Shown: positions 1-64,000 of the stretch, piece by piece | Layout: each line of letters begins with the position of its first letter | How positions within the stretch are numbered: the first letter of the stretch is position 1 | Assembly: GCF_037042905.1 (NCBI RefSeq) | Contig: NC_087245.1 | Location: forward strand, 27,654,001 to 27,718,000 | Direction of reading: 5' to 3' | Length of the DNA stretch: 64,000 nucleotides | DNA from: Lytechinus pictus | Taxonomy: Eukaryota | The notes under the pieces: model-generated | The model's input: the letters and a program-made list of their open reading frames with translations, nothing else | Told to the model about the DNA's origin: nothing | The model's database searches: none | Position numbers and translations under genes: made by a program

Positions 1-235
1 ATTTAATGCATTAAAACAATCCCGAATAAGAAATCTATCCAAAAAGGTAATACAGGCTTGACCTTATTACAATTTTAGGACTTTAAAAAAATCAAATGTA
101 CAACAAGAAAAATTAGAGAAATCATAATATTCAAGATTATCTGTCTTGAACTACAGACATAGTGTTACTGTCTTATGGTTTGGATGCCCGAGTAAAATTA
201 TGGGTATCAATTTTTTCAATCTTTCAAGTACCTAG

Positions 236-510
236 ACTGAGAAATAAGACGCATGGCGAAAGGTTCTTCTCCTACAGTGCCCCCACCTGGACTTTTTAAA
301 TCCCAACTTAAAACATCTCTCTTCAATGAAACATTAAATTAGATCATTTCTTATACTTATGCCATATGTAATTGATTAATGTTGATGTTGTTTATGTGTA
401 ATTTTAAGTAATTTCTTATATTAGTATGATTTTATTTCTGTAAAGTGCATTGAGAGTCCTAACAGGTCTGAAATCCGCTACATGTATATAAGAACTACAT
501 TATTATTCGT
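236..510 (+). mobile_element. Degenerate 3' end of an L2-clade LINE
   Basis: Translates in pieces to LRNKTHGERFFSYSAP..W and FKSQLKTSLF, resembling the C-terminus of L2/Crack ORF2 (compare FKRQLKSYLF at ~36655). Followed by a tgtaaagtgcattgaga...tatataagaactac terminus and a (tta)-type tail. Confidence 0.6.
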
Positions 511-1130
511 TATTAGAATAAACGTAATATTTCATGAAGGAAATTGTTTCGAAATGCACCACTGGAAATGTGAAAAGTTACCTCTTTTTTAAAACATCAA
601 GGTTGCATCGCATAGATATTCAAAAGATCCGAGTCAAAGTGGTGTAATAACATTGCATTGAATTTCATGTAAAGGCCTTCAAAATGCAGTATTTTTTATC
701 AAAACGTCCTAAAATCATGTGTAAAGTAAATGGATGCGCAGACAAGGGACACAACTTTTCATCTGAAAATGACTGGTTGCGATTTTTTGTTTTCAGAAAA
801 TAATACAAACATAGTTGGCTAATCTCTAATGATACCTTTGCCACGTTTACTCGTAATGATACACGGAACAATATCAACTGAAAATTCTGTAGAGTTTTAG
901 AGAAATTCATGTATAATCTGGAGTTCAATTTTTATAAGTGCGCTGACTTTGGGCACCCGTTCACACGAGAACCAGTATGGAGAAGCTGTGAGTGATTAGT
1001 GAAAGAAATACTCCCGAACGAGAGAGGGTGGGAGGAAGGAGAGTGATTCATCTTTTTTTTTAAATCAAATTGACGATTTGTTTTTAAATTAATCATACCT
1101 TGCTGGCTAGTTGGGAAGGGTACTTAGTAT

Positions 1131-1588
1131 GGTTACACTTCGTAATTCCGACGGTTCTTTATTCCGAAGGCTCGTAATTCCGAAACACGTAAATTGCCTA
1201 TACCTCGATGTTCGTTAATCCGAAAACGTAAAAGGGTTCGTTAATCCGAACATTTGTGGCGTTATTCCGACGGTTCGTTATTCCGAAGGTTCGATGATCC
1301 GAGAACGAAATAACGTTCGTTGTTCTGAAGGTTCGTTAGTCCGAAAACGAAATAAGGTTCGTTAATCATTACGTTTTCGGACTAACGAACCTTCGGAATT
1401 ACGAACCTCTTTTCGTTTTCGGATTAACGAACCTTAGGAATTACGAACCTCACTTTGTTTTCGGACTAACGAACCTCATTTCGTTTTCGGACTAACGAAC
1501 CTTCGGAATTACGAACCTTCGGAATAACGAACATTCGGAATATCCGAACCTTCGGAATAACGAAGCTTCGGAATTACGAATGTATGCG
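1131..1588. mobile_element. Foldback/Mutator-like non-autonomous element built from ~15-bp subrepeats
   Basis: Left half has ttcgtaattccgaagg repeats and right half the inverted ccttcggaattacgaa repeats. Imperfect TIRs. Exact 9-bp flanking direct repeat ACTTAGTAT at 1122-1130 and 1589-1597. Confidence 0.8.
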
Positions 1589-1604
1589 ACTTAGTATCAT
1601 ACCC

Positions 1605-1790
1605 CACACTCTCAAAAAATTGTACCAACCAAACCAAAAGTTGCCGTTTGTTACGATACGAATCATACAACTGTTGGTTACCTTGGTTTAAAAAATCCCA
1701 TTTTATTGTGATTGCAGTTCTGTTTTAACCAAGAGTTTGTACTTTATACTTGAACTAACTTAAGGTTGGTTAAAAAATTATGAGATTGCA
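1605..1790. mobile_element. Degenerate MITE
   Basis: Imperfect terminal inverted repeats cacactctcaaaaaatt..ccaacc / ggttggttaaaaaattatgagattg. Confidence 0.4.
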
Positions 1791-2822
1791 CTCTTTACGA
1801 ATTTCAATATCTATCCAAAACATGTCACTTTTCGATATCATATTTGATGATTGTCTCAGTCCAATATCAAATGTAATCAAAATGTGAATATATTTTGTTA
1901 CTTTTAATAAGGACTTTCTGTAATTTTTACATGAAGCTACATCATTACAGTTGTTATGCCAGATGTTTATTTGTTAATGGCTTTTGTAGTAGAAATCATA
2001 CGAGTATGACAGATATTTTGAGAAAAAAAATCAAGAATACAATGGAAAACAATGAACATACGTTGTTTTCTAGTACTGCTTCCACGCCGTTTCTTTTGAA
2101 TTCGTTTTGAGTGTTTTTCTTTCGACTTTTCTACTTTACCATCGCCTTGAATAATCTTCTGTGCCTTTGTCTTGACCAATTCCCATGTGAATTGATGACA
2201 TCCTTCACCCGTTACGGATGATTTATTTTCTAGTACGACGTCTTTAATTATACAAGCCACATTCCCTAATGGGCCATACATTAACACCCTTATATAAACA
2301 GTATTAACGTCTATTGGAGAAGAAAACATATTAGATATCATATTTCATAATCAAACAAAGAGGTAAATCAAACAGAAAAGGGGGCTCGAACGCACGAATG
2401 TGCATCAAAGACAAAATTTGAATTTCAAATAAAGTCGCTATCGTAAGCAAGTAATCAATCGGATGAGGTTCGAGGTGTCTGTTTTGAAGCGAAAATGCGA
2501 CAGGGCCATGGCTGTATGGAAATCATCGATGAATTATGACGTAATATATCTCAATCTTGGTTGAGGAATGTCTACAGTGATGATTTCTGTGACAGTGGAT
2601 TGTTGAATCAAACTGGAAAATGCAACTAATGGCAATAAATATTTGCGTCTTCAATGAAATCAATCCTTGATTAATGAATACGAAGTTGACTTATTTTTCT
2701 TTATCAATGCAATGAAAAGAAGAATCATTGCGACAAATCCCAAAAGATTATTTTTTCTTAATGATAAAAAAAAATCTTTTCAATCCTTTCACTCACAGGA
2801 CTCTGCTTCACAACCCTCACAC

Positions 2823-3084
2823 ATGATGGTGACTGACACAACTAAACTGTTGCTTCTGGCAGCCATATTTTCTGTTATCCTTGCGTGCCTTCCATCGCTC
2901 GGCCAGTGCTTCGTGATCTACGAAGATGAAGTCGATGACGAGAACGAAAACGATGGCGAATGGAAAAGAGGGTACTCCCGGAATAACGTGGTCGCCGATC
3001 CTGTTCTAAGGTCGCCGGTTACCTACAGCTCGATGAGTAAATATTTACAAGGACTGGCATCGAGACGATTTGTAAGAGACCCAC
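2823..3084 (+). CDS. Neuropeptide precursor, first coding exon (exon probably starts at 2799): signal peptide, acidic spacer, KR and first peptide region
   Basis: Acceptor tctttt caatcctttcactcacAG at 2797-2798, ATG at 2823. Hydrophobic signal-like LLLLAAIFSVILACLPSLGQC, acidic EDEVDDENENDGEW, dibasic KR, then GYSRNNVVADPVLRSPVTYSSMSKYLQGLASRRFVRDP. Donor CAC|GTAAGT at 3084/3085 (phase 1). Confidence 0.9.
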
Positions 3085-6000
3085 GTAAGTTTTTGCTTTT
3101 TTTCTGTCCTTAAAATGTTTGACATCTAAAAAAAAGAGGGTGAAATATTCTTTTCCTAACAACCAAAAACTAATGTCATAGGAATTATGTGAGGTGGGCT
3201 CTCACCCATGCCCCCTCCCTCCCCGTACTATGCTAGTAAACATTATACGTATTTCCTTTAACATCATTACCATGATTACTAGTTGTTAATTCTAGCCAAA
3301 GTTTAAACAATATAGAAAGACATTTGAAGGTGTTAAAGTGATCCGAGAGTATCGAGCAACATTTATTTGTGATTTTTGTCCTACCATTACAAATTTTTTT
3401 CAAACTTTATTAAAACTCTTTAATATTCTGTTTAATCAACGCCATTATACTGAAGGATAAACTTATTTTGTAATTTTGGGTGACTTAAAAGCTTTACAAT
3501 AAAACATCCAAAGCTCTGAAGTTTGTAAGATTTTTATTTCCTATCTGGTTGAATGGTTTAAGATATACTTCCCTGAGGAGGGGTCGGTCGATGTACGAAC
3601 CTAAGAACCTTAAATCAAGAAGTACACGATGAACTCGACCACCTTTCCTAAAAATTCCGAGAAGACGATGACGCTCTCCTATCGACCATCGGACAAAATG
3701 TAAATATTATTGCATGTGATCGGTAATGTGAATATAATGTCAATAATTGGGTGCCGCACTCGAACTTATTTCTCAAATTTAGACAGCTGCAGAAAATCTC
3801 ATTCATCATTCGGTATGCATGGGCATACACTAATGTTCTGAATGCGCCAAAGGTCCACCGATGTTTTGAGTTTGTTTTGTTTTAATAGTTTGGTGGGAGG
3901 GGGTGGGTGTGTGTGAGGGAGTGTATGTGGGTGGGTGCACGCGTTAGCTTGGATAGAGTTCATGGCCGTACGCAGAATTTTTTTTTTGGGGGGGCAGGAC
4001 ACGTAGAATTTTAGAAGAAACTCAAAAGCGATGGAAGAAAGTGACTGAGCTTGTAATGGGGACCTTTGCATTGTCTAAGGTGATATGAAAGGGTTTGTAC
4101 AAACCTTTGAAGATGTTTGTGAACGTTTTCAGTAAAAATATAAGTTTTCAAAATTTCCACCCCCCCCTCCGCTGCGTATGACAATGTTTGGGTATATTTT
4201 CAGTTTAATTTCTCTCTATGGGTTGTCCTCATGGTTCTTAAATACGATCATGACTTTCTTCTTCATCTCGAAGCTTGGTAACTGAATATGTTTGATCATG
4301 TCACATTTAAGATAGTATGATGTTTTCCTTGAATAATTGGTCACACCTGGGCCATATAAAATTAGGCCTTCTGGGTACTTCCCAGTGCCCCCATAGCCGC
4401 AGATTGGGACAATCCTAACACTCATTTGATTTTAAATATGAGTCAATCATTGATAAAAGAAAGATAGACGGAGATAGAGTTCGAAATTAATGTGGGTGTG
4501 TCAAATGTGGGTGAGTGGGTGTGTTCATCGATGTATTAAAGAGAAAGGATGTGTATATTATTCTGAGTGGGTGATCATGTGTCTTCGAGTTAAAATCTTA
4601 CAAGGGTATGGTATAAAACAACGATTAATAGTACGAACATCTAGCACATTGTTGTCAATAGACATAAAGCGCTTTACTAAGACAGAAAATTATAGTAACA
4701 ATACAACAAACCATGAACATAAAACATGAGAATGAAAACCTTGCCTGAGTCTGCGAATATAAAGTGGGGTGGTTAAGGAATAATTTCTGAATACATTAGG
4801 AGAAGAAGTGTCTGGATAAAAGAGACATATAAAGGGAAGGGTTTGTGCGAGAGAGTGGATGGGTAGAGAGGGTAGACAGAGAAGCGGAAGAAGCGAACGC
4901 GAGAGGGTGCGCTTATGTGGGTGGGTGCATGGTTGGGCGTAATTGCGTGTGTTTGTGGTTTGTACTTGTAAAGAGGAGAGGGGTATACTAGATGTTTATT
5001 GTCTTGTGTAATTGTATTGTATGTGTAATTACTGAAGTGTCGGTATTCTGGGTGGCTGGGTTTTGATGGGTGTGTGGGTGGGTGGGTTGAGTATAGGAAT
5101 TTCTGCAAGTAGAGCTTAGTGAAAAACGGGAAAAGGTGAAGGGGAGGGGAAAAATCCCCTTCTCTTCACCCATTCCTAAATTTCTAAAAACAATTCACGA
5201 TTTTTCTAGCATTTAACATGATTGAGAGAGTTGTTAGAACCAATGTACTACTACATCCATACTCATTCTTATGGCTGTGAGTCAAATGACCCATGTTTAA
5301 TCTATGATTATGTGTCAGTCAACGGTTGAATTCACAACCTCATGTTCGTGTACTCTCCCAACTGAGCCAACTTGACCTGTCCTGCAAGAGCAAAGAAAAT
5401 ATATATGTCGAGAAAGGGTGTAAGGAAAAAAGGGTAAAATAAAATTTCCGGGGGGGGGGGTAGGCGGCATTGGCATATTTGCGTAGGATTAGGCTTCAGG
5501 GGCGACGAAACACAGAGTGTTGTTTGTATCGTATTTTCGACGTAAAGTTTTTATTTGTGTCCTGCTAAATCTTTAATATTAAAGCCAAGCTAATAATAAA
5601 ATTAATATTTAAAATATGATTCATGGCTTACTTGCTTCGCTCACACACAAATTGTCCACAATAACACTCCGTACCCAAATTTATTCCCCTCTAATATTAG
5701 GATCGTTATTACGCTAGAAAGACATGCAAAAGGAGGGGAAGAGGGGTGGTCGGTAGATTAGGGCTGCTTTTGACCTTAGACATCAGATACTTCAGATTTC
5801 AATATCCGGAGGAGTTGAAGTGGGCGACAAACATTTTGTCACGTGTTATTACTTATTAGTCTCCGAATGACGTGACAAGTCTTCATCTTGAATAGTTCTC
5901 TAGCTTCAGTTTCCGTTCTCGTGGCACCGAGAGCCACAAACATTATTACAGAATATGGGTCTTTTATGATAAACATCATCGCGTCAAAATGAAAACTGAA

Positions 6001-6528
6001 TGTGTAAAGAAGTTACGGCTAATTAAACTTAAAGAACCATTTATGTCGTTACTATTGGTTATCAGCCATGATCCGCTTTTTAATTTTTTGGCTTAATGGC
6101 TGACAGCTTTTCGACTGCCGAATACATTGTTGGCATAAAGAAGTCACAACTTTATAATGAGACATGAAAAGTGTTTAAGAAATTGCCGTGTCGTTTGCTG
6201 AAATACTAGACCAGTGTTCCATGCATACTTAACAGAGACCTTATTGTCAAATGCCCTTCATGATCAAGAACGACCAAGAAATCTTTGTGTCGAAATTGGT
6301 GAATCAAAACAGCAATTTCATCCTTGACTCTGGAAAAACGACATATTTGCAGTTTATTGGTCTGCTTCGGAACACCAATGTTCGACAAAGACCTCTGAGC
6401 CCCCCCCCCTATTTTTTTGTTTTTTTCTATTTGACAGGCATTTTCACTACATTTATTGTGTACTCGAATCCGTCCCGGTTGCTTATTAGTGCATCCGGGC
6501 CACATCTCACAAAGATCTGAGATTGATC

Positions 6529-6660
6529 TGGGGCCCTTTTCATAAAACTTGTTATAATAACAAATTTGCAATAACAGTTAAAAGCTACTGAAATCCTTCA
6601 ATCTGATTGGTTGATAGTAAATTTGTTATAAAAATTCAGCAATTTTCTATTATATCAATA
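6529..6660. mobile_element. Truncated MITE with GGGGCCC terminus (related copy at ~38649-38795)
   Basis: ggggcccttttcataaaacttgtt start resembles ggggcccgtttcataaagaattgtt at 38649. Both have an internal CCAAT-like core. Confidence 0.45.
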
Positions 6661-9600
6661 ATAAATTCAAATGCATACGTTACTATCTGAATATATATAT
6701 TCTGTGATATCAACATGCACAGTCTCTGTGCCCCGTTCGGAGCCCCGTCTTTTTATCTCATGGGTTTTAACATTTAACCTTTGGAACTCTTGAGGAAGTC
6801 GCAGAGAGACTTGATTTTGTCAGAAATCGCCACCTCCAAACTTGTATGATGGGAACTGGGTGCCGATATGAGAGTATCTAGCCTAATTAAAGTTTAACAC
6901 TTCCCGATCCTTGTATCATTCTCTTCTTGGAAGATCTCTTCAGAGACATTAATATTGAATTGCGTTGTCCCTTTGGTTTTGTGTCACCAGATCGCCTCCA
7001 ATCATTGTCAAACGCAAGGTCTTCCCTGTGGCAAGTGTAACAGGTTATCCTCTTGAGCCACGGACGCGATTTAGTTACAAAGGACGATGCTTCAGTTTCA
7101 AGCACAATCGTCAAACCAGTAATGATAAAACAAATTTCATTAGTTCCGCCCCTCCCCCTCTTCGCGATATTCTTATTTTTGAAGATTCCTAATTGTCAGA
7201 CTGTATTATATTGATATTAATAACAACATACAACAACAACAACCACAACAATGATGATAATGATTATAATGATGATGATGATGTTAATGATAATAATCAT
7301 ACATAGGGTCTATTTAGCGCCCATCTTTATTAGATACTCAATTTAAACTTTCCTATTAATTCAGGTTTTCAATGGACGACAAAGAATTTGACATAATCAG
7401 ACCAGTCGTTGTTCTCTAAATGCAAAACAGAGACATGTTAGAAGAGACATTTCCACACTCCACAGAGATTATCACCTACACTTAACATGCAATGACCCGT
7501 ACTTATCAATTTGACAAGGGCTTTCTCTGAAGTCTGCCTGTCAGCAATCAACCCCATGGACACGGACCAATGAATAAGGGACATTGCCTGACAGTGAATA
7601 ATTCCCGACAGAAGGCATCCCCTCCATTGGTCAGACCGTCAGAAAAATCCCCAAGAATCGCCAAGCCGTCAAGTCGACAGGTCATTTGCAGCCGTTCTTT
7701 CCCCGCTTATAGCGTAGAACGCGTTTCATCGTTTTCAGATAAAATACCTGTCGTAATAGCATGGGCGGCGCCATAGGAAGGAGGGGGTGGGGTAGGGGCT
7801 ACCACCCTTTTGATTTTTTTTCTAAGCAATGGAAAAGTGTGAAAATGAAGAGGGAGAATGGGTAAAAAATAAGGAATGTATAAAATAAAATATTTATAAA
7901 ATATTTAAAATCCCTATAATTTGATTCATAAACAAAAACATAAAGTCATTTTTCGTGGGTAGCCTTGCCTCCCTCATGAAATAAAAATATCCCGGCACTG
8001 CATCCGGTTGTTATATACCTGTAAAAACAAATTGACCAATAATATTAAAGTTTTGATAGAGCAGTTAATTTCTAAATGAACCACAAATTGGGAAAGTACC
8101 ATATGAAAGATTAACGAACTAATGGATCAATCAGTCAGTGCTAAATACAAAAACAAATGAATAATTAGGTAAATTAATAAAAAAGAATCTGAATCATGAT
8201 AAATAATTGATATTGATTGCAGGATTATGTCGACCTGAAAAGATCAATGGTAGATGTGAAACTCTTTGTTTGGCCACAGTCTAAAGGAAGTTTTTCAGTA
8301 CGCTGGCGTCTTGATTTTTCGTATCTTATCGTGCGTGTTTAATGGTTTGTAAAATGATTAGCATCTTGTCTGTAACCATCATCTTTCCACCCCATTCACC
8401 CTCCCCCTCTGACGTTTTATTTCTCTTTCTCTCTCTCTCTCTGTCTTGTTTCTCTCAATATTCATCTCCCATTTCGCTTCTTCATCCCTCTTTTATTCTC
8501 TCTCCCGGTGCATCCTTCAACTCAACAACCATTCATGTGTAATGCAATATTGCTAATTCTTGAAGATTTATAGCTATTTCAGTCCTTTAATCAAGTTAAT
8601 TCAACAATTTTGTAAGAAAGCCGTCTGTACACTGGCGGAAAATCCTTCAATTTTCCAAAATTTCTTTTAAGCTTTCAGTCCTGTCTGTCGTATTAATGAG
8701 AGTTCATGAACATCATGAAAGTCTAGGTTTTACTACATCGAGAGCTGGGTAGGCCTATACGGTATATGATATGACATAGTTTGGTCTATGGGGGAAATCG
8801 GAGACATTTTAAGGCTCAAATCTATTTGAATTTAGAGCTCTCAAACGAAATTATATTCCAAAATAACCAGAAAAAAACACATGCTTCTTTATCGGTTTTG
8901 TGTATCTTTACCCAACCTTGTATATTCAGTTCAAATGCTATGTGAATACTAAAATCTAAGGATTTAACATAAATCCAGTGATCAGCCGAATATTATCTAG
9001 ATTTAGATTTAAACCTTGTGAATATGAATTTAAAGCTGAATGATTTGAAATGAAGTCTTTTGAGATATAATCACTGGAACGTCAAAAATAAATCCAGTAT
9101 TCGCCTGATAACTAATCACAGCCAATACGAATTTATTCTAAATGACTGGAATTTAGATATATATCTGTACTTATTCTAGGGGAAAGCATGATTACATTGT
9201 TAGATTAAAAACTGTAATAGTACACGGTAACTTAAGGACGTTATAAAAGAAATTGATTGCAACTCAACTGTCAATAACTTTCAGTAGGTTTCAACAGTCA
9301 TGACGCTAAAAATAAAATGGGAAATTCATGTAGTGCGGTTAATGAGCCCACTCTGTATTTTAGAGTTTTGTACTATTACTAAATATTTCACCTAAAAAGA
9401 AGGCTCATATTTTTTAGTGCAGCGAGTCAGTTAAGAAGGGCAATCAATTCTGAATATGTATTAAATCAAAATCAGCCTTTGACGAAAATTTTGTAATTAA
9501 GACATTCTAAGGGCCACGGGAAGATGGAAAATTACCTTTTACTTAGCTAAAGCAATGTCATGAATCATCTGAAGGTTCAAGTAGCATCCTATATTTGAAG

Positions 9601-10688
9601 CATTGAATTGCACGCACAATTTTTGGTCGTGTGAGGGCGCACATCTTCACTACTGAACCACTGCAACTGTTTTCACTCCTTTTTTTTTATTCAAATGTTT
9701 TTACGCGCTACATTACTTGTTTTTTTACGTAAATATACCTCAAATGTTTATTCAGCCCACATTCCGACAATTCGTCCCCTCTTTTTTGGTTATCACAATT
9801 CACTCATTATGTTGCTTTACATTTTTCATTTCATGTCTTATGATTTTTTTTAGTCCACTCTGTCTGCCATTGTTTTTATTAAAAAAAAATGATTTTCATA
9901 GTTTCAAGTGGACTTCTCTTTTTCCAGCGAAACATTGATTCACGATACTTTTTAGATTGCAATGAGTATTTTCAAATTTCAGTTTCAAATCTATGATAGA
10001 AACTTTATATTGCATTTTTTGTATACTTTATTTGTAATATCCATGATACTTGTATGTATTTTGTTGTAATAAATTGATATAAAAAGTAAGAATTGACAAT
10101 TGAAACTTAATTGAACGCCCATTTTGTCGAAACACATTATATGGGTCTGAATGTGTAGACTACAGAAGACGAATATGAAGTGTGCAATGTAGTTTCTCCA
10201 AAATAAGAGTTTGTGCTAGTCCTCTATCAAGACCCACTTTTGCGGAAAATACATTTGAGTAACTTTATGCTTCCATCCAGGCAGACTGCATGTCAGCTGA
10301 ATGTCGCGACCGTTGCCTAATGTGGGAAGTCAATGACGATTGAAACATGATCTGATTTGATTTCTCTTCATTTATCTCATTCTCTCTTCTTTTTGGGTTA
10401 ATATATTTCTGTATTTCTTAAACTCTGCTTTGTTGTATTAATAATACATTTCATGAATGCACATGTTTTTGACAATATTCATGTATTAGAGTATTTCAAC
10501 CATTGATATTTATCCCGCCCTTCTATGACGAAATCCATAATAGACTGTGTCAATGAATGTAATGTTAATTCATTTCATTTCTCTTTTCTTTCTTTTTTCT
10601 CTCTCTTCTCCCCCTTTTCTCTCTCTCCATTTTCTCTCTCACTATCACTCTCTTTCTCTTTCCTCCCCCTCTTTCTTTCAACATTCAG

Positions 10689-10837
10689 AAATGGACAAGA
10701 GACAAGTAAATGTTGGTCTTCGTCTGGTGTCATTGGAAAGGTTACGTAATCATCTCAACACCGTGGCTGATTCCAGGAGCAGACAGAAACTTCGCCATAA
10801 TCAGAATCTCATGGACCGGGTCGGCAGGAGGAGATAA
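10689..10837 (+). CDS. Neuropeptide precursor, last coding exon, encoding a CRH/DH44-type peptide
   Basis: Long polypyrimidine tract then cattcAG (10687-10688). Phase 1 matches the 3084 donor (C+AA=Gln). Reads MDKR-QVNVGLRLVSLERLRNHLNTVADSRSRQKLRHNQNLMDRV-GRRR-stop. Spliced ORF is 411 nt = 136 aa. Confidence 0.88.
10703..10825 (+). other. Predicted mature 40-aa pGlu...Val-amide CRH-type peptide plus amide-donor Gly
   Basis: Bounded by KR and G-RRR, N-terminal Gln. C-terminally anchored ungapped alignment to human CRH(1-41) shares L15, R16, L19, Q29, N34, L37, M38. Confidence 0.8.
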
Positions 10838-13111
10838 TGATCTAATGCAGCAGTTATAAACAGGTATTATAGATATCAATCTGAAAATATATATTGAAAA
10901 ATATTTAAAAAGCACTGTTCGGTTTACGGCCAATGGCCTTCATCTGCTCATCCACCAAATGTAATTACGAAATGGCTTATTGTTGTTCAGTGTTCGCACT
11001 TTGTACCATCTGCATTATAATGCAGCTGACCATATTCGTTGTCGACAAAAAACCCCACTAATAACTATGTCAATCAATAAGGCAGTTAATGATTTTTTAC
11101 ACTCTACGTACAAACATTAAATTTCAGGTATCTTTTCTTTCTCCATTCTTTATAGGGAGCATCAGAATTGAGTGCACAGCAGAGTCAATGTGGAAGACAG
11201 CATCTTTTCACAACAGGATGTTTAGATACTAAACAGCTTGCGATTTTCAGTTTAGGTGATACAATTGTTAGAATGTGTAGAACCAATCCTCTATCTTCCT
11301 TATTATGCTGTGTTACAATAGTCACAGTATTCGGAGGTCATAATCCAATATGACCATTGATGGCGTAATAGGAAAATGTTAGAAAAAGGGTATAGTCTTA
11401 ACGCTTTGGTTAATTTTGTATTGCTTATTTCATTACAATTTTCGTAGCCGTCTTTTAGTTTGAATTATGCTTTCATGCGCATCGTAAATAGATTGAAAAT
11501 GAAAAGATTACGATGTCACGCAAATCCAGGCCTAAAATATGGCAAGCAGTATGAATTGTATTTTATCGGCATGAGAGAAGGGGTACTGGCAGATTTGTAA
11601 ACTTACCCCCTCCCCACCCCTCCCCCACCACAAATTAAAAAAAAACTTATTTTGGTTAAATTCCATCAGAAAACCATATGACCATGCAATTTCACAGCTC
11701 TTCACTTTCGGCAAAGAAAACTTACCTCTTCTTTATCTTTTATTACGTATACTTTATTCATATCGGCATTTTTTTCTACCATGCTGCCCTCGACACACGC
11801 ATACAAATGTCCCGGTTGTGAAACGTTAACCAAAATAGCATCCGAAGTAGAAATGAAAAAGAAATATATCAATCAAAGTAAAACCTGTATTCTTGTATAT
11901 TCTTTATTTTTTTCAGTGCTTATGTTATAAAAGCGTGTCGTGTAGTGGTGGTTATCTCTTTATATATTGTTGTAGTTTGAAGCTAAATGTGCGATTAGGC
12001 AACTTGTCGATTAGGGTATTAATTAACAATTTCTTTACATGCTTTTTAACTTATTAATATTGACAGTCCACGCAGGCAATACGTTTAGACAAGGAGTTAG
12101 GATGTCGGATTAATGTAGAGTAGAATTTAGACGAGAACCCCATTACGTTTCATTTTCTTCAATCTGTATGGCTGTTGAACATTCCAGATCAAAGATAATT
12201 TTGTTACTTGTGTTTTATCATGATAATATTATGTAATTTTTTCTATTATTTTTTCAGCATTATATTGGAGATAAATTGAAAATGTGCATTAATTCTTTTT
12301 AAAGGTGTGCTTAAGAGCCAAATATATTGCTTAGGTTAGGACGAAATAGACGTGGTATAATGTTTGTAAATATTAATTAAGAGAGAGAATAAAGAATATA
12401 TGTCTTAAAATTATGCTTGCAAGTTGCATATAAATGGTGCTTTTATTGGGAATTGTGAATGATCCAGACGTCAACGTTTATTCATTCATTATTCACGACT
12501 TGAGAATGGTAGGAATCTTTAGACAATTATCTATGTGATTGAAATGGATTCCAAATACGATTGGAAATTATAATGAAATAAACTCTTCAAAAGTGATTTA
12601 AAATATATCGATCTATATATAAAAAAAAGGTGCATACATGCACCCTTATAATGATTCACAGTGATTTACATGATATTATAATGTACTGTTGCAAACCGAA
12701 TTGGTTTATATGACTTACCATTATCTATTGTATCCAGGCAATCAAAACATTAAAAGTCATATTGTATTTTAGGATCGAAAATGTATTCATCTATCTTGTT
12801 TCATTATTTGAAGCATTAACACTATTTTTTTTACATATAATTTATGTCGGCTGTTGTAATATAATTAATGTGAATAAGTGATATAATAAATGATATATAA
12901 TGACAGAAAAAAACTACATTTTGTATTACGTCATTTGCTTTTAAACACGATGGTCACAAGTTGATGAAAATTGGATCATAATGGAAATAGATACAGTGTT
13001 GGAAATATAGACAACCATAAAATTTAAAAATGATATAAATTTTGCTTTATCGAGAATACTGTACGCCAAAACAGACAGGAACGCAAGAAGAGAGCCTGTG
13101 AGAGAAATGCT

Positions 13112-13850
13112 GAGTTTAATTCCAAAAGGAGCTCAATCCAATTTTAGTGGTTTCCTGTAAATCAAGTTTTTTTAAGCAATCACTTTACCTTACAATTCAC
13201 GGCTATTTCATATTGATATATATGATAGTGCTATCATCTTAGATTAATTAAATCATTTTTTTTAATCTATCATTCAATATCAATTTTTAAGAATAAAAAA
13301 AAATCATGGATTTAGCTCCTTTTGGAATAAAACCTTATTTGAATGTCCATTTTTGCCTATTTAAACATGTTTATTATTGGAAATCGAACACGAAGCACAT
13401 AAATATTGCTAGATGAGTACATGTTACATCATATCTGATGTATATCCATTAAAAATTTTAAAAAGAAAAATAATGATATTTTTCATCTTTTCTGAGGACG
13501 GTGACTTTCCGATATTGAAGGAGCTAAATCCCCCAAAATCATAAGAATAGTCAAATTATGTTTTTTTCATCAAAATGTGTACAGATACTGTGAACTTGTA
13601 TCCACAACATGTACCTAAAAATGAATGCATAACTGTATGTAAAGTGGTTAAATTAACCGATTTTAAATGACCCGGTAGTGGATTTAGCTCCTTTTGGAAT
13701 AAAAATCGAAATTTGCAATCAATGTTTACCAATATTCCCTTTTTTTTCAATGCGATATGTTGCATTTGCTTCTTATGTCTAAAATACATATATTTATATT
13801 TAAAAAAAAATTTGCTCAAAACTGTACTTAGCCCCTTTTGGAATCGAGCT
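13112..13850. mobile_element. Non-autonomous TIR element with internal copies of its terminal motif
   Basis: gagtttaattccaaaaggagct (13112) versus inverted agccccttttggaatcgagctc (~13830-13851). Internal ggatttagctccttttggaataaaa at ~13308 and ~13680, and an inverted partial at ~13515. Confidence 0.6.
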
Positions 13851-14399
13851 CTTAAATAAAGACAACGCTTTCAAACTGTTTTTTTTGCATATCTTTAAGT
13901 TATCTATATTTCTGTGGTTCCATATTTCTGAAGATGACTGTATTTTTCTTGTCTATATTGTTAAGTTGTATATATTTCTGAAGTTTGCTTAAATTAAATG
14001 GTTACAGACTAATTCCCACAGTTATCTACATTTCCATACTATTCATTTAATGACCATTTTGATGAATTGATCCGTTTCTGTGTGAACTCACATTCTATTT
14101 GTGTGTTCGTAAAGCTTATCCGGCCAGATCTATCTAAAAAAATATTCTTTTGCATTTGTTTTTATTATTTCTGCATTTACCTACTTACCTGTGCTTGTTT
14201 GATTTAAAAAAAAATTAAAATCATTTTCCTGTTGGGATTGACAAATCCTTTTAAAATATTCTTCTATAATAATATAATACTTGGAAGGATTGTCGACCCC
14301 TGGTGTTAGTTTCCTTATTCCTCTTTTGATAATAATAATAATGATAATAATAATGATAATAAAATGATGTCAGGTTGACTTTCCTCTTCTATAATGAAG

Positions 14400-14640
14400 T
14401 GATGGATGAAAGAAAGGGAATGAAATTGGAAAAGAGAGAGGTACAGAGACAGGGAAATGAATAAAAAAAGGAAATGAAGAAGAAGAAGAAGTAGGAGGAG
14501 GAGAAGAAGGAGAAGAAGATAAGGGAAAAAAGGTAAGGAGAAGAAGAAAAAAGAGTGAGAGAAAGAATGGGAAAAAGAAGAGGAAGTAAACGAGGAAGAA
14601 AAGGCAGTAGTATAAGTATAAGGGTTAAGAAGTAGAAGTA
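14400..14640. repeat. Purine-rich (GAA/GGA) low-complexity tract
   Basis: Direct inspection. Confidence 0.8.
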
Positions 14641-15038
14641 GCAGTATTATTAATATTATTAACTTAGTCGTAAAATGGGCTGTCGGTGTACTTTCTTATA
14701 ATCAATGTAATAACCTTTGCATAGCATAGATTATGTTTCCAATTCAAACAACAAAGTAGGATATCAAGAAAATTAGAATTCTTGAAGAGATTATAGTTTA
14801 CATTTATATCACTAGTATTTTCGGTAATAGTGGTAGCAGTGTGTGATGGATGTAGAGAAAAACTATTGAATAAAGTATGTTAACATCTTCAATAGATGGC
14901 ATAGAAGTAATCATATACTGACACATTTATTTGTGTTTCAATTGTAAAAATGTCCACTCTTGAAAGGCCCGAACCAAGGCCCAGTGAGACGTGTTCACCG
15001 ATTTCTTTATAAACAATCAGTCACCACTACAACAAAAA

Positions 15039-15040
<2 letters not shown>

Positions 15041-15118
<78 letters not shown>
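15041..15118. repeat. (CTA)n microsatellite
   Basis: Perfect trinucleotide run. Confidence 0.95.
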
Positions 15119-15420
15119 TTAATACTACTATCATAATTAATTTTAAAAGGAATGAAATGGAAGATATTTCGTCTCTCAGGTGGGTGGGGCGACACCCCTC
15201 CCCCTCCCTCCCTCGCTGCGTACGACCATAGCAACAACAAAATAGGAAGGATGAGGAGGACGAATTAAAATTCGACGGATTTCTGACCATTTTCATCTTA
15301 GCAGAAAGGAGCATATCAGATAGGATCGAGGGGGCGCCATTCAGGAATATTGCCAATTCATTTTAATAAGCCGTATTTTAAAATATTTTTCACATTAACT
15401 CAGAGAAAGCAGTAGAACCT

Positions 15421-15605
15421 ACATCATCATCATTATAGTCGATGATAATGATAATGATAATGATGCTGCTGCTGCGGATGATAATGATAATGATGATGAT
15501 AATATTGATGATAATAATTGAGATAGTGGTGGTGATGATCGTAATGAAGATAATGATAATGATGCTTATGATAATGGTAATAATGAATATGATGATGGTG
15601 ATATT
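15421..15605. repeat. Imperfect (ATG/ATA)n microsatellite
   Basis: Direct inspection. Confidence 0.85.
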
Positions 15606-16791
15606 ACTGTTATGCCAGTAATCATCCACAAATTTCTGATTTCCGCGCCAGAATGGGTGTCACAAGATATAATCATTGCAACGTTAATTACGTATTTATT
15701 AATTTTAAGAGCATTCAGAAACATTCAGAAACATTCAAAATGATTTATACAAATTTGTATTTTCAAAGCCTCTATAAAAATGAAAGCCTTTGTATATATT
15801 GACGTGAAAATGGCATTTGTAAAGGACAATGTGTCTCAGTAATCATAATTGTGACCGCAAAGCTCGACCTGTAAAGGAACATTTTAAGAAGGAGTTGATT
15901 CAGCATTGTCCAATTTGGGGACTGAAGTTGATGTTTAAGTACATATGAGTTTTTTTCACAAGATAAGATTGCCACATAGGGACTTTAAAATTATACAAGC
16001 GCGAAGCGTGAGCTGATTTTCAGAAATAAATACTAATCTGAAAAGGGACATTTTACTATATTTAGCCATTTATGAAGGGATCTATATCACGAATAAAGTA
16101 ATGCGAGCGGAGAGTGTGAACTAGAATCGTTTGTGATCAGACCTGAAAATTGAACATTTTCGGCCCCTTTGTTAATCACAAACAGTATCCGTAAATAAAC
16201 GATTTAAGCACTGCTTGACCCCCCTCCCCCGAAAAGAAAAAAAAATCAAATCATGAAGAGAGCATTCATATGCCAGTACAAAGAAATATGCGAGTGGAAA
16301 GGATGAGTTGAAATTTTAAGGGATAAAAACCTCAAGAGCTGGACATTTTACATATACTTTATGTAATCACGAACAGGAGCTTATCTAACTTAGCATATAA
16401 CTGCTAATGTGATTACGAGCTGAAATGATTGATATACTGATATGTAAAATGATGGTTTAAAAGACAATTTCGAGGAACCTATCGAGAGGAGACATTTTCA
16501 CCCAAAATTTAAGGTCATTTCGTCTCGTCCGCGAGAAATTCAACAAACACACACACAAAAAAGCTCCTCGCTTTCAAGGGGGGGGGGGGGCACTTGTGTT
16601 AGAAAGGCATATTTAAATAACAAATTTGGATAATGCCTCTCAAAGGGGGGGGGGGCAAGGGCCGGATGCCCCCCCCCCCCCGCCTGGATCCGCCAGTGGT
16701 GACACCCATGTCCTCGATATCTTCAATTTTCAGTCAAACTAACTAAACATTGTCCAGCCCGGTCGATGGTACGTCATCGGTACAACATGTA

Positions 16792-17168
16792 GGGGCGGAT
16801 CTGGCTATTTTCCAAGAGGGGATTTGACCAGGGCCCTAGAAACGATTTTTTACAGGTAGGGGGGGGGGGAGGGGTGCTGGTGTAATTTGACAAGGAAAAA
16901 AACAGCGTTTCCCTACCAAATAGTCATATTGGTCCAGAGAAATTTGACAAGCAAAACAAATAAAAATAAATAAAATGTAGGGCTTCACTACAAAATCAAG
17001 GCATTTTTTAGTCCCGAGAAATTTAATCCCGGGAAATTTGAAAAGTACAAAAAAAAGTACAAAAAAGGGCTTATCTCCAAGAATTAGGTCATTATTATTT
17101 TATACTTGCCAGCCCAAGGGGGGGGGGTAAACCCCTGAATCCCCCCCCCCCCCCTTGATCCGCCACTG
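16792..17168. mobile_element. MITE with GGCGGATC...GATCCGCC termini and poly-G/poly-C subterminal tracts; a second right end of the same type at ~16684-16698
   Basis: ggggcggatctgg at 16792 and cttgatccgccactg ending ~17168. cctggatccgccagtg at ~16683. Confidence 0.6.
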
Positions 17169-17650
17169 GTGCGGAGTCGCTTTCGCTGTTGTGTGACTGT
17201 GGTATAACTTTTGAGCTCATGATGATCAAGCACATCCCAAAAAGAGATTACCAAGTTAAATGAAAGCTTTATTGATTGAATTCAACGAGACCAATGGTCA
17301 AGCTCAATGCAGAGGTATTCGATCATTGTCAGGGGTATTTCACGGAGAATCTTTACAGTGATTTTCATGAACCGTGTTACAAGCTTTGAGTATCCGTGCA
17401 TCCGATTGGCTGGTACCAAATGTAAATCACTAATAATGTGTGACGTACTAGGTATTCAAAACAGAGACTTTTGAATTCGGGAGACTCGTATACCTTCGGG
17501 GAAGGGAACGTGATTTTCGTCTCTATTTCCCTCTTCATCAGTGGACCTGCCGGTAATGTATCAAGCATATTATTTCTTTTTAATCATAGCATTAACTCTC
17601 ATCTTCATTAACAAATATATATTCAGTTTTAGAGATATGGAATGTGAAGA

Positions 17651-17653
<3 letters not shown>

Positions 17654-17682
<29 letters not shown>
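17654..17682. repeat. (GA)n microsatellite
   Basis: Perfect dinucleotide run. Confidence 0.95.
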
Positions 17683-17691
<9 letters not shown>

Positions 17692-18937
17692 AGGGACTCC
17701 TGGCTCCTGTATTACTAAAGAGCAGTGGTGAATGGCCGTTTCTCATTTCCAAATCACCCTCGTTACTGAATTTGATTGTTGTAGCGTAATGTAAAATATA
17801 AATCTAAAATGAAATATTTTGATTTCCTAGGATCTTAAGCTTTCGTTGAGTTTCTTTTACTGTTACTTTTATTGCACAAATGATATTAGTTAATTTGCAA
17901 TTAAAAACGATTTTCTTCCATAAATATAAAGTACACAGAGATCTTTAGTCTTTAATTATCCTTGGAATGTAACATTATTATTAGAAATATTTAATCTCAT
18001 TTCATCTTATCATAATTCTATTCTAAATTATAATCAACCTTTAGTATAAACTGATGATATTGACAACATTTGGATAACTTTTTTCTTCATAGCTATCATA
18101 AATTGATTTGTTGGGACAGTACATCACATTTTGAGGTCTATTTTTATGCATTCGTCTCAGGCGCGTATCCAGGATTCTGATTTTGGCGCCCCTATGTACT
18201 TTTCGAAAAATTGCGCCCCCTCCCTCTCCACCAAGCAAACATTCAAGTGCCTTACATGCATGTTTAATTACTTTATTTCATAGTCACATGAAAGAAAGGC
18301 AATTGAAGACTACTTAAAAAAAAAATGATGTGTTCATGAAAAAAAATCCATGAATATATGTAATACCACTTTTTTAAAAACTAAATGCGTTTTTCCGTTT
18401 TAAGCATTTTGGTTTAAGTGCCTTAAATGCATGTTGAATTATTTCATTTCATAGTCACATGAAAAAAGGCGATTGAAGACTACTAAGAATTTCAGTAAAC
18501 TGATCTGAAAAGGAACCTGGTAATGACAGTTTGCAATGACTCATAAAGCGGATATTGCGAGCGCGAGCTGAAAATTTTAATATACTGATCTGAAAAGCGA
18601 CCTGATAATGACGGTTTCCCGTGACTCATGAAAAGGATAGGGCATATGTATTACCAATCATATAATGCAATTGCGAAGTGCCAGCAGTATAATAGGTTTA
18701 AGCAATTTTTGTAAAAATGAACAGAATAGGTATCTTGTCAAAAAATATTGATGCGAGCGCGAAGCGCGAGTTTGGAATTGGAAATTTGCTTTTCGTAATT
18801 TTTAAGAGAATGGGTATTTATCTAAACAAATTATGCGAGTGCAAAGCGCGAGCTATTTTTTTCCAACTTTTAAACTGCAACTTTTTAAGCACTTTTTGTA
18901 ACCATGAAAAGAATAGGTATCTCACTAAACAATCGAT

Positions 18938-21900
18938 GCGCCCCCTGGTTCGAACATCAATTCAGCACCCCGCCCTAGTTCGAACACCATTCCGGTGCCT
19001 CCCTCGTTCGAGCATTGATAAAGCCCCCTCCCCTAGTTCGAACATCAATCCAGCGCCCCCCCTAGTTTGAACATCAATTCGGTGCCTCCTAGTTCAAACA
19101 TCAATCCGGCGCCCCTAGTTCGAACATCGATTCCGCGCCCTCTAGTTCGAACATCAATTTGGCGCCCTCCCCCCACTTCAAGCATAAATTTTGGGGCCCC
19201 TACTTCAAACATCAATCCGGCGCCCCCTAGTTCGAGCATCGATTCGCCCCCCCCCCTAGCAAAAATTTTACGCACACTAAATCGAACATCAATTTGGCAC
19301 CCCCTAGTTTGAACGTTAATTCGGCACCCCCCCCCCCCCGTTGCGAACATAAATTCGGCACCCCCTAATTCGAACATCGATTCGGCGCCCCCTCTTAGTT
19401 CGAACATCAATTCTGCGCCCCCTAATCGAATATCAATTCGGTGCCCCCTAGTTAGAACATCGATTCGGCGCCCTTCTAGCTCGAACATCAATTTCGCGCC
19501 CCCCTAGTTTGAACCTCAATTCGGCGCCCCTTTGTTCGAACATTAGTTTGGCGCCCCCTAGTTCTAGTTTAATTCAATTCAATTCTTTTTCAAACATCAA
19601 TTCGGCGCCCCATAGTTCGAACATAAATTTGGCGCCCCTACTTCGAACATCAATTCAGCACCCCTCCCTAGTTCGAACACCAGTTCGGTGCCTCCCTACT
19701 TCGTACATTGATTAAGCCCCCTCCCCCCCCCCCCCCCCTAGTTCGAACATCAATTCAGCGTCCCCCTAGCTTGAACACCAATTAGGCGCTCCCTGGTTCA
19801 AACATAAATTCGGTGCCCCCTATATAGTTCAAAAAACAATCCGGCACCCCCTGCTTCAACATCAATCCGGCACCCCCTGCTTCAACATCAATCCGGCACC
19901 CCCTACTTCAAACATCAATCGGCGCCCCCTAGGCCGAACATCAATTCGGCGCCCCCTTCTAGTTCGAACATCAATTGGTGCCCCCTGTAGTTCGAACATA
20001 ATTTAGGCGCCCCCCACTTCAAACATCAATTTCGAGCCCCTGGTTCGAACATCGATTCGGCGCCCCTTTGTTTGAACATCAATTTGGCGCCCCCCTAATT
20101 CGAACATCGACTCAGAGCCCCCGCCTCGCCCCCTAGTTCGAACATTAATTCTGTACCCCCTAGCTCGAACATAAATTCGATGCCCCCAAGTTCAAACATC
20201 AATCCGGCGCCCCCTAGTTCAAACATCAAACGGCACCCCATAGTTCGAACATAAATTCGGCGCCCCCTTGGCCGAACATCAATTCGGACCCCCCTCCCGA
20301 CCTAGTTGGAACATCAATTCGGTGCCCCCCTTCTAGTTCGAACATCAATTTGGCTCCATCCCCAATTCGGTGTCCCCCGGTTCCCCCCCCCCCCCCGTTG
20401 CGAACATAATTTTGGCGCCCCCCCCATCTTCAAACATCAATTTTGAGCCCCTGGTTCGAACATCGATTCGGCTCCCCCTCGTTTGAATATCAATTTGGCG
20501 CCCCCAAATTCAAACATCGATTCGGAGCCCCCGCCTCGCCCCCGAGTTCGAACATCAATTCTGTACCCCCCTAGTTCGAACATGAATTCGGTGCCCCCAA
20601 GTTCAAACATCAATCCGGCACCCAATAGTTCGAACATAAATTCGGCGCCCCCTAGACCGGACATCAATTCAGACCCCCCCCCCGACCTAGTGGGAACATC
20701 GATTTGGTGTCCCCCTCTAGTTCGAACATCAATTTGGCGCCCCCTCCACTTTAAAAATCAATTTTGCACCCACCTAGATCGAACATCGATTCGGCGCAAC
20801 CTCCGAGTTTGAACATCAATTTTGCGCCCCCTAATTCGAACATCATTTCGGCCCCCCTCGTTCTTACATCTATTCAGCGCCCTTCTAGTTTGAACATTAA
20901 TTTAACTGGCGCCCATCTAGTTCGAACCTCATTTTGGCGCCCCTTTGTTTGAACATCACTTTGACGCCCCTCTAGTTCGAACATCAATTTCGTGCCCCCC
21001 TAGTTCGAACCTCAATATGGCACCCCCTTTGTTCAAACATCAATTCGGAGCCGCGACCTAGTTGGAACATCAATTCGGTGCCCCCCTTCTAGTTCGAACA
21101 TCAATTGACCCCCCTATTTCGATCATCGATCCGGCGCCCCCTAGTTCAAACATCGATTCGGAGCCCCCACCTAGTTGGAACATCAATTCGGTGCCCCCCC
21201 TCTAGTTCAAACATCGATTTGGCTCCCCCCTAGTTCGAACCTCAATTCGGCGCCCCCTTTGTTCGAACATTAGTTTGGACCCCCTAGTTCTAGTTTAATT
21301 CAATTCAATTATATTTCAAACATCAATTCAGCACCCCTCCCTAGTTCGAACACCAGTCCGGTGCCTCACTACTTCGTACATTAATTAAGCCCCCCCCCTA
21401 GTTCGAACACCAATTTGGCGTCCGCTAGTTCGAACATCAATTCAGCGTCCCCCTAGCTTGAACACCAATTAGGCGCTCACTAGTTCAAACATCAATCCGG
21501 CGCCCCCTACTTCAAACATCAATCTGGCGCCCCCTACTTCAAACATCAATCAGCGCCCCATAGTTCGAACATAAATTCGGCGCCCCCTAGGCCGAACATC
21601 AATTCGGCGCCCCCTTCTAGTTCGAACATCAATTGGTGCCCCCTGTAGTTCGAACATAATTTAGGCGCCCCCCCCCCCCCCACTTCAAACATCAATTTTG
21701 AGCCACTGGTTCGAAGATCGATTCGGCTCCCCCTTGTTTGAACATCAATTTGGCGCCTCCTAATTCGAACATCCATTCGGAGCCCCCGCCTCGCCCCCTA
21801 GTTCGAACATCAATTCTGAATCCCCCTAGTTCGAACATGAATTCGGTGCCCCCTAATTCAAACATCGATCCCCCCGACCTAGTAGGAACATCAATTCGGT

Positions 21901-24900
21901 GCTCCCCATCTAGTTCGAACATCAATTTGGCGCCCCCCCCAACTTCAAACATCAATTTTGCACCCACCTAGTTCGAACTTAAATTCGGTGTACCCGGTTC
22001 CCCCCCCCCCCCGTTGTAAACATAATTTTGGCGCCCCCCCCCCCCACTTCAAACATCAATTTTGAGCCCCTGGTTCGAACATCGATTCGGCTCCCCCTTG
22101 TTTGAACATCAATTTGGCGCCCCCTAATACAAACATCGATTCGGAGCCCCCACCTCGCCCCCGAGTTCGAACATGAATTCTGTACCCCCCCTAGTTCGAA
22201 CATGAATTCGGTGCCCCCAAGTCCAAACATCATTCCCGCGCCCCCTAGTTCAAACATCAATCGGCACCCAATAGTTCGAACATAAATTCGGCGCCCCCTA
22301 GGCCGAACATCAATTCGGCGCCCCCTTCTAGTTCGAACATCAATTGGTGCCCCCTGTAGTTCGAACATAATTTTGGCGCCATCCCACTTCAAACATCAAT
22401 TTCGAGCCCCTGGTTTGAACTTCGATTCGGCGCCCCTTTGTTTGAACATCAATTTGGTGCCCCCCTAATTCGAACATCGACTCAGAGCCCCCGCCTCGCC
22501 CCCTAGTTCGAACATCAATTCTGTACCCCCTAGCTCGAACATGAATTCGGTGCCCCCAAGTTCAAACATCAATCCCCCCGACCTAGTAGGAACATCAATT
22601 CGGTGCTCCCCCCCTAGTTCGAACTTCAATTTGGCGTCCGCTAGTTCGAACATCAATTCAGCGTCCCCCTAGCTTGAACACCAATTAGGCGCTCCCTAGT
22701 TCAAACATCAATTAGGTGCCCCCTAGTTCAAACATCAATTCGGTGCTCACTAGTTCAAACATCAATCCGGCGCCCCCTACTTCAAACATCAATCAGCGCC
22801 CCTTTGTTTGAACATCACTTTGACGCCCCTCTAGTTCGAACATCAATTTCGTGCCCCCCTAGTTCGAACCTCAATATGGCGCCCCCTTTGTTCAAACATC
22901 AATTCGGAGCCGCGACCTAGTTGGAACATCAATTCGGTGCCCCCCTTCTAGTTCGAACAGCAATTGACCCCCCTATTTCGATCATCGATCCGGCGCCCCC
23001 TAGTTCAAACATCGATTCGGAGCCCCCACCTAGTTGGAACATCAATTCGGTGCCCCCCCTCTAGTTCAAACATCGATTTGGCTCCCCCCTAGTTCGAACA
23101 TCAATTCAGCACCCCTCCCTAGTTCGAACACCAGTCCGGTGCCTCACTACTTCGTACATTAATTAAGCCCCCCCCCCCTAGTTCGAACACCAATTTGGCG
23201 TCCGCTAGTTCGAACATCAATTCAGCGTCCCCCTAGCTTGAACACCAATTAGGCGCTCACTAGTTCAAACATCAATCCGGCGCCCCCTACTTCAAACATC
23301 AATCTGGCGCCCCCTACTTCAAACATCAATCAGCGCCCCATAGTTCGAACATAAATTCGGCGCCCCCTAGGCCGAACATCAATTCGGCGCCCCCTTCTAG
23401 TTCGAACATCAATTGGTGCCCCCTGTAGTTCGAACATAATTTAGGCGCCCCCCCCCCCCCCACTTCAAACATCAATTTTGAGCCCCTGGTTCGAACATCG
23501 ATTCGGCTCCCCCTTGTTTGAACATCAATTTGGCGCCCCCTAATACAAACATCGATTCGGAGCCCCCACCTCGCCCCCGAGTTCGAACATGAATTCTGTA
23601 CCCCCCCCCCCCTAGTTCGAACATGAATTCGGTGCCCCCAAGTCCAAACATCATTCCCGCGCCCCCTAGTTCAAACATCAATCGGCACCCAATAGTTCGA
23701 ACATAAATTCGGCGCCCCCTAGGCCGAACATCAATTCGGCGCCCCCTTCTAGTTCGAACATCAATTGGTGCCCCCTGTAGTTCGAACATAATTTTGGCGC
23801 CATCCCACTTCAAACATCAATTTCGAGCCCCTGGTTTGAACTTCGATTCGGCGCCCCTTTGTTTTAACATCAATTTGGTGCCCCCCTAATTCGAACATCG
23901 ACTCAGAGCCCCCGCCTCGCCCCCTAGTTCGAACATCAATTCTGTACCCCCTAGCTCGAACATGAATTCGGTGCCCCCAAGTTCAAACATCAATCCCCCG
24001 ACCTAGTAGGAACATCAATTCGGTGCTCCCCCCCCCCCCTAGTTCGAACTTCAATTTGGCGTCCGCTAGTTCGAACATCAATTCAGCGTCCCCCTAGCTT
24101 GAACACCAATTAGGCGCTCCCTAGTTCAAACATCAATTAGGTGCCCCCTAGTTCAAACATCAATTCGGTGCTCACTAGTTCAAACATCAATCCGGCGCCC
24201 CCTACTTCAAACATCAATCTGGCGCCCCCTACTTCAAACATCAATCAGCGCCCAATAGTTCGAACATAAATTCGGCGCCCCCTAGGCCGAACATCAATTC
24301 GGCGCCCCCTTCTAGTTCGAACATCAATTGGTGCCCCCTGTAGTTCGAACATAATTTAGGCGCCCCCCCCCCCACTTCAAACATCAATTTTGAGCCACTG
24401 GTTCGAACATCGATTCGGCTCCCCCTTGTTTGAACATCAATTTGGCGCCCCCTAATACAAACATCGATTCGGAGCCCCCGCCTCGCCCCCGAGTTCGAAC
24501 ATGAATTCGGTGCCCTCAAGTTCAAACATCATTCCGGCGCCCCCTAGTTCAAACATCAATCGGCACCCAATAGTTTGAACATAAATTCGGCGCCCCCTAG
24601 GCCGACCATCAATTCGGACCCCCCTTCTAGTTCGAACATCAATTGGTGCCCCCTGTAGTTCGAACATAATTTTGGCGCCATCCCACTTCAAACATCAATT
24701 TCGAGCCCCTGGTTCAAACATCGATTCGGCACCCCTTTGTTTGAACATCAGTTTGGTGCCCCCCTAATCCGAACATCGATTCAGAGCCCCCGCCTCGCCC
24801 CCTAGTTCGAACATCAATTCTGTACCCCCTAGCTCAAACATGAATTCGGTGCCCCCAAGTTCAAACATCGATCCGGAGCCCCCTAGTTCAAACATCAATC

Positions 24901-27900
24901 GGCACCCCATAGTTCGAACATCAATTCGGCGCCCCCTAGGCCGAACATCGATTCGAACACCCCCCCCCCAGACCTAGTTGGAACATCACTTCGGTGCCCC
25001 CCTTCTAGTTCGAACATTTATTTGGCGTCAACCCCCCCCCCCACTTCAAACATCAATTTTGCACCCACCTAGTTCGAACTTCAATTCGGTGTCCCCCGGT
25101 TCACCCCCTCCCCCGTTGCGAACATAATTTTGGCGCCCCCCCCCTCTTCAAACATCAATTTTGAGCCCCTGGTTCGAACATCGATTCGGCTCCCCCTTGT
25201 TTGAACATTAATTTGGCGCCCCCTAATTCAAACATCGATTCGTAGCCCCCGCCTTGCCCCCGAGTTCGAACATCAATTCTGTACCCCTAGCCCGAACATC
25301 AACTCGGACCCCCACCCCCCCCCCCCGACCTAGTGGGAACATCAATCTGGTGCCCCCCCCCCCTAGTTCGAACATCGATTCGGCGCAACCTCTGAGTTTG
25401 AACATCAATTTTGCACCCACCTAGTTCGAACTTCAATTCGGTGTCCCCCGGTTCACCCCCCCCCCCGTTGCGAACATAATTTTGGCGCCCTCCCCCCCCC
25501 ACTCTTCGAACATCAATTTTGAGCCCCTGGTTCGAACATCGATTCGGCTCCCCCTTGTTTGAACATGAATTCGGTGCCCCCAAGTTCAAACATCAATCCG
25601 GCACCCAATAGTTCGAACATAAATTTGGCGCCCCCTAGGCCGAACATCAACTCGGACCCCCCCCCCGACCTAGTGGGAACATCAATTTGGTGCCCCCCCC
25701 CCTAGTTCGAACATCGATTCGGCGCAACCTCTGAGTTTGAACATCAATTTTGCACCCTCTAATTCGAATATCATTTCGGCCCCCCTCGTTCTTACATCTA
25801 TTCAGCGCCCTTCTAGTTTGAACATTAATTTAACTGGCGCCCTTTAGTTCAAACATCAATTCGGAGCCCCCTAGTTCAAACATCAATTCGGAGCCGCGAC
25901 CTAGTTGGAACATCAATTCGGCGCCCCCCTTCTAGTTCGAACATCAATTGGCCTCCCTATTTCGAACATCGATCCGGCGCCCCCTAGTTCAAACATCAAT
26001 TCGGAGCCCCCACCTAGTTGGAACATCAATTCGGTGCCCCCCCCCCCCATCTAGTTCGAACATCAATTTGGATCCCCCCTAGTTCGAACCTCAATTTGGG
26101 ACCCCCTTTGTTCGAACATTCGTTTGGACCCCCTAGTTCTAGTTAAATTAAATTCAATTCTATTTCAAACATCAATTCAGCACCCCTCCCTAGTTCGAAC
26201 ACCAGTCCGGTGCCTTCCTGCTTCGTATATTGATTAAGCCCCCCCCCCCCTAGTTCGAACATCAATTTGGCGTCTGCTAGTTCGAACATCAATTCAGCGT
26301 CCCCCTAGCTTGAACACCAATTAGGCGCTCCCTAGTTCAAACATAAATTCAGTGCCCCCTAGTTCAAACATCAATTCGGTGCTCCCTACTTCAAACATCA
26401 ATCTGGTGACCCCTACTTCAAACATCAATCGGCGCCCCATAGTTCGAACATAAATTCAGCGCCCCCTAGGCCGAACATCAATTCGGCGTCCCCTTCTAGT
26501 TCGAACATCAATTGGTGCCCCCTGTAGTTCAAACATAATTTTGGCGCCCCCCCCCCCCCCACTTCAAACATCAATTTTGAGCCCCTGATTCGAACATCGA
26601 TTCGGCTCCCCCTTGTTTGAACATTTATTTGGCGCCCCCTAATTCGAACATCGATTCGGAGCCCCCGCCTCGCCCCCTAGTTCGAACATTAATTCTGTAC
26701 CCCCCTAGTTCGAACATGAATTCGGTGGCCCCTAGTTTAAACATCGATCCCACCCGACCTAGTTGGAACATCAATTCGGTGCCCCCCTTCTAGTTCGAAC
26801 ATCAATTTGGCGCCCCCCCTTCAAATATCAATTTTGCGCCCCCCCTTCAAACATCAATTTTGCGCCCACCTAGTTCGAACTTCAATTCGGTGTCCCCCGG
26901 TTCTCCCCCCCCCCCGTTGCGAACATAATTTTGGCGCCCCCCCCCCGCCCCACTTCAAACACCAATTTTGATCCCTGGTTCGAACATCGATTAGGCTCCC
27001 CCTTGTTTGAACATGAATTCGGTGCCCCCAAGTTCAAACATCAATCCGGCGCCCCCTAGTTCAAACATCAATCGGCACCCAATAGTTCGAACATAAATTC
27101 GGCGCCCCCTAGGCCGAACATCAATTCGGACCCCCCCCCCGACCTATTGGGAACATCAATTTGGTGCCCCCCTCTAGTTCGAACATCAATTTCGTGCCCC
27201 CCTAGTTCGAACCTCAATATGGCGCCCCCTTTGTTCGAACATCAATTTGGCGCCCCCTAGTTCTAGTTTAATTCAATTCAATTCTATTTCAAACATCAAT
27301 TCGGCGCCCCATAGTTCGAACACTAATTTGGCGCCCCTAGTTCGAACATCAATTTAGCACCCCTCCCTAGTTCGAACACCAGTTCGGTGCCTCCCTACTT
27401 CGTACATTGATTAAGCCCCCCCCCCCCTAGTTCGAACATCAATATGCCGTCTGCTTGTTCGAACATCAATTCAGCGTCCCCCTAGCTTGAACACCAATTA
27501 GGCGCTCCCTAGTTCAAACATAAATTCGGTGCCCCCTAGTTCAAACATCAATTCGGTGCTCCCTAGTTCAAACATCAATCCGGCGCCCCCTACTTCAAAC
27601 ATCAATCTGGTGCCCCCTACTTCAAACATCAATCGGCGCCCCATAGTTCGAACATAAATTCGGCGGCCCCTAGGCCGAACATCAATTCGGCGTCCCCTTC
27701 TACTTCGAACATCAATTGGTGCCCCCCCCTTCAAATATCCCACCCGTTGCGAACATAATTTTGGCGCCCCCCCCCCCCACTTCAAACACCAATTTACATC
27801 CCTGGTTCGAACATCGATTAGGCTCCCCCTTGTTTGAACATGAATTCGGTGCCCCCAAGTTCAAACATCAATCCGGCGCCCCCTAGTTCAAACATCAATC

Positions 27901-30900
27901 GGCACCCAATAGTTCGAACATAAATTCGGCGCCCCCTAGGCCGAACATCAATTCGGACCCCCCCCCCCGACCTATTGGGAACATCAATTTGGTGCCCCCC
28001 TCTAGTTCGAACATCAATTTCGTGCCCCCCTAGTTCGAACCTCAATATGGCGCCCCCTTTGTTCGAACATCAATTTGGCGCCACCTAGTTCTAGTTTAAT
28101 TCAATTCAATTCTATTTCAAACATCAATTCGGCGCCCCATAGTTCGAACACTAATTTGGCGCCCCTAGTTCGAACATCAATTTAGCACCCCTCCCTAGTT
28201 CGAACACCAGTTCGGTGCCTCCCTACTTCGTACATTGATTAAGCCCCCCCCCCCCCTAGTTCGAACATCATTTTGGCGTCCGCTAGTTCGAACATCAATT
28301 CAGCGTCCCCCTAGCTTGAACACCAATTAGGCGCTCCCTAGTTCAAACATCAATCCAGCGCCCCCTACTTCAGACATCAATCCGGTGCCCCCTACTTCAA
28401 ACATCAATCTGGCGCCCCATAGTTCGAACATAAATTCGGCGCCCCCTAGGCCGAACATCAATTCGGCGCCCCCTTCTAGTTCGAACATCAATTGGTGCCC
28501 CCTGTAGTTCGAACATAATTTTGGCGCCCCCCCCCCCCCGCACGTCAAGCATCAATTTTGAGCCCCTGGTTCGAACATCGATTCAGCTCCCCCTTGTTTG
28601 AACATCAATTTGGCACCCCCTAATTCGAACATCGATTCGGAGCCCCCGCCTCGCCCCCTAGTTCGAACATCAATTTGGCGCCCTCTCCACTTTAAACATC
28701 AATTTTGCACCCACCTAGATCGAACATCATTTCGGCCCCCCTCGTTCGAACATCTATTCGGCGCCCTTCTAGTTTCAACATTAATTTAACTGGCGCCCAT
28801 CTAGTTCGAACCTCAATTTGGCGCCCCTTTGTTTGAACATCCTTTGACGCCCCCTAGTTCAATCATCGATCCGGCGCCCCCTAGTTCAAACATCAATTTG
28901 GAGCCCTCTAGTTCAAACATCAATTCGGAGCCGCGACCTAGTTGGAACATCAATTTGGCGCCCCCCCCCTTCTAGTTCGAACATCAATTGGCCACTCTAT
29001 TTCAAATATCAATCCGGCGCCCCCTAGTTCAAACATCAATTCGGAGACCCCACCTAGTTGGAACATCAATTCGGTGCCCCACCCCCTCTAATTCGAACAT
29101 CAATTTGGCTACCCCCTAGTTCGAACCTCAATTCGGCGCCCCCTTTGTTCGAACATTAGTTTGGACCCCCTAGTTCTAGTTAAATTCAATTCAATTCTAT
29201 TTCAAACATCAATTCAGCACCCCTCCCTAGTTCGAACACCAGTCCGGTGCCTCCCTGCTTCGTACATTGATTAAGCCCCCCCCCCCCCTAGTTCGAACAT
29301 CAATTTGGCGTCTGCTAGTTCGAACATCAATTCAGCGTCCCCCTAGCTTGAACACCAATTAGGCGCTCCCTAGTTCAAACATAAATTCAGTGCCCCCTAG
29401 TTCAAACATCAATTCGGTGCTCCCTAGTTCAAACATCAATCCGGCGCCCCCTACTTCAAACATCAATCTGGTGACCCCTACTTCAAACATCAATCGGCGC
29501 CCCATAGTTCGAACATAAATTCAGCGCCCCCTAGGCCGAACATCAATTCGGCGTCCCCTTCTAGTTCGAACATCAATTGGTGCCCCCTGTAGTTCGAACA
29601 TAATTTTGGCGCCCCCCCCCCCACTTCAAACATCAATTTTGAGCCCCTGATTCGAACATCGATTCGGCTCCCCCTTGTTTGAACATTTATTTGGCGCCCC
29701 CTAATTCGAACATCGATTCGGAGCCCCCGCCTCGCCCCCTAGTTCGAACATTAATTCTGTACCCCCCTAGTTCGAACATGAATTCGGTGCCCCCTAGTTT
29801 AAACATCGATCCCACCCGACCTAGTTGGAACATCAATTCGGTGCCCCCCTTCTAGTTCGAACATCAATTTGGCGCCCCCCCTTCAAATATCAATTTTGCG
29901 CCCCCCCCCCCTTCAAACATCAATTTTGCGCCCACCTAGTTCGAACTTCAATTCGGTGTCCCCCGGTTCTCCCCCCCCCCCCCGTTGCGAACATAATTTT
30001 GGCGCCCCCCCCCCACCCCACTTCAAACACCAATTTTGATCCCTGGTTCGAACATCGATTAGGCTCCCCCTTGTTTGAACATGAATTCGGTGCCCCCAAG
30101 TTCAAACATCAATCCGGCGCCCCCTAGTTCAAACATCAATCGGCACCCAATAGTTCGAACATAAATTCTGCGCCCCCTAGGCCGAACATCAATTCGGACC
30201 CCCCCCCCCGACCTATTGGGAACATCAATTTGGTGCCCCCCTCTAGTTCGAACATCAATTTCGTGCCCCCCTAGTTCGAACCTCAATATGGCGCCCCCTT
30301 TGTTCGAACATCAATTTGGCGCCCCCTAGTTCTAGTTTAATTCAATTCAATTCTATTTCAAACATCAATTCGGCGCCCCATAGTTCGAACACTAATTTGG
30401 CGCCCCTAGTTCGAACATCAATTTAGCACCCCTCCCTAGTTCGAACACCAGTTCGGTGCCTCCCTACTTCGTACATTGATTAAGCCCCCCCCCCCCTAGT
30501 TCGAACATCAATATGCCGTCTGCTTGTTCGAACATCAATTCAGCGTCCCCCTAGCTTGAACACCAATTAGGCGCTCCCTAGTTCAAACATAAATTCGGTG
30601 CCCCCTAGTTCAAACACCAATTCGGTGCTCCCTAGTTCAAACATCAATCCGGCGCCCCCTACTTCAAACATCAATCTGGTGCCCCCTACTTCAAACATCA
30701 ATCGGCGCCCCATAGTTCGAACATAAATTCGGCGGCCCCTAGGCCGAACATCAATTCGGCGTCCCCTTCTACTTCGAACATCAATTGGTGCCCCCTGTAG
30801 TTCGAACATAATTTTGGCGCCCCCCCACTTCAAACATAAATTTTGAGCCCCTGATTCGAACATCGATTCGGCTCCCCCTTGTTTGAACATTTATTTGGCG

Positions 30901-32125
30901 CCCCCTAATTCGAACATCGATTCGGAGCCCCCGCCTCGCCCCCTAGTTCGAACATGAATTCGGTGCCCCCTAGTTTAAACATCGATCCCACCCGACCTAG
31001 TTGGAACATCAATTCGGTGCCCCCCTTCTAGTTCGAACATCAATTTGGCGCCCTCCCCCCCACTTCAAATATCAATTTTGCGCCCCCCCCCCACTTCAAA
31101 CATCAATTTTGCGCCCACCTAGTTCGAACTTCAATTCGGTGTCCCCCGGTTCTCCCCCCCCCCGTTGCGAACATAATTTTGGCGCCCCCCCCCCACTTCA
31201 AACACCAATTTACATCCCTGGTTCGAACATCGATTAGGCTCCCCCTTGTTTGAACATGAATTCGGTGCCCCCAAGTTCAAACATCAATCCGGCGCCCCCT
31301 AGTTCAAACATCAATCGGCACCCAATAGTTCGAACATAAATTCGGCGCCCCCTAGGCCGAACATCAATTCGGACCCCCCCCCGACCTATTGGGAACATCA
31401 ATTTGGTGCCCCCCTCTAGTTCGAACATCAATTTCGTGCCCCCCTAGTTCGAACCTCAATATGGCGCCCCCTTTGTTCGAACATCAATTTGGCGCCCCCT
31501 AGTTCTAGTTTAATTCAATTCAATTCTATTTCAAACATCAATTCGGCGCCCCATAGTTCGAACACTAATTTGGCGCCCCTAGTTCGAACATCAATTTAGC
31601 ACCCCTCCCTAGTTCGAACACCAGTTCGGTGCCTCCCTACTTCGTACATTGATTAAGCCTCCCCCCCCCCTAGTTCGAACATCAATTTGGCGTCCAATAG
31701 TTCGAACATCAATACAGCGTCCCCCTAGCTTGAACACCAATTAGGCGCTCCCTAGTTCAAATATCAATCCGGCGCCCCCTACTTCAAACATCAATCCGGC
31801 GCCCCCTAGTTCAAACATCAATCGGCACCCCATAGTTCGAACATAAATTCGGCGCCCCCTAGGCCGAACATCAATTCGGCGCCCCTTCTAGTTCGAACAT
31901 CAATTGGTGCCCCCTGTAGTTCGAACATAATTTTGGTGCCCCCCCCCCTGCACTTCAAGCATCAATTTTGAGCCCATGGATCGAACATCGATTCAGCTCC
32001 CCCTTGTTTGAACATCAATTTGGCGCCCCCTAATTCAAACATCAATTCGGAGCCGCCTGACCTCGCCCCCGAGTTCGAACATCAATTCTGTACCCCCCTA
32101 GTTCGAACATCAATTGGTGCCCCCT
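18938..32125. repeat. ~13.2-kb tandem array of a ~30-bp minisatellite (consensus ~CTAGTTCGAACATCAATTCGGCGCCCCC) with kb-scale higher-order duplications
   Basis: Continuous variant monomers, roughly 430 by length/30. Diagnostic variants recur, e.g. ttctagtttaattcaattcaatt and cgtacattgattaagcccc. Identical spurious ORFs at 27818-28045 and 30059-30286. Confidence 0.97.
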
Positions 32126-33165
32126 GTATGAACTTTTGTTGAATGTTGATTTATTTTTCAAGAAAATATGCAAAAATCTTTCCTTTCTATTTGCATCAAT
32201 TTTCTATAGTTTCATGATTTTTAAAATAAGGCATCTTTATTCTTGATAATCATGATTCCATTTTCTTCCATTCTCATCTCCCCTCTGACCAATGAGTAAA
32301 TGGGTTTTCATTTGAAAAAATCTCCAATATCTAATCCTCTTTTCAATTTATCAACCTTCTATTCCCCCCCCCTTTTTTCCAAAGTCTCATTTAGTTACGG
32401 ATAGATTAACCCTTACTTTCCTCTATTATGTGCACGTTGTTTGTAACGACGCAATATTAGGATGATATTAGAATGCTTTTAGTCTCTCACGTACAGGAAG
32501 ACAATTTTGAACACCATGCATTCACTCTTTCAACGACTGAAAATTAACTCGCTCGCTTTGTTCTCTCGCATGATATCAATTGTCAGCCTATGTGCAATTG
32601 CGTTTTTTTATTGACTGAGTCAATTCCTAAAAACACAACAACATTAAAACAGCCATTGAAAAAAAAATCGTTATAGGCACCTTCATCGCTAAAAGTGTTG
32701 TAGATGGTAGTGTTTTGTATACGTTCTATGTACTCCAGTATACTTCATGTGGGGTGTCCCCAAAATTTGCAATTTTTTGCTTTCATCGCCCATCGCACGA
32801 TCTGATCGGATCTTTGCCACTGTACATGTACCTCTTAATTTGACCCTTACAAATGTAAACTGCCGCATCATGTGGGTATGGTGGTATTTAGTCGTTTATG
32901 TCACATTAGAGCCATTTAAACAGCGAGGGTAAAAAAAAATTGTGCAAGGCCTTAACTGTCATCACCAACCAACAGTGATAGATCATCTTAATATATATAC
33001 ATGTACTCCTGCATACATGTCCCTTAATGCCGGGTGCCCCCCTCCCCAAAGAAGTTTCATCTGTGTATAATGCTCTCATACCCCCCCCCCCCGATATACC
33101 CCCATTGAAACAAGAGTAGAAATAAAATAACAAAATTATTTCAACAATATAGAGAATTTTATATA

Positions 33166-34565
33166 CAGTGCGTCCCAGAAAAAACGAAACCGAGATTTAG
33201 CGATGATTTATCATAACTTAATCATAAATAAAATAGCCAAATTACCTACCCATGTAAAGCTTAGAATCTCCTTTTTCATCTGGTATTACTTAGATCTTCA
33301 TTCGCGCATGATTGAGCAAAAACAATTCGAAGAAAGGATGCCAAAAACTCATTTGGCGGGGGGTATCTGAATTTCAAAAAGAAAATCACATGACTAAAAA
33401 GTTCAATATCTTCTCTTTTCTTTGATACCTAAATCACAGAAAATGGTCAAGTAGTAAAAAGTTATGATCTTTCGAAACAATGCTTGTATTTCCATAATTT
33501 CATTAAAGGAGAATGAAACTCTTGGAGCAAGTTAGCTTTTGTGAAAGCAGAAAAATCAAAGAATAAGATCAACAAAACTTTGAGTAAAATAGGACTAGCA
33601 ATAAAAGAGTTATATGCATTTGAATGTCGAGATCACTAATGCTATGGAGATCCTCCCATTGGCAATGCAACCAAGATCTGTGATGTCACACACGTACAAC
33701 TCTCCCATTTGGACACTGAAAATATACCCCAAAACATCCCTTTTTGCTCATTCTAATCATATGACAAACGATTCATCAATGATATAATGTTGTGAAACCT
33801 CTGTACTTGTCATCTCATAAAGAGAACACCTCACCTTGTGATAGACTCTATAAAAGTGAGAATATAAGTGAAATAAGTACTTAAGTAATGAGGGAGTTGT
33901 ACGTGTGTGATATCACAGATCTTGGTCGCATTGCCGATGGGAGGATCTACATGGCACTAGTGATCTCAATATTCAAATGCTCATAACTTTCTTATTATTC
34001 ATTCAATCTTCCTCAAACTTTCAACAATATGTTTCTTTGAGTTTTCTCTTTGATATGGATTCAGCTGGTTTCAAGGGTTTCATTCTCCTTTAAATAAACG
34101 CGTTTTCACCGGTTTCCCACTGAAGCTATCGCACGGTAACAAAAGACTTTAATAATGCATGGCTGATCGTCAACAAAGTGTCGAGTGAGTTTGAACGCTA
34201 GCCTGTAAAACCTCTTCATTTTATGAAATTATTGAAATTCAAGCCTTATTTCAAATAACCAGAACTTTGTTATTTCTTGACCATTTTCTGTAATTGAGGT
34301 ATCAAATTAAAGAGCAGATATTGAACTTTTTAAAAATGTGGTTTTCTTTTTAAAACCCAGATACGGCCCGCCAAGTGACTTTTTGGTATCCCCTTTTCAA
34401 ATTGTTTTTGCTCACTCATGCGTGAATGAGAAATAATCTAAGTAATTTCAGATGAAAGAGGAGATTCTAAGCTTTAAAATGGTAGGTCATTTGTCTGTTG
34501 TATTTGCGATTAAGTTATGATAAATCATCGATAAATCTCGGTTTCGTTTTTTGTGGGACGCACTG
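33166..34565. mobile_element. Tc1/mariner-type non-autonomous element with long TIRs
   Basis: TA|CAGTGCGTCCCAGAAAAAACGAAACCGAGATTT ... AAATCTCGGTTTCGTTTTTTGTGGGACGCACTG|TA. Inverted similarity extends for hundreds of bp. Confidence 0.9.
33507..34089. mobile_element. Kolobok-like MITE nested in the Tc1/mariner element
   Basis: TTAA|AGGAGAATGAAAC ... GTTTCATTCTCCT|TTAA (TTAA TSD, RR...YY termini), with internal inverted repeats. Confidence 0.88.
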
Positions 34566-35959
34566 TACATATATTAGTATATTATAAATTTACATATATA
34601 GGCAGTTATTTTAAACGAGTTCTAAATGTTTTTTCTCATATTGCTAAGCATAATTAATTGGACATTGTATTTCTTAGAAGTGTAGGTGTGTCATAGATAA
34701 TGCATTCACGGCAAAGCTTTATTTTCGCGCATGTATTCAGCAAACTAATGAATGTCATCTGTCCACTTGTATATTCGTTTGATTTTTTTTTTATTATATC
34801 AAATTATATTGATTACATTTGTTCCCCGAAAATTGAATAAAACATGATTGACTACTGCTTTTATCAAAAGCATCGTTATTGCTGAAATTCGATATGTAAT
34901 AATGAGTCTTTTCGAAATAAGAAATAATTATTATTTCATGTAATGAAATATTTATAAATTCATTAATTAAATAAGAAGAAGAAAAAGTAGGGACACGAAC
35001 GGAAGACCCATTCAGATGTGTCATTCTATATTTTATGTTTGTAAGAGTATTGTAAGCTTCTGCCCGAGAGATTAATTCCTTTGACCATGGACCTAGTAGG
35101 TCCATGCTGTGACTGAAGAGCCTTTCGAGCCCCTGTCCCTGAAATGTTTATTCCTTGTTTAAAGTAATACATAAAAAGACAAATGAAAAGCATTGAAATT
35201 TCATCAAAATTGTACTAGGAATAAAAAAAAATTATTAGGTTTTACCATTATTTTCGTTGAAATTATGAATTATTAATAATGACGACATAAATCTATTTTT
35301 CACAAAATATTGCTTAACTTAAAGTTTAATTACTTTGTTATTGATATCAGATTTTGATGAAATTTTAAGCTTTTTCGTAATTAATTTTACTTAATTTACT
35401 TATTTATTAATTTCAGCCCGGTGTGTATCCCTTTTAAAGCTGTAGGCTAACAGATCGTATAGTCAAATTGTTTTTCAAGTATTTCAAAGAATGTCAGGGA
35501 GATGGTTTCCTGTGAATGATGAGCCTACTGGGCCAGTCCCTTAAACTGTAGGAGAACGTTCCGTTCTCCTACAGTTTAAGGGGCGTTCCGCCCAGTCAGA
35601 TTGTATTTTTTTTTAAGTATTTGTAATAATATTGTTAATAAATTATTTCTGTCTGGGAGATGGTGTCCTTCCTGTGAATGATCAGCCTACTGGGCCAGCC
35701 CCTTAAACTGTAGGAGAACGGAATGCCTAGTCAGATTGTATTTCCCCCCCCCCCCCCCGTTTTTTTTTTTTTTTAATAATTTTTTTGTAAGAATATTGTT
35801 AATTTCTGTCTGGGAGATGGTTTCCTGTGAATGATGAGCCTACTGGGCTAGCCCCTTAAAGTGTAGGAGAACGGAACGCCCAGTCAGATTATGTTTAAAT
35901 TATATGTATTTATATTTTTTTAAATTAATTTCTGTCTTCGAGATGATGTCTTATGAATA

Positions 35960-37052
35960 ATGAACTTCCTCAAATTAAATGTTTCTAAAACTGAATTCAT
36001 TGTACTATGTCGGAAAAACCAATTAAATGAAAATCTATCCAACGTAAAACTCAATGTATGTGATAATGAAATTGCACTATCCTCTAAAGTTAAGAATCTT
36101 GGCATATGTTTTGACTCGTGCTTTACACTCTCATCTCATGTCAGTAATACTGTACGTACCTGTAATTTCCATCTTAAGAATCTGTGGCGCATTAGAAGAT
36201 TTATTAATGAAAAAAATTGCCATCATGCAGTTTACTTTCTCGACTTGACTATTGTAACAGTCTCTTTTCAGTTCTTTGTGTTAAAGATCAGAAAAAACTT
36301 AAAAGTGTTCAGAATCGTGCCGCACGTTTAGTGTTTTCAGTTGGTCGCAATGTACAATGTCGATCTCCTTTGATTAGGGAACTCCCATTGGCTCCCTTTT
36401 TCTCAACGTGTCATGTTCAAACTTTGTATGTACATTTATAAATTGGTTAACAGTACCGGTCATTCATATCTTGTAAACACAATTGCTCGTTACACACCTG
36501 CTCGTAATCTACGTTCCCTGAATAATGATACCACCAAACTTGTTAATCCGAGAACAAACTTCTCCATAGCAGAAAAACGTTTTAGTATAGCTGGATCTAG
36601 ACTTTGGAACACACTCCCCTCTACCGTCCGAACAACACCGACCATATCATCTTTCAAACGACAACTCAAGTCATATCTTTTTCCAAATATCTAGTTTTCT
36701 ATTTATTAATATGTATTTGTTTTGATGATTTTTGCTATCACTGTTTGGTTTGACTTGGCTAACCCATCTGGGGCCTGGTGACCTCAAGTGCTATACTAGA
36801 GCTTCTGTGAATGATGTGCTGACCGGGCTTGTCCCTTAAATTGTTGGTGAACGAAGCAGCAAGCAAGAGGCCACCAGGCCTCATCTGGCGCAGTTGAGAG
36901 CACCTATAGTTGATGCAATTTAATGTATATAATTCTATACTTTTTTGTTACTTAAGATTTATATTTATATTTTATTTCTGACAATTGTAAGCGCTGTGAT
37001 ACTTTTCGTGTATAGCGGATATAAATGACCGTTATTATTATTATTGTTATTA
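35960..37052 (+). mobile_element. 5'-truncated, frameshifted L2/Crack-clade LINE (C-terminal ORF2, 3' UTR and (TTA)n tail)
   Basis: Motifs LKLNVSKTEFI, VKNLGICFDS, SRLDYCNSL, LKSVQNRAARL, RFSIAGSRLWNTLP and FKRQLKSYLF across three frames (35960-36694). Terminal tgtaagcgctgtgatac...gtatagcggatataaat followed by (tta)n. Confidence 0.92.
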
Positions 37053-37719
37053 CTGGGCTAGCCCCTAAGATTTATAGGAGAACAGCGCTCCCAGTCACGC
37101 AATTTAGTTTTTATGTTTGTAAAAAAAAAAAATCTGGGAAATTATATCCTATGAATGATGAACAAAATGGGCTAGTTCTTTAGACTGTAGGAGAACTGAA
37201 CACCAAGTCAGATTACTTTTAAATGTAAAGTATTTTAAAGAATATTGCTTAATTTCTGTCTGGGAAATGGGGTCATGTGAATGATTGGCAAACTGGACTA
37301 TACATTTAACGTCTAGGAGAACGGAACGCCCAGTAGGCGTAAAGATTGTACAGTCTAAATATTTTTTCAAGAATGTAATTAATTTCTGTCTGGGAGAAGG
37401 TGTCCTGTGAATGGTGAGCCTACTGGGTTTGTCCGTTAAATGATAGGAGAAGGGAACGCCGCCCAGATCGACATATATATTTTTAAAAAGAATTATTATC
37501 ATTAAGTATTTGTAAGAAAACTGTTAATTTTTGTCTCGTAGGTGGTGTCCTTCGGATTATGAGCCTTCTGGGCTAGACCCTTAAATGGCAGGAGAACAGA
37601 ACACCCAGTCAGACCTTCTTCTTATTATCATTATTTTAAGTAGGCCTATTTGTATACTATTTTGTCTGGTATAGATGTTGTCCTGTGGATTACCAATTGG
37701 CTTAGCCCTATAAGTATTA

Positions 37720-37960
37720 CACTTTAAACAAATATTGAGTAAATTGTAACCAGCATGATGGTAATTATGTGTCCAGCCAAATTTGGGCAGTATTTTACCC
37801 AGTACAGGAAGCATATTGTCCACTGAGGTAAAAAAAAAAAAAAAAGCAGCAATTACGTTAGAATGGGCAAAATTTTTATCACACTGGATAAAAATGCCCA
37901 ATGTTGGTTGGAAATATAATTACCCTCACGGAGCATTTTTTCCCAATATTTTTTAGAGTG
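37720..37960. mobile_element. MITE with CACT...AGTG termini, TA-flanked, inserted in a hairpin-motif copy
   Basis: TA|CACTTTAAACAAATATTG ... CAATATTTTTTAGAGTG|TA. The interrupted motif resumes as taggaaaaaggaacgccc. Confidence 0.7.
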
Positions 37961-38072
37961 TATAGGAAAAAGGAACGCCCATCAATCAGATAATATTTCT
38001 TTATTTTTGTCTGTAAGAATTTTGTTATTTTTCGTCTGGGAGATGTCCGATAAAACAGGAACCTACAGGGCT

Positions 38073-38212
38073 TTGGGTATTCCAGGTTGAAATTGATACG
38101 ACAGTGAAAATTTCATCAAAATGAGACAAGGAGTAAATGAAGTTTTTAATTTAGCAAAAATTTGGTGGAGCCCATGCGTGTCTTGCGCAAGGTGATGATG
38201 CATCTTCCCACT

Positions 38213-38250
<38 letters not shown>

Positions 38251-38630
38251 ATATTGAAAAAAAAAAACAGGATTAATTTACTGCGTTGATTAGTGTGAAA
38301 ATGTTATTGCTAAAATTTCATTTGGACCAAGTGGAATATGAAGTGCATGTGGTCATGATTTCATTTTTTTTGTTTCATATAATTGAATAATTATGAATTT
38401 ATTAAATAAGATGGAAAGTAGGGACCCGACATCATCGACACACCTTATGCATATCAATCGTGTTAATACATGTAGCTCCATGAATATATTTTCTCCCAAA
38501 TATTGCTAATCTTTTTAATTTAATAACTTTGTTGTTGTTATCAGATATTGTTGAAATTATAGCGTTTTTCTTCTTGATTGATTTTACTTTATTTATTATT
38601 TTATCTTCAGCCCGAAAGAGACCCCTTTAA
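38073..38630. mobile_element. Degenerate Kolobok-like element inserted in a hairpin-motif copy (related remnant at ~35140-35437)
   Basis: gggtattccaggttgaaatt... left end and cttcagcccgaaagagacccct|ttaa right end. Shares internal sequence (tttcatcaaaat, aaaatattgct, atcagat.ttg.tgaaatt) with 35140-35437. Confidence 0.55.
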
Positions 38631-40514
38631 CCTAGCTGTAGGCGAACAGGGGCCCGTTTCATAAAGAATTGTTGTAACTTTGCCCTTATGACAATTAACT
38701 ACCATGTTAACAGGGCTCAGCGGTCAATCAAAATCAAAACTTCCATCACGGTTGCCATAATGGCAATGTTACCATACTTGTAAAACTCTTTATGATCGTA
38801 ATTAGTGAAATAATTGTCAAAGTATTTATAAGGATGTAATAAACATCTGTCTGCAAGATGGTGACATGTAAAAGATCTGCCTACTGGGCTAGCCCTTTAA
38901 GTTGTAGGAGAATAAATCGCCCAATCCGATGTTTGTTTTAATTTAATTATTCTGTCTGTGAGATTATGTCCAGCAAGCATGTTGGCATGGTTTTGGGAAT
39001 ATTAATTGTGTGTATTGTGGTGGAGAGTCAGTGCACATAGATTTGCTTTAGTTATTCACAAATTCTCCCTTATGATCATGATGCCATTAGTAGTAAAAGA
39101 AATCTTGCCCGAGCAGTGGGGACAAGAGAGCAATATATTGAGCTGATTTTTTTTTTGGGCGGTGGCACCCCACATCGAGGGTTATGTATAGTATACGGAG
39201 TACATAGAAATGCCCATAATTATCATCTATCGCATTTGGTCGTGACAGTAAAGACCTGCATTTTATGGCTGTTTTAATGGTTTTAATTTTAAACTGTGGT
39301 TGCAATCATGGGCTGAACGTGCACATTAGAGCGAGCGAGGCGAGCTAGTAAATTAGTTGGAAGACTGAATGGTGTCCAAACCGTGTTGCTTTTTCTTAAC
39401 CCCCCCCCCCAAAAAAAAAAAAAAAAAATCAACAGTCGCAAATATATTCCATGAAAACTAAATTTCTTGGGTTGATACAGGAGATATGATAATGCAAGAT
39501 GTTATCATACTCTAGGAATCAGACCACAATAAATAAACTCCCTGAAATGAATAAAATAGCTCATTGATGCAAATGAAATGGAAAATATTGCTGAAAGGGA
39601 TGAGTTTGAACAGTCATTATGATTATATTCACAGATGGCGCACTATTCAAAATTGTAAACAAAAGTTCCTTCATCACATTTTCAATACTTATTTTTAGGT
39701 GTCTTGCTAATATACACGTTAATTTAAGTCTCATTTTAATAAAATTGGCAAATCATAAAGTTATGAGGTATAATATTGTTCCTGTCTTTTAGTAATTTGA
39801 TCAACGTCAACAGTCAGTGGCATAATATGTCAAGCATTTTGAGGGGGCCAGAAATGCATGGTGTATGGGGCAACATTTCAAGAATTATTCAGATACTAAT
39901 ATCATATTTCATCCCCCTCCATTTTTATTGGTTGTTAGAATTTCGGGGGTCTGTGTCCCTGGACCCGGCCCCATCTGTAAGTAAGGATCATTTTTATTCA
40001 ATTGTATATTTTCACTTGAGGATTCCTCAATAGGGCCTATATAGTTTAATTCTTATTGTCTTTTCGAGTTTCAAGATTAACTGTATATATCAGGAGTATC
40101 CCAACGGTGGGAGCCCTCTGTACGTCTACACCGGATGGACAGGACGATGTCTGGAATGTGTCACAAGGGACAGGATCCGGCAACCTGTAAATACCTTAGT
40201 CTTAATTTTCATAATGACATTAATAAGAAGAAAACACGAAAAATATACTTTGAAAAAGGGGGAGAGAGTAAATCGGATTTCGAGCGCCGGCGGCCACATC
40301 GAGGAAAAGGAAAGGAAAGAAGGAGACAGCATAAACCAGCAATGAAACTGGACATTTTTTTAATAGGACATTGTCATTAATGATAAATTAGCCTTAATTG
40401 GTTTGACATGATCAGGTTAATATTTAGATGCATATTTATCTTTTTCTTGATTAAATAATAGTATACCCACAGTTTGACCATAAGCCTATTTTGCATGAAG
40501 CTGACCTCAACTTC

Positions 40515-40552
40515 ATTGGACCAATCGAATTCACCTTCTCGTTTCAGCCAAT
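40515..40552 (+). promoter_or_regulatory. Putative CCAAT-box cluster of the UBR5 promoter
   Basis: ATTGG (40515), CCAAT (40521) and AGCCAAT (40546-40552), ~150-190 bp upstream of the UBR5 start codon. No TATA box evident. Confidence 0.45.
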
Positions 40553-40701
40553 GAATGTCGCCGTTTTATCGATGATCGAGCGCAGATTATGGTTAAATGG
40601 CAGAGAAAGAATAATTACGAAATGCGGATACGCCATTGATACTTCATGTTTAATCCATAAATGTATCATTTTGGTGACTTTAAATGTCTCGAAACTCGAA
40701 G

Positions 40702-40763
40702 ATGACTACTGTTCACTTTGTTGTCCATCCATTACCTGGCACAGAAGACCAACTGAATGACAG
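40702..40763 (+). CDS. UBR5: E3 ubiquitin-protein ligase UBR5 (EDD/hyd), coding exon 1
   Basis: Encodes [20 protein letters not shown](R), near-identical to the human UBR5 N-terminus [21 protein letters not shown]. Donor CAG|GTAAGA, phase 2. Confidence 0.93.
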
Positions 40764-41015
40764 GTAAGACTGTTTTTATGCAGTTTGTTGTGCCATGTAC
40801 ATGTAAGACACGATGTAAAATTGGTTCCTTAATGTAGTCCCATGTGTATTGATCTGCGTGATGTCTGCATCTACTGAAAGCGATTCTAATGTCATGATTA
40901 GGCCTACGTTAGACTTGGACGTTAGTGCTTTGTTTGGCTTGGGAATGAGAGGTGGGGGGGGGGGGTCTAAATGTTTATAATCTTGTTTGTTCTGCGATTT
41001 GACTGTTATCTTGAC

Positions 41016-43766
41016 TAAGCCTGAGTCATATCGATTATTTTGAAAACCGGTGTTCGACGGCTTTAATTTGATCGAACATCGATGCATCGAATTGTGAAGG
41101 CGGGGAAAATCAAGTCAATTTTATTTTGCTCCAGCACGGCCGTTGCGTCGATGCGCTATGCATGCACTGCACTAGCACTTATCCGGCCGGTATGCGCTGG
41201 CCAGATGAGCGTTGCACAAGCAGATGGATGGAGCAAAGTTTGTTTGTATTTTCCATGATCACAAAACACAAAAAAGGCCTGTGACCAAAGCAGAATTCTT
41301 CCCAAATTATCTTCAACATTGATATTTGCAGATGACAACATCATACATGTAGGTTTAAAATGAAACAATATTAAAGACATGAATCATGCAGAGTCAATCC
41401 GAATGATTTTCGGTAAACTAAATCAATGTACCATTCGCAGTCCAGACTCGCACACACTCAGCCGCCCCGTCCGCAGCCCCGTACTGTACACTCTTCCGAA
41501 ACGACAGGCGTGCTTGCCAGCCAGCAAAAAAGAGCAACCAGCGGAGAGCACTGTAACTTGCCTGAGAAAATGAGCTCAAAATTGATGGGAATGAATATAA
41601 TAGTTAATACGTAATTTTCTCTGGATGGTCATTTGAATTGGTATTCAATGCTGATATAACGATTGTGATGAAAGATTGTGGAATATGAGTTATATGACGG
41701 TGTTCGAGAATTAATCCTGATAGTGATATGATAATCCATTTTTAATTTCAGACGCAAGAGCATGCGATCGAAATAAATATGAATGTCTCGGATCGAGCTC
41801 TGAATTCATATAAATTATTATTGGATGTTAAATAATTACGATTTAATAAGATTTTATGGCCATGATAAAAATATTGACGATGTCAGCAAAGTATGTTCAT
41901 ATGGAAGTATTGAAACTGTCATTTTTGTCTCACCTGCATAGTAGAGTGAGACTATAGGCGCCGCTTTTCCGACGGCGACGGCGGCGGCGGCGGCGGCGTC
42001 AACACCAAATCTTAACCTGAGGTTAAGTTTTTGAAATGACAGCATAACTTAGAAAGTATATGGACCTAGTTCATGAAACTTGGCCATAAGGTTAATCAAG
42101 TATTACTGAACATCCTGCCTGAGTTTCATGTCACATGACCAAGGTCAAAGGTCATTTAGGGTCAATGAACTTAGACCATGTTGGGGGAATCAACATCAAA
42201 ATCTTAACCTAAGGTTAAGTTTTTGAAATGTCATCATAACTTAGAAAATATATGGACCTAGTTCATGAAACTTATACATAAGGTTAATCAAGTATCACTG
42301 AACATCCTGCATGAGTTTCACATCACATGACCAAGGTCAAAGGTCATTTAGGGTCAATGAACTTTGGCCGAATTGGGGGTATCTGTTGAATTACCATCAT
42401 AACTTTGAAAGTTTATGGATCTGATTCATGAAACTTGGACATAATAGTAATCAAGTATTACTGAACATCCTGTGCAAGTTTCAGGTCACATGATCAAGGT
42501 CAAAGGTCATTTAGGGTCAATGAACTTTGGCCAAATTGGGGTATTTGTTGAATTACAGCCATAAATTTGAAAGTGTGTTGGTCTAGTTCATAAAACTTGG
42601 ACATAATAGTAATCAAGTATCACTGAACATCCTGTGCGAGTTTCAGGTCACATGATCAAGGTCAAAGGTCATGTAAGGTCAAAGAACTTTGGCCACGTTG
42701 GGGGTATTTGTTGAATTGCCATCATATCTCTATAAGTGTATTGGTCTAGTTCATAAAACGTGGAAATAAGAGTAACCAAGTATCACTGAACATCTTGTGC
42801 GAGTTATAGTAGTTTTCAAAATCAGCACTGCTGCTATATTGAATCGCGTGATGCAGGTGAGACGGCCAGAGGCATTCCACTTGTTAAAAATTTCTATTCC
42901 ATCAAGACGTCTCCGAGAAAAGAAGCACATGCGCGTTCGATGACGTATGACATATTTTCCATTCATGAAATCAGAGCCCAAAGTTGGGCACAAACTAGCT
43001 TCAAATTGATGGGGAAAATATCAAACGCAATTCTCTCTGTTTTGTCATGTAAAATGTCATTAAATGGTGATATTACGATCTTGAAAAGAGTTTCTGCATG
43101 TTGACAATGTTCGAGAATCAATCCTGACGTGATAATTTTTTTTTTTTAGACAAGTGCACTAGCTCACTCAAGTCGATCGTCATGTGATGTCTGTCATTGA
43201 AAATTGAAACGAAATACAAACGTTTCACATCAAGCTCTAAATGCATACTAATGATTACCATATGCAAATTATTGTTAAATATTACGATTAAATAATATTC
43301 CATGGTCATGATATTAATATTGTTCATGAATGCAAGGTTTATTTTATGTTGATCGCGTCAATTTTCTGGTTTGATTAAAGCACAGTACTGCGCATGCACG
43401 ATCGATGGCGATGACTTCCATTCATGAATTCATCGTGCATAAATTATCTCGGCACGAGCAGACGAGTAAGACTCGAACTATAATAAAAATCATCGAAATA
43501 AACTTCAAATTAATGGTGAATAGGCATCATAATTGCACAATCGGTTTCATTTTGGGGGAATATAAATCAAGTATTAGCTCAAGTTGGACATTACTGTATA
43601 TTTTGATGATTGTGTGTATTGTGTGAACCAAACGAATCGGCCGGCCGACCAATTTTGTCTTTTTTTTTTTTTCTTTTTTTTCGATGCACCGATTTGGCAA
43701 AATCTGCACCGGCGCTCAATGACATCGATCGAACACCGATTTTAAAATCGATTCGACTCGGGCTTA
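41016..43766. mobile_element. hAT-like non-autonomous DNA transposon (2751 bp including a nested insert)
   Basis: TIRs TAAGCCTGAGTCATATCGATT / AATCGATTCGACTCGGGCTTA. Exact 8-bp TSD ATCTTGAC at 41008-41015 and 43767-43774. Confidence 0.85.
41922..42885 (+). mobile_element. Helentron-associated interspersed element (HINE/DINE-1-like) nested in the hAT element
   Basis: Subterminal inverted repeat GTCTCACCTGCAT (41927-41939) / ATGCAGGTGAGAC (42851-42863). T-rich 5' end, (GCG)n microsatellite, ~162-192-bp central tandem repeats, short 3' stem then CTTGTT. Confidence 0.82.
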
Positions 43767-45059
43767 ATCTTGACATTAAGATCAAATTCTTTAAGACTTG
43801 TTCAGTCAGACAGTTTCACTGGCCCCATCCAAGGGTTCATTACATGCCGCCGCGCACAGAAAAATCAAGCCATTGAAGTCGTGTGTTGTGGACACCAGAA
43901 GTGGGATCCCAGCACGCGCGACCCACTAGTTAGAAGTCCACTGCCAAACGCAGTTCATGGTGCGAGGTTAGTATACTAACTAACCTCGCAATACGTGTGA
44001 GTGCACTGGCCCGGCAGGAGGGGCCAACAGCGACATGACGTGCCGAGAATCGACTGCCCAAACACCAGCATTCAGCAGTATAGGCACATGCAATCACCAC
44101 AACACACACAAAAATTCAACAAAGCACTAGAATAAAGTGCCCAAGTATTGGGAAAAATACAATCATTGAATCAAACAAAAATGATTTGTATTTCTGTGTG
44201 GTACAATACAAATGTTGAATTCTTTTCATGTCATAAAAAAAATAGAATTGAAAAAAATATGGTAAATGGAAATTATTTACTTATTACCAGAAGCTTGTTT
44301 TTTGGCCAAATAAAGGTGTGTGCCGCGATCAATTTTGGCGATTTAAATCCGGCTCTAAACCTCAAAATAATTGCTTGATTGTTGAGAAAACTTATTTTAG
44401 CTGCACAAATGTCGATTTTGATCTTACTCTCAATAATTTTGATATAGAAATTGGTAAGTAATAATTATTTACTAACCAAATGGACCTCTTTCGGCTCTAA
44501 ACATTGAACGTCTTCGCTCAGCTGCTTGCGACTTCGTTCTGACAAAGAAATTGATGTTATTGGGTCTGTCTTGATAATCGCGATGTGCCTTGAGGTAAAA
44601 AAAATTAAAATGATTTTGCTTCCGGCTCGGATAGCGTTTTATCAACTTAGGGAAAGTCCTCTTTTTTGTTAGGTTTTAAATAGAGGGAAAAAAAATCAAA
44701 ATCAAACATGCTTTAAAATAAATGTACATATGTAAAATAAAGAAAAAAGCTATAACATCTTATAATTATATGTACACTTGATTTTACTAAATAATTTGTA
44801 TGCATATCCTGGTCGGTATGAATGTAGATGAGGAAACCGTTGACATTACCCATTAGGCCTGGGACGAATACCCTTTTTGCCATTCGATTGTTCGCCAGAG
44901 TAAACAATCGATTAGTTCGATTAATCGAGATTCCTGGAATATCAGAAATCACACACACAAAAGTTGACCTACTTCCATGACCTACCGGTAGCTGCGCTAA
45001 CTGGTATGATGGGAGTGGAACTTGGAATAAATGCATTGTATGTGCATACAAGGAACATG

Positions 45060-46060
45060 TACTTGCTCTGTTTTGTCATTTATCCCGCCCTCACTGCACA
45101 CAATGAACGAATAGCAAAGGAGATTGAGAACTGTGCGTGACCGCTATATGGTGCATGGATGTGTTGTATGTAATAGCTATGCTTGCACTTGCTCTGGTAT
45201 GTCATAAATCCCGCCCATGAGTGCACACAATGGACGAATAACAAGGAGTTTGAGAACTATGTGCTTGACCTCTAGAATGCATGGATGTGTTGTATGTATG
45301 TATTGCGTATGTTAGTACTTGCGCTGATCAATATGAACATACATGTAGGTCCCGCCCATGAGCCCATTCCAAGAACGAATAGCAAAGGAGATTGAGAACT
45401 GTGCGTGACTGTGAATGGACGTGTTGTATGTATTGCGCTGATGCGAACGTAGATCCCGCCCACAAGCCCATTCAAAGAACAAATAGCGAAGGAGATTGAG
45501 AACTGCGCGTGACTGGGAATGGATGTGTTGTATGTCTTACGTATGTTAGTACTTGCGCTGATGAGAACGTAGATCCCGCCCATGAGCCCAACTCAAAGAA
45601 CGAATAGCAAAGGAGATTGAGAACTGCTCGTGACTGGGAATGGATGTGTTGTATGTCTTACGTATGTTAGTACTTGTGCTGGTGCGAACGTAGATCCCGC
45701 CCACGGTCCCACTCAAAGAACGAATAGCAAAGGATATTGAGAACTGCGCGTGACTGATTAATGGATGTGTTGTATGTATACTATTACGTATGTTAGACTT
45801 GCGCTGATACGAACTTAGATCCCGCCTACAAGCCCACTCAAAGGACGAATAGCAAAGGAGATTGAGAACTGCACGTGTCTGGGAATAGATGTCGTGTGCA
45901 TGTACATGTATCGTATTGCGTACGTAATCTACATAATAATTATGTTCATGATTGCGCTAACTTTTATCATAAATCCCACCCATAAGCCCAATCAAAGAAC
46001 CAATAGGAAAGGAAAATGAGAAATATGCCCGTGCCTGGAAATGGATGTGCTGTGTATTCA
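45060..46060. repeat. ~120-bp tandem repeat, about 8 copies
   Basis: gaacgaatagcaaaggagattgagaactg...gatcccgccca recurs near 45105, 45233, 45373, 45477, 45598, 45718, 45843 and 45996. Confidence 0.92.
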
Positions 46061-46944
46061 ACGTTCTCGCTACCACGCGTCACGGTTGGCGGGCGCCGCC
46101 AAGCCTGAAAATTTTCAGGGCAAATCCGCCAACTCTGAACTTCCCCGACAACCGTGGCCGACAACTGTAAAACAGGCCTAGATCTACACATAAACTGAAT
46201 AATATCTAAAAAAAATAATCTGCTTTTCAGATCCTAAAATAAACTTGTCGATTATTTCGATTTCTTCCCGGGATTTCTTTGACTCACTCACTACTACTAG
46301 TGCGCTATATATACGATACGACCTCGACTCGAGGCCCAATCTCTTTAGTGGGAAGCGCGAAGATGTTTACCTCGCATTTGCGTATCGCATTGCTCACATT
46401 ATTTACGTCTTTAAAATGGTAGTAAATACGCTCAAAAACAAGTGAGGGGAGAGGGGTATCGTGGGTTACTGGCTTGGGCAATGTAATTTAGGCGAGGCGT
46501 CAAAACCCCAAATGCGTTCCAACGCGTGCATAGCCATTGTTCCATAATGAGAGTGTGCAAAGGAGTTCCAAGAGATTAGTACGAAGTACCGTTATATTCT
46601 ACATTAAAGCTAATTTGCATAATCCGTACACGCTGGGGAACGGGGCAATTATTATCTCGATCGCTATTGGCTAATCCGCCGGAGCGTCGCACGAGAATAC
46701 ACTGAATAGTGCAGGTTCACATACACACACACACACACAGCGCGCCAGCGTACACTTCACATAAAATGAGGTCAGTGTTCGGCGTGCACGTCGGATCAAC
46801 ATTTGCAGCGAATGCAGCGCGTGAGGTGCGGGCGGATCTACGAGAGGGGGAATAGGGGTTGCCTGGGGCTAGCTTCCTGTACAAAGTACCAATTAAAAAA
46901 AAAAATCCGTGTTTACGAGAGTCGCGCAAGCAAAACGGTGGCGG

Positions 46945-49900
46945 ATTAGGACATGCTTTTAAATTGTTTTGAGGGGCGAACGAGTGAAAATATATTTTGT
47001 ATACCTTTCGTTATGAACTCCCGTTCTCCATGACGAAATATAATTGACGAAAGGAAAGTAAAACAGAAAAGAAGTCACAAACATCTCAGAATAGTTTGCG
47101 ATCTATCAGGACATGTTTTAAAATTGATTTTAGGTGTCAACAAGTTAAAATATATTTGATATACCTTTCGTTGTGATCCCTTGTTCTCCGTTAAGAAATA
47201 TTAAATACGTCTTTTCTCGACGATGTTGGAAACGTAAATAAAACAGAATAGAAGTCACAAACATCTCAGATGGGTGTGCGATCTATCACAACATGTTTTA
47301 AAGCTGTTTTTAGGGGTCAACAAGTTAAAATAGATTTGATATACCTTCCGTTATTATCCCCTGTTCTCCGTAAAGAAATATTAAAGATGCATTTTCTCGA
47401 CAAAGTTGGAAACGTCGATAAAACAAAATAGAAGTTGGTAGCATCTCATATTTATTGGTGATACATATTTTTCGAGGGGTCAACAAGTTAAAATATATTT
47501 GATATACCTTTCGTTTTGATCCCTTGTTGTCCGTTAAAAATATTAAATACGTCTTTTCTCGACGATGTTGGAAACGTAAATAAAACAGAATAGAAGTCAC
47601 AAACATCTCAGATGGGTGTGCGATCTATCAGGACATGTTTTAAAATTGTTTTTAGGTGTCAACAAGTTAAATTATATTTGATATACCTTTCGTTGTGATC
47701 CCTTGTTCTCCGTTAAGAAATATTAAATACGTCTTTTCTCGACGATGTTGGAAACGTAGATAAAACAAAATAGAAGTCACAAACATCTCAGATGGGTGTG
47801 CGATCTATCAGGACATGTTTTAAAATTGTTTTTAGGTGTCAACAAGTTAAAATAGATTTGATATACCTTTCGTTATGATCCCTTGTTCTCCGTTAAGAAA
47901 TATTAAATACGTCTTTTCTCGACGATGTTGGAAACGTAAATAAAACAGAATAGAAGTCACAAACATCTCAAATTGGTGTGCGATCTATCAGGACATGTTT
48001 TAAAATTGTTTTTAGGTGTCAACAAGTTAAATTATATTTGATATACCTTTCGTTGTGATCCCTTGTTCTCCGTTAAGAGATATTAAATGCGTCTTTTCTC
48101 GACGATGTTGGAAACGTAGATAAAACAAAATAGAAGTCACAAACATCTCAGATGGGTGTGCGATCTATCAGGACATGTTTTAAAATTGTTTTTAGATGTC
48201 AACAAGTTAAAATAGATTTGATATACCGTTCGTTATAATCCCTTGTTCTCCGTTAAGAAATAATAAATACGTCTTTTCTCGACGATGTTGGAAACGTAAA
48301 TAAAACAGAATAGAAGTCACAAACATCTCAAATGGGTGTGCGATCTATCAGGACATGTTTTAAAATTGTTTTTAGGGGTCAACAAGTTAAAATAGAGTTG
48401 ATATACCTTTCGTTATGATCCCCTGTTATCCGTTAAGAAATATTAAAGATGCATTTTCTCGACAAAGTTGGAAACGTAGATAAAACAAAATAAAAGTCAC
48501 AAACATCTCAGATGGGTGTGCGATCTATCAGGGCATGTTTTAAAATTGTTTTTAGGTGTCAACAAGTTAAATTATATTTGATATACCTTTCGTTGTGATC
48601 CCTTGTTCTCCGTTAAGAGATATTAAATGCGTCTTTTCTCGACGATGTTGGAAACGTAGATAAAACAAAATAGAAGTCACAAATATCTCAGATGGGTGTG
48701 CGATCTATCAGGACATGTTTTAAAATTGTTTTTAGGGGTCAACAAGTTAAAATAGAGTTGATATACCTTTCGTTATGATCCCCTGTTATCCGTTAAGAAA
48801 TATTAAAGATGCATTTTCTCGACAAAGTTGGAAACGTAGATAAAACAAAATAAAAGTCACAAACATCTCAGATGGGTGTGCGATCTATCAGGGCATGTTT
48901 TAAAATTGTTTTTAGGTGTCAACAAGTTAAATTATATTTGATATACCTTTCGTTGTGATCCCTTGTTCTCCGTTAAGAGATATTAAATGCGTCTTTTCTC
49001 GACGATGTTGGAAACGTAGATAAAACAAAATAGAAGTCACAAACATCTCAAATTGGTGTGCGATCTATCAGGACATGTTTTAAAATTGTTTTTAGGTGTC
49101 AACAAGTTAAATTATATTTGATATACCTTTCGTTGTGATCCCTTGTTCTCCGTTAAGAGATATTAAATGCGTCTTTTCTCGACGATGTTGGAAACGTAGA
49201 TAAAACAAAATAGAAGTCACAAACATCTCAGATGGGTGTGCGATCTATCAGGACATGTTTTAAAATTGTTTTTAGGTGTCAACAAGTTAAATTATATTTG
49301 ATATACCTTTCGTTGTGATCCCTTGTTCTCCGTTAAGAGATATTAAATGCGTCTTTTCTCGACGATGTTGGAAACGTAGATAAAACAAAATAGAAGTCAC
49401 AAACATCTCAGATGGGTGTGCGATCTATCAGGACATGTTTTAAAATTGTTTTTAGGGGTCAACAAGTTAAAATAGAGTTGATATACCTTTCGTTATGATC
49501 CCCTGTTATCCGTTAAGAAATATTAAAGATGCATTTTCTCGACAAAGTTGGAAACGTAGATAAAACAAAATAAAAGTCACAAACATCTCAGATGGGTGTG
49601 CGATCTATCAGGACATGTTTTAAAATTGTTTTTAGGTGTCAACAAGTTAAATTATATTTGATATACCTTTCGTTGTGATCCCTTGTTCTCCGTTAAGAGA
49701 TATTAAATGCGTCTTTTCTTGACGATGTTGGAAACGTAAATAAAACAGAATAGAAGTAAAAAACATCTCAGATGGGTGTGCGATCTATCAGGACATGTTT
49801 TAAAATTGTTTTTAGGGGTCAACAAGTTAAAATAGAGTTGATATACCTTTCGTTATGATCCCCTGTTATCCGTTAAGAAATATTAAAGATGCATTTTCTC

Positions 49901-51680
49901 GACAAAGTTGGAAACGTAGATAAAACAAAATAAAAGTCACAAACATCTCAGATGGGTGTGCGATCTATCAGGACATGTTTTAAAATTGTTTTTAGGTGTC
50001 AACAAGTTAAATTATATTTGATATACCTTTCGTTGTGATCCCTTGTTCTCCGTTAAGAGATATTAAATGCGTCTTTTCTCGACGATGTTGGAAACGTAGA
50101 TAAAACAAAATAGAAGTCACAAACATCTCAGATGGGTGTGCGATCTATCAGGACATGTTTTAAAATTGTTTTTAGGTGTCAACAAGTTAAATTATATTTG
50201 ATATACCTTTCGTTGTGATCCCTTGTTCTCCGTTAAGAGATATTAAATGCGTCTTTTCTCGACGATGTTGGAAACGTAGATAAAACAAAATAGAAGTCAC
50301 AAACATCTCAGATGGGTGTGCGATCTATCAGGACATGTTTTAAAATTGTTTTTAGGGGTCAACAAGTTAAAATAGAGTTGATATACCTTTCGTTATGATC
50401 CCCTGTTATCCGTTAAGAAATATTAAAGATGCATTTTCTCGACAAAGTTGGAAACGTAGATAAAACAAAATAAAAGTCACAAACATCTCAGATGGGTGTG
50501 CGATCTATCAGGACATGTTTTAAAATTGTTTTTAGGTGTCAACAAGTTAAATTATATTTGATATACCTTTCGTTGTGATCCCTTGTTCTCCGTTAAGAGA
50601 TATTAAATGCGTCTTTTCTTGACGATGTTGGAAACGTAAATAAAACAGAATAGAAGTAAAAAACATCTCAGATGGGTGTGCGATCTATCAGGACATGTTT
50701 TAAAATTGTTTTTAGGGGTCAACAAGTTAAAATAGAGTTGATATACCTTTCGTTATGATCCCCTGTTATCCGTTAAGAAATATTAAAGATGCATTTTCTC
50801 GACAAAGTTGGAAACGTAGATAAAACAAAATAAAAGTCACAAACATCTCAGATGGGTGTGCGATCTATCAGGACATGTTTTAAAATTGTTTTTAGGTGTC
50901 AACAAGTTAAATTATATTTGATATACCTTTCGTTGTGATCCCTTGTTCTCCGTTAAGAGATATTAAATGCGTCTTTTCTTGACGATGTTGGAAACGTAAA
51001 TAAAACAGAATAGAAGTAAAAAACATCTCAGATGGGTGTGCGATCTATCAGGACATGTTTTAAAATTGTTTTTAGGGGTCAACAAGTTAAAATAGAGTTG
51101 ATATACCTTTCGTTATGATCCCCTGTTATCCGTTAAGAAATATTAAAGATGCATTTTCTCGACAAAGTTGGAAACGTAGATAAAACAAAATAAAAGTCAC
51201 AAACATCTCAGATGGGTGTGCGATCTATCAGGACATGTTTTAAAATTGTTTTTAGGTGTCAACAAGTTAAATTATATTTGATATACCTTTCGTTGTGATC
51301 CCTTGTTCTCCGTTAAGAGATATTAAATGCGTCTTTTCTCGACGATGTTGGAAACGTAGATAAAACAGAATAGAAGTAAAAAACATCTCAGATGGGTGTG
51401 CGATCTATCAGGACATGTTTTAAAAATTGTTTTTAGGGGTCAACAAGACAAAATAGATTTGATATGCCTTTCGTTATGATCCCTTAATTGTTCTCCGTTA
51501 AGAAATATTAAAGATGCATTTTCTCGACAAGTTGGAAACGTAGATAAGACAAAATAGAAGTCAGTTGGTAGCCTTTCATATTTGCGATCTATCAGGACAT
51601 CTTTTAAGATTGTTTGAAGGTGTCAACAGGTTAAAATATATTATATATGCATTTCGTTACGATACCTTGTTTTCCGTAGA
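46945..51680. repeat. 180-bp satellite array, ~26 copies, two main variants
   Basis: Exact 180-bp period from ~47520 to ~51420, with degenerate edge monomers. Confidence 0.97.
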
Positions 51681-52157
51681 GCATAGGCGGTTCGGGGCGC
51701 GAGGGACTCCCCCCCCCCCCCCCCCTTGGGCGAGCAAAAAAGATAGAAAAAAGGGAAAAGAGGAGGGAAAAGAGAGGAGTAAAAAGAAGAGGAAGATGAG
51801 GGAAAGACTTGGGGGAAAAAAAATCTTTCATGTCACTCTATACAATTTTCGCTCGTGCTTCGCCCTCGCATTGCCTGTTAGGTGATTTTCATATCTTGTT
51901 CAATGAGTTTAGATATCAAGTTTGAAAGTTAATTTACAAAACACATTTCACCTCGGAAATTTAACTTCATTATTTTGTGTGATTTACAAATTGATTTTTA
52001 AAAAGTGCTCTGTAAACATGTCAGTTTTATGGTCTGAATATTAATATTTTCTGTTCGTGCTGCGCACTCGCGAATTTTGATTGGTACCTATTATTCTCGT
52101 GCATTCCATAAATTTTCAAAATATCCCTTTTTGGGTCTGATTGTCAAATCGTATCAA

Positions 52158-52365
52158 GGTTATACCGAGGTTGTTTTACCTGACTGCTAAGAAAGCACGA
52201 ATGCCTGTGAGCAAGCAACCAGGGGACGAACGGCTTAAGGTTCTCTCCGAGGGACCTGGTAATGAGGATAAATGCCTTACCAAAGGGCACTAGCGCACCA
52301 CTTGGGAATCGAACCCGGTTCACCGGAATCCGAAACCCCCACTTTACCGACTGAGCTATCGCGCC
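52158..52365 (-). mobile_element. tRNA-derived SINE (3'-truncated or short)
   Basis: Minus strand GGCGCGATAGCTCAGTCGGTAAAG... (A box) and GGGTTCGATTCCC (B box), then a non-tRNA body GTGCCCTTTGGTAAGGCATTTA... No intact cloverleaf or acceptor stem evident. Confidence 0.85.
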
Positions 52366-55300
52366 TTAGCTAGCGCTGCACGCTTGCATTTTGATTGGCG
52401 AGTTATGTATGTCTCAATATTGATTATACAACAAACTACTTGAAATCCCCTTTTCATTCATGACAGTTTATCAAAAAAATTGGATCACGGTTTGCGTTCG
52501 CATTAATGGTTAAATATATTAACTTGATGCATCATATTTATAGTTACAAAGGTGCTTGAAATGTCCAGATTTCAGGCCATAATATCATCAGATTTCGCGC
52601 CCTCATTATGCATTCATGAATATTTAAGATATTTCGGGTGATTTCATGCAACTGTCTAGAGTGGGCCATAATGTGCCTGCACTGTACATCTATAGGTCCT
52701 TGGTTGAAGTCAACGATCCTATATAGCTATAACGACCCCTTGAACCTGAATTGGGTCAATTACGCCGTCTAGCACGTTTTGAGAACAATGGATGAAGGTG
52801 TGAAAATCACAAAGCAGCTAACAAAAGGGAAAATCCGTTTCAATTGACGTTATGCTATAGATTGCGTATAGCGGTTTGAATGTGAAACCCTGAACATGCT
52901 GAATGCCTACTACTGTGTACTAGTAGGTCCATGGTTATAGACTCTATTATAGTTGCGTGCATGTCTTCTCCAAGCCGATTCATAGCTTGTCGATGGCTTT
53001 AATGCACGTAAAATACAAATATACATGTAACTCTAGGTCCCATTATAGGGCATTTTTAACGGAATCGCCGATGAGATAATTTTGACAAAACAAAATGAAT
53101 CACACTAATTATGCAGCAGCTATGTTTCTAAACATTACATGATCAAAGAAAAGACACGTGATGATATTTATTAAATTTGTTAATGGCGGCTGGTCTTTAT
53201 GATAAAAACATAGGTCTATTTTATCTTTAAGACATGAGAAAACAAATAAATCAATTATATAATTAATGTGTGTGTTTTACTTTTTACAAACGTGTATCAA
53301 TCGAACATGCTGACTACATGAAAAGTGCTGAGGTCCATTACATGATTTATTGGTATTTACACAGAGTTCTCAAATAATGGTACAAGATTTTAGAAAAGAA
53401 GTTTTGAGTGTCATCTCGTGTACATCAAATCTTAGCAAATGTTAAAAAGTTTCTGAAATGTCAATACTGTGAAAGTATATGCACTTCATTAAACGTGGAC
53501 ATCCCGGAGATTTCTTCCAAAAGAGCGACCCATTTCAGCGGCACATCCCCGTATACCTTATTTCGTAAGTCCCCCCCCCCCCTTTCCTGGCTCTAATTGT
53601 ATTCAAAATTTTCTGAACTCTAAGATATTTGACTTGCACGTAATTAATTTCCTCGTAATTTTTCTCTTATGGCTCGACTGTATTGATCTTTTATTTTCAC
53701 TTTGCCGATACCATAATACGAGTATACGACTCGTGAAACGAAAATGTGTAGATTATCTATTATCTAAAAGTCAGATCCGACTTGAAGAGAAGTGATTATC
53801 ACATAAAGGGTCGTAATCAGTCATGCATTAAAGTTTTATATCTACCGGTATTAGAAATATGTATTTGTACCCGACTTTGTTACATTTCTCTTAATGCTGG
53901 CTTCCAATCGTAAAATTGTGAGTGGAATTGTTTTGCACAAGTCCGGCTGCCTCCGACTGCCTCCGACTGCACAAGCTTTGACCCCCGTTGACTACCTGTA
54001 GATCCACGGCCAACCGTCGCGACGCGTCGTCTCGACTCTACTGGGTATTGGAGAAGTACCAGGCCAGGGTCGAGTCACTTATACAAGAGCAAGTTCTGCA
54101 TTTGTCGGACTTTTGAAGAGCCTCTATTTTGAGGCTCGGGTTGTGGAGTATGGATTTTTCGTTTATTTGGTTCTCTGGTTATTTTATAATTTTTTTCTTT
54201 TACGGGCATAACTATTCCCTTCTACTACCACAGTGCGCCCCCACAAAAAAAAACTATACACTTTTGAAATGGCTGCCAAATAAAAAATATATCACTTTGG
54301 GGGGAAAGACTTGCATGTTATGGAAGCCATTAAAATCAACTTTCATATGACACCAAAAAGTTGAAATACTATCACGATTGAGCGAACACTGCCTACTGAA
54401 ACAAATGGTATGATAATTATGCTGGGCTGGAATTAGCCTTCCATTTTTTGTCAGTTTTTGAGGGGCAAATCATTTGGCTTTGGAACTTGCAATGTTAAGG
54501 GCGTTGTGATAAATTATTGATCAACCAGTTATGAATGTTTAAGCAAGTTTCATGAATTATTAAATTGAACAAAAATTACACATAAATTACACAAAATTAC
54601 ACATCTTGGGCAACATTTCAACATTATCATGTGGCTCTCAGCAATGTGTTCATTGGAGTCAGGAAAATAGGGGGTGAGATTTGACGTAAGTGGGAGAAGT
54701 AGGTTGATGGAAAAGGGGTCAACAGAACATTTTAGCCCCCCTCCCTCTCTCTCGCCCACCCCTTCTGTTGAGTGACTGATTTTTATTGTCATGTACGCGT
54801 GAAGTCCAGAGCAGAATGTTAATTTAATTATAATGATAATTGGGGCATCAACTTTTCCTATCAATCAACAATTTATCAATAAATCAACTATTTCAATGGG
54901 CAATGTAATCAATCAAACATTCAGTTTTTCAATAAAGTATTTCATAAATTATAATCAAGTCAATTTCTTGGTAATCATTCAATAAAAAGAAGAAAAAAAT
55001 TACTATCAGCCACTGGTCACTTCAGTGGCAAATAAGTTTTGAATAGGCTACCATCCAGGAAGTGAGAGGGGTCTGGGAAATTGAGGGGGGTGGAGATACA
55101 TAAGAATTTTATTTGTAAAATGACAAAAAGATGATGAATGCCCTTTCAACCAAGTCTTACCATATCTCGCCCTCTCGCTTGTAACAGGTACCATCACATT
55201 ACTCTGACTCACAAAACACACTGCTTAGGTCTACAAGATGAATAGGCTACACTAAATTTACAATTCCTGTTCACTCAACCATCATTCTTACAAGATTAAA

Positions 55301-55689
55301 AAATCATATTTGTTGGGGAAAATCCAGCATAAGTGTTACCTTCCCCTTAAAAATCCCAAACTTAGGATTTTTTTTAAGAAGTCACCATGCAATCAAATTT
55401 TGCCTCATTGTGATGTCAACCATACGATAAATAGACATAAGGAGAAAAATTCGTCCATAATTGACATCGTATACCATTATGTTACCTGGTTATTGATCAT
55501 TCGTTCTCTGTATATGAGGTTCATGGGTCGAATCTCGAACCAACTAAAGAGAGTTGCAGCTCCGTAATTAGCTTGAAGTAGAAGTTCGCCTTGGTGAGAA
55601 ACACTCATGAAACTGTTCAGTCTAGGACCTACCTTTAATTTTCAAATGAAATTCAATCTCGACAAGCATGCCCCTTCCCCCACTGTCAT

Positions 55690-56285
55690 GCCATCACAAT
55701 CGCCATAATCATAATCATTGTAATCATCAAAACTAGGATTATTATCATAATTAATCTCAGCACCTTCATCACTGTCATTATCACCGTCATCATCATAAAA
55801 CATTAATAAATCATCACCGCGGGCGGCGGAGCAGAGGATATATCCTTTGTTCATAGGGTGCATCATTATTGTCCCCCACAGCAAAATATTATCCTCTGAT
55901 CATCACTATATTGCTACCATAATCATCAATCTTGTCGTAATAAATATTCTCGTGATCAATTACCATCATTATTACCATCACCATTATAACAACATTATAA
56001 TTATTATTATCACCATTCTTGTCATTGCCATCATCGTTGGGATTACAATCATAATCATCACCATTATTATAATCAGCCATCATTACCTTTCTTTTCGATG
56101 TCATCATCACGATCATAATGTCTTTTTTTATTCACACATCATTATGTTTATAGATTAAAAAACAAAAAAATGTTATTATCGTCATCATCATTACCATCGC
56201 TTTCATCCTCATCCTCCTTATCCTTCTTCATTATCACCAACATCATTATTACCATCACCATTATATCATCCTCGATCATCATTCC
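55690..56285. repeat. Degenerate (CAT/TAT)n low-complexity region
   Basis: Direct inspection. Gives spurious His/Ile/Ser/Asp-rich ORFs. Confidence 0.85.
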
Positions 56286-57007
56286 GTTTTCACAAACGCT
56301 GACTACTTGTAGTAGTTCCGTCATTGGACAATGTGGTTTGGGAGGATTCATTGGGGTCAAGAAAGCACAATTAGAGATTATCAGAGATCGTTGCGTAACT
56401 TCAGTTGAAACGGATTCTTCCTATTGTTAGTTGTTAATTGTAATTTTCACACCTTCTTTGTTCGCAACACGTGCGAGACGGTGTTAGTTAATCGAACCCA
56501 TTCAAGTCGCTCCAGGGCATTCACTTCAAAGCTTCAAAGGGACTTTAAGAGTTATCTTTCCTAAAACGAAGTAACTCAAGTGCATTGGGGTCTTGAGAAT
56601 AATTTAAACAAATTCTTGACCACTACGAACTACTCAAAGAACGAATAACAAAGGAGATTAAGAACTGAACATGACTGGGAAATGGGAATGGATGAGGATT
56701 TCAACAAGTTGTATGCATAAATACGAATGCTAGTACCCATGAGCATTGGAGGATGCAGGGGGGCACAGTCGGTCCATGCCCCCCATTTGAGAAGCAAAAT
56801 AAACATTTGTAATGTAAAAATGCAAGTCAATCTTCATCATTTCATAATTTCAAATCAATACTCGTTTCTTCATCATTTTGAGTTATTTTAAGAAATATAC
56901 AAGTAATTTGCTCAGCCATTTCATGATATTAAGAGAAGTCATAACAAATATTGAATAATGTACATTGCTTTATCCAAGTTTCCATCCTCATGATTTTGCG
57001 TTCCTAA

Positions 57008-57172
57008 TGCCTCGGTCATATTTGCTCTACGGCGGCCGTACAGTGAGTTTGAAACACCTGTTTTATCCATTTTTATTCAGACCACGTGTTTGTAGCTATT
57101 ACAAAAAAAAATGTTAAAACGGTTGTTTTTGACTCGCCGCACGGCCGTCATAGAGCAAAAATGACCGAGGTA
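57008..57172. mobile_element. PIF/Harbinger-like palindromic MITE, copy 1
   Basis: TIR tgcctcggtcatatttgctctacggcggccgtac / gcacggccgtcatagagcaaaaatgaccgaggta, preceded by TAA. Confidence 0.8.
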
Positions 57173-57825
57173 AGGTCAGGGAATGTTGCAGGAGTTCACC
57201 CCCCCCCTCCACTTAGATAAAAAAAAAATTGCTTGTAATTTTGTTTTTATGAAAAGACCTAATTGGGGGGGGGGGGGAGTGAAAACCTCTGTCAAATTTT
57301 CATTGAACTCGAACTCTACCTTTCAAAAATTCTGCGTACGCTACTGCAAAAGCTAGAGCTATTGGAGCTATACGTAGCGTAAAGAGAAGATTGTTTCATA
57401 GCGGCAAAGCTCTGCCTCAAGTACCTTGTATTGTGTATGCTTGCGCGCACATGGTATCTAAACTGATATTAAGCGTGCGGGTACACCGCAAGAACGATAC
57501 TGAGTCGTGACTAAACTTTTCTGAGGACTAATTCGGAGGAATCACGTACCAGTGACAATGCGGCCGTATTTGTCAGCGCTTTTGGAATTATTATAGGCAC
57601 GGTTGTAGTCACATCTTCAGGAGCGAACAGAGCTCTGCAAGCTGATTCAGTGGGTCCAGCGCCTGTAGACGTTGTGCGCGGTCGCCGCGGTTGATCGAAC
57701 GCTTTGACGGATCGCATTTTACTTCCGCTGGTAGCCAAAACAAAATTTATTTCCCTTTCCATCTTTGTCAGGAATTTACGGGAATTATATACATATTTTT
57801 GGAAGCTCACATCATCAGGTACTAA

Positions 57826-57986
57826 TACCTTGGTCACATTTGCTCTAGGGCGGCCGTACGGCGAGTCGAATGCAGCCGTTTTATTCATTTTTATACAAAC
57901 CACATTATGTAGCTCGTACATAAAATGTTAAAACGGCTGTTATTGACTCGCCGTACGGCCGCCGTATAGCAAATGTGACGAAGGTG
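57826..57986. mobile_element. PIF/Harbinger-like palindromic MITE, copy 2
   Basis: Same family, flanked by TAA at 57823-57825 and 57987-57989. Confidence 0.85.
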
Positions 57987-59270
57987 TAAGCATGAATAAG
58001 CGATTCGCCGGAGCAAAATTTTTCCGTCCAGGTTCTTGTCCCTTTGAATACTTGTCACGCCTTCCAACCAATTAATTACGGCACACATCGTCATTCATTA
58101 TACTAGTAGTTGCACCCTCACAACATTTCACGGCAAACAATTGAGGTAAGGAACTTCTCTACACGCGCCAATAAATTCCTCTAGGCTTGCCAGCCCAATG
58201 CCCGGGAACAATAGAAGTGCCAGAACGCGACTGCACGGGCTCGTTATGTCACTCCGCGATGATCGCAAGGGTGCTCTATTGATATGCAAATTCAACCTCA
58301 TTAACTTCGTGGCGTGCAAGCCCGTGCATGAAAAGTAATGAGGGCGTGCAAACGCGTTTGCACACCCCTCCCGGATATTGACGTCCCGCCTTAGATTATT
58401 ACGAATTTCATTTGATATTGTCACTTATTATGTCAAAAATAAAGTGTGTCAAAATTACTATCAAAATTCGATCGAAATATAGTTTCATCTCGTCCCAGGC
58501 CCCAGCCTTTATAGCTACATCTACATGAATTCATTGAATGCATTTCTGATGACACTGCCGTAGAGCGAATTGAGAAAAACTATTCAAAGATCATGTTAAT
58601 AATGACAAAGCCAATGGAATGGATTGATATAATGTCCAACTCATTTACTTACATCAAAATGATTTATTCACATTTAAATTCCGATTTTACTCCATTATTT
58701 CCAAAGTCTTGATCTCTACGTCGATCGTTTGAAACTGTTGATTAATTTCGCGACGGCGTGTCTACCAAGTTCTGTGCCACTGCATTCGCGCTCGCAACGG
58801 TCACATTCATAATACAAATCGCACATGGCATCAAAATCCTTGATCCGGGGATCCGATAGTCTTCCAAAATTAGATGGAATCCAAAACTAATTTAATTTCA
58901 TTTTTTTCATATATTCATTGAATCTGTTATAATTTTCATAATTAATAATCTTTATTAATATTATTCACATTTTTTATCATTACGACTCATTTTTTTAATG
59001 TGAGTTATACGTACAGTGTATTTTCATTTGTATTGTTCTTTATTACTCTTTGCCTGCCAATTAAATAATGAGCGCACCTGTCGCGGGCCTGAGAAATGTT
59101 TTTAGTCATCACATGAATGCTTTATGAATTTGTTGTACAATTGCTTAACTACGATTTAAAACAACATATCATTTGAAATTAATTTGTGTAAAGGAAAAAA
59201 GAGAATGGGGGGTGGCCGTGGGCAATGTAGATGAAAATGATGGGATGTTTGTGACTTTGTGGGGAGGGGA

Positions 59271-59652
59271 TTAAGTACTTATTTCACTGATATTCTCACT
59301 TTTATAGAGTCTATCACAAGGTGAGGTGTTCTCTTTATGAGAGGACAAGTACAGAGGTTTCACAACATTATATCATTGATGAATCGTTTGTCATATGATT
59401 AGAATGAGCAAAAAGAGATGTTTTGGGGTATATTTGTAGTGTCCAAAAGGGGAGAGTTGTTCATCTGTGACATCATAGATCTTGGTTGCATTGCCAATGG
59501 GAGGATCTCCATAGCATCAGTGATCTCGACATTCAAATGCTCATAACTATTCTATTGCTAGTCGTCCTATTTTACTCAAAATTTTGTTGATCTTATTCTT
59601 TGATTTTTCTGCTTTCACAAAAGCTAACTTGCTCCAAGAGTTTCATTCTCCT
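59271..59652 (-). mobile_element. Partial inverted copy of the Kolobok-like MITE at 33507-34089
   Basis: Reverse complement of ~33507-33884, ending gtttcattctcct|TTAA. Confidence 0.88.
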
Positions 59653-61089
59653 TTAAGTTCGTAGCGAATGAAATTAATATTCATTTATGGATGTGTCTAC
59701 TGTGATTGTGGCTGCATAATATTTATGGCGATTGGAAAATCCACCTTGGGTCGGGAGAGGTACGTGATTCAATAGATTTCGATAGAAGTACACATTCAAC
59801 AAAGTGGAATTGGCAATTCATTCACAGATATTCGTTTCAAGTACGAATTATTGAAGTTGATATGTGTGAACGTTTTAGAGGATATCGGATATGTATATCG
59901 TTTTTTCACGTCCACAATGAGTTGCTAGTATAATTTGAATATCGTTGGATGAATTTTTCAAGTTCACTTATGTCTTTATTGTTTTATATCGGAATTGTGT
60001 TTTTAATATATGAGTTATATCTTGGCAACGTCGTTAGCCTAATTATACTGCGAGTGGATGATATTTATGAAATGAGTTGGAATGTGAACGAGACGCCCCA
60101 AAGCCGATGGCACGTGATCTAATTAGTATTCACTTTCTGGGTTGAGCCAATCATTGTGCTTGAAAACGGGTTTCCCCGAATTCCCGCCCTTGGAACGTGT
60201 CCCACGTGTGTGACCTGTTAACCTGTTGTTTGAGTGCGAATCAGCTGATTTCGTGACCTCAAAAACTCTTCATGGTGTTGACGCTGGATGGGGGCTATAA
60301 AATTAAGAGGATCTTTCTCTTTTATTCATTTTTAATAAACTGTTCGTGATTTTCAAACTACACCTATAGTGATATTGTGATGCAATTTATTGAATCACGT
60401 ACCTCGATCATCCCACTCATGGTGCAAGAAAATATTTTTTTAATTCACCAAAATATACATGTAAGAAAGATTATTCGGCCGTCATCATCGGTAGAAGTAT
60501 AGACACGTCTATAAAAATGTATTCGCTTTGAATATTGACTTCTTCACCAATCCCACACACACGATCTCAACATCCCCTTGTTATTGTCCACGTCACGACC
60601 CCTCCCCTATCGCTCTCTCCCTTCGACCATCATACAACCCCACCCCTCTTCCTCTCTTTCACACACGCTGTATTTGTAGGCCTACATAATGTATTATGTA
60701 AAAATATAAATCTTATTTCCTGTCAATTAACCTATACTTTCAAAACATTTTAAATCGCAGTTAAGAAAAACAAATTCGTAATATTACAGTATAATGAATG
60801 ACTAAAAATATTTCTCACGCTCGTGATGAGCACATTCATTATTTTATAGGTGAGTAACGAACAATACAAAGGAACACAGCAATAATTGACAGTGATAAAA
60901 GAATCTCGATTGGAAATTATTAGTATAAACATCATCAACAGAAGTCTTATGAGAGTTATAGTTTCAGTGAGTATCGAATAAACCAAACAAAAAACCATGC
61001 AAATTATATAAGTTGGGGACCCCGTCTCATGAATACCGATGCCCATTATTTGGAAGCCTCGGAAGAAAACTTCCGAGGCTTCCAAATAA

Positions 61090-61237
61090 TACCTCCGTCA
61101 CATTTGCTCTACGGCGAGTCGAAAACAGCCGTTTTATTCATTTTTATTCAAACCACGGTAACCACCTATATTCAGCTGGTACAAAAAATGTTTTCGACTC
61201 GCCGTACGGCCGCCGTAGAACAAATGTGACCGAGGTA
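61090..61237. mobile_element. PIF/Harbinger-like palindromic MITE, copy 3
   Basis: Same family, flanked by TAA at 61087-61089 and 61238-61240, with a small internal deletion in the left arm. Confidence 0.85.
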
Positions 61238-62761
61238 TAAAGTCGGAACAATCTTTGGATTTAGTAAGGGCGTGACGCAGCGCAAGCTCAAAGGGCTACG
61301 CATGCGGTCCGTAGATGCAAGCTCAAAGGGCTACGCATGCGGTCCGTAGATGCAGTCGGTCATTGACATAAGAAACAACACGCATTCACAAAATTAATCG
61401 CACTTTCTAAGGATGTAGCGATATCGATCTGAACATTGGAAAGTATGGAGTTAATTTATCGATGTAAATAGTCTATAAACTGTAAGTATAAAATGAGATT
61501 GACTTCAATTTTTAAGTTATCAGTAATTGCCTTTCTGCTTCAATCGCAATTCGCGCAACCGTTACGGCTGTGTGGTCGGAGAAGCATTAAATAGACTTAA
61601 AATGTGGTGCATTTAGCAGCAATCTAAGCTCGTCGATATTGATATTTTCGACAGCTACCGCGCTTTGCGCGGGAGGGGGGACACCCCCCTCCCGAACCCT
61701 CCCCCCCGTGCGTGCTTCGCACGCACCGAGGGCGCTGCGCGGCTTGCGTCGCTTCGCGCCGCCAAGCGTCAGAGTGAACCTGGCGAGAACGTTGTGTGTA
61801 TTGCATTTCGTACTTGTGCTGACATCCCGCCCATAGGGTGGGAATTAGTGGGAATGTATGTGCAGTATTTGTAGTGCTTTTGCACCGAATTTGTCATTGG
61901 GAAACCCCCTCACTAGGCCATACCCATCATAATATAGCAAGTTCGATACTGAGGTGTGGCTTCTCAGGACTGATTCAGAGGATTCGCGTACAAGTTAACT
62001 ATTATGACAATATGGGCGTATTTGTTAGTGCTTTTGGAATGGTTATTGGGCGTGGCTGTGATCACATACAATGTATAATGAGCAAACTGAGCTCACCCGA
62101 CTCAGTGCGTCCAGCACAGCGCCTATAGAGACGTACGTGCACATCAGCCCAACACATCTGAATTGTGCGCGGTCGCCGCGGCTTAGTCGTCATTGTGTGT
62201 CATGAAAGAGATACGATCTTTGGAATTCGTTAATTTTAGCATAATTTTCATTTGATATCTTGCACTTTGTTTTCAAAAATCTAAGTTTACAGTCATGTAC
62301 TTTTGATAATCGAATGTTTCAAATCAGTAATCATCATCTGGCGAACATTCGATTAGTGTAAAAAGTAACATTCGAGTGCCGATTGTTGGCAAACTGATCG
62401 AATGCTTCGATGGATCGAATTTTACTCCCAGGCCTATTACCCATTAACTATTTGTTAAATAATATTTTCATGATGTACATGTAATTCAATTTTTTGATAT
62501 TGTCAAACAAAATTTTATTCCTATTTAAACATTAATTGGCTTTTGTAGCCTATCAGTGATCTGGTGAAGAGTCTCTCTTATTGTAAAATCTTAAAAAAGG
62601 GAATGAAAATATATTTAATTTGATGGAATACAAAAATAATGATTGAATGACATCTCGGACTCTTGCTTATAAATCACTGTTATATAACTGTTTTGTGGAA
62701 ATAGGGAGTTTATAAAAAATGTATTTTTATTCACATCTGATTTTGATGAAATGTATGTTAA

Positions 62762-63561
62762 GGGCTATTCCACGGTTACCCACGTTACATTTGGAGACAC
62801 CTTGACTCATACTTGGAGCTGTAACTCCATTATTATTGACAGGAACTAAACATCTCTTTATCACAACAAAGTACACAGTCTGACTATCCTTCGTACAAAA
62901 ACAAAACGTGGGAAATTTTATTATGCTCCTGTCAAATCTTTGAAATGTGTCGGTTACTCATGTTACATTATTTGGACATGCATAAAATGAAAAGTCGACG
63001 TAAGTGAAAAGTGTCCTCATACAAGGCTTTTATGAAAGTTGATTATATCCATTTCAAAGAAGTATATTAGGGAGACAAACTTTGTATATAATTCAAAAAT
63101 AAAGAGCACATGGTTTTTACTAGGGGTGCAGATAAAGTGGTTACTCACATTACGGTTACGTTACATTTTGTCCATGTATGGTCAACAACATAAATGTCAC
63201 TAAAAATTCAATAATGTGTGTAAGATTCATGTTTCTGTTTCTGTAATAATATGAGTAGGATTTCAGACACCAGTTTGTGTTTAAAGGTAACATTCTGAAT
63301 AAGTTTCCTCCTCTCTTTTTATACTTATTGGTCAGTATATTGGTAATGTATTCACTAAACTGTACGAGATCTGGCTTGGGCTGTGTAAATCAAAAAATGT
63401 AAAACAAATGCATTCCATTTCTTGCCTCAAGACCTCAACATCAATTAAAGAACCAGCAATAAGTATAAGTAAGGCAAACACAATTAAAATGTACAGTTCA
63501 GATGGGCAGTATATCGAATTTGAATTTTTAAGCTAATGTCCACCAACCTATGGAATTGCCC
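62762..63561. mobile_element. 800-bp non-autonomous DNA transposon with TTAA TSD
   Basis: TTAA|GGGCTATTCCA ... TGGAATTGCCC|TTAA, with internal repeated ggttac..gttacatt motifs. Confidence 0.75.
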
Positions 63562-63862
63562 TTAAGCTTGTTGGATTTGTTCTCTCTTTGTTAAAATAAG
63601 CTTGTTATTTCCAACTTGGGTAAACTTCTTTTAAGTGTAAAAGTCTTTTTTTTTCATTTGGAAAAATACTAAGATATTTGACATGATTGCAAACTGTAAC
63701 AAAATACATTTATACATAGCTCTAAATAAAAAATACACTGTATATGAAAAACTAATAGCCAAAACATTATGCCTGACTTATTGGAGACAATTAAAGAAAA
63801 GAGGGGATATAAGTGATTGCATTTTTAATGCTCTTTGTTTCTTATTTCTTTAAATTTAACAG

Positions 63863-63907
63863 ATTGAGAGAGTTATCTGAGAAACTGTACAGGCAACCAG
63901 CACCATG
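63863..63907 (+). CDS. UBR5: UBR5 coding exon 2 (gene continues beyond the window)
   Basis: Acceptor tttctttaaatttaacAG. Phase 2 completes Arg (AG+A), then LRELSEKLYRQPAP (human LREVSEKL). Donor ATG|GTAAGT. Confidence 0.9.
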
Positions 63908-64000
63908 GTAAGTGTCTGTGTGATCCCCTTTTCAGGGCTAAAATTAATCCAAGGCCAACAAGGATATTGCCTTTTGGATGCCCTTTTGATTGGCGTCGAA

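Follow-up and report, generated by a model that had tools for sequence, protein, structure and literature searches.

The window analysed here is a stretch of 64,000 nucleotides from the sea urchin Lytechinus pictus (NC_087245.1, forward-strand positions 27,654,001 to 27,718,000), within which two coding exons on the + strand encode a peptide precursor. Window positions 2826-3084 and 10689-10837, joined at GT/AG sites, translate into 135 residues that agree throughout with P0001, the RefSeq model XP_054767486.1 (LOC129274723), which is annotated as 'uncharacterized'. The first coding exon (2799..3084) holds a short 5' UTR, the signal peptide, an acidic spacer, a first Lys-Arg (KR) site and most of a companion peptide, hereafter peptide 1; its borders are a predicted pyrimidine-rich acceptor with AG at 2797-2798 and the donor GTAAGT at 3085, and it is also backed by tblastn of four orthologues. 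A phase-1 intron of 7604 nt with GT...AG ends follows (3085..10688). The exon junction is based on the splice signals, the RefSeq model and the existence of P0004, a spliced 135-residue relative from four short Logan contigs that is 87% identical to P0001 and supports the same junction.

The order of elements in the precursor is signal peptide, acidic spacer, KR, the 41-residue peptide 1, KR, a CRH-like peptide and G-RRR. The predicted signal peptide (residues 1-28, 2826..2909; cleavage point judged by eye) forms the hydrophobic N-terminus, and a second in-frame ATG lies at 2823, ahead of the start at 2826. The acidic spacer (residues 29-46, 2910..2963) leads to the first dibasic site, K47-R48 (2964..2969), after which peptide 1 begins; residues 49-86 and the first base of codon 87 occupy 2970..3084 and include a conserved predicted helix (residues 68-83, 3027..3074), the core of which, residues 70-81 at 3033-3068, contains an internal R80-R81. 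Across the intron, residues 87-89 and the second dibasic site K90-R91 (10689..10702) are followed by the CRH-like peptide of 40 residues, with an N-terminal Gln and an amide-donor Gly (10703..10825), and by the RRR cleavage site and stop codon (10826..10837). Dibasic sites occur in P0001 at 47, 80, 90, 133 and 134 only. The original prediction had placed a glucagon/GLP-1-like peptide at 2970..3084, upstream of a CRH-like peptide in the same precursor; the presence of a second, dibasic-flanked segment in one precursor is borne out and the interval is a real coding exon, but the peptide itself runs on for three residues beyond the 7.6-kb intron, where the second KR site follows.

Several other features of the region deserve mention. 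Upstream of the coding exons, a TATA-like TATATAAA at 2291-2298, a donor-like site about 70 nt further on (about 2363) and a CRE-like TGACGTAA at 2537-2544 may mark a promoter and a first, non-coding exon of the CRH-like gene. A cluster of 16-bp-unit tandem repeats at 1140-1580, with a flip in orientation near 1370, is possibly a small mobile-element remnant, and about 18900-32100 is occupied by a degenerate tandem array of some 13 kb; its C-rich unit measures 27 bp, higher-order periods of 54 bp and more are present, and the array has a GC content of about 51% and a GC skew near -0.39. In the Strongylocentrotus purpuratus model XP_011662958.1 (P0002), the second KR is followed by 14 unrelated residues instead of the CRH-like peptide; no exon matching this tail was found in the window (best score 27/66), where a donor-like GTAAAT stands just after the first CRH codon. 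The P0002 ending reflects either an annotation error or an isoform that would supply peptide 1 but no CRH.

The downstream peptide is called CRH-like here on the basis of architecture and of likeness judged by eye. The arrangement of KR, 40 residues and G-RRR-stop is kept in all four full-length urchin precursors, and the starfish ArCRH shares the length, the N-terminal Gln and the C-terminal Gly (PMC4772807). By eye, the urchin C-terminus resembles those of brittle-star CRH1 (PMC5627052) and acorn-worm CRH (translated by eye from a probe sequence cut at about 400 letters, PMC10508912), while the signal peptide of the Diadema orthologue resembles that of starfish ArCRHP. Profile and structure searches were less informative: Pfam CRF (PF00473) did not match the CRH-like peptide, no Pfam hormone family was returned for any of 10 queries (only sub-threshold, unrelated matches), and the one PDB match for the CRH-like peptide was to an irrelevant designed protein, in searches of low power. 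In the Atlas, a DH44 cluster ranked 7th at 0.88, which serves as a lead only. Semmens et al. (PMC4772807) mention an S. purpuratus precursor closer to CRH, which may correspond to an orthologue of the Lytechinus gene.

Protein searches returned orthologues in urchins only (S. purpuratus, two Diadema species, Logan proteins and the ENA protein P0008), and a search for longer homologous proteins found none. P0009 and P0010, spurious matches to unrelated repetitive proteins, were dropped, as was L001, a Trp-repeat protein. Counts over four sequences refer to P0001, P0004, P0003 and P0008, the last up to residue 85 only; P0005 and P0006 (intron read-through copies of P0004), P0002 (close to P0004, with a different tail) and P0007 (close to P0003) lie outside these counts. 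Over residues 68-83, an interval set beforehand by the original prediction, 11 of 16 columns are invariant, compared with 1 of 16 in the acidic spacer (residues 29-44; Fisher p=0.0003), in a sample that is small (n=4) and phylogenetically non-independent, with two sequences 87% identical. Among the three sequences with the CRH exon, the helix is also better conserved than the CRH-like peptide (13/16 versus 19/41 invariant columns, p=0.016). Conservation extends to the polar residues S71, Q75, S79, R80 and R81 as well as to the hydrophobic face (four sequences), and the E-W-K-R-G-Y context of K47-R48 is invariant in 4/4 aligned sequences. Judged from these alignments, the helix segment is under selection in urchins. 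However, it does not differ significantly from the signal peptide (13/28 invariant columns, p=0.13), and thus conservation alone is no proof of a ligand.

The C-terminus of peptide 1, on the same alignments, is not conserved in urchins. Residues 84-89 match at only one of six positions in Diadema, and a Gly ahead of the second KR, an amidation signal, is present in two of five urchin proteins checked, both from Diadema (P0003 and P0007), so that in Diadema, unlike Lytechinus and Strongylocentrotus, peptide 1 or a short C-terminal fragment of it could carry an amide. An AlphaFold model places a helix at residues 67-79, where pLDDT is below 50 (model mean 48.8, too poor for a fold search); on a helical wheel M70, L74 and L77 lie within 60 degrees of each other. 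Pro86 follows the helix, residues 84-87 after the Phe-Val pair being Arg, Asp, Pro and Gln.

Related segments were recognised by eye in brittle stars. Six of nine CRH-type precursors contain an acidic-aromatic-(x)-KR motif, a segment of 36-39 residues with a matching helix, a further KR and CRH; in one precursor, which is partial, the end of the helix is visible, and the remaining two (CRH1) are without this layout. For comparison, a seven-position pattern was used (hydrophobic at 1, 4, 5 and 8; Gly 7; Ala 9; Arg 12), which was defined after the sequences had been seen and is partly circular; by eye, the six brittle-star precursors score 7, 7, 7, 6, 5 and 5, and the CRH1 precursors 2 and 3. 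On the same scale starfish ArCRHP scores 5, starfish PDF2 7, the urchin CRH-like peptide 5, and the GLP-1 and glucagon strings quoted in the original prediction 5 and 3, respectively.

The resemblance to glucagon and GLP-1 that first drew attention to the locus is correctly described. The translation of 3027-3074 and the seven identities over 16 positions to each of the two quoted strings were reproduced (recounted by eye). Its significance depends on the number of peptides considered. An analytic estimate with two background compositions, one of them based on approximate frequencies, predicts 0.007-0.03 ungapped matches of at least 7/16 identities for a single peptide of 30 residues, 0.07-0.3 for ten class-B hormones and 0.7-3 for 100 peptides; these numbers would be higher if the periodicity common to helices were included. 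Within a single family such a match is suggestive, and across a broad repertoire of peptides it is ordinary. Nor do the identities hold up across orthologues. In the four urchin sequences S71, Y73, L74 and A78 are invariant (4 of the 7 GLP-1 identities), while S68, G76 and F82 vary, and the other seven helix positions that make up the 11 invariant ones (M70, Q75, L77, S79, R80, R81 and V83) are not GLP-1 identities. Counted by eye, GLP-1 identities drop to 6, 4 and 5 of 16 in P0004, P0003 and P0008, making L. pictus the best case, and glucagon identities to 6, 5 and 5; in brittle-star CRH2 about 3/16 and 1/16, respectively, remain, and the brittle-star counterparts are without the Ser, Tyr and Phe matches, so far as can be judged by eye. 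These glucagon-like residues look urchin-specific. The comparison of orthologues that had been proposed as a check is accordingly split: the helix is better conserved than the spacer, but selection does not track the glucagon matches.

Other hallmarks of the glucagon family are absent as well. As the original prediction itself had cautioned, the N-terminal H-x-[DEQ]-G-x-F-T is missing: no such free N-terminus follows a convertase site in register with the helix, position 1 in that register being L61, before which there is no cleavage site. The suggested echo of PHI (residues 56-63) lies five residues out of the GLP-1 register, with no cleavage site before it, so that the two resemblances are not both tenable without a gap. 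The hydrophobic, receptor-binding helix of glucagon-family peptides runs on past the Phe-Ile/Val pair; no such continuation is seen at residues 84-87. Pfam Hormone_2 (PF00123) gave no match at E<=10 for eight queries holding the segment, a search of low power given that the CRH-like peptide misses CRF too. The PDB gave 0 matches for peptide 1 and 0 for the four-sequence profile (again with low power), and Atlas matches to peptide 1 were all at or below 0.82, which is background level, with no glucagon-family cluster among the matches listed. With no in-register activation motif or cleavage site, identities that decay in orthologues and a match within chance over 100 peptides, kinship with the glucagon/PACAP superfamily is not upheld; the likeness is likely a coincidence of helix pattern (convergence) rather than a sign of shared ancestry.

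A better match, by eye, is provided by starfish PDF2, with 7/12 identities to residues 70-81. This too is not decisive, 0.09-0.5 such matches being expected among 100 peptides, and brittle-star PDF2 matches the same residues poorly and is without the Gly and Ala common to starfish PDF2 and peptide 1. Furthermore, the N-terminal N-D-F motif of 3/4 echinoderm PDF peptides is absent from P0001. Over such short helical stretches, matches to glucagon, PDF or CRH are evidently easily obtained, which is a warning for work of this kind.

What function might the conserved segment serve? The reading that we favour, to which we give about an even chance, is that peptide 1 is a 41-residue companion, likely cut out and co-released with the CRH-like peptide, that signals via its predicted amphipathic helix. 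Convertases would cut at K47-R48 and K90-R91, and peptide 1 would be stored and released in equimolar amounts with a pyroglutamyl, amidated CRH-like peptide of 40 residues. Residues 70-81 would form the helix, with M70, L74 and L77 on one face, and the internal R80-R81 would more likely belong to the motif than serve for cleavage, since of the two Arg only the second is retained in brittle stars. The likeliest putative target would be a class-B1 receptor of the CRH or PDF type, on which peptide 1 might act as agonist or modulator. A precedent for cross-talk among class-B1 receptors in echinoderms is the response of sea cucumber PDF-type receptors to calcitonin-type peptides (PMC12638048). The principal competitor, to which we accord a distinctly lower though still appreciable probability, is that the helix serves the folding, granule sorting or convertase access of the CRH-like peptide and, once excised, has no activity of its own. 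Amphipathic helices do serve as prohormone sorting signals. The hydrophobic face is the feature best kept across echinoderm classes, a Leu-rich, helix-like stretch can be made out by eye in the pro-regions of brittle-star CRH1 and acorn-worm CRH, and both the starfish form, in which the helix pattern persists although the first KR is missing, and the variable C-terminus, with Gly-KR in Diadema only, favour such a role. Against it stand the invariance in urchins of the polar residues and of the N-terminal cleavage context, the near-constant distance of 36-41 residues from one KR site to the next, seen in urchins as well as brittle stars, and a helix conserved above the hormone itself; the polar residues, the cleavage context and the length are the reasons for which signalling is preferred over sorting or processing.

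Two further proposals concern ancestry. That peptide 1 arose when an ancestral peptide of CRH or PDF type was duplicated in tandem and one copy degenerated, an origin compatible with either function, is a tentative and rather doubtful suggestion. Peptide 1 and the CRH-like peptide each span 41 codons, a residue-class motif (hydrophobic at 1, 5 and 8; Ala 9; Arg 12) occurs exactly twice in all four full-length urchin precursors, its two positions (residues 70 and 105) coincide with the best profile diagonal, the helix core has the likeness to starfish PDF2 noted above, and a figure legend in PMC4772807 gives two acorn-worm CRH peptides under one accession. However, this motif is a post hoc one, 2000 shuffles give the internal repeat no significance (p=0.15 with profiles and 0.11-0.65 with single sequences), and the shortcomings of the PDF comparison, in brittle-star PDF2 and in the missing N-D-F motif, weigh here too. 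Highly improbable, in our estimate, is the original proposal that peptide 1 is a true glucagon/PACAP-superfamily relative that shares a CRH precursor and is the ligand of an echinoderm receptor of the PTH/glucagon/PACAP clade. The idea had a rationale, because a PTH-type receptor without known ligand has been reported in ambulacrarians (PMC5627052), and in its favour remain the match to both quoted strings and the four GLP-1 identities invariant in urchins. Nor does low similarity exclude a ligand, since the amphioxus PACAP/GCG peptides, with only 10-15% shared with human PACAP (PMC7251081), and insect iPTH, with under 12% shared with PTH (PMC7224569), hardly resemble their vertebrate counterparts. 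Set against these points are the missing in-register motif and cleavage site, Pro86 after the helix, the decay of the identities in urchin orthologues and brittle-star CRH2, and the chance level of the match over 100 peptides. In addition, the protostome ligands of this clade, PXXXamide/iPTH, are reported to have precursors of their own (PMC8557429, PMC7224569), and no PACAP homologue is reported from 40 echinoderm transcriptomes or from genomes (PMC7251081), a search in which conserved baits were used. It is likewise very unlikely that the orphan echinoderm receptor of this clade has its missing ligand in peptide 1, such that one gene would serve two class-B systems and retain the trace of a common tandem precursor.

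Irrespective of its ancestry, the segment has some practical interest. Echinoderm CRH-type precursors are already known, and the conserved companion segment appears to be the new element; these precursors have been described as carrying one hormone, and the second segment is a synthesisable candidate for a new echinoderm neuropeptide as well as an inexpensive addition to the ligands with which orphan class-B receptors are screened. Without the glucagon link, the importance of the finding is mostly for specialists in neuropeptide evolution. No description of peptide 1 was found by full-text searches, whose coverage did not extend to the starfish CRH study of Cai et al. 2023, to the supplement on urchins of Wood 2018 or to the alignments that Zandawala gives as images, any of which may already show it; a full-text search with the gene identifiers and two short motifs returned 0 papers, and a term search of the main text of PMC9793003 found no mention of CRH.

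Compared with known systems, the closest parallel is offered by the CRH2-4 precursors of the brittle stars Ophionotus, Amphiura and Ophiopsila (PMC5627052), which show the same layout, usually with a later Asp-Pro, and one C-terminal CRH-type amide, but are without the internal RR of urchin peptide 1. They are treated there as CRH precursors, and the upstream segment goes unmentioned in the accessible portion of that paper. The C-terminus of the urchin CRH-like peptide is, in appearance, closer to that of brittle-star CRH1 than to theirs. Starfish ArCRHP (PMC4772807) is similar in size (130 versus 135 residues) and signal peptide, ends in a 41-residue Gln...Gly CRH-type peptide and has five of the seven helix-motif positions upstream of it; unlike the urchin precursor, it is without the first KR and has dibasic sites within the helix. 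According to Semmens et al. (PMC4772807), two putative neuropeptides typify PDF-type, not CRH-type, precursors. Echinoderm PDF-type precursors do resemble the urchin precursor in carrying two peptides, and the unamidated C-terminal helix of starfish ArPDF2 resembles urchin residues 70-81, but the two PDF-type peptides are mutually similar, whereas those of the urchin precursor are unlike each other. With the glucagon/GLP-1/PACAP family the likeness amounts to seven identical residues in the 16-residue L. pictus helix; the urchin peptide has no N-terminal motif or cleavage site in register, a Pro breaks the helix after Phe-Val, and the residues matching this family and amphioxus PACAP/GCG are not conserved across echinoderms. 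A functional precedent comes from locusts: OMP, a bioactive peptide encoded upstream of the hormone, is set free from the pro-region of OMP-CRF/DH precursors, which belong to the CRH family (PMC3282710); OMP is less conserved than its hormone and restricted to locusts so far, whereas the urchin companion is more conserved than the hormone that it accompanies.

Follow-up and report, generated by a model that had tools for sequence, protein, structure and literature searches.

A two-exon gene at 2823–10837 (plus strand) of the window, a 64,000-nt stretch of the Lytechinus pictus genome, encodes a protein of 136 residues which is most likely an echinoid CRH-type neuropeptide precursor. We consider it probable that the 40-residue peptide at its C-terminus is a CRH-type hormone, and that a 41-residue segment in its middle, flanked by Lys-Arg (KR) pairs, is a co-released precursor-related peptide. 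Joining 2823–3084 to 10689–10837 gives a reading frame of 411 nt without internal stops, which extends from the start ATG at 2823 to the stop codon at 10835–10837. The intervening phase-1 GT-AG intron of 7604 nt (3085–10688) has canonical splice signals, namely a donor after 3084 (GT at 3085–3086) and an acceptor AG ending at 10688 that is preceded by a tract of 92% pyrimidines (110 nt). From its second Met onward, the joined frame is that of the RefSeq protein XP_054767486.1 (LOC129274723, Lytechinus pictus), with 100% identity for coding exon 1 (2823–3084). The two-exon prohormone proposed in the original prediction was thus borne out, as its frame is an existing model with conserved orthologues.

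The pattern KR-(36–46 aa)-G-basic-stop was found in 22 of 100 resampled windows, and matched a second time on the minus strand of the window. This bare pattern is weak on its own; that the precursor is real is settled by the conservation of full-length orthologues (87% and 59% identity). A 135-aa full-length form occurs on Logan contigs of ≤2290 nt, suggesting a spliced transcript, unless the intron is far shorter in that species. The intron position and phase 1 recur in the exon-1 read-through products P0007, P0008, and P0010. Since the L. pictus record is itself a predicted model, the exons might be unjoined in vivo and the precursor an artefact of gene prediction; given that two Diadema species and short Logan contigs carry full-length orthologues, that intron position and phase are conserved, and that the splice signals are canonical, this explanation deserves next to no credence. 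Sequence comparison confirms the reading frame as that of a real precursor gene, joined at a predicted junction.

The first coding exon begins with 24 nt of 5' UTR (2799–2822), directly preceded by a CAG acceptor rich in pyrimidines. The acceptor-like AG ending at 2798 makes a non-coding exon upstream likely; a simple pattern scan of 1–2790 revealed no strong donor for it. Coding exon 2 (10689–10863) is coding up to 10837 and ends at a donor 26 nt past the stop codon. Donor and acceptor contexts predict a 292-nt intron in the 3' UTR (10864–11155), followed by the start of a downstream exon (11156–11198) which is 3' UTR here and homologous to the 14-aa tail of a Strongylocentrotus purpuratus RefSeq model.

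The gene had been thought to be hidden from annotation. However, RefSeq already has models of it for four urchin species, all labelled "uncharacterized", and the identity of the joined frame with a RefSeq protein indicates that it is unnamed rather than hidden. The RefSeq orthologues are LOC105437599 of S. purpuratus and XP_072175929.1 and XP_071493055.1 of Diadema. The concern that annotation pipelines could miss such a gene was justified in part: the models of L. pictus and Diadema are complete, albeit unnamed, whereas that of S. purpuratus lacks the hormone, which may explain why the urchin gene has stayed without a name. A literature search outside subscription journals yielded no paper naming an urchin CRH ligand, and we put forward only tentatively that it is unnamed in the literature. 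Semmens et al. (PMC4772807) mention having seen a more CRH-like S. purpuratus precursor.

The precursor starts with a predicted signal peptide (about residues 1–27/29; 2823–2909), whose hydropathy reaches 3.1 over residues 9–20; 25/27 and 17/27 of its residues are conserved in orthologues, and the cleavage site is placed by the (-3,-1) rule. An acidic N-terminal spacer (2910–2963; 9/19 identical to Diadema, residues 28–46 of P0003) leads to the first KR cleavage site (2964–2969). The middle segment (2970–10696; coding 2970–3084 and 10689–10696) ends at the second KR (10697–10702), where the S. purpuratus RefSeq model seems to exit the exon. The predicted mature peptide of 40 aa (10703–10822) has an N-terminal Gln, a predicted pyroglutamate, and runs into a Gly-Arg-Arg-Arg (GRRR) amidation and cleavage signal (10823–10834) directly before the stop. 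Conservation of the KR…GRRR arrangement in relatives held up, both KR sites and GRRR being invariant in 4/4 aligned orthologues; the C-terminal peptide comprises 40 aa in all four full-length orthologues. The signal peptide, the two KR sites, the Gln at the start of the hormone (Q92) and GRRR are all preserved in the Diadema orthologues of two species and in the unnamed Logan record. A structure model (mean pLDDT 48.8) places a helix at residues 96–134 in the C-terminal peptide at pLDDT about 57–62, and a helix of only 13 residues (67–79) in the middle segment. This AlphaFold model does not carry enough confidence for a fold search, in which one helix alone would be a non-specific query.

Evidence for the CRH type comes mainly from published starfish and brittle-star precursors, with which the urchin protein was compared by eye, using the sequences printed in the papers. 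The 40-aa peptide aligns with starfish ArCRH in an ungapped register with 6/40 identical residues (Q1, R13, R15, N33, Q34, and L36), followed by a shared Gly-Arg. An ending N-x-x-L-[FLM]-x3-G-basic-basic was seen in eight of the nine complete published echinoderm CRH peptides compared, and in the urchin peptide. Combined with an upstream h-x-x-[LI]-R core, this C-terminal motif occurs once in the six frames of the window; among 100000 shuffled versions of the 40-mer, 5 reproduced it. Core and strict C-terminal motif at CRH spacing are present in P0003 and P0006; both Diadema peptides deviate from the strict motif, with Phe for Leu. Upstream of the hormone, a propeptide motif L-x-x-L-A-x-x-R before KR, common to ArCRHP and brittle-star CRH2–4, was obtained in 80 of 100000 shuffles and found upstream of the hormone KR in five of the six proteins examined; P0010, a read-through of the intron, lacks the KR. 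This helix motif is our own reading of the published precursors rather than a published criterion, and the shuffle counts overstate significance because the motifs were written after viewing both sets of sequences. In an Atlas feature search with residues 86–135, restricted to named clusters, PF00473 CRF clusters were the top two of 30 (0.87 and 0.85), a family common to only three of the ten best family matches and flagged "probably wrong"; we treat these matches as leads only. With the whole protein, the clusters shown were all eukaryotic and peptide-hormone-like, with DH44 at rank 7.

The CRH-type assignment accordingly stands on the ArCRH register, the brittle-star layout, the motifs and the Atlas leads; a match to the CRF family profile, proposed as a check in the original prediction, did not materialize. 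Neither the exons nor five whole proteins matched Pfam CRF (PF00473) at E values up to 10, and a PDB search with the profile gave no matches. In the absence of a profile match at the gathering score, membership of the Pfam family was set aside; Pfam rows for RdfA and HTH_45 were below the cut-off and taken as chance. Searching 1.84 billion representatives with the profile gave five proteins, namely three urchin-type orthologues and two spurious ones, and no starfish or brittle-star CRH. The E-selectin-like proteins P0011 and P0012 were dropped as low-complexity noise. Word searches retrieved echinoid proteins only, whether run with the C-terminal region or with the alignment, and the Atlas structure rows were under the bar. 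Scans for the locus gave no match in 117 viral stretches or 159 JGI metagenomes; weak Vibrio matches (E 1e-3) in two of 33 prokaryote genomes were rejected.

Such a lack of a CRF profile match would be expected if the C-terminal peptide were the ligand of another class-B family (PDF-, calcitonin/DH31-, or PTH-type), resembling CRH only as an amidated helix. A layout with two peptides has moreover been described as a feature of PDF precursors, and a two-peptide urchin precursor formerly called "CRH" turned out to be mislabelled PDF. However, both brittle-star PDF peptides compared carry an N-D-F motif near their start, which is missing from the urchin peptide. This absence and the unrelatedness of its two segments led us to reject a PDF-type precursor. 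Calcitonins carry a cysteine pair, of which the urchin peptide has no counterpart. Hormone and propeptide both match echinoderm CRH precursors, and assignment to another class-B family is thus quite improbable.

Among known systems, the CRH2–4 precursors of brittle stars (Zandawala et al. 2017, PMC5627052, figures S2–S4) are built like the urchin protein, with a signal peptide, a short spacer, KR, and a segment of 36–39 aa. As judged by eye, their segments contain an L/M-x-x-L/M-A-x-x-R helix and, in most, Asp-Pro before the second KR, and their peptides usually start with Gln and end in N-x-x-L-h-x3-Gly-basic; the urchin precursor is alike in each respect. It differs in its longer, acidic spacer and in an internal RR pair, which corresponds to R-x-R in most of the brittle-star segments. 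The last residues of the urchin hormone, Arg-Val-Gly, look closer to brittle-star CRH1 than to CRH2–4. Brittle stars have up to four CRH genes, compared with one found in the urchin by a search that was not genome-wide. Starfish ArCRHP (Asterias rubens, KT601710; Semmens et al. 2016, PMC4772807) is of similar size (130 aa) and likewise combines the propeptide helix motif with one C-terminal, Gln-starting amidated peptide of 40 aa in ungapped register; the start of its signal peptide is similar, most closely to Diadema. In contrast, only the six hormone residues listed above are identical, no upstream KR bounds the propeptide of ArCRHP, and its RR pairs lie elsewhere. Vertebrate CRH and urocortins, arthropod DH44 and molluscan ELH (PF00473) share one amidated peptide of ~40 aa at the precursor end; at the level of features, the urchin protein pointed to clusters of this group (CRF and DH44), yet no profile matched. 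In vertebrates and Ciona the whole CRH precursor is encoded on one exon (PMC7406891), whereas the coding intron of the urchin gene (3085–10688) lies just before the second KR; a vertebrate/tunicate CRH-urocortin gene type was therefore set aside.

In neurons, the signal peptide would route the precursor to regulated secretion. Along this route, PC1/PC2 would cut at the two KR sites and the GRRR end, a carboxypeptidase would trim the product, and amidation by PAM together with pyroglutamate formation would yield a 40-residue amidated hormone, presumably folding as one long amphipathic helix. Its amidated end may bind the extracellular domain of an Sp-Crhr1-type class-B GPCR, while its N-terminus would activate the receptor and raise cAMP through Gs; an urchin CRH-binding protein may buffer the hormone. 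An urchin gene table has entries for the CRH receptor Sp-Crhr1 and for a CRH-binding protein. CRH-type precursors have been named in starfish and brittle stars, and for urchins, with their listed receptor and binding protein, the gene supplies a synthesisable candidate ligand in L. pictus. This species is under development as a laboratory genetic model. Receptor pairing and a CRH role in stress, feeding or spawning thereby become testable in an echinoid.

By comparison of the sequences, the middle segment belongs to the conserved portions of echinoderm CRH precursors and is no urchin novelty. KR-flanked homologues of 36–39 aa were recognized by eye in all six brittle-star CRH2–4 precursors that show the region, and 25/41 residues of the segment are identical to Diadema. 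The 41-aa segment itself was correctly foreseen; missed was its internal RR (3063–3068), a possible additional cleavage site. R80-R81 are invariant in 4/4 orthologues, and the pair also occurs in P0004 and P0010; none of the six brittle-star segments has RR at this site, and five have R-x-R. As the two peptides are of similar length (41 and 40 aa), as multi-copy ELH precursors exist, and as a published figure legend places two Saccoglossus CRH entries under one GI number, the segment might be a decayed tandem CRH copy, comparable to lophotrochozoan multi-copy ELH/CRH precursors and possibly Saccoglossus. Similarity between hormone and segment was however undetectable, the real alignment score being reached by 11–63% of 2000 shuffles in all four orthologues. 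The segment moreover has no Gly as amide donor, and its predicted helix is short; descent from a tandem copy is hence highly improbable.

That the precursor may release two separate signals, as originally suggested, is not demonstrated by the sequences: the segment has neither an amidation Gly nor similarity to the hormone, and in urchins it contains the internal RR. It is likely a by-product of the precursor rather than a new hormone, most likely co-released and contributing through its conserved helix to folding, sorting or processing. A further cut at the RR is probable in urchins. The two-signal idea nevertheless retains some weight through the high conservation of the segment and the hormone-less S. 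purpuratus model. The core of the segment (18/23 identical to Diadema) is better conserved than the hormone (19/40), which counts against a mere spacer. Bioactivity of the segment, as a 41-mer or as a 31-mer up to the RR, and its release alone from a hormone-skipping splice form would also fit the brittle-star homologues. However, ArCRHP and the two brittle-star CRH1 precursors do not preserve its boundaries, and published authors treat echinoderm CRH precursors as single-peptide. Together with the missing amidation Gly, this makes a precursor of two signals unlikely, if still worth considering. The farther-reaching version, a neuropeptide conserved from brittle stars to urchins that has its own receptor and is uncoupled from CRH by a hormone-dropping splice inside the second KR, is doubtful. 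Were the segment a separate neuropeptide, one gene would provide two separately controlled signals; as a conserved stretch, it also offers peptidomics a second target at little cost.

The S. purpuratus RefSeq model, which bears on such uncoupling, keeps the signal peptide, spacer, middle segment and closing KR, and then runs into the homologue of the exon at 11156, apparently past the whole hormone. The site homologous to its tail, overlooked at a threshold of 6 identities, was located by a scored scan: 11156 ranked first of 2819 phase-2 positions after YAG, first of 259 with a pyrimidine tract, and 27th of 127916 without restriction. Against a hormone-skipping form, the window has neither a GC nor a GT donor at the inferred phase-2 position. 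Moreover, the hormone-less model is itself only predicted and could reflect an error or a minor form; an unnamed full-length record lies within its 90% cluster.

Coding exon 1 of LOC129274723 (2823–3084, forward strand) ends in a phase-1 GT donor and is followed by a 7,604-nt intron, which closes with the AG at 10688 behind a tract of 92% pyrimidines; on the same strand, the coding part of exon 2 (from 10689) continues in the reading frame of the join to the stop codon at 10835–10837. The predicted join gives 136 amino acids without internal stops, in keeping with the two-exon structure of the original prediction. The splice-signal context of a candidate acceptor at 2798 and of a candidate donor-acceptor pair at 10864–11155, both on the forward strand, suggests that non-coding exons flank the coding part on both sides. 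In a protein search, three of five candidates matched exon 1, namely L. pictus LOC129274723 (100%), S. purpuratus LOC105437599 (87%) and a protein of Diadema setosum (63%), all labelled “uncharacterized”. Since the L. pictus RefSeq protein (XP_054767486.1) is identical to the predicted join from the second methionine onward, the supposedly hidden gene has already been modelled, though it is unnamed. Cluster look-up added two 88-aa exon-1 read-throughs, an orthologue from D. antillarum and a 135-aa Logan record without a name, which sits on four contigs of at most 2,290 nt; a profile search against 1.84 billion representatives added one further read-through (P0010). In all three read-throughs, similarity to the other proteins stops where the window has its exon-1 donor. 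The gene is real and had been read correctly. Protein searches returned no named record for other sequenced urchins, e.g. L. variegatus or Paracentrotus; their annotations may lack the gene, or the word search may have overlooked records.

The S. purpuratus model (105 aa) matches the window protein up to and including the second KR, after which it ends in 14 unrelated residues. This tail best fits the start (11156–11198) of a predicted window exon that opens at 11156, read in phase 2, a placement which ranks first among 2,819 positions after YAG, first among 259 with a pyrimidine tract, and 27th among 127,916 unrestricted positions; 5 of 14 residues are identical to the window’s version, which contains one stop. 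Because of this fit, the S. purpuratus model most likely runs directly from the KR region (window 10697–10705) into the next exon, dropping the predicted hormone, i.e. the C-terminal 40-residue peptide (10703–10822). We infer that one synonymous Arg-codon change would create a consensus GC donor at the S. purpuratus KR site. A candidate alternative junction is the GT at 10706, which in the window gives 65 open codons when joined to 11156. Such a form may exist as a true isoform, or the model may be wrong; its 90% cluster also contains a full-length record without a name. In either case, loss of the hormone from this model could explain why the urchin CRH was left unnamed from the reference species.

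The C-terminal peptide had been read as CRH-type, with a CRF-family profile match expected; the Pfam CRF profile (PF00473) gave no match, a PDB profile search yielded no CRF match, and sequence searches (word searches; profile against representatives) found no relatives outside the echinoids. The assignment was decided by published echinoderm precursors, compared by eye from supplement text, which provided ten (one starfish, nine brittle-star), nine of them complete at the end. Like the hormone, the peptide ArCRH of the starfish Asterias rubens, as presented there, has 40 residues and starts with Gln; its end is Gly-Arg-Lys-Arg. In ungapped register, both have Q1, R13, R15, N33, Q34 and L36 in common, with conservative pairs at 11, 12, 14 and 37. 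By eye, an N-x-x-L-[FLM]-x3-G-basic-basic end is present in 8 of the 9 complete precursors in this text and in the window peptide. When an h-x-x-[LI]-R core upstream of it was also required, it occurred in 5 of 100,000 shuffles and once in the window’s six frames, the motifs having been defined after the two sequence sets were known, i.e. not blind; the two Diadema peptides deviate from the strict motif. For the last 50 residues, two CRF clusters were the top named clusters in the Atlas (0.87 and 0.85), a lead which the Atlas rates as weak. With the echinoderm precursors matching by eye, the CRH-type reading is supported, and the gene very probably encodes the echinoid CRH-type precursor.

As the bare KR…G-basic-stop pattern is common enough to occur in 22 of 100 resampled windows, the case for a precursor rests on conservation. 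All four full-length orthologues keep, without variation, the hydrophobic signal region, the two KR sites, the first Gln of the hormone and the GRRR end; the signals that bound the KR…GRRR peptide are conserved in related species. Identity to Diadema amounts to 17/27 residues in the signal region, 9/19 in the acidic spacer, 25/41 in the middle segment (core 18/23) and 19/40 in the C-terminal peptide, where it is distributed as 7/8 at the start, 4/16 in the middle and 8/16 at the end. Conserved ends around a variable central stretch are consistent with a class-B ligand of the two-site type. An AlphaFold model places helices at 67–79 and 96–134 with low confidence. An RR inside the middle segment, overlooked originally, is invariant in all urchin sequences.

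The KR-flanked second peptide, the 41-residue middle segment (2970–10696), is not an urchin invention. In brittle-star CRH2–4 (PMC5627052), all six precursors showing the region in the supplement text have KR, a segment of 36–39 residues, KR and then the hormone (a seventh, incomplete here, was left out), and in most of these segments an L/M-x-x-L/M-A-x-x-R stretch occurs, with Asp-Pro close to the C-terminal side. The starfish precursor ArCRHP shares the helix motif of the urchin segment but not its upstream KR, which the two brittle-star CRH1 precursors also lack in this text. When the window segment was shuffled, the helix motif arose in 80 of 100,000 cases. An amide donor is absent from the segment, and its alignment to the hormone shows no real similarity, 11–63% of shuffles scoring as high. 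Echinoderm CRH precursors are treated as single-peptide in the available sections of PMC5627052 and PMC4772807, and a conserved precursor-related peptide is the economical reading. However, conservation is higher in the segment’s core than in the hormone, which argues against a by-product; this conservation and the S. purpuratus model skipping the hormone would favour the unproven proposal that the segment is a second signal beside the hormone.

Judging from its family, the CRH-type precursor would be secreted from neurons and converted to the mature peptide by convertase cleavage, amidation and pyroglutamate formation; the peptide helix would bind a CRH/DH44-type class-B receptor, with cAMP following. 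An annotation table for P. lividus (PMC12588293) has entries for Sp-Crhr1 (SPU_018312) and for a CRH-binding protein, and neither a CRH ligand nor LOC105437599 is among the rows covered. By analogy with family members described in parts of PMC4772807, the role could lie in gamete release, in stress or in fluid balance; in Saccoglossus, cells marked by CRH lie at the base of the proboscis (PMC10508912, in part). A literature search covering partial texts found no paper naming the gene, and its accession numbers and two peptide strings gave no match; the CRH alignment of PMC5627052 might include an urchin sequence. S. purpuratus is said to have one CRH-like gene (PMC7406891, in excerpt), and the echinoderm “CRH” of the work cited there was reassigned to PDF by Semmens et al. 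(PMC4772807). As the latter report, without detail in their CRH section, a more CRH-like S. purpuratus precursor, specialists may already know the urchin precursor, which is a useful rather than surprising find.

Upstream of the gene, at 1273–1580, 16-, 26-, 33- and 42-bp tandem units, some oppositely oriented, form a cluster that is possibly, at a guess, a non-autonomous mobile element. A GC-rich tandem array of about 13 kb (18938–32124; 27-bp unit; higher-order periods of 54, 107 and 113 bp; 62–72% matches) accounts for the GC rise at 20–32 kb. A 124-aa stop-to-stop frame at 35957–36331 (+) looks like the final part of a LINE reverse transcriptase, and a 138-aa stop-to-stop frame of ordinary composition at 57511–57927 (–) might represent an exon from an adjacent gene. 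Between them, 47059–51677 is occupied by a satellite with 25.7 copies of a 180-bp unit (88% matches).

What the first reader, a model, noticed from the sequence alone, without database searches (positions are those of the whole stretch)
35493..38975. Tandem cluster of an unassigned ~85-nt structured motif with conserved internal loops
Seen: each copy can fold as outer stem TCTG-T-CTGGG/CCCAG-T-CAGA, stem GTTTCC/GGAAC, an asymmetric loop TGTGAATGATGAG opposite AGAAC, stem CCTAC/GTAGG, and a capping hairpin GGGCTAGCCC followed by TTAAA. Spacers are AT-rich and variable while the motif is retained. Inference: this resembles a functional RNA module (tandem G.A or kink-turn-like loop, C-box-like ATGATGA) amplified in tandem. 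I cannot match it to hammerhead, HDV-like, twister, pistol, SECIS or snoRNA consensus.
Basis: partly seen in the sequence, partly recalled or inferred. Interest (0 to 1): 0.7.

Follow-up and report, generated by a model that had tools for sequence, protein, structure and literature searches.

The report
Hairpin module shared by LINE, repeat
A roughly 60-base hairpin module sits both in a very abundant tandem repeat and in the tail of a jumping gene (a LINE) that landed inside that repeat; the two versions differ in ways that keep the hairpin, which hints at an undescribed RNA element of mobile DNA, although the copies at this spot are decaying and silent.

Summary
The array is real: 8 full-length units plus about 8 split or partial ones (35.03-38.98 kb), AT-rich spacers, no Rfam match. 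Only 2 of the 8 keep all four proposed stems; the others decay without compensation, and the locus shows no RNA in the two poly(A)-type runs laid. A 5'-truncated LINE (35966-37052) is inserted into one unit, and its 3' UTR carries the same 61-nt core (36799-36859) with a different outer stem. Against the best array unit, 7 stem changes keep all 12 pairs (p 0.001-0.004 with the structure fixed, 0.03-0.05 with it free) and the loops are mostly kept. DNA contigs show the array unit at roughly thousands of copies and the LINE's hairpin at hundreds, several-fold above the LINE's ORF end or tail. Hammerhead, twister-sister-like, C/D snoRNA and SECIS membership fail. Best reading (0.45): a structured, probably protein-binding RNA module of retroposon 3' regions, also amplified as a tandem family that is dead here. 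Rivals: DNA-level foldback repeat (0.3), unrecognised ribozyme (0.1). The covariation rests on one pair of families.

The parts
35805..35888 (+). Best array unit: outer stem, P1, 13-nt/5-nt asymmetric loop, P2, cap hairpin, A-rich bulge; core 35819-35879
   Evidence: highest summed contig depth (130,446)
35648..35735 (+). Array unit with all stems intact (4-nt insertion 5' of P1)
35490..35600 (+). Array unit carrying an inverted copy of 28 nt of the unit (35557-35584)
35931..35965 (+). Left half of the unit split by the LINE
35966..36694 (+). 5'-truncated, frameshifted C-terminal part of a LINE ORF2 (stop 36692-36694)
   Evidence: relative P0001 89% identical with RVT_1; 5' junction from contig X17-1
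36732..36918 (+). Long imperfect hairpin in the LINE 3' UTR; coincides with the stretch of raised copy number
   Evidence: site depths
36772..36880 (+). Inner part of the UTR hairpin, closed by a 14-bp inverted repeat unrelated in sequence to the array's outer stem
   Evidence: (I24)
36799..36859 (+). LINE copy of the 61-nt core with pair-preserving stem changes
   Evidence: (E 1.4e-7)
36985..37052 (+). LINE terminal stem-loop (36985-37024) and TTA-repeat tail (37032-37052)
   Evidence: same layout in related LINE ends
37053..37097 (+). Right half of the unit split by the LINE
37129..37613 (+). Four decayed array units (37129-37212, 37255-37338, 37385-37471, 37530-37613)
37640..38075 (+). Partial units (about 37660-37720, 37960-37990, 38031-38075), broken by an unrelated foldback insert at about 37722-37960
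   Evidence: (I1)
38846..38975 (+). Decayed unit 38846-38929 and the 5' fragment of a further unit (38951-38975)
35034..35470 (+).
38605..38660 (+). Older internally deleted unit, in a local duplicate of the 35.3-35.45 kb stretch

Best explanation
The 61-nt core is a structured RNA module of retroposon 3' regions. In the LINE transcript it sits at the tip of a roughly 185-nt UTR hairpin, about 125 nt upstream of the terminal stem-loop. It folds as P1, a purine-rich asymmetric loop, P2 extended by two non-canonical pairs, and a small capped hairpin with an A-rich bulge (fold: predicted from two sequences). The loop most likely binds a protein, either a host kink-turn-type binder or a LINE protein, and so helps RNP assembly or RNA stability (inferred, not shown). 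A separate 130-160-nt unit with the same core and its own closing stem was amplified to thousands of copies (shown roughly). It may have spread as a non-autonomous passenger of retro-machinery, or at DNA level from a retroposon-derived seed (inferred). The copies in this window are old, decay neutrally and are not transcribed in the runs laid (shown). A LINE carrying the module later inserted into one of them (shown); targeting is possible but not shown.
For: Homology of the two versions: E 1.4e-7, 40 of 49 nt. Unconstrained two-sequence folding recovers the structure, and 3 or more double changes arise in 131 and 185 of 4000 null pairs. The P2 changes give G-U pairs on the LINE's sense strand, which palindrome correction of DNA would not make (inference); plus -7.4 versus minus -5.45 kcal/mol. 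Columns 19 and 50 both change A to U, turning tandem A-G/G-A oppositions into U-G/G-U (pairing inferred). The outer stems differ wholly in sequence yet both close the core. Three near-fixed family differences (36781, 36900, 36905) all improve the UTR hairpin. Depth is about 12,700 over the hairpin against 1,064 at the ORF end and 2,337 near the tail, so the hairpin is shared with more elements than this LINE. A contig of another organism (X17) spans ORF, module and tail with 41 differences. L2-clade 3' tails are known protein-recognition RNAs (PMC4176376, passages).
Against: The covariation comes from one pair of sequences. The energy-based free null is not significant (177 of 1500), nor is the 9-row score (88 of 500). 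Single copies do not favour the fold, and 36772-36895 folds better on the minus strand (z -3.13 versus -0.74). The module is absent from 71 of 71 loci of related LINEs (best E 0.18; many lack the 3' end) and from 37 of 37 genomes behind them, so it is not a general LINE requirement. The array units carry no terminal stem-loop or TTA tail, and no array ends or target duplications were resolved. Array-type sequence is 66- to 250-fold rarer in RNA per DNA depth than two neighbouring inserts. No binding partner was tested.
Confidence: 0.45

Rival explanations
1. A DNA-level foldback repeat. The LINE captured a roughly 185-bp MITE-like element in its UTR, and a relative of that element expanded in tandem as the core repeat of a MITE/Helentron-type element or a small satellite. 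The stems are inverted repeats kept by template switching, with no RNA function.
For: The high-copy stretch coincides with a long inverted repeat. Template-switch-like palindromes occur in this array (35557-35584; 35082-35104). Unit size is like the 156-bp palindrome-bearing core repeats of clam DTC84 (PMC3879986, passages). Array sequence is rare in RNA, and local decay is neutral.
Against: The centre is conserved while the outer arms differ completely between the families, the reverse of what a transposase would require (established knowledge). The P2 changes yield G-U, not Watson-Crick pairs. No ACGG-type microsatellite was reported at the array, and no clear target duplication flanks the UTR hairpin.
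Confidence: 0.3
2. An unrecognised self-cleaving ribozyme, hammerhead-derived or of a new class. The array would be a retrozyme-like element processed into monomers and partnered with a LINE rather than a Penelope element.
For: Short dispersed tandem arrays of low GC with a conserved motif and variable spacers resemble non-LTR retrozymes (PMC7229834, passages). The long loop strand differs from the hammerhead block CUGAnGA by one base and the short strand from GAAA by one. Older partial units show the hammerhead base at these places (35113 and 38644). Array sequence is depleted from poly(A)-type RNA.
Against: No hammerhead core with stem II anywhere in the window. 0 of 9 cores have GAAA, there is no room for stem I, and the LINE copy also changes the last base of the block. 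No pile-up of read ends (table 6). The one abundant transcript sharing 36717-36887 has similar read numbers on both sides of the core (140/173 and 154/149), which efficient cleavage would not be expected to leave; the library is unstranded, so this is weak. Units (126-162 nt) are shorter than the 220-350-nt monomers in the passages read.
Confidence: 0.1
3. A host small-RNA gene family in clusters, which this LINE targets and from which it picked up the module, as target-specific retrotransposons of multicopy RNA genes do.
For: The LINE sits in the same orientation inside the motif it carries. With about 20-80 LINE ends genome-wide (rough) such an insertion in a 2.5-kb array is unlikely by chance (my estimate: below 1 in 1000 for a genome near 1 Gb, a size that is recalled). 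T-runs follow the units. Small RNAs are lost in the libraries laid.
Against: One insertion only. Local units decay neutrally. No tRNA or Rfam family. Array-type sequence was not among the 2 records laid from organism E.
Confidence: 0.08

Closest known systems
Tandem repeats derived from LINE 3' regions (common cetacean satellite from the L1 3' UTR; chicken HinfI repeat with CR1; as tabulated in PMC9659126)
   Same: A tandem family that shares sequence with the 3' UTR of a LINE.
   Different: Here only a 60-nt core is shared, inside unrelated closing stems, and the differences preserve base pairs.
Animal non-LTR retrozymes (PMC7229834; bioRxiv 10.64898/2026.07.22.740005)
   Same: Low-GC tandem arrays at high copy number with one conserved structured motif per unit that is shared with an autonomous retroelement.
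   Different: No hammerhead; shorter unit; the partner is an APE/RT LINE, not a Penelope-like element; no processing shown.
Conserved central domains of SINE superfamilies (CORE, V/Vhc, Deu, Nin, MESC, Snail; PMC4758252)
   Same: A structured non-coding module shared between different retroposon families; the Vhc subdomain is a hairpin with an internal loop kept in different contexts.
   Different: No tRNA head in the window; found in a LINE 3' UTR and a tandem repeat; sequence identity to these domains could not be tested (no Repbase, Dfam or SINEBase).
L2-clade 3'-tail stem-loop bound by ORF2p (PMC4176376)
   Same: A LINE 3'-UTR RNA structure with exchangeable stems and conserved loop.
   Different: The terminal stem-loop is present separately (36985-37024); the module is an extra upstream element not seen in related LINEs.
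Tandem-repeat-containing MITEs (pearl, DTC84; PMC3879986)
   Same: Short arrays of about 150-bp units with a conserved palindromic part.
   Different: No microsatellite module or cassette ends found; the core is shared with a LINE UTR.

Membership tests
Hammerhead ribozyme (any permutation) | CUGAnGA block between stems I and II | tested here: not met
   None of 9 cores has it (long loop strands listed); no core with stem II in the window; block definition from PMC10085705 section 13
Hammerhead ribozyme (any permutation) | GAAA block between stems II and III | tested here: not met
   0 of 9 cores
Hammerhead ribozyme (any permutation) | Stem I flanking the cleavage site | tested here: not met
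   Only 5 nt lie between P1 and the block; no complementary strand in the unit (inspection)
Hammerhead ribozyme (any permutation) | Self-cleavage | not testable with these tools
   No end pile-ups in unstranded cDNA reads, which is not a cleavage assay
Twister-sister-like (LINE-1-core/OR4K15) ribozyme | Conserved CA in the longer strand of the internal loop | tested here: not met
   CA in 1 of 9 cores, as a private change; feature from PMC11620745 passages
Rfam families (HDV-like, twister, pistol, hatchet, SECIS, snoRNAs, riboswitches) | Score at the family's gathering threshold | tested here: not met
   0 matches in the window; best E 0.12, 1.4 and 2.6 in the permissive scans
Box C/D snoRNA | Box C RUGAUGA | tested here: inconclusive
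   Intact in 3 of 9 cores; the LINE copy differs at the last base
Box C/D snoRNA | Box D CUGA near the 3' end | tested here: not met
   CUGA downstream in 2 of 9, neither at a usable terminal place
Kink-turn | Tandem sheared G-A pairs after a 3-nt bulge next to a canonical helix (definition recalled) | tested here: inconclusive
   One register keeps GA/GA in both versions but needs a 4-nt bulge and a further 3-nt bulge; the other register is lost in the LINE copy
Non-LTR retrozyme | Type I hammerhead in each tandem unit | tested here: not met
   definition in bioRxiv 10.64898/2026.07.22.740005
Non-LTR retrozyme | Short tandem arrays, low GC, many copies | tested here: met
Non-LTR retrozyme | Monomeric and circular RNAs | not testable with these tools
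   Only poly(A)-type paired reads were laid; no back-joints listed in RNA
APE-type LINE (for 35966-37052) | ORF2 with RT, endonuclease in full-length relatives, terminal stem-loop and short-repeat tail | tested here: met
   P0001 89% identical, RVT_1 E 2.3e-32; relatives carry PF03372/PF14529; tail
L2/CR1 group (for the LINE) | RT phylogeny against named clade references | not tested
   No named references available; the label is recalled from the tail layout and C-terminal motifs
pearl/DTC84 tandem-repeat MITE | Flanking modules with inverted repeats, ACGG-type microsatellite, AA target duplication | tested here: not met
   Tandem Repeats Finder lists only a 24-nt AT-rich repeat and a TA run in 34.5-39.5 kb; no cassette ends seen; the array's ends are decayed, so the test is weak
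SINE conserved central domain | Homology to a described domain within a tRNA/5S/7SL-headed SINE | not testable with these tools
   No repeat library; ARAGORN finds 0 genes in the window

The most novel reading that the evidence does not exclude
The core is an undescribed functional RNA motif, catalytic or protein-binding, that defines a LINE-partnered counterpart of retrozymes: thousands of short tandem units carry it, the LINE carries it under structural selection in its 3' UTR, and the LINE inserts preferentially into the units.
Probability: 0.15. Interest if true: 0.85.

Novelty: new variant of a known kind. Interest (0 to 1): 0.45.

Why it matters
Structured RNA motifs that animal retroelements keep under selection have turned out to be ribozymes or protein-recognition elements (established knowledge). 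This one matches no Rfam family, appears in two unrelated contexts with pair-preserving changes, and is small enough for a one-day cleavage or probing assay. If it is functional, it would add a new RNA motif and show LINE-linked tandem arrays parallel to Penelope-linked retrozymes. If not, it is a clear case of a foldback repeat that mimics covariation.

Tried and rejected
No whole genome was held, so copy numbers come from summed contig depth, which the tool says is not a copy number; read them as orders of magnitude. Pattern scans: viral contigs 0. Metagenome collection 1 hit, a chance match in bacterial DNA without the stems. A stem-free pattern in viral contigs gave 5 hits, all antisense to reading frames with 2-3 of 5 P1 and 1-2 of 5 P2 pairs. 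LINE protein searches in viral contigs and plasmids found nothing. Model R1 found no motif in 71 related LINE loci or in 37 genomes behind them (only up to 147 candidates scored per genome). No RNA holder was listed; 4 of 24 runs were laid. Rejected: C/D snoRNA, SECIS, HDV-like, twister, pistol, twister-sister-like, and hammerhead in any permutation. Recalled word-level resemblances to the fluoride riboswitch and to SRP RNA got no Rfam support even at E 10. The weak hit to a plant-virus pseudoknot (E 1.4) is chance level. 0 of 8 longer ORFs elsewhere in the window have a Pfam match, so no host-gene context was found. Earlier notes by sequence, near this place and in relatives: none. Literature searches showed no description of this motif in listings; Repbase, Dfam and subscription papers were not searchable, and the supplement of PMC10085705 (26 HRIMA motifs) was listed but not read.
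Full report
SETTING. The window is AT-rich eukaryotic DNA full of repeats, and no whole genome is held. Earlier unchecked notes call the genome a sea urchin; I did not test this.

OBSERVATION. nhmmer with the best unit finds 9 full-length matches on the + strand (E 8e-26 to 1.4e-7) and several partial ones. Eight are array units, starting at 35490, 35648, 35805, 37129, 37255, 37385, 37530 and 38846. About eight split or partial units extend the array from 35.03 to 38.98 kb. Adjacent units start 126-162 nt apart. Spacers are 71-95% AT with pairwise identity 0.52 (shuffled 0.50), against 0.73 for cores. Differences from the local majority fall on 35 of 208 stem columns and 35 of 248 loop columns, and for 6 of 8 units pairing is kept no better than by random change (p 0.45-0.89). 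So the motif is real, but the local copies decay neutrally.

THE LINE. 35966-36694 encodes the frameshifted C-terminus of a LINE ORF2. A database protein 89% identical to it carries RVT_1, and relatives carry an APE-type endonuclease. A 3' UTR, a terminal stem-loop and a TTA tail follow to 37052, the same layout as in related LINE ends. The L2/CR1-group label is recalled, not tested. The LINE splits an array unit: the left half ends at 35965 and the right half starts at 37053, with about 3 nt of target lost and no duplication. A 1,273-nt contig from another organism covers 35966-37024 with 41 differences and continues upstream in LINE sequence, so ORF, UTR and tail belong to one real family.

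THE SHARED CORE. The ninth match (36799-36859) is in this UTR and aligns without gaps to the array cores. Against the best array unit, 8 of 24 stem columns and 5 of 31 loop columns differ. Random changes do this in 277 or 1203 of 300,000 trials, depending on transition bias. Folding the two sequences without constraint recovers the structure and adds two pairs across the loop. Three or more double changes arise in 131 or 185 of 4000 null pairs, but the energy-based null is not significant (177 of 1500), and neither is the score over all 9 rows (88 of 500). Columns 19 and 50 both change from A to U, which would turn tandem purine oppositions next to P2 into U-G/G-U wobbles (inference). The LINE core is closed by a 14-bp inverted repeat unrelated to the array's outer stem, inside a hairpin spanning 36732-36918 (whole-UTR z -2.32). 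Against this reading: single copies do not prefer the fold (pair probabilities 0-0.36), and the LINE module folds better on the minus strand by z-score.

FAMILY DATA. In DNA contigs of run X2 laid at 80% likeness, summed depth is 130,446 on the best unit against about 30-60 in unique bins, and listed joints link units through varied T-rich spacers. This is roughly 3,000-5,000 copies (not a true copy number). Over the LINE, depth is 1,064 at 36626, 2,664 at 36731, 12,724 at 36781, 12,650 at 36900, 3,616 at 36956 and 2,337 at 37007. The hairpin is thus several-fold commoner than the LINE's ORF end or tail. The three near-fixed differences listed in it all improve pairing, and none is listed inside the core; only 40 of 357 rows were shown, so this is suggestive that the window copy equals the family majority. 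In two unstranded RNA runs the unique bins of the array have zero depth, and array-type reads are 66- to 250-fold rarer per DNA depth than two unrelated inserts. The depth over the LINE UTR comes mostly from one other locus sharing 36717-36887, with balanced read numbers on both sides of the core and no end pile-ups. Small RNAs would be missed.

BREADTH. Model R1 finds nothing in 71 loci of LINEs with 30-49% RT identity, recovered as apparent animal contigs in prokaryotic genome records, or in 37 genomes behind them. Pattern scans of viral and metagenome collections gave only chance hits. The module looks lineage-restricted.

MECHANISM. Stems that change while loops stay, in two unrelated closing stems and in sense orientation in a LINE UTR, fit best with an RNA element whose loop is read by a protein (0.45). 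Shown: homology, the insertion, abundance, local decay, pair-preserving change between two families. Inferred: folding in vivo, protein binding, and how the array spread. The main rival is a DNA foldback repeat with arms corrected by template switching (0.3). It explains the long hairpin and the Watson-Crick changes but not the G-U changes or the conserved centre. A ribozyme is tempting because both loop strands are one base from hammerhead blocks, but three defining features fail (0.1). A targeted host RNA cluster rests on one insertion (0.08).

PAPERS SEEN. Passages only: PMC4758252, PMC7229834, PMC3879986, PMC11620745, PMC4176376, PMC9659126. First part of the text: bioRxiv 10.64898/2026.07.22.740005 (1 of 5) and PMC4209133 (1 of 4). 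PMC10085705: abstract and sections 12, 13, 15 and 17; its supplement was not read and could hold similar motifs. Eight searches showed no description in their listings; repeat libraries could not be searched.

VERDICT. A real, unannotated module shared by a LINE 3' UTR and a high-copy tandem family, with modest evidence of structural conservation and no evidence of function at this locus. New variant of a known kind; interest 0.45.

Noticed in passing
window 35538-35584: An inverted copy of 28 nt of the unit makes a perfect 21-bp palindrome inside one array copy, a likely template-switch product.
   Followed up: partly
window 35082-35104: A palindromic insert of about 22 nt inside an old array unit, flanked by a near-repeat of 6 nt.
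   Followed up: no
window 36717-36887: One abundant transcript in runs X21 and X22 shares exactly this stretch of the LINE UTR and diverges on both sides (loose-end agreement 0.97-1.0).
   Followed up: partly
window 36765-36770 and 36882-36887: A 6-nt direct repeat flanks the 14-bp inverted repeat of the UTR module; it could be a target duplication or part of the shared domain.
   Followed up: partly
window 35172-35389, 37722-37960, 38667-38787: Unrelated inserts split array units; the first two are foldback elements, and the last two are high-copy and common in RNA.
   Followed up: partly
window 35286-35453 and 38479-38649: A local duplication (74% identical) that includes an internally deleted array unit.
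   Followed up: partly
window 18938-32124 and 46945-51677: A 13-kb array of a 27-nt C-rich unit and a 4.7-kb array of a 180-nt unit; further arrays at 42.0-42.8 kb and 45.06-46.06 kb.
   Followed up: no
L002-L072: 71 loci in prokaryotic genome records encode animal-type LINE reverse transcriptases, apparently host contamination.
   Followed up: partly
L060 downstream of 3552: Its LINE 3' UTR shares a 16-nt word with the left foot of this LINE's UTR hairpin (about 36731-36746); may be chance.
   Followed up: no

Follow-up and report, generated by a model that had tools for sequence, protein, structure and literature searches.

Introduction

Why would one short folded RNA motif occur both in the 3′ UTR of a LINE and in the tandem array into which that LINE has inserted? 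The question is raised by a 64,000-nucleotide stretch of the Lytechinus pictus genome (hereafter the window), in which an earlier note had pointed to the shared motif and proposed that it acts as an RNA-level structure on the + strand, possibly as a retrotransposon cis-element (for RT recognition, stability or translation) or as a ribozyme. Decades after conserved modules were first recognized in retroposon RNAs, hardly any function has been assigned to them. For the present module, natural variants exist, covariation is clear and the two carriers are very unlike each other. Should it cleave, it would be a new ribozyme class from an animal genome; otherwise it would be a portable cis-element selected in both LINEs and a satellite family, the satellite would be spreading via RNA without a hammerhead, and UTR modules would be traded among LINE families. 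Going beyond the earlier note, we describe the module as a probable laterally mobile cassette and the array as a genome-wide family under constraint.

Results

The Module and Its LINE Copy in the Window

The module strings, the core as well as both arms of a long enclosing stem, stand where the earlier note had placed them (Table 1). They belong to a LINE copy (35962-37051) that sits within one array unit, in the same orientation as the array. We take this LINE to belong to the L2 clade, an assignment based on sequence motifs and on a tree without named reference elements; its family has the L2-clade features of an endonuclease plus RT frame, an L2-type C-terminus and a tail hairpin with a microsatellite end, and longer relatives in its family (L2-A) contain RT and endonuclease domains (Pfam RVT_1 and Exo_endo_phos). 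The mismatch at 36781 in the enclosing stem is private to the window copy, most other copies having a pairing base there. A covariance model, whose training set included the window copies themselves, finds ten array units, full or partial, between 35504 and 38917 on the strand of the LINE copy, plus the LINE copy itself. In the first array unit its own 3′ half is duplicated in inverted form, giving a perfect hairpin of about 22 bp (35563-35599). The window also holds two satellites, one of 13 kb with 27-bp units and one of 4.6 kb with 180-bp units (18938-32124 and 47059-51677).

Table 1. Features of the module, its host LINE and the surrounding array, in window positions.
Feature	Position	Strand	Remarks
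Array units 5′ of the LINE	35492-35961	+	modules 35504-35564, 35666-35726, 35819-35879; fourth interrupted by the LINE insertion
ORF2 end of L2-type LINE (family L2-A)	35962-36694	+	5′-truncated, frameshifted; stop codon 36692-36694
LINE 3′ UTR	36695-37051	+	contains cassette and tail
Long enclosing stem, 5′ arm	36770-36785	+	common to L2-A and L2-B, differs in arrays
AGA bulge beneath P1	36798-36800	+	kept in both LINE lineages and in 27/27 array consensuses
Module core (~57 nt)	36801-36857	+	in 3′ UTR of L2-type LINE
P1, 5′ strand	36801-36805	+	two-sided changes between lineages at 4/5 pairs
5′ loop strand, 13 nt	36806-36818	+	invariant UGUGA first
P2, 5′ strand	36819-36823	+	
P3 hairpin	36825-36835	+	loop variable, 2-3 nt; one variable bulged base
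A-rich bulge, 7 nt	36836-36842	+	conserved UUAAA
P2, 3′ strand	36843-36847	+	
3′ loop strand, 5 nt	36848-36852	+	conserved GAAC at end
P1, 3′ strand	36853-36857	+	
Long enclosing stem, 3′ arm	36867-36882	+	
Tail: L2-type hairpin and (ATT)n repeat	36985-37051	+	
Decayed array units 3′ of the LINE	37052-38929	+	modules 37045-37083 (partial), 37143, 37269, 37399, 37544, 38860

LINE Carriers

All 30 of the best L2-A copies examined carry the module, the query that selected them itself including it. A fairer sample is the full set of copies, 55 in number, that exactly match a 21-mer lying downstream of the core: 43 of these copies span the entire core, and 12 start inside or just after it. Other copies thus carry the module, and the refuting outcome named in the earlier note, its absence from them, did not arise. 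Among the 12 breaks, an insertion and an internal deletion account for one each and a duplicated event for two, leaving 9 independent truncation points in or right behind the core, all of them different.

A second L2 lineage, L2-B (two subfamilies), also has the module in its 3′ UTR; exact matches to the 5′-side motif of L2-B number 100, partly in tandem and partly outside LINE contexts. The two lineages share only 41-44% identity in ORF2, and over 2.5 kb their DNA similarity is confined to a 115-nt cassette (80%) and 42 nt of the tail (81%). The module lies 150-200 nt upstream of the tail in these LINEs.

Several neighboring arrangements were seen along the way. A near-full-length L2-B copy (L197:3648-5093, − strand) opens its long frame with a hydrophobic leader followed by a 2A-like StopGo motif, and at another locus (L200) an L2-A copy lies beside tyrosine recombinase-like and RNase H-like frames and an RT frame of 561 residues that belongs to a LINE clade further removed. 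On C7, a remnant that presumably represents a Penelope-like RT and endonuclease, judging from its motifs, lies a few kb upstream of a cassette. Tandem L2-A/L2-B 3′ fragments that include the cassette, with periods of 0.8-1.8 kb, occur at G000:C4:13.196-13.206 Mb and C7:13.959-14.006 Mb, with further sites at G000:C10:19.556-19.567 Mb and C11:19.70 Mb; those inspected sit within the 27-bp satellite or a microsatellite.

A Nested Fold Supported by Covariation

The module is laid out as a nested fold of P1, a large internal loop, P2, an A-rich bulge and the P3 hairpin. In an alignment of 19 real copies, related to one another and selected as lineage representatives, 97.0% of the 266 stem cells are paired and 7 of the 14 pairs show two-sided changes (three of the seven depending on single rows), so the compensatory stem changes proposed in the earlier note are indeed there. 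Such changes are present in P1, P2 and P3 alike. After shuffling, none of 500 alignments scored as high on four of five measures and 78 of 500 did so on further pair types, counts that are inflated by kinship among the rows and are not to be taken as a probability; slid controls were 35-50% paired, all below the real alignment. RNAalifold independently recovers P1 and P2 and places P3 off by one base. A pattern based on the loops has 373 matches in the genome vs none for its reversed control. Together, these matches and the pair counts above both shuffled and slid controls argue that the module is not a product of chance.

Fourteen of the stem cells are G-U, which on the opposite strand would be A-C mismatches, and because of them the LINE sense strand is favored; folding z-scores did not tell the strands apart. 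This points to an RNA-level structure that acts on the LINE sense strand, and the + strand structure first suggested for the window is thus borne out by the G-U cells and by two-sided changes in all three helices. Positions 2-3 of the 5′ loop are invariant, and in 19/19 rows they could form pairs with the last bases of the 3′ loop strand. Patterns with other bases at P2 positions 1 or 2 retrieved mutated copies, array type X, one cassette locus (L225) and chance hits, and no family with a different first P2 base.

When single sequences are folded, the probability of P2 is below 0.1 in 10/19 rows, the window copy included, and P2 and P3 are not favored; the fold would therefore have to rely on tertiary contacts or a protein, or to alternate with others. 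In several L2-B rows (L197:1570-1630 on the − strand and its relatives) the predicted best fold consists of two alternative hairpins that exclude P1-P3. By this folding prediction, the alternative hairpins could be a possible switch.

Tandem Arrays and Constraint on the Module

The array in the window is one of a genome-wide repeat family with units of 110-170 bp, for which we counted at least 728 matches, drawn from 40 of 292 candidate regions. Three array types (A, T and X) can be told apart, and the differences between them in P1 and P3 are compensated changes. The array consensuses cover 27 of 28 loci, three from one X array having been left out. Each unit consists of a conserved hairpin of about 85 nt, often with a T run behind it, and a locus-specific spacer. 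No conserved flanks were found among 17 left and 16 right ones (two left pairs being from one locus), scattered common-repeat matches aside; this does not fit a MITE or Helentron with central tandem repeats, whose arrays at different loci would share conserved flanks. The array ends examined, mostly old and decayed, have neither target duplications nor a fixed end phase, and the L2 tail hairpin is absent from the units. A tRNA-headed SINE with a conserved central domain was also rejected: the units have no tRNA head, with 0 tRNA genes in 7 loci.

Sequence comparison shows purifying selection on the module in two L2 lineages and in array founders. Between the consensuses of the two L2-B subfamilies, the core is identical at 62/64 positions, the ORF end at 127/140, the tail at 53/58 and the UTR behind the cassette at 72/115. 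Among 12 T-type arrays the spacers are 0.74 identical (0.70 when shuffled) and the inner module columns, those outside the search pattern, 0.98; among 11 A-type arrays the corresponding values are 0.86 and 0.98. A ratio test of this array constraint gave odds of 0.19, with a p-value that ignores relatedness. Inside arrays the picture is one of decay: across 500 units the module's mutation rate is about 60% of the spacer's, stems are mutated as often as loops, and most units of every array have disruptive changes. The slower module mutation there could reflect ascertainment or selection on the arrays themselves. Selection on array-founding units is the simplest reading of constraint between arrays combined with decay within them.

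Two rival accounts of the arrays meet this evidence directly. One holds them to be neutral satellites, each type having arisen by DNA-level seeding from a donor family that we did not find, with the fold selected in the donors alone. The genome does readily amplify LINE 3′ fragments in tandem within satellites, the cassette also stands in contexts that have no L2 ORF nearby (L113-L118 and L402, with a different 500-nt downstream sequence or within diverged repeats of 1.4-2.7 kb), and mutated units have spread inside arrays, up to the altered UUAAA in the L146 consensus. We nevertheless consider this account quite unlikely: the T-type arrays have held the module at 98% while their spacers drifted to near random, the types differ by compensated P1 and P3 changes, and the array-type rows are clustered, with no dispersed array-type donor among the 100 matches listed of 373.

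The other account, which we regard as slightly less likely still, makes the arrays host genes for a small non-coding RNA, evolving by birth and death as 5S and snRNA clusters do, from which LINEs captured a copy twice. The conserved hairpin with its frequent T run and locus-specific spacers would suit such genes, as would the somewhat slower mutation of the module than of the spacer and the presence of array units in assembled contigs of two further sequencing runs, the RNA origin of one of which is a guess. The loci match no Rfam family, though, no polymerase III boxes were seen by eye and no tRNA genes accompany them; nor would host genes account for the strong constraint in LINE UTRs or for the disrupted state of most units.

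Distribution and Probable Lateral Movement

The module evidence comes from one genome. Among 30 other L2 loci of L. pictus, from about eight families, 0/30 match model R2. The nearest relative of L2-A in the data (L431) resembles it in the tail but lacks the cassette in its short 3′ UTR, and serves as a natural control. In a tree of 18 C-terminal sequences (195 columns), L2-A and L431 group together (100/97), and a clade of L2-A with L2-B is rejected (p-AU 0.001). L2 loci in public contigs gave 0/80 and 0/79 significant matches to model R1 (best E 1.8); 85 of these loci had at least 150 nt past the ORF end, and BLAST found the cassette in none of them among the matches listed. Metagenome contigs held 0 exact matches, and two matches in viral contigs, both within protein-coding frames and with the stems absent, were set aside as chance, a second pattern having 0 matches there.

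The cassette was either gained separately by two LINE lineages or lost many times, and separate gain is the more economical. As the carriers do not form a clade, and as the 30 loci and 159 others have no module, it most likely moved sideways between carriers. The data favor neither an array-to-LINE nor a LINE-to-array direction, which cannot be told apart.

The same distribution bears on the functions first proposed for the module. The case for strict RT recognition loses ground, since L431 does without the module despite its similar tail and so do 30/30 other L2 loci.

Tests of Cleavage and Expression

The module may alternatively be a self-cleaving ribozyme of an undescribed class. In that case array transcripts would cut themselves and the monomers would circularize and be reverse-transcribed into new arrays, in the manner of non-LTR retrozymes, and the two L2 lineages would have captured the module independently, with cleavage slow or held off by an alternative fold there. 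We think this unlikely, though it deserves a serious hearing. Constraint between arrays with decay within them would fit selection on an array-seeding unit, most loop bases are invariant, as they would be in a catalytic core, and the fold predicted for 4/6 L2-B-type rows, as well as for the window copy, breaks up the core, a possible means of silencing a ribozyme.

The LINE data speak against it. A shared truncation point, as a cut site would leave, was absent from the 55 L2-A copies, and given that 43 of them span the core and that the 9 truncation points all differ, the LINE RNA is copied uncut. A cut 150-200 nt before the tail would separate ORF2 from that tail, yet the L2-B core is more conserved than the ORF; with RNA copied through a module that outconserves the coding frame, a constitutive cut in LINEs is unlikely. 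In two poly(A) runs, of each of which about 12% was covered, 205 and 277 reads fell on the LINE part, both strands alike, these reads stemming from other LINE copies and perhaps from another species; at a depth of 7-35x no pile of read ends occurred in the module. Array units had 0 reads in the same two runs, in which monomers or circles would escape poly(A) selection. The ribozyme option of the earlier note therefore gains no support from truncation points or reads.

Discussion

The module is a real, strongly constrained fold that has most likely moved laterally between LINE families and a satellite family, and it is apparently new to the literature: four literal motifs occur in no paper and no description was found by topic, in a search that stopped short of subscription journals, Repbase, figures and supplements.

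The best explanation makes it a cassette of compactly folded RNA that passes from one retroelement RNA to another. As for its role, our leading reading, which we hold tentatively and with somewhat less than even confidence, is that of a non-catalytic cis-element, helpful to retrotransposition and put to use by the arrays. The module would act uncut, as a binding or stability element, a role that would fit both carriers best. RNA that bears it may be more likely to be kept and reverse-transcribed, e.g., because a protein, of the host or of the LINE, binds a transcript without poly(A). The arrays would then be non-autonomous passengers, whose long read-through transcripts, with many modules, would be copied to new sites; new arrays would be seeded only by units with an intact module, and local expansion at the DNA level would afterward multiply intact and broken units alike. 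The weak point of this cis-element reading lies in the arrays: they have no L2 tail, a difficulty for their priming, and no insertion hallmarks were seen at the ends examined.

Comparison With Known RNA Families and Systems

Against Rfam 15, the whole window has 0 matches at the gathering score, and Rfam ribozyme classes at E up to 10 or 5 gave none in 35400-39000, a clean array stretch, an L2-B UTR and four cassette loci, which further counts against a ribozyme. An 11-bit RNase P match in 35400-39000 is a chance hit. No type I hammerhead was found by Rfam in units of the window array or of the clean array stretch, and neither the twister, pistol, hairpin, hatchet, HDV nor hammerhead layout fits by eye.

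Some protein-binding folds were compared by inspection. SECIS elements have a GA core followed by a helix of 11-12 bp, with unpaired adenines at that distance; tandem G-A pairs would be possible in the module, but the helix is absent, the adenines are on the 3′ side and there is no Rfam match. Kink-turns have a 3-nt bulge followed by tandem G-A and A-G pairs, and here one register fits only in rows with A at alignment column 18, the other leaving two extra bases. The 5′ loop starts with what we take to be a UGUNR-like motif, cf. the SRP Alu domain, which is a lead. The upstream pseudoknot domain of plant-virus 3′ UTRs (RF01104) matched a T-type unit at L148:4010-4404 with 15.4 bits vs a gathering score of 39 (E 3.5), a chance match in which 12 nt of the module (A-rich bulge and P2) meet the end of the model; RF01104 is a pseudoknot, whereas covariation in the module supports a nested fold.

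The closest parallel to the arrays is found in the non-LTR retrozymes of metazoans, which are described as short tandem repeats with type I hammerhead units and linear and circular monomers (PMC7229834; PMC7761336). The arrays resemble them in all but the ribozyme class: short repeats at many loci, a structured core, a variable low-complexity spacer, and no promoter or LTR features or conserved flanks, a likeness that counts for a ribozyme. They differ in that the core is not a hammerhead and also occurs in LINE 3′ UTRs, and in that the units fall short of the 150-450 bp given for retrozymes (PMC7229834), which counts against one.

Ribozymes are also described on LINEs, HDV-like in R2, L1Tc and RTE and a truncated twister in RTE (PMC6765202; PMC7761336). 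These too are structured RNAs on non-LTR retrotransposons; however, they are 5′-terminal and release the element from a longer transcript, whereas our module lies in the 3′ UTR and matches neither class.

Stringent LINEs are reported to require a 3′ tail hairpin (PMC3747384). The module is like the tail hairpin of eel UnaL2 in being a structured cis-element of an L2 3′ UTR with compensatory change; that hairpin, however, is terminal and separately present in the LINEs studied here, and the module lies upstream of it, is larger and is absent from most L2 families.

A similar balance of likeness and difference holds for the central domains of SINEs (CORE, V, Deu, Nin and Ceph), of which the V subdomain is described as a conserved stem-loop (PMC5786205; PMC4758252). 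Compared with these by description, the array units have neither tRNA head nor LINE tail and the module resides inside the 3′ UTRs of autonomous LINEs; yet in both cases a conserved, exchangeable module, its role unassigned, is carried by retroposon RNAs.
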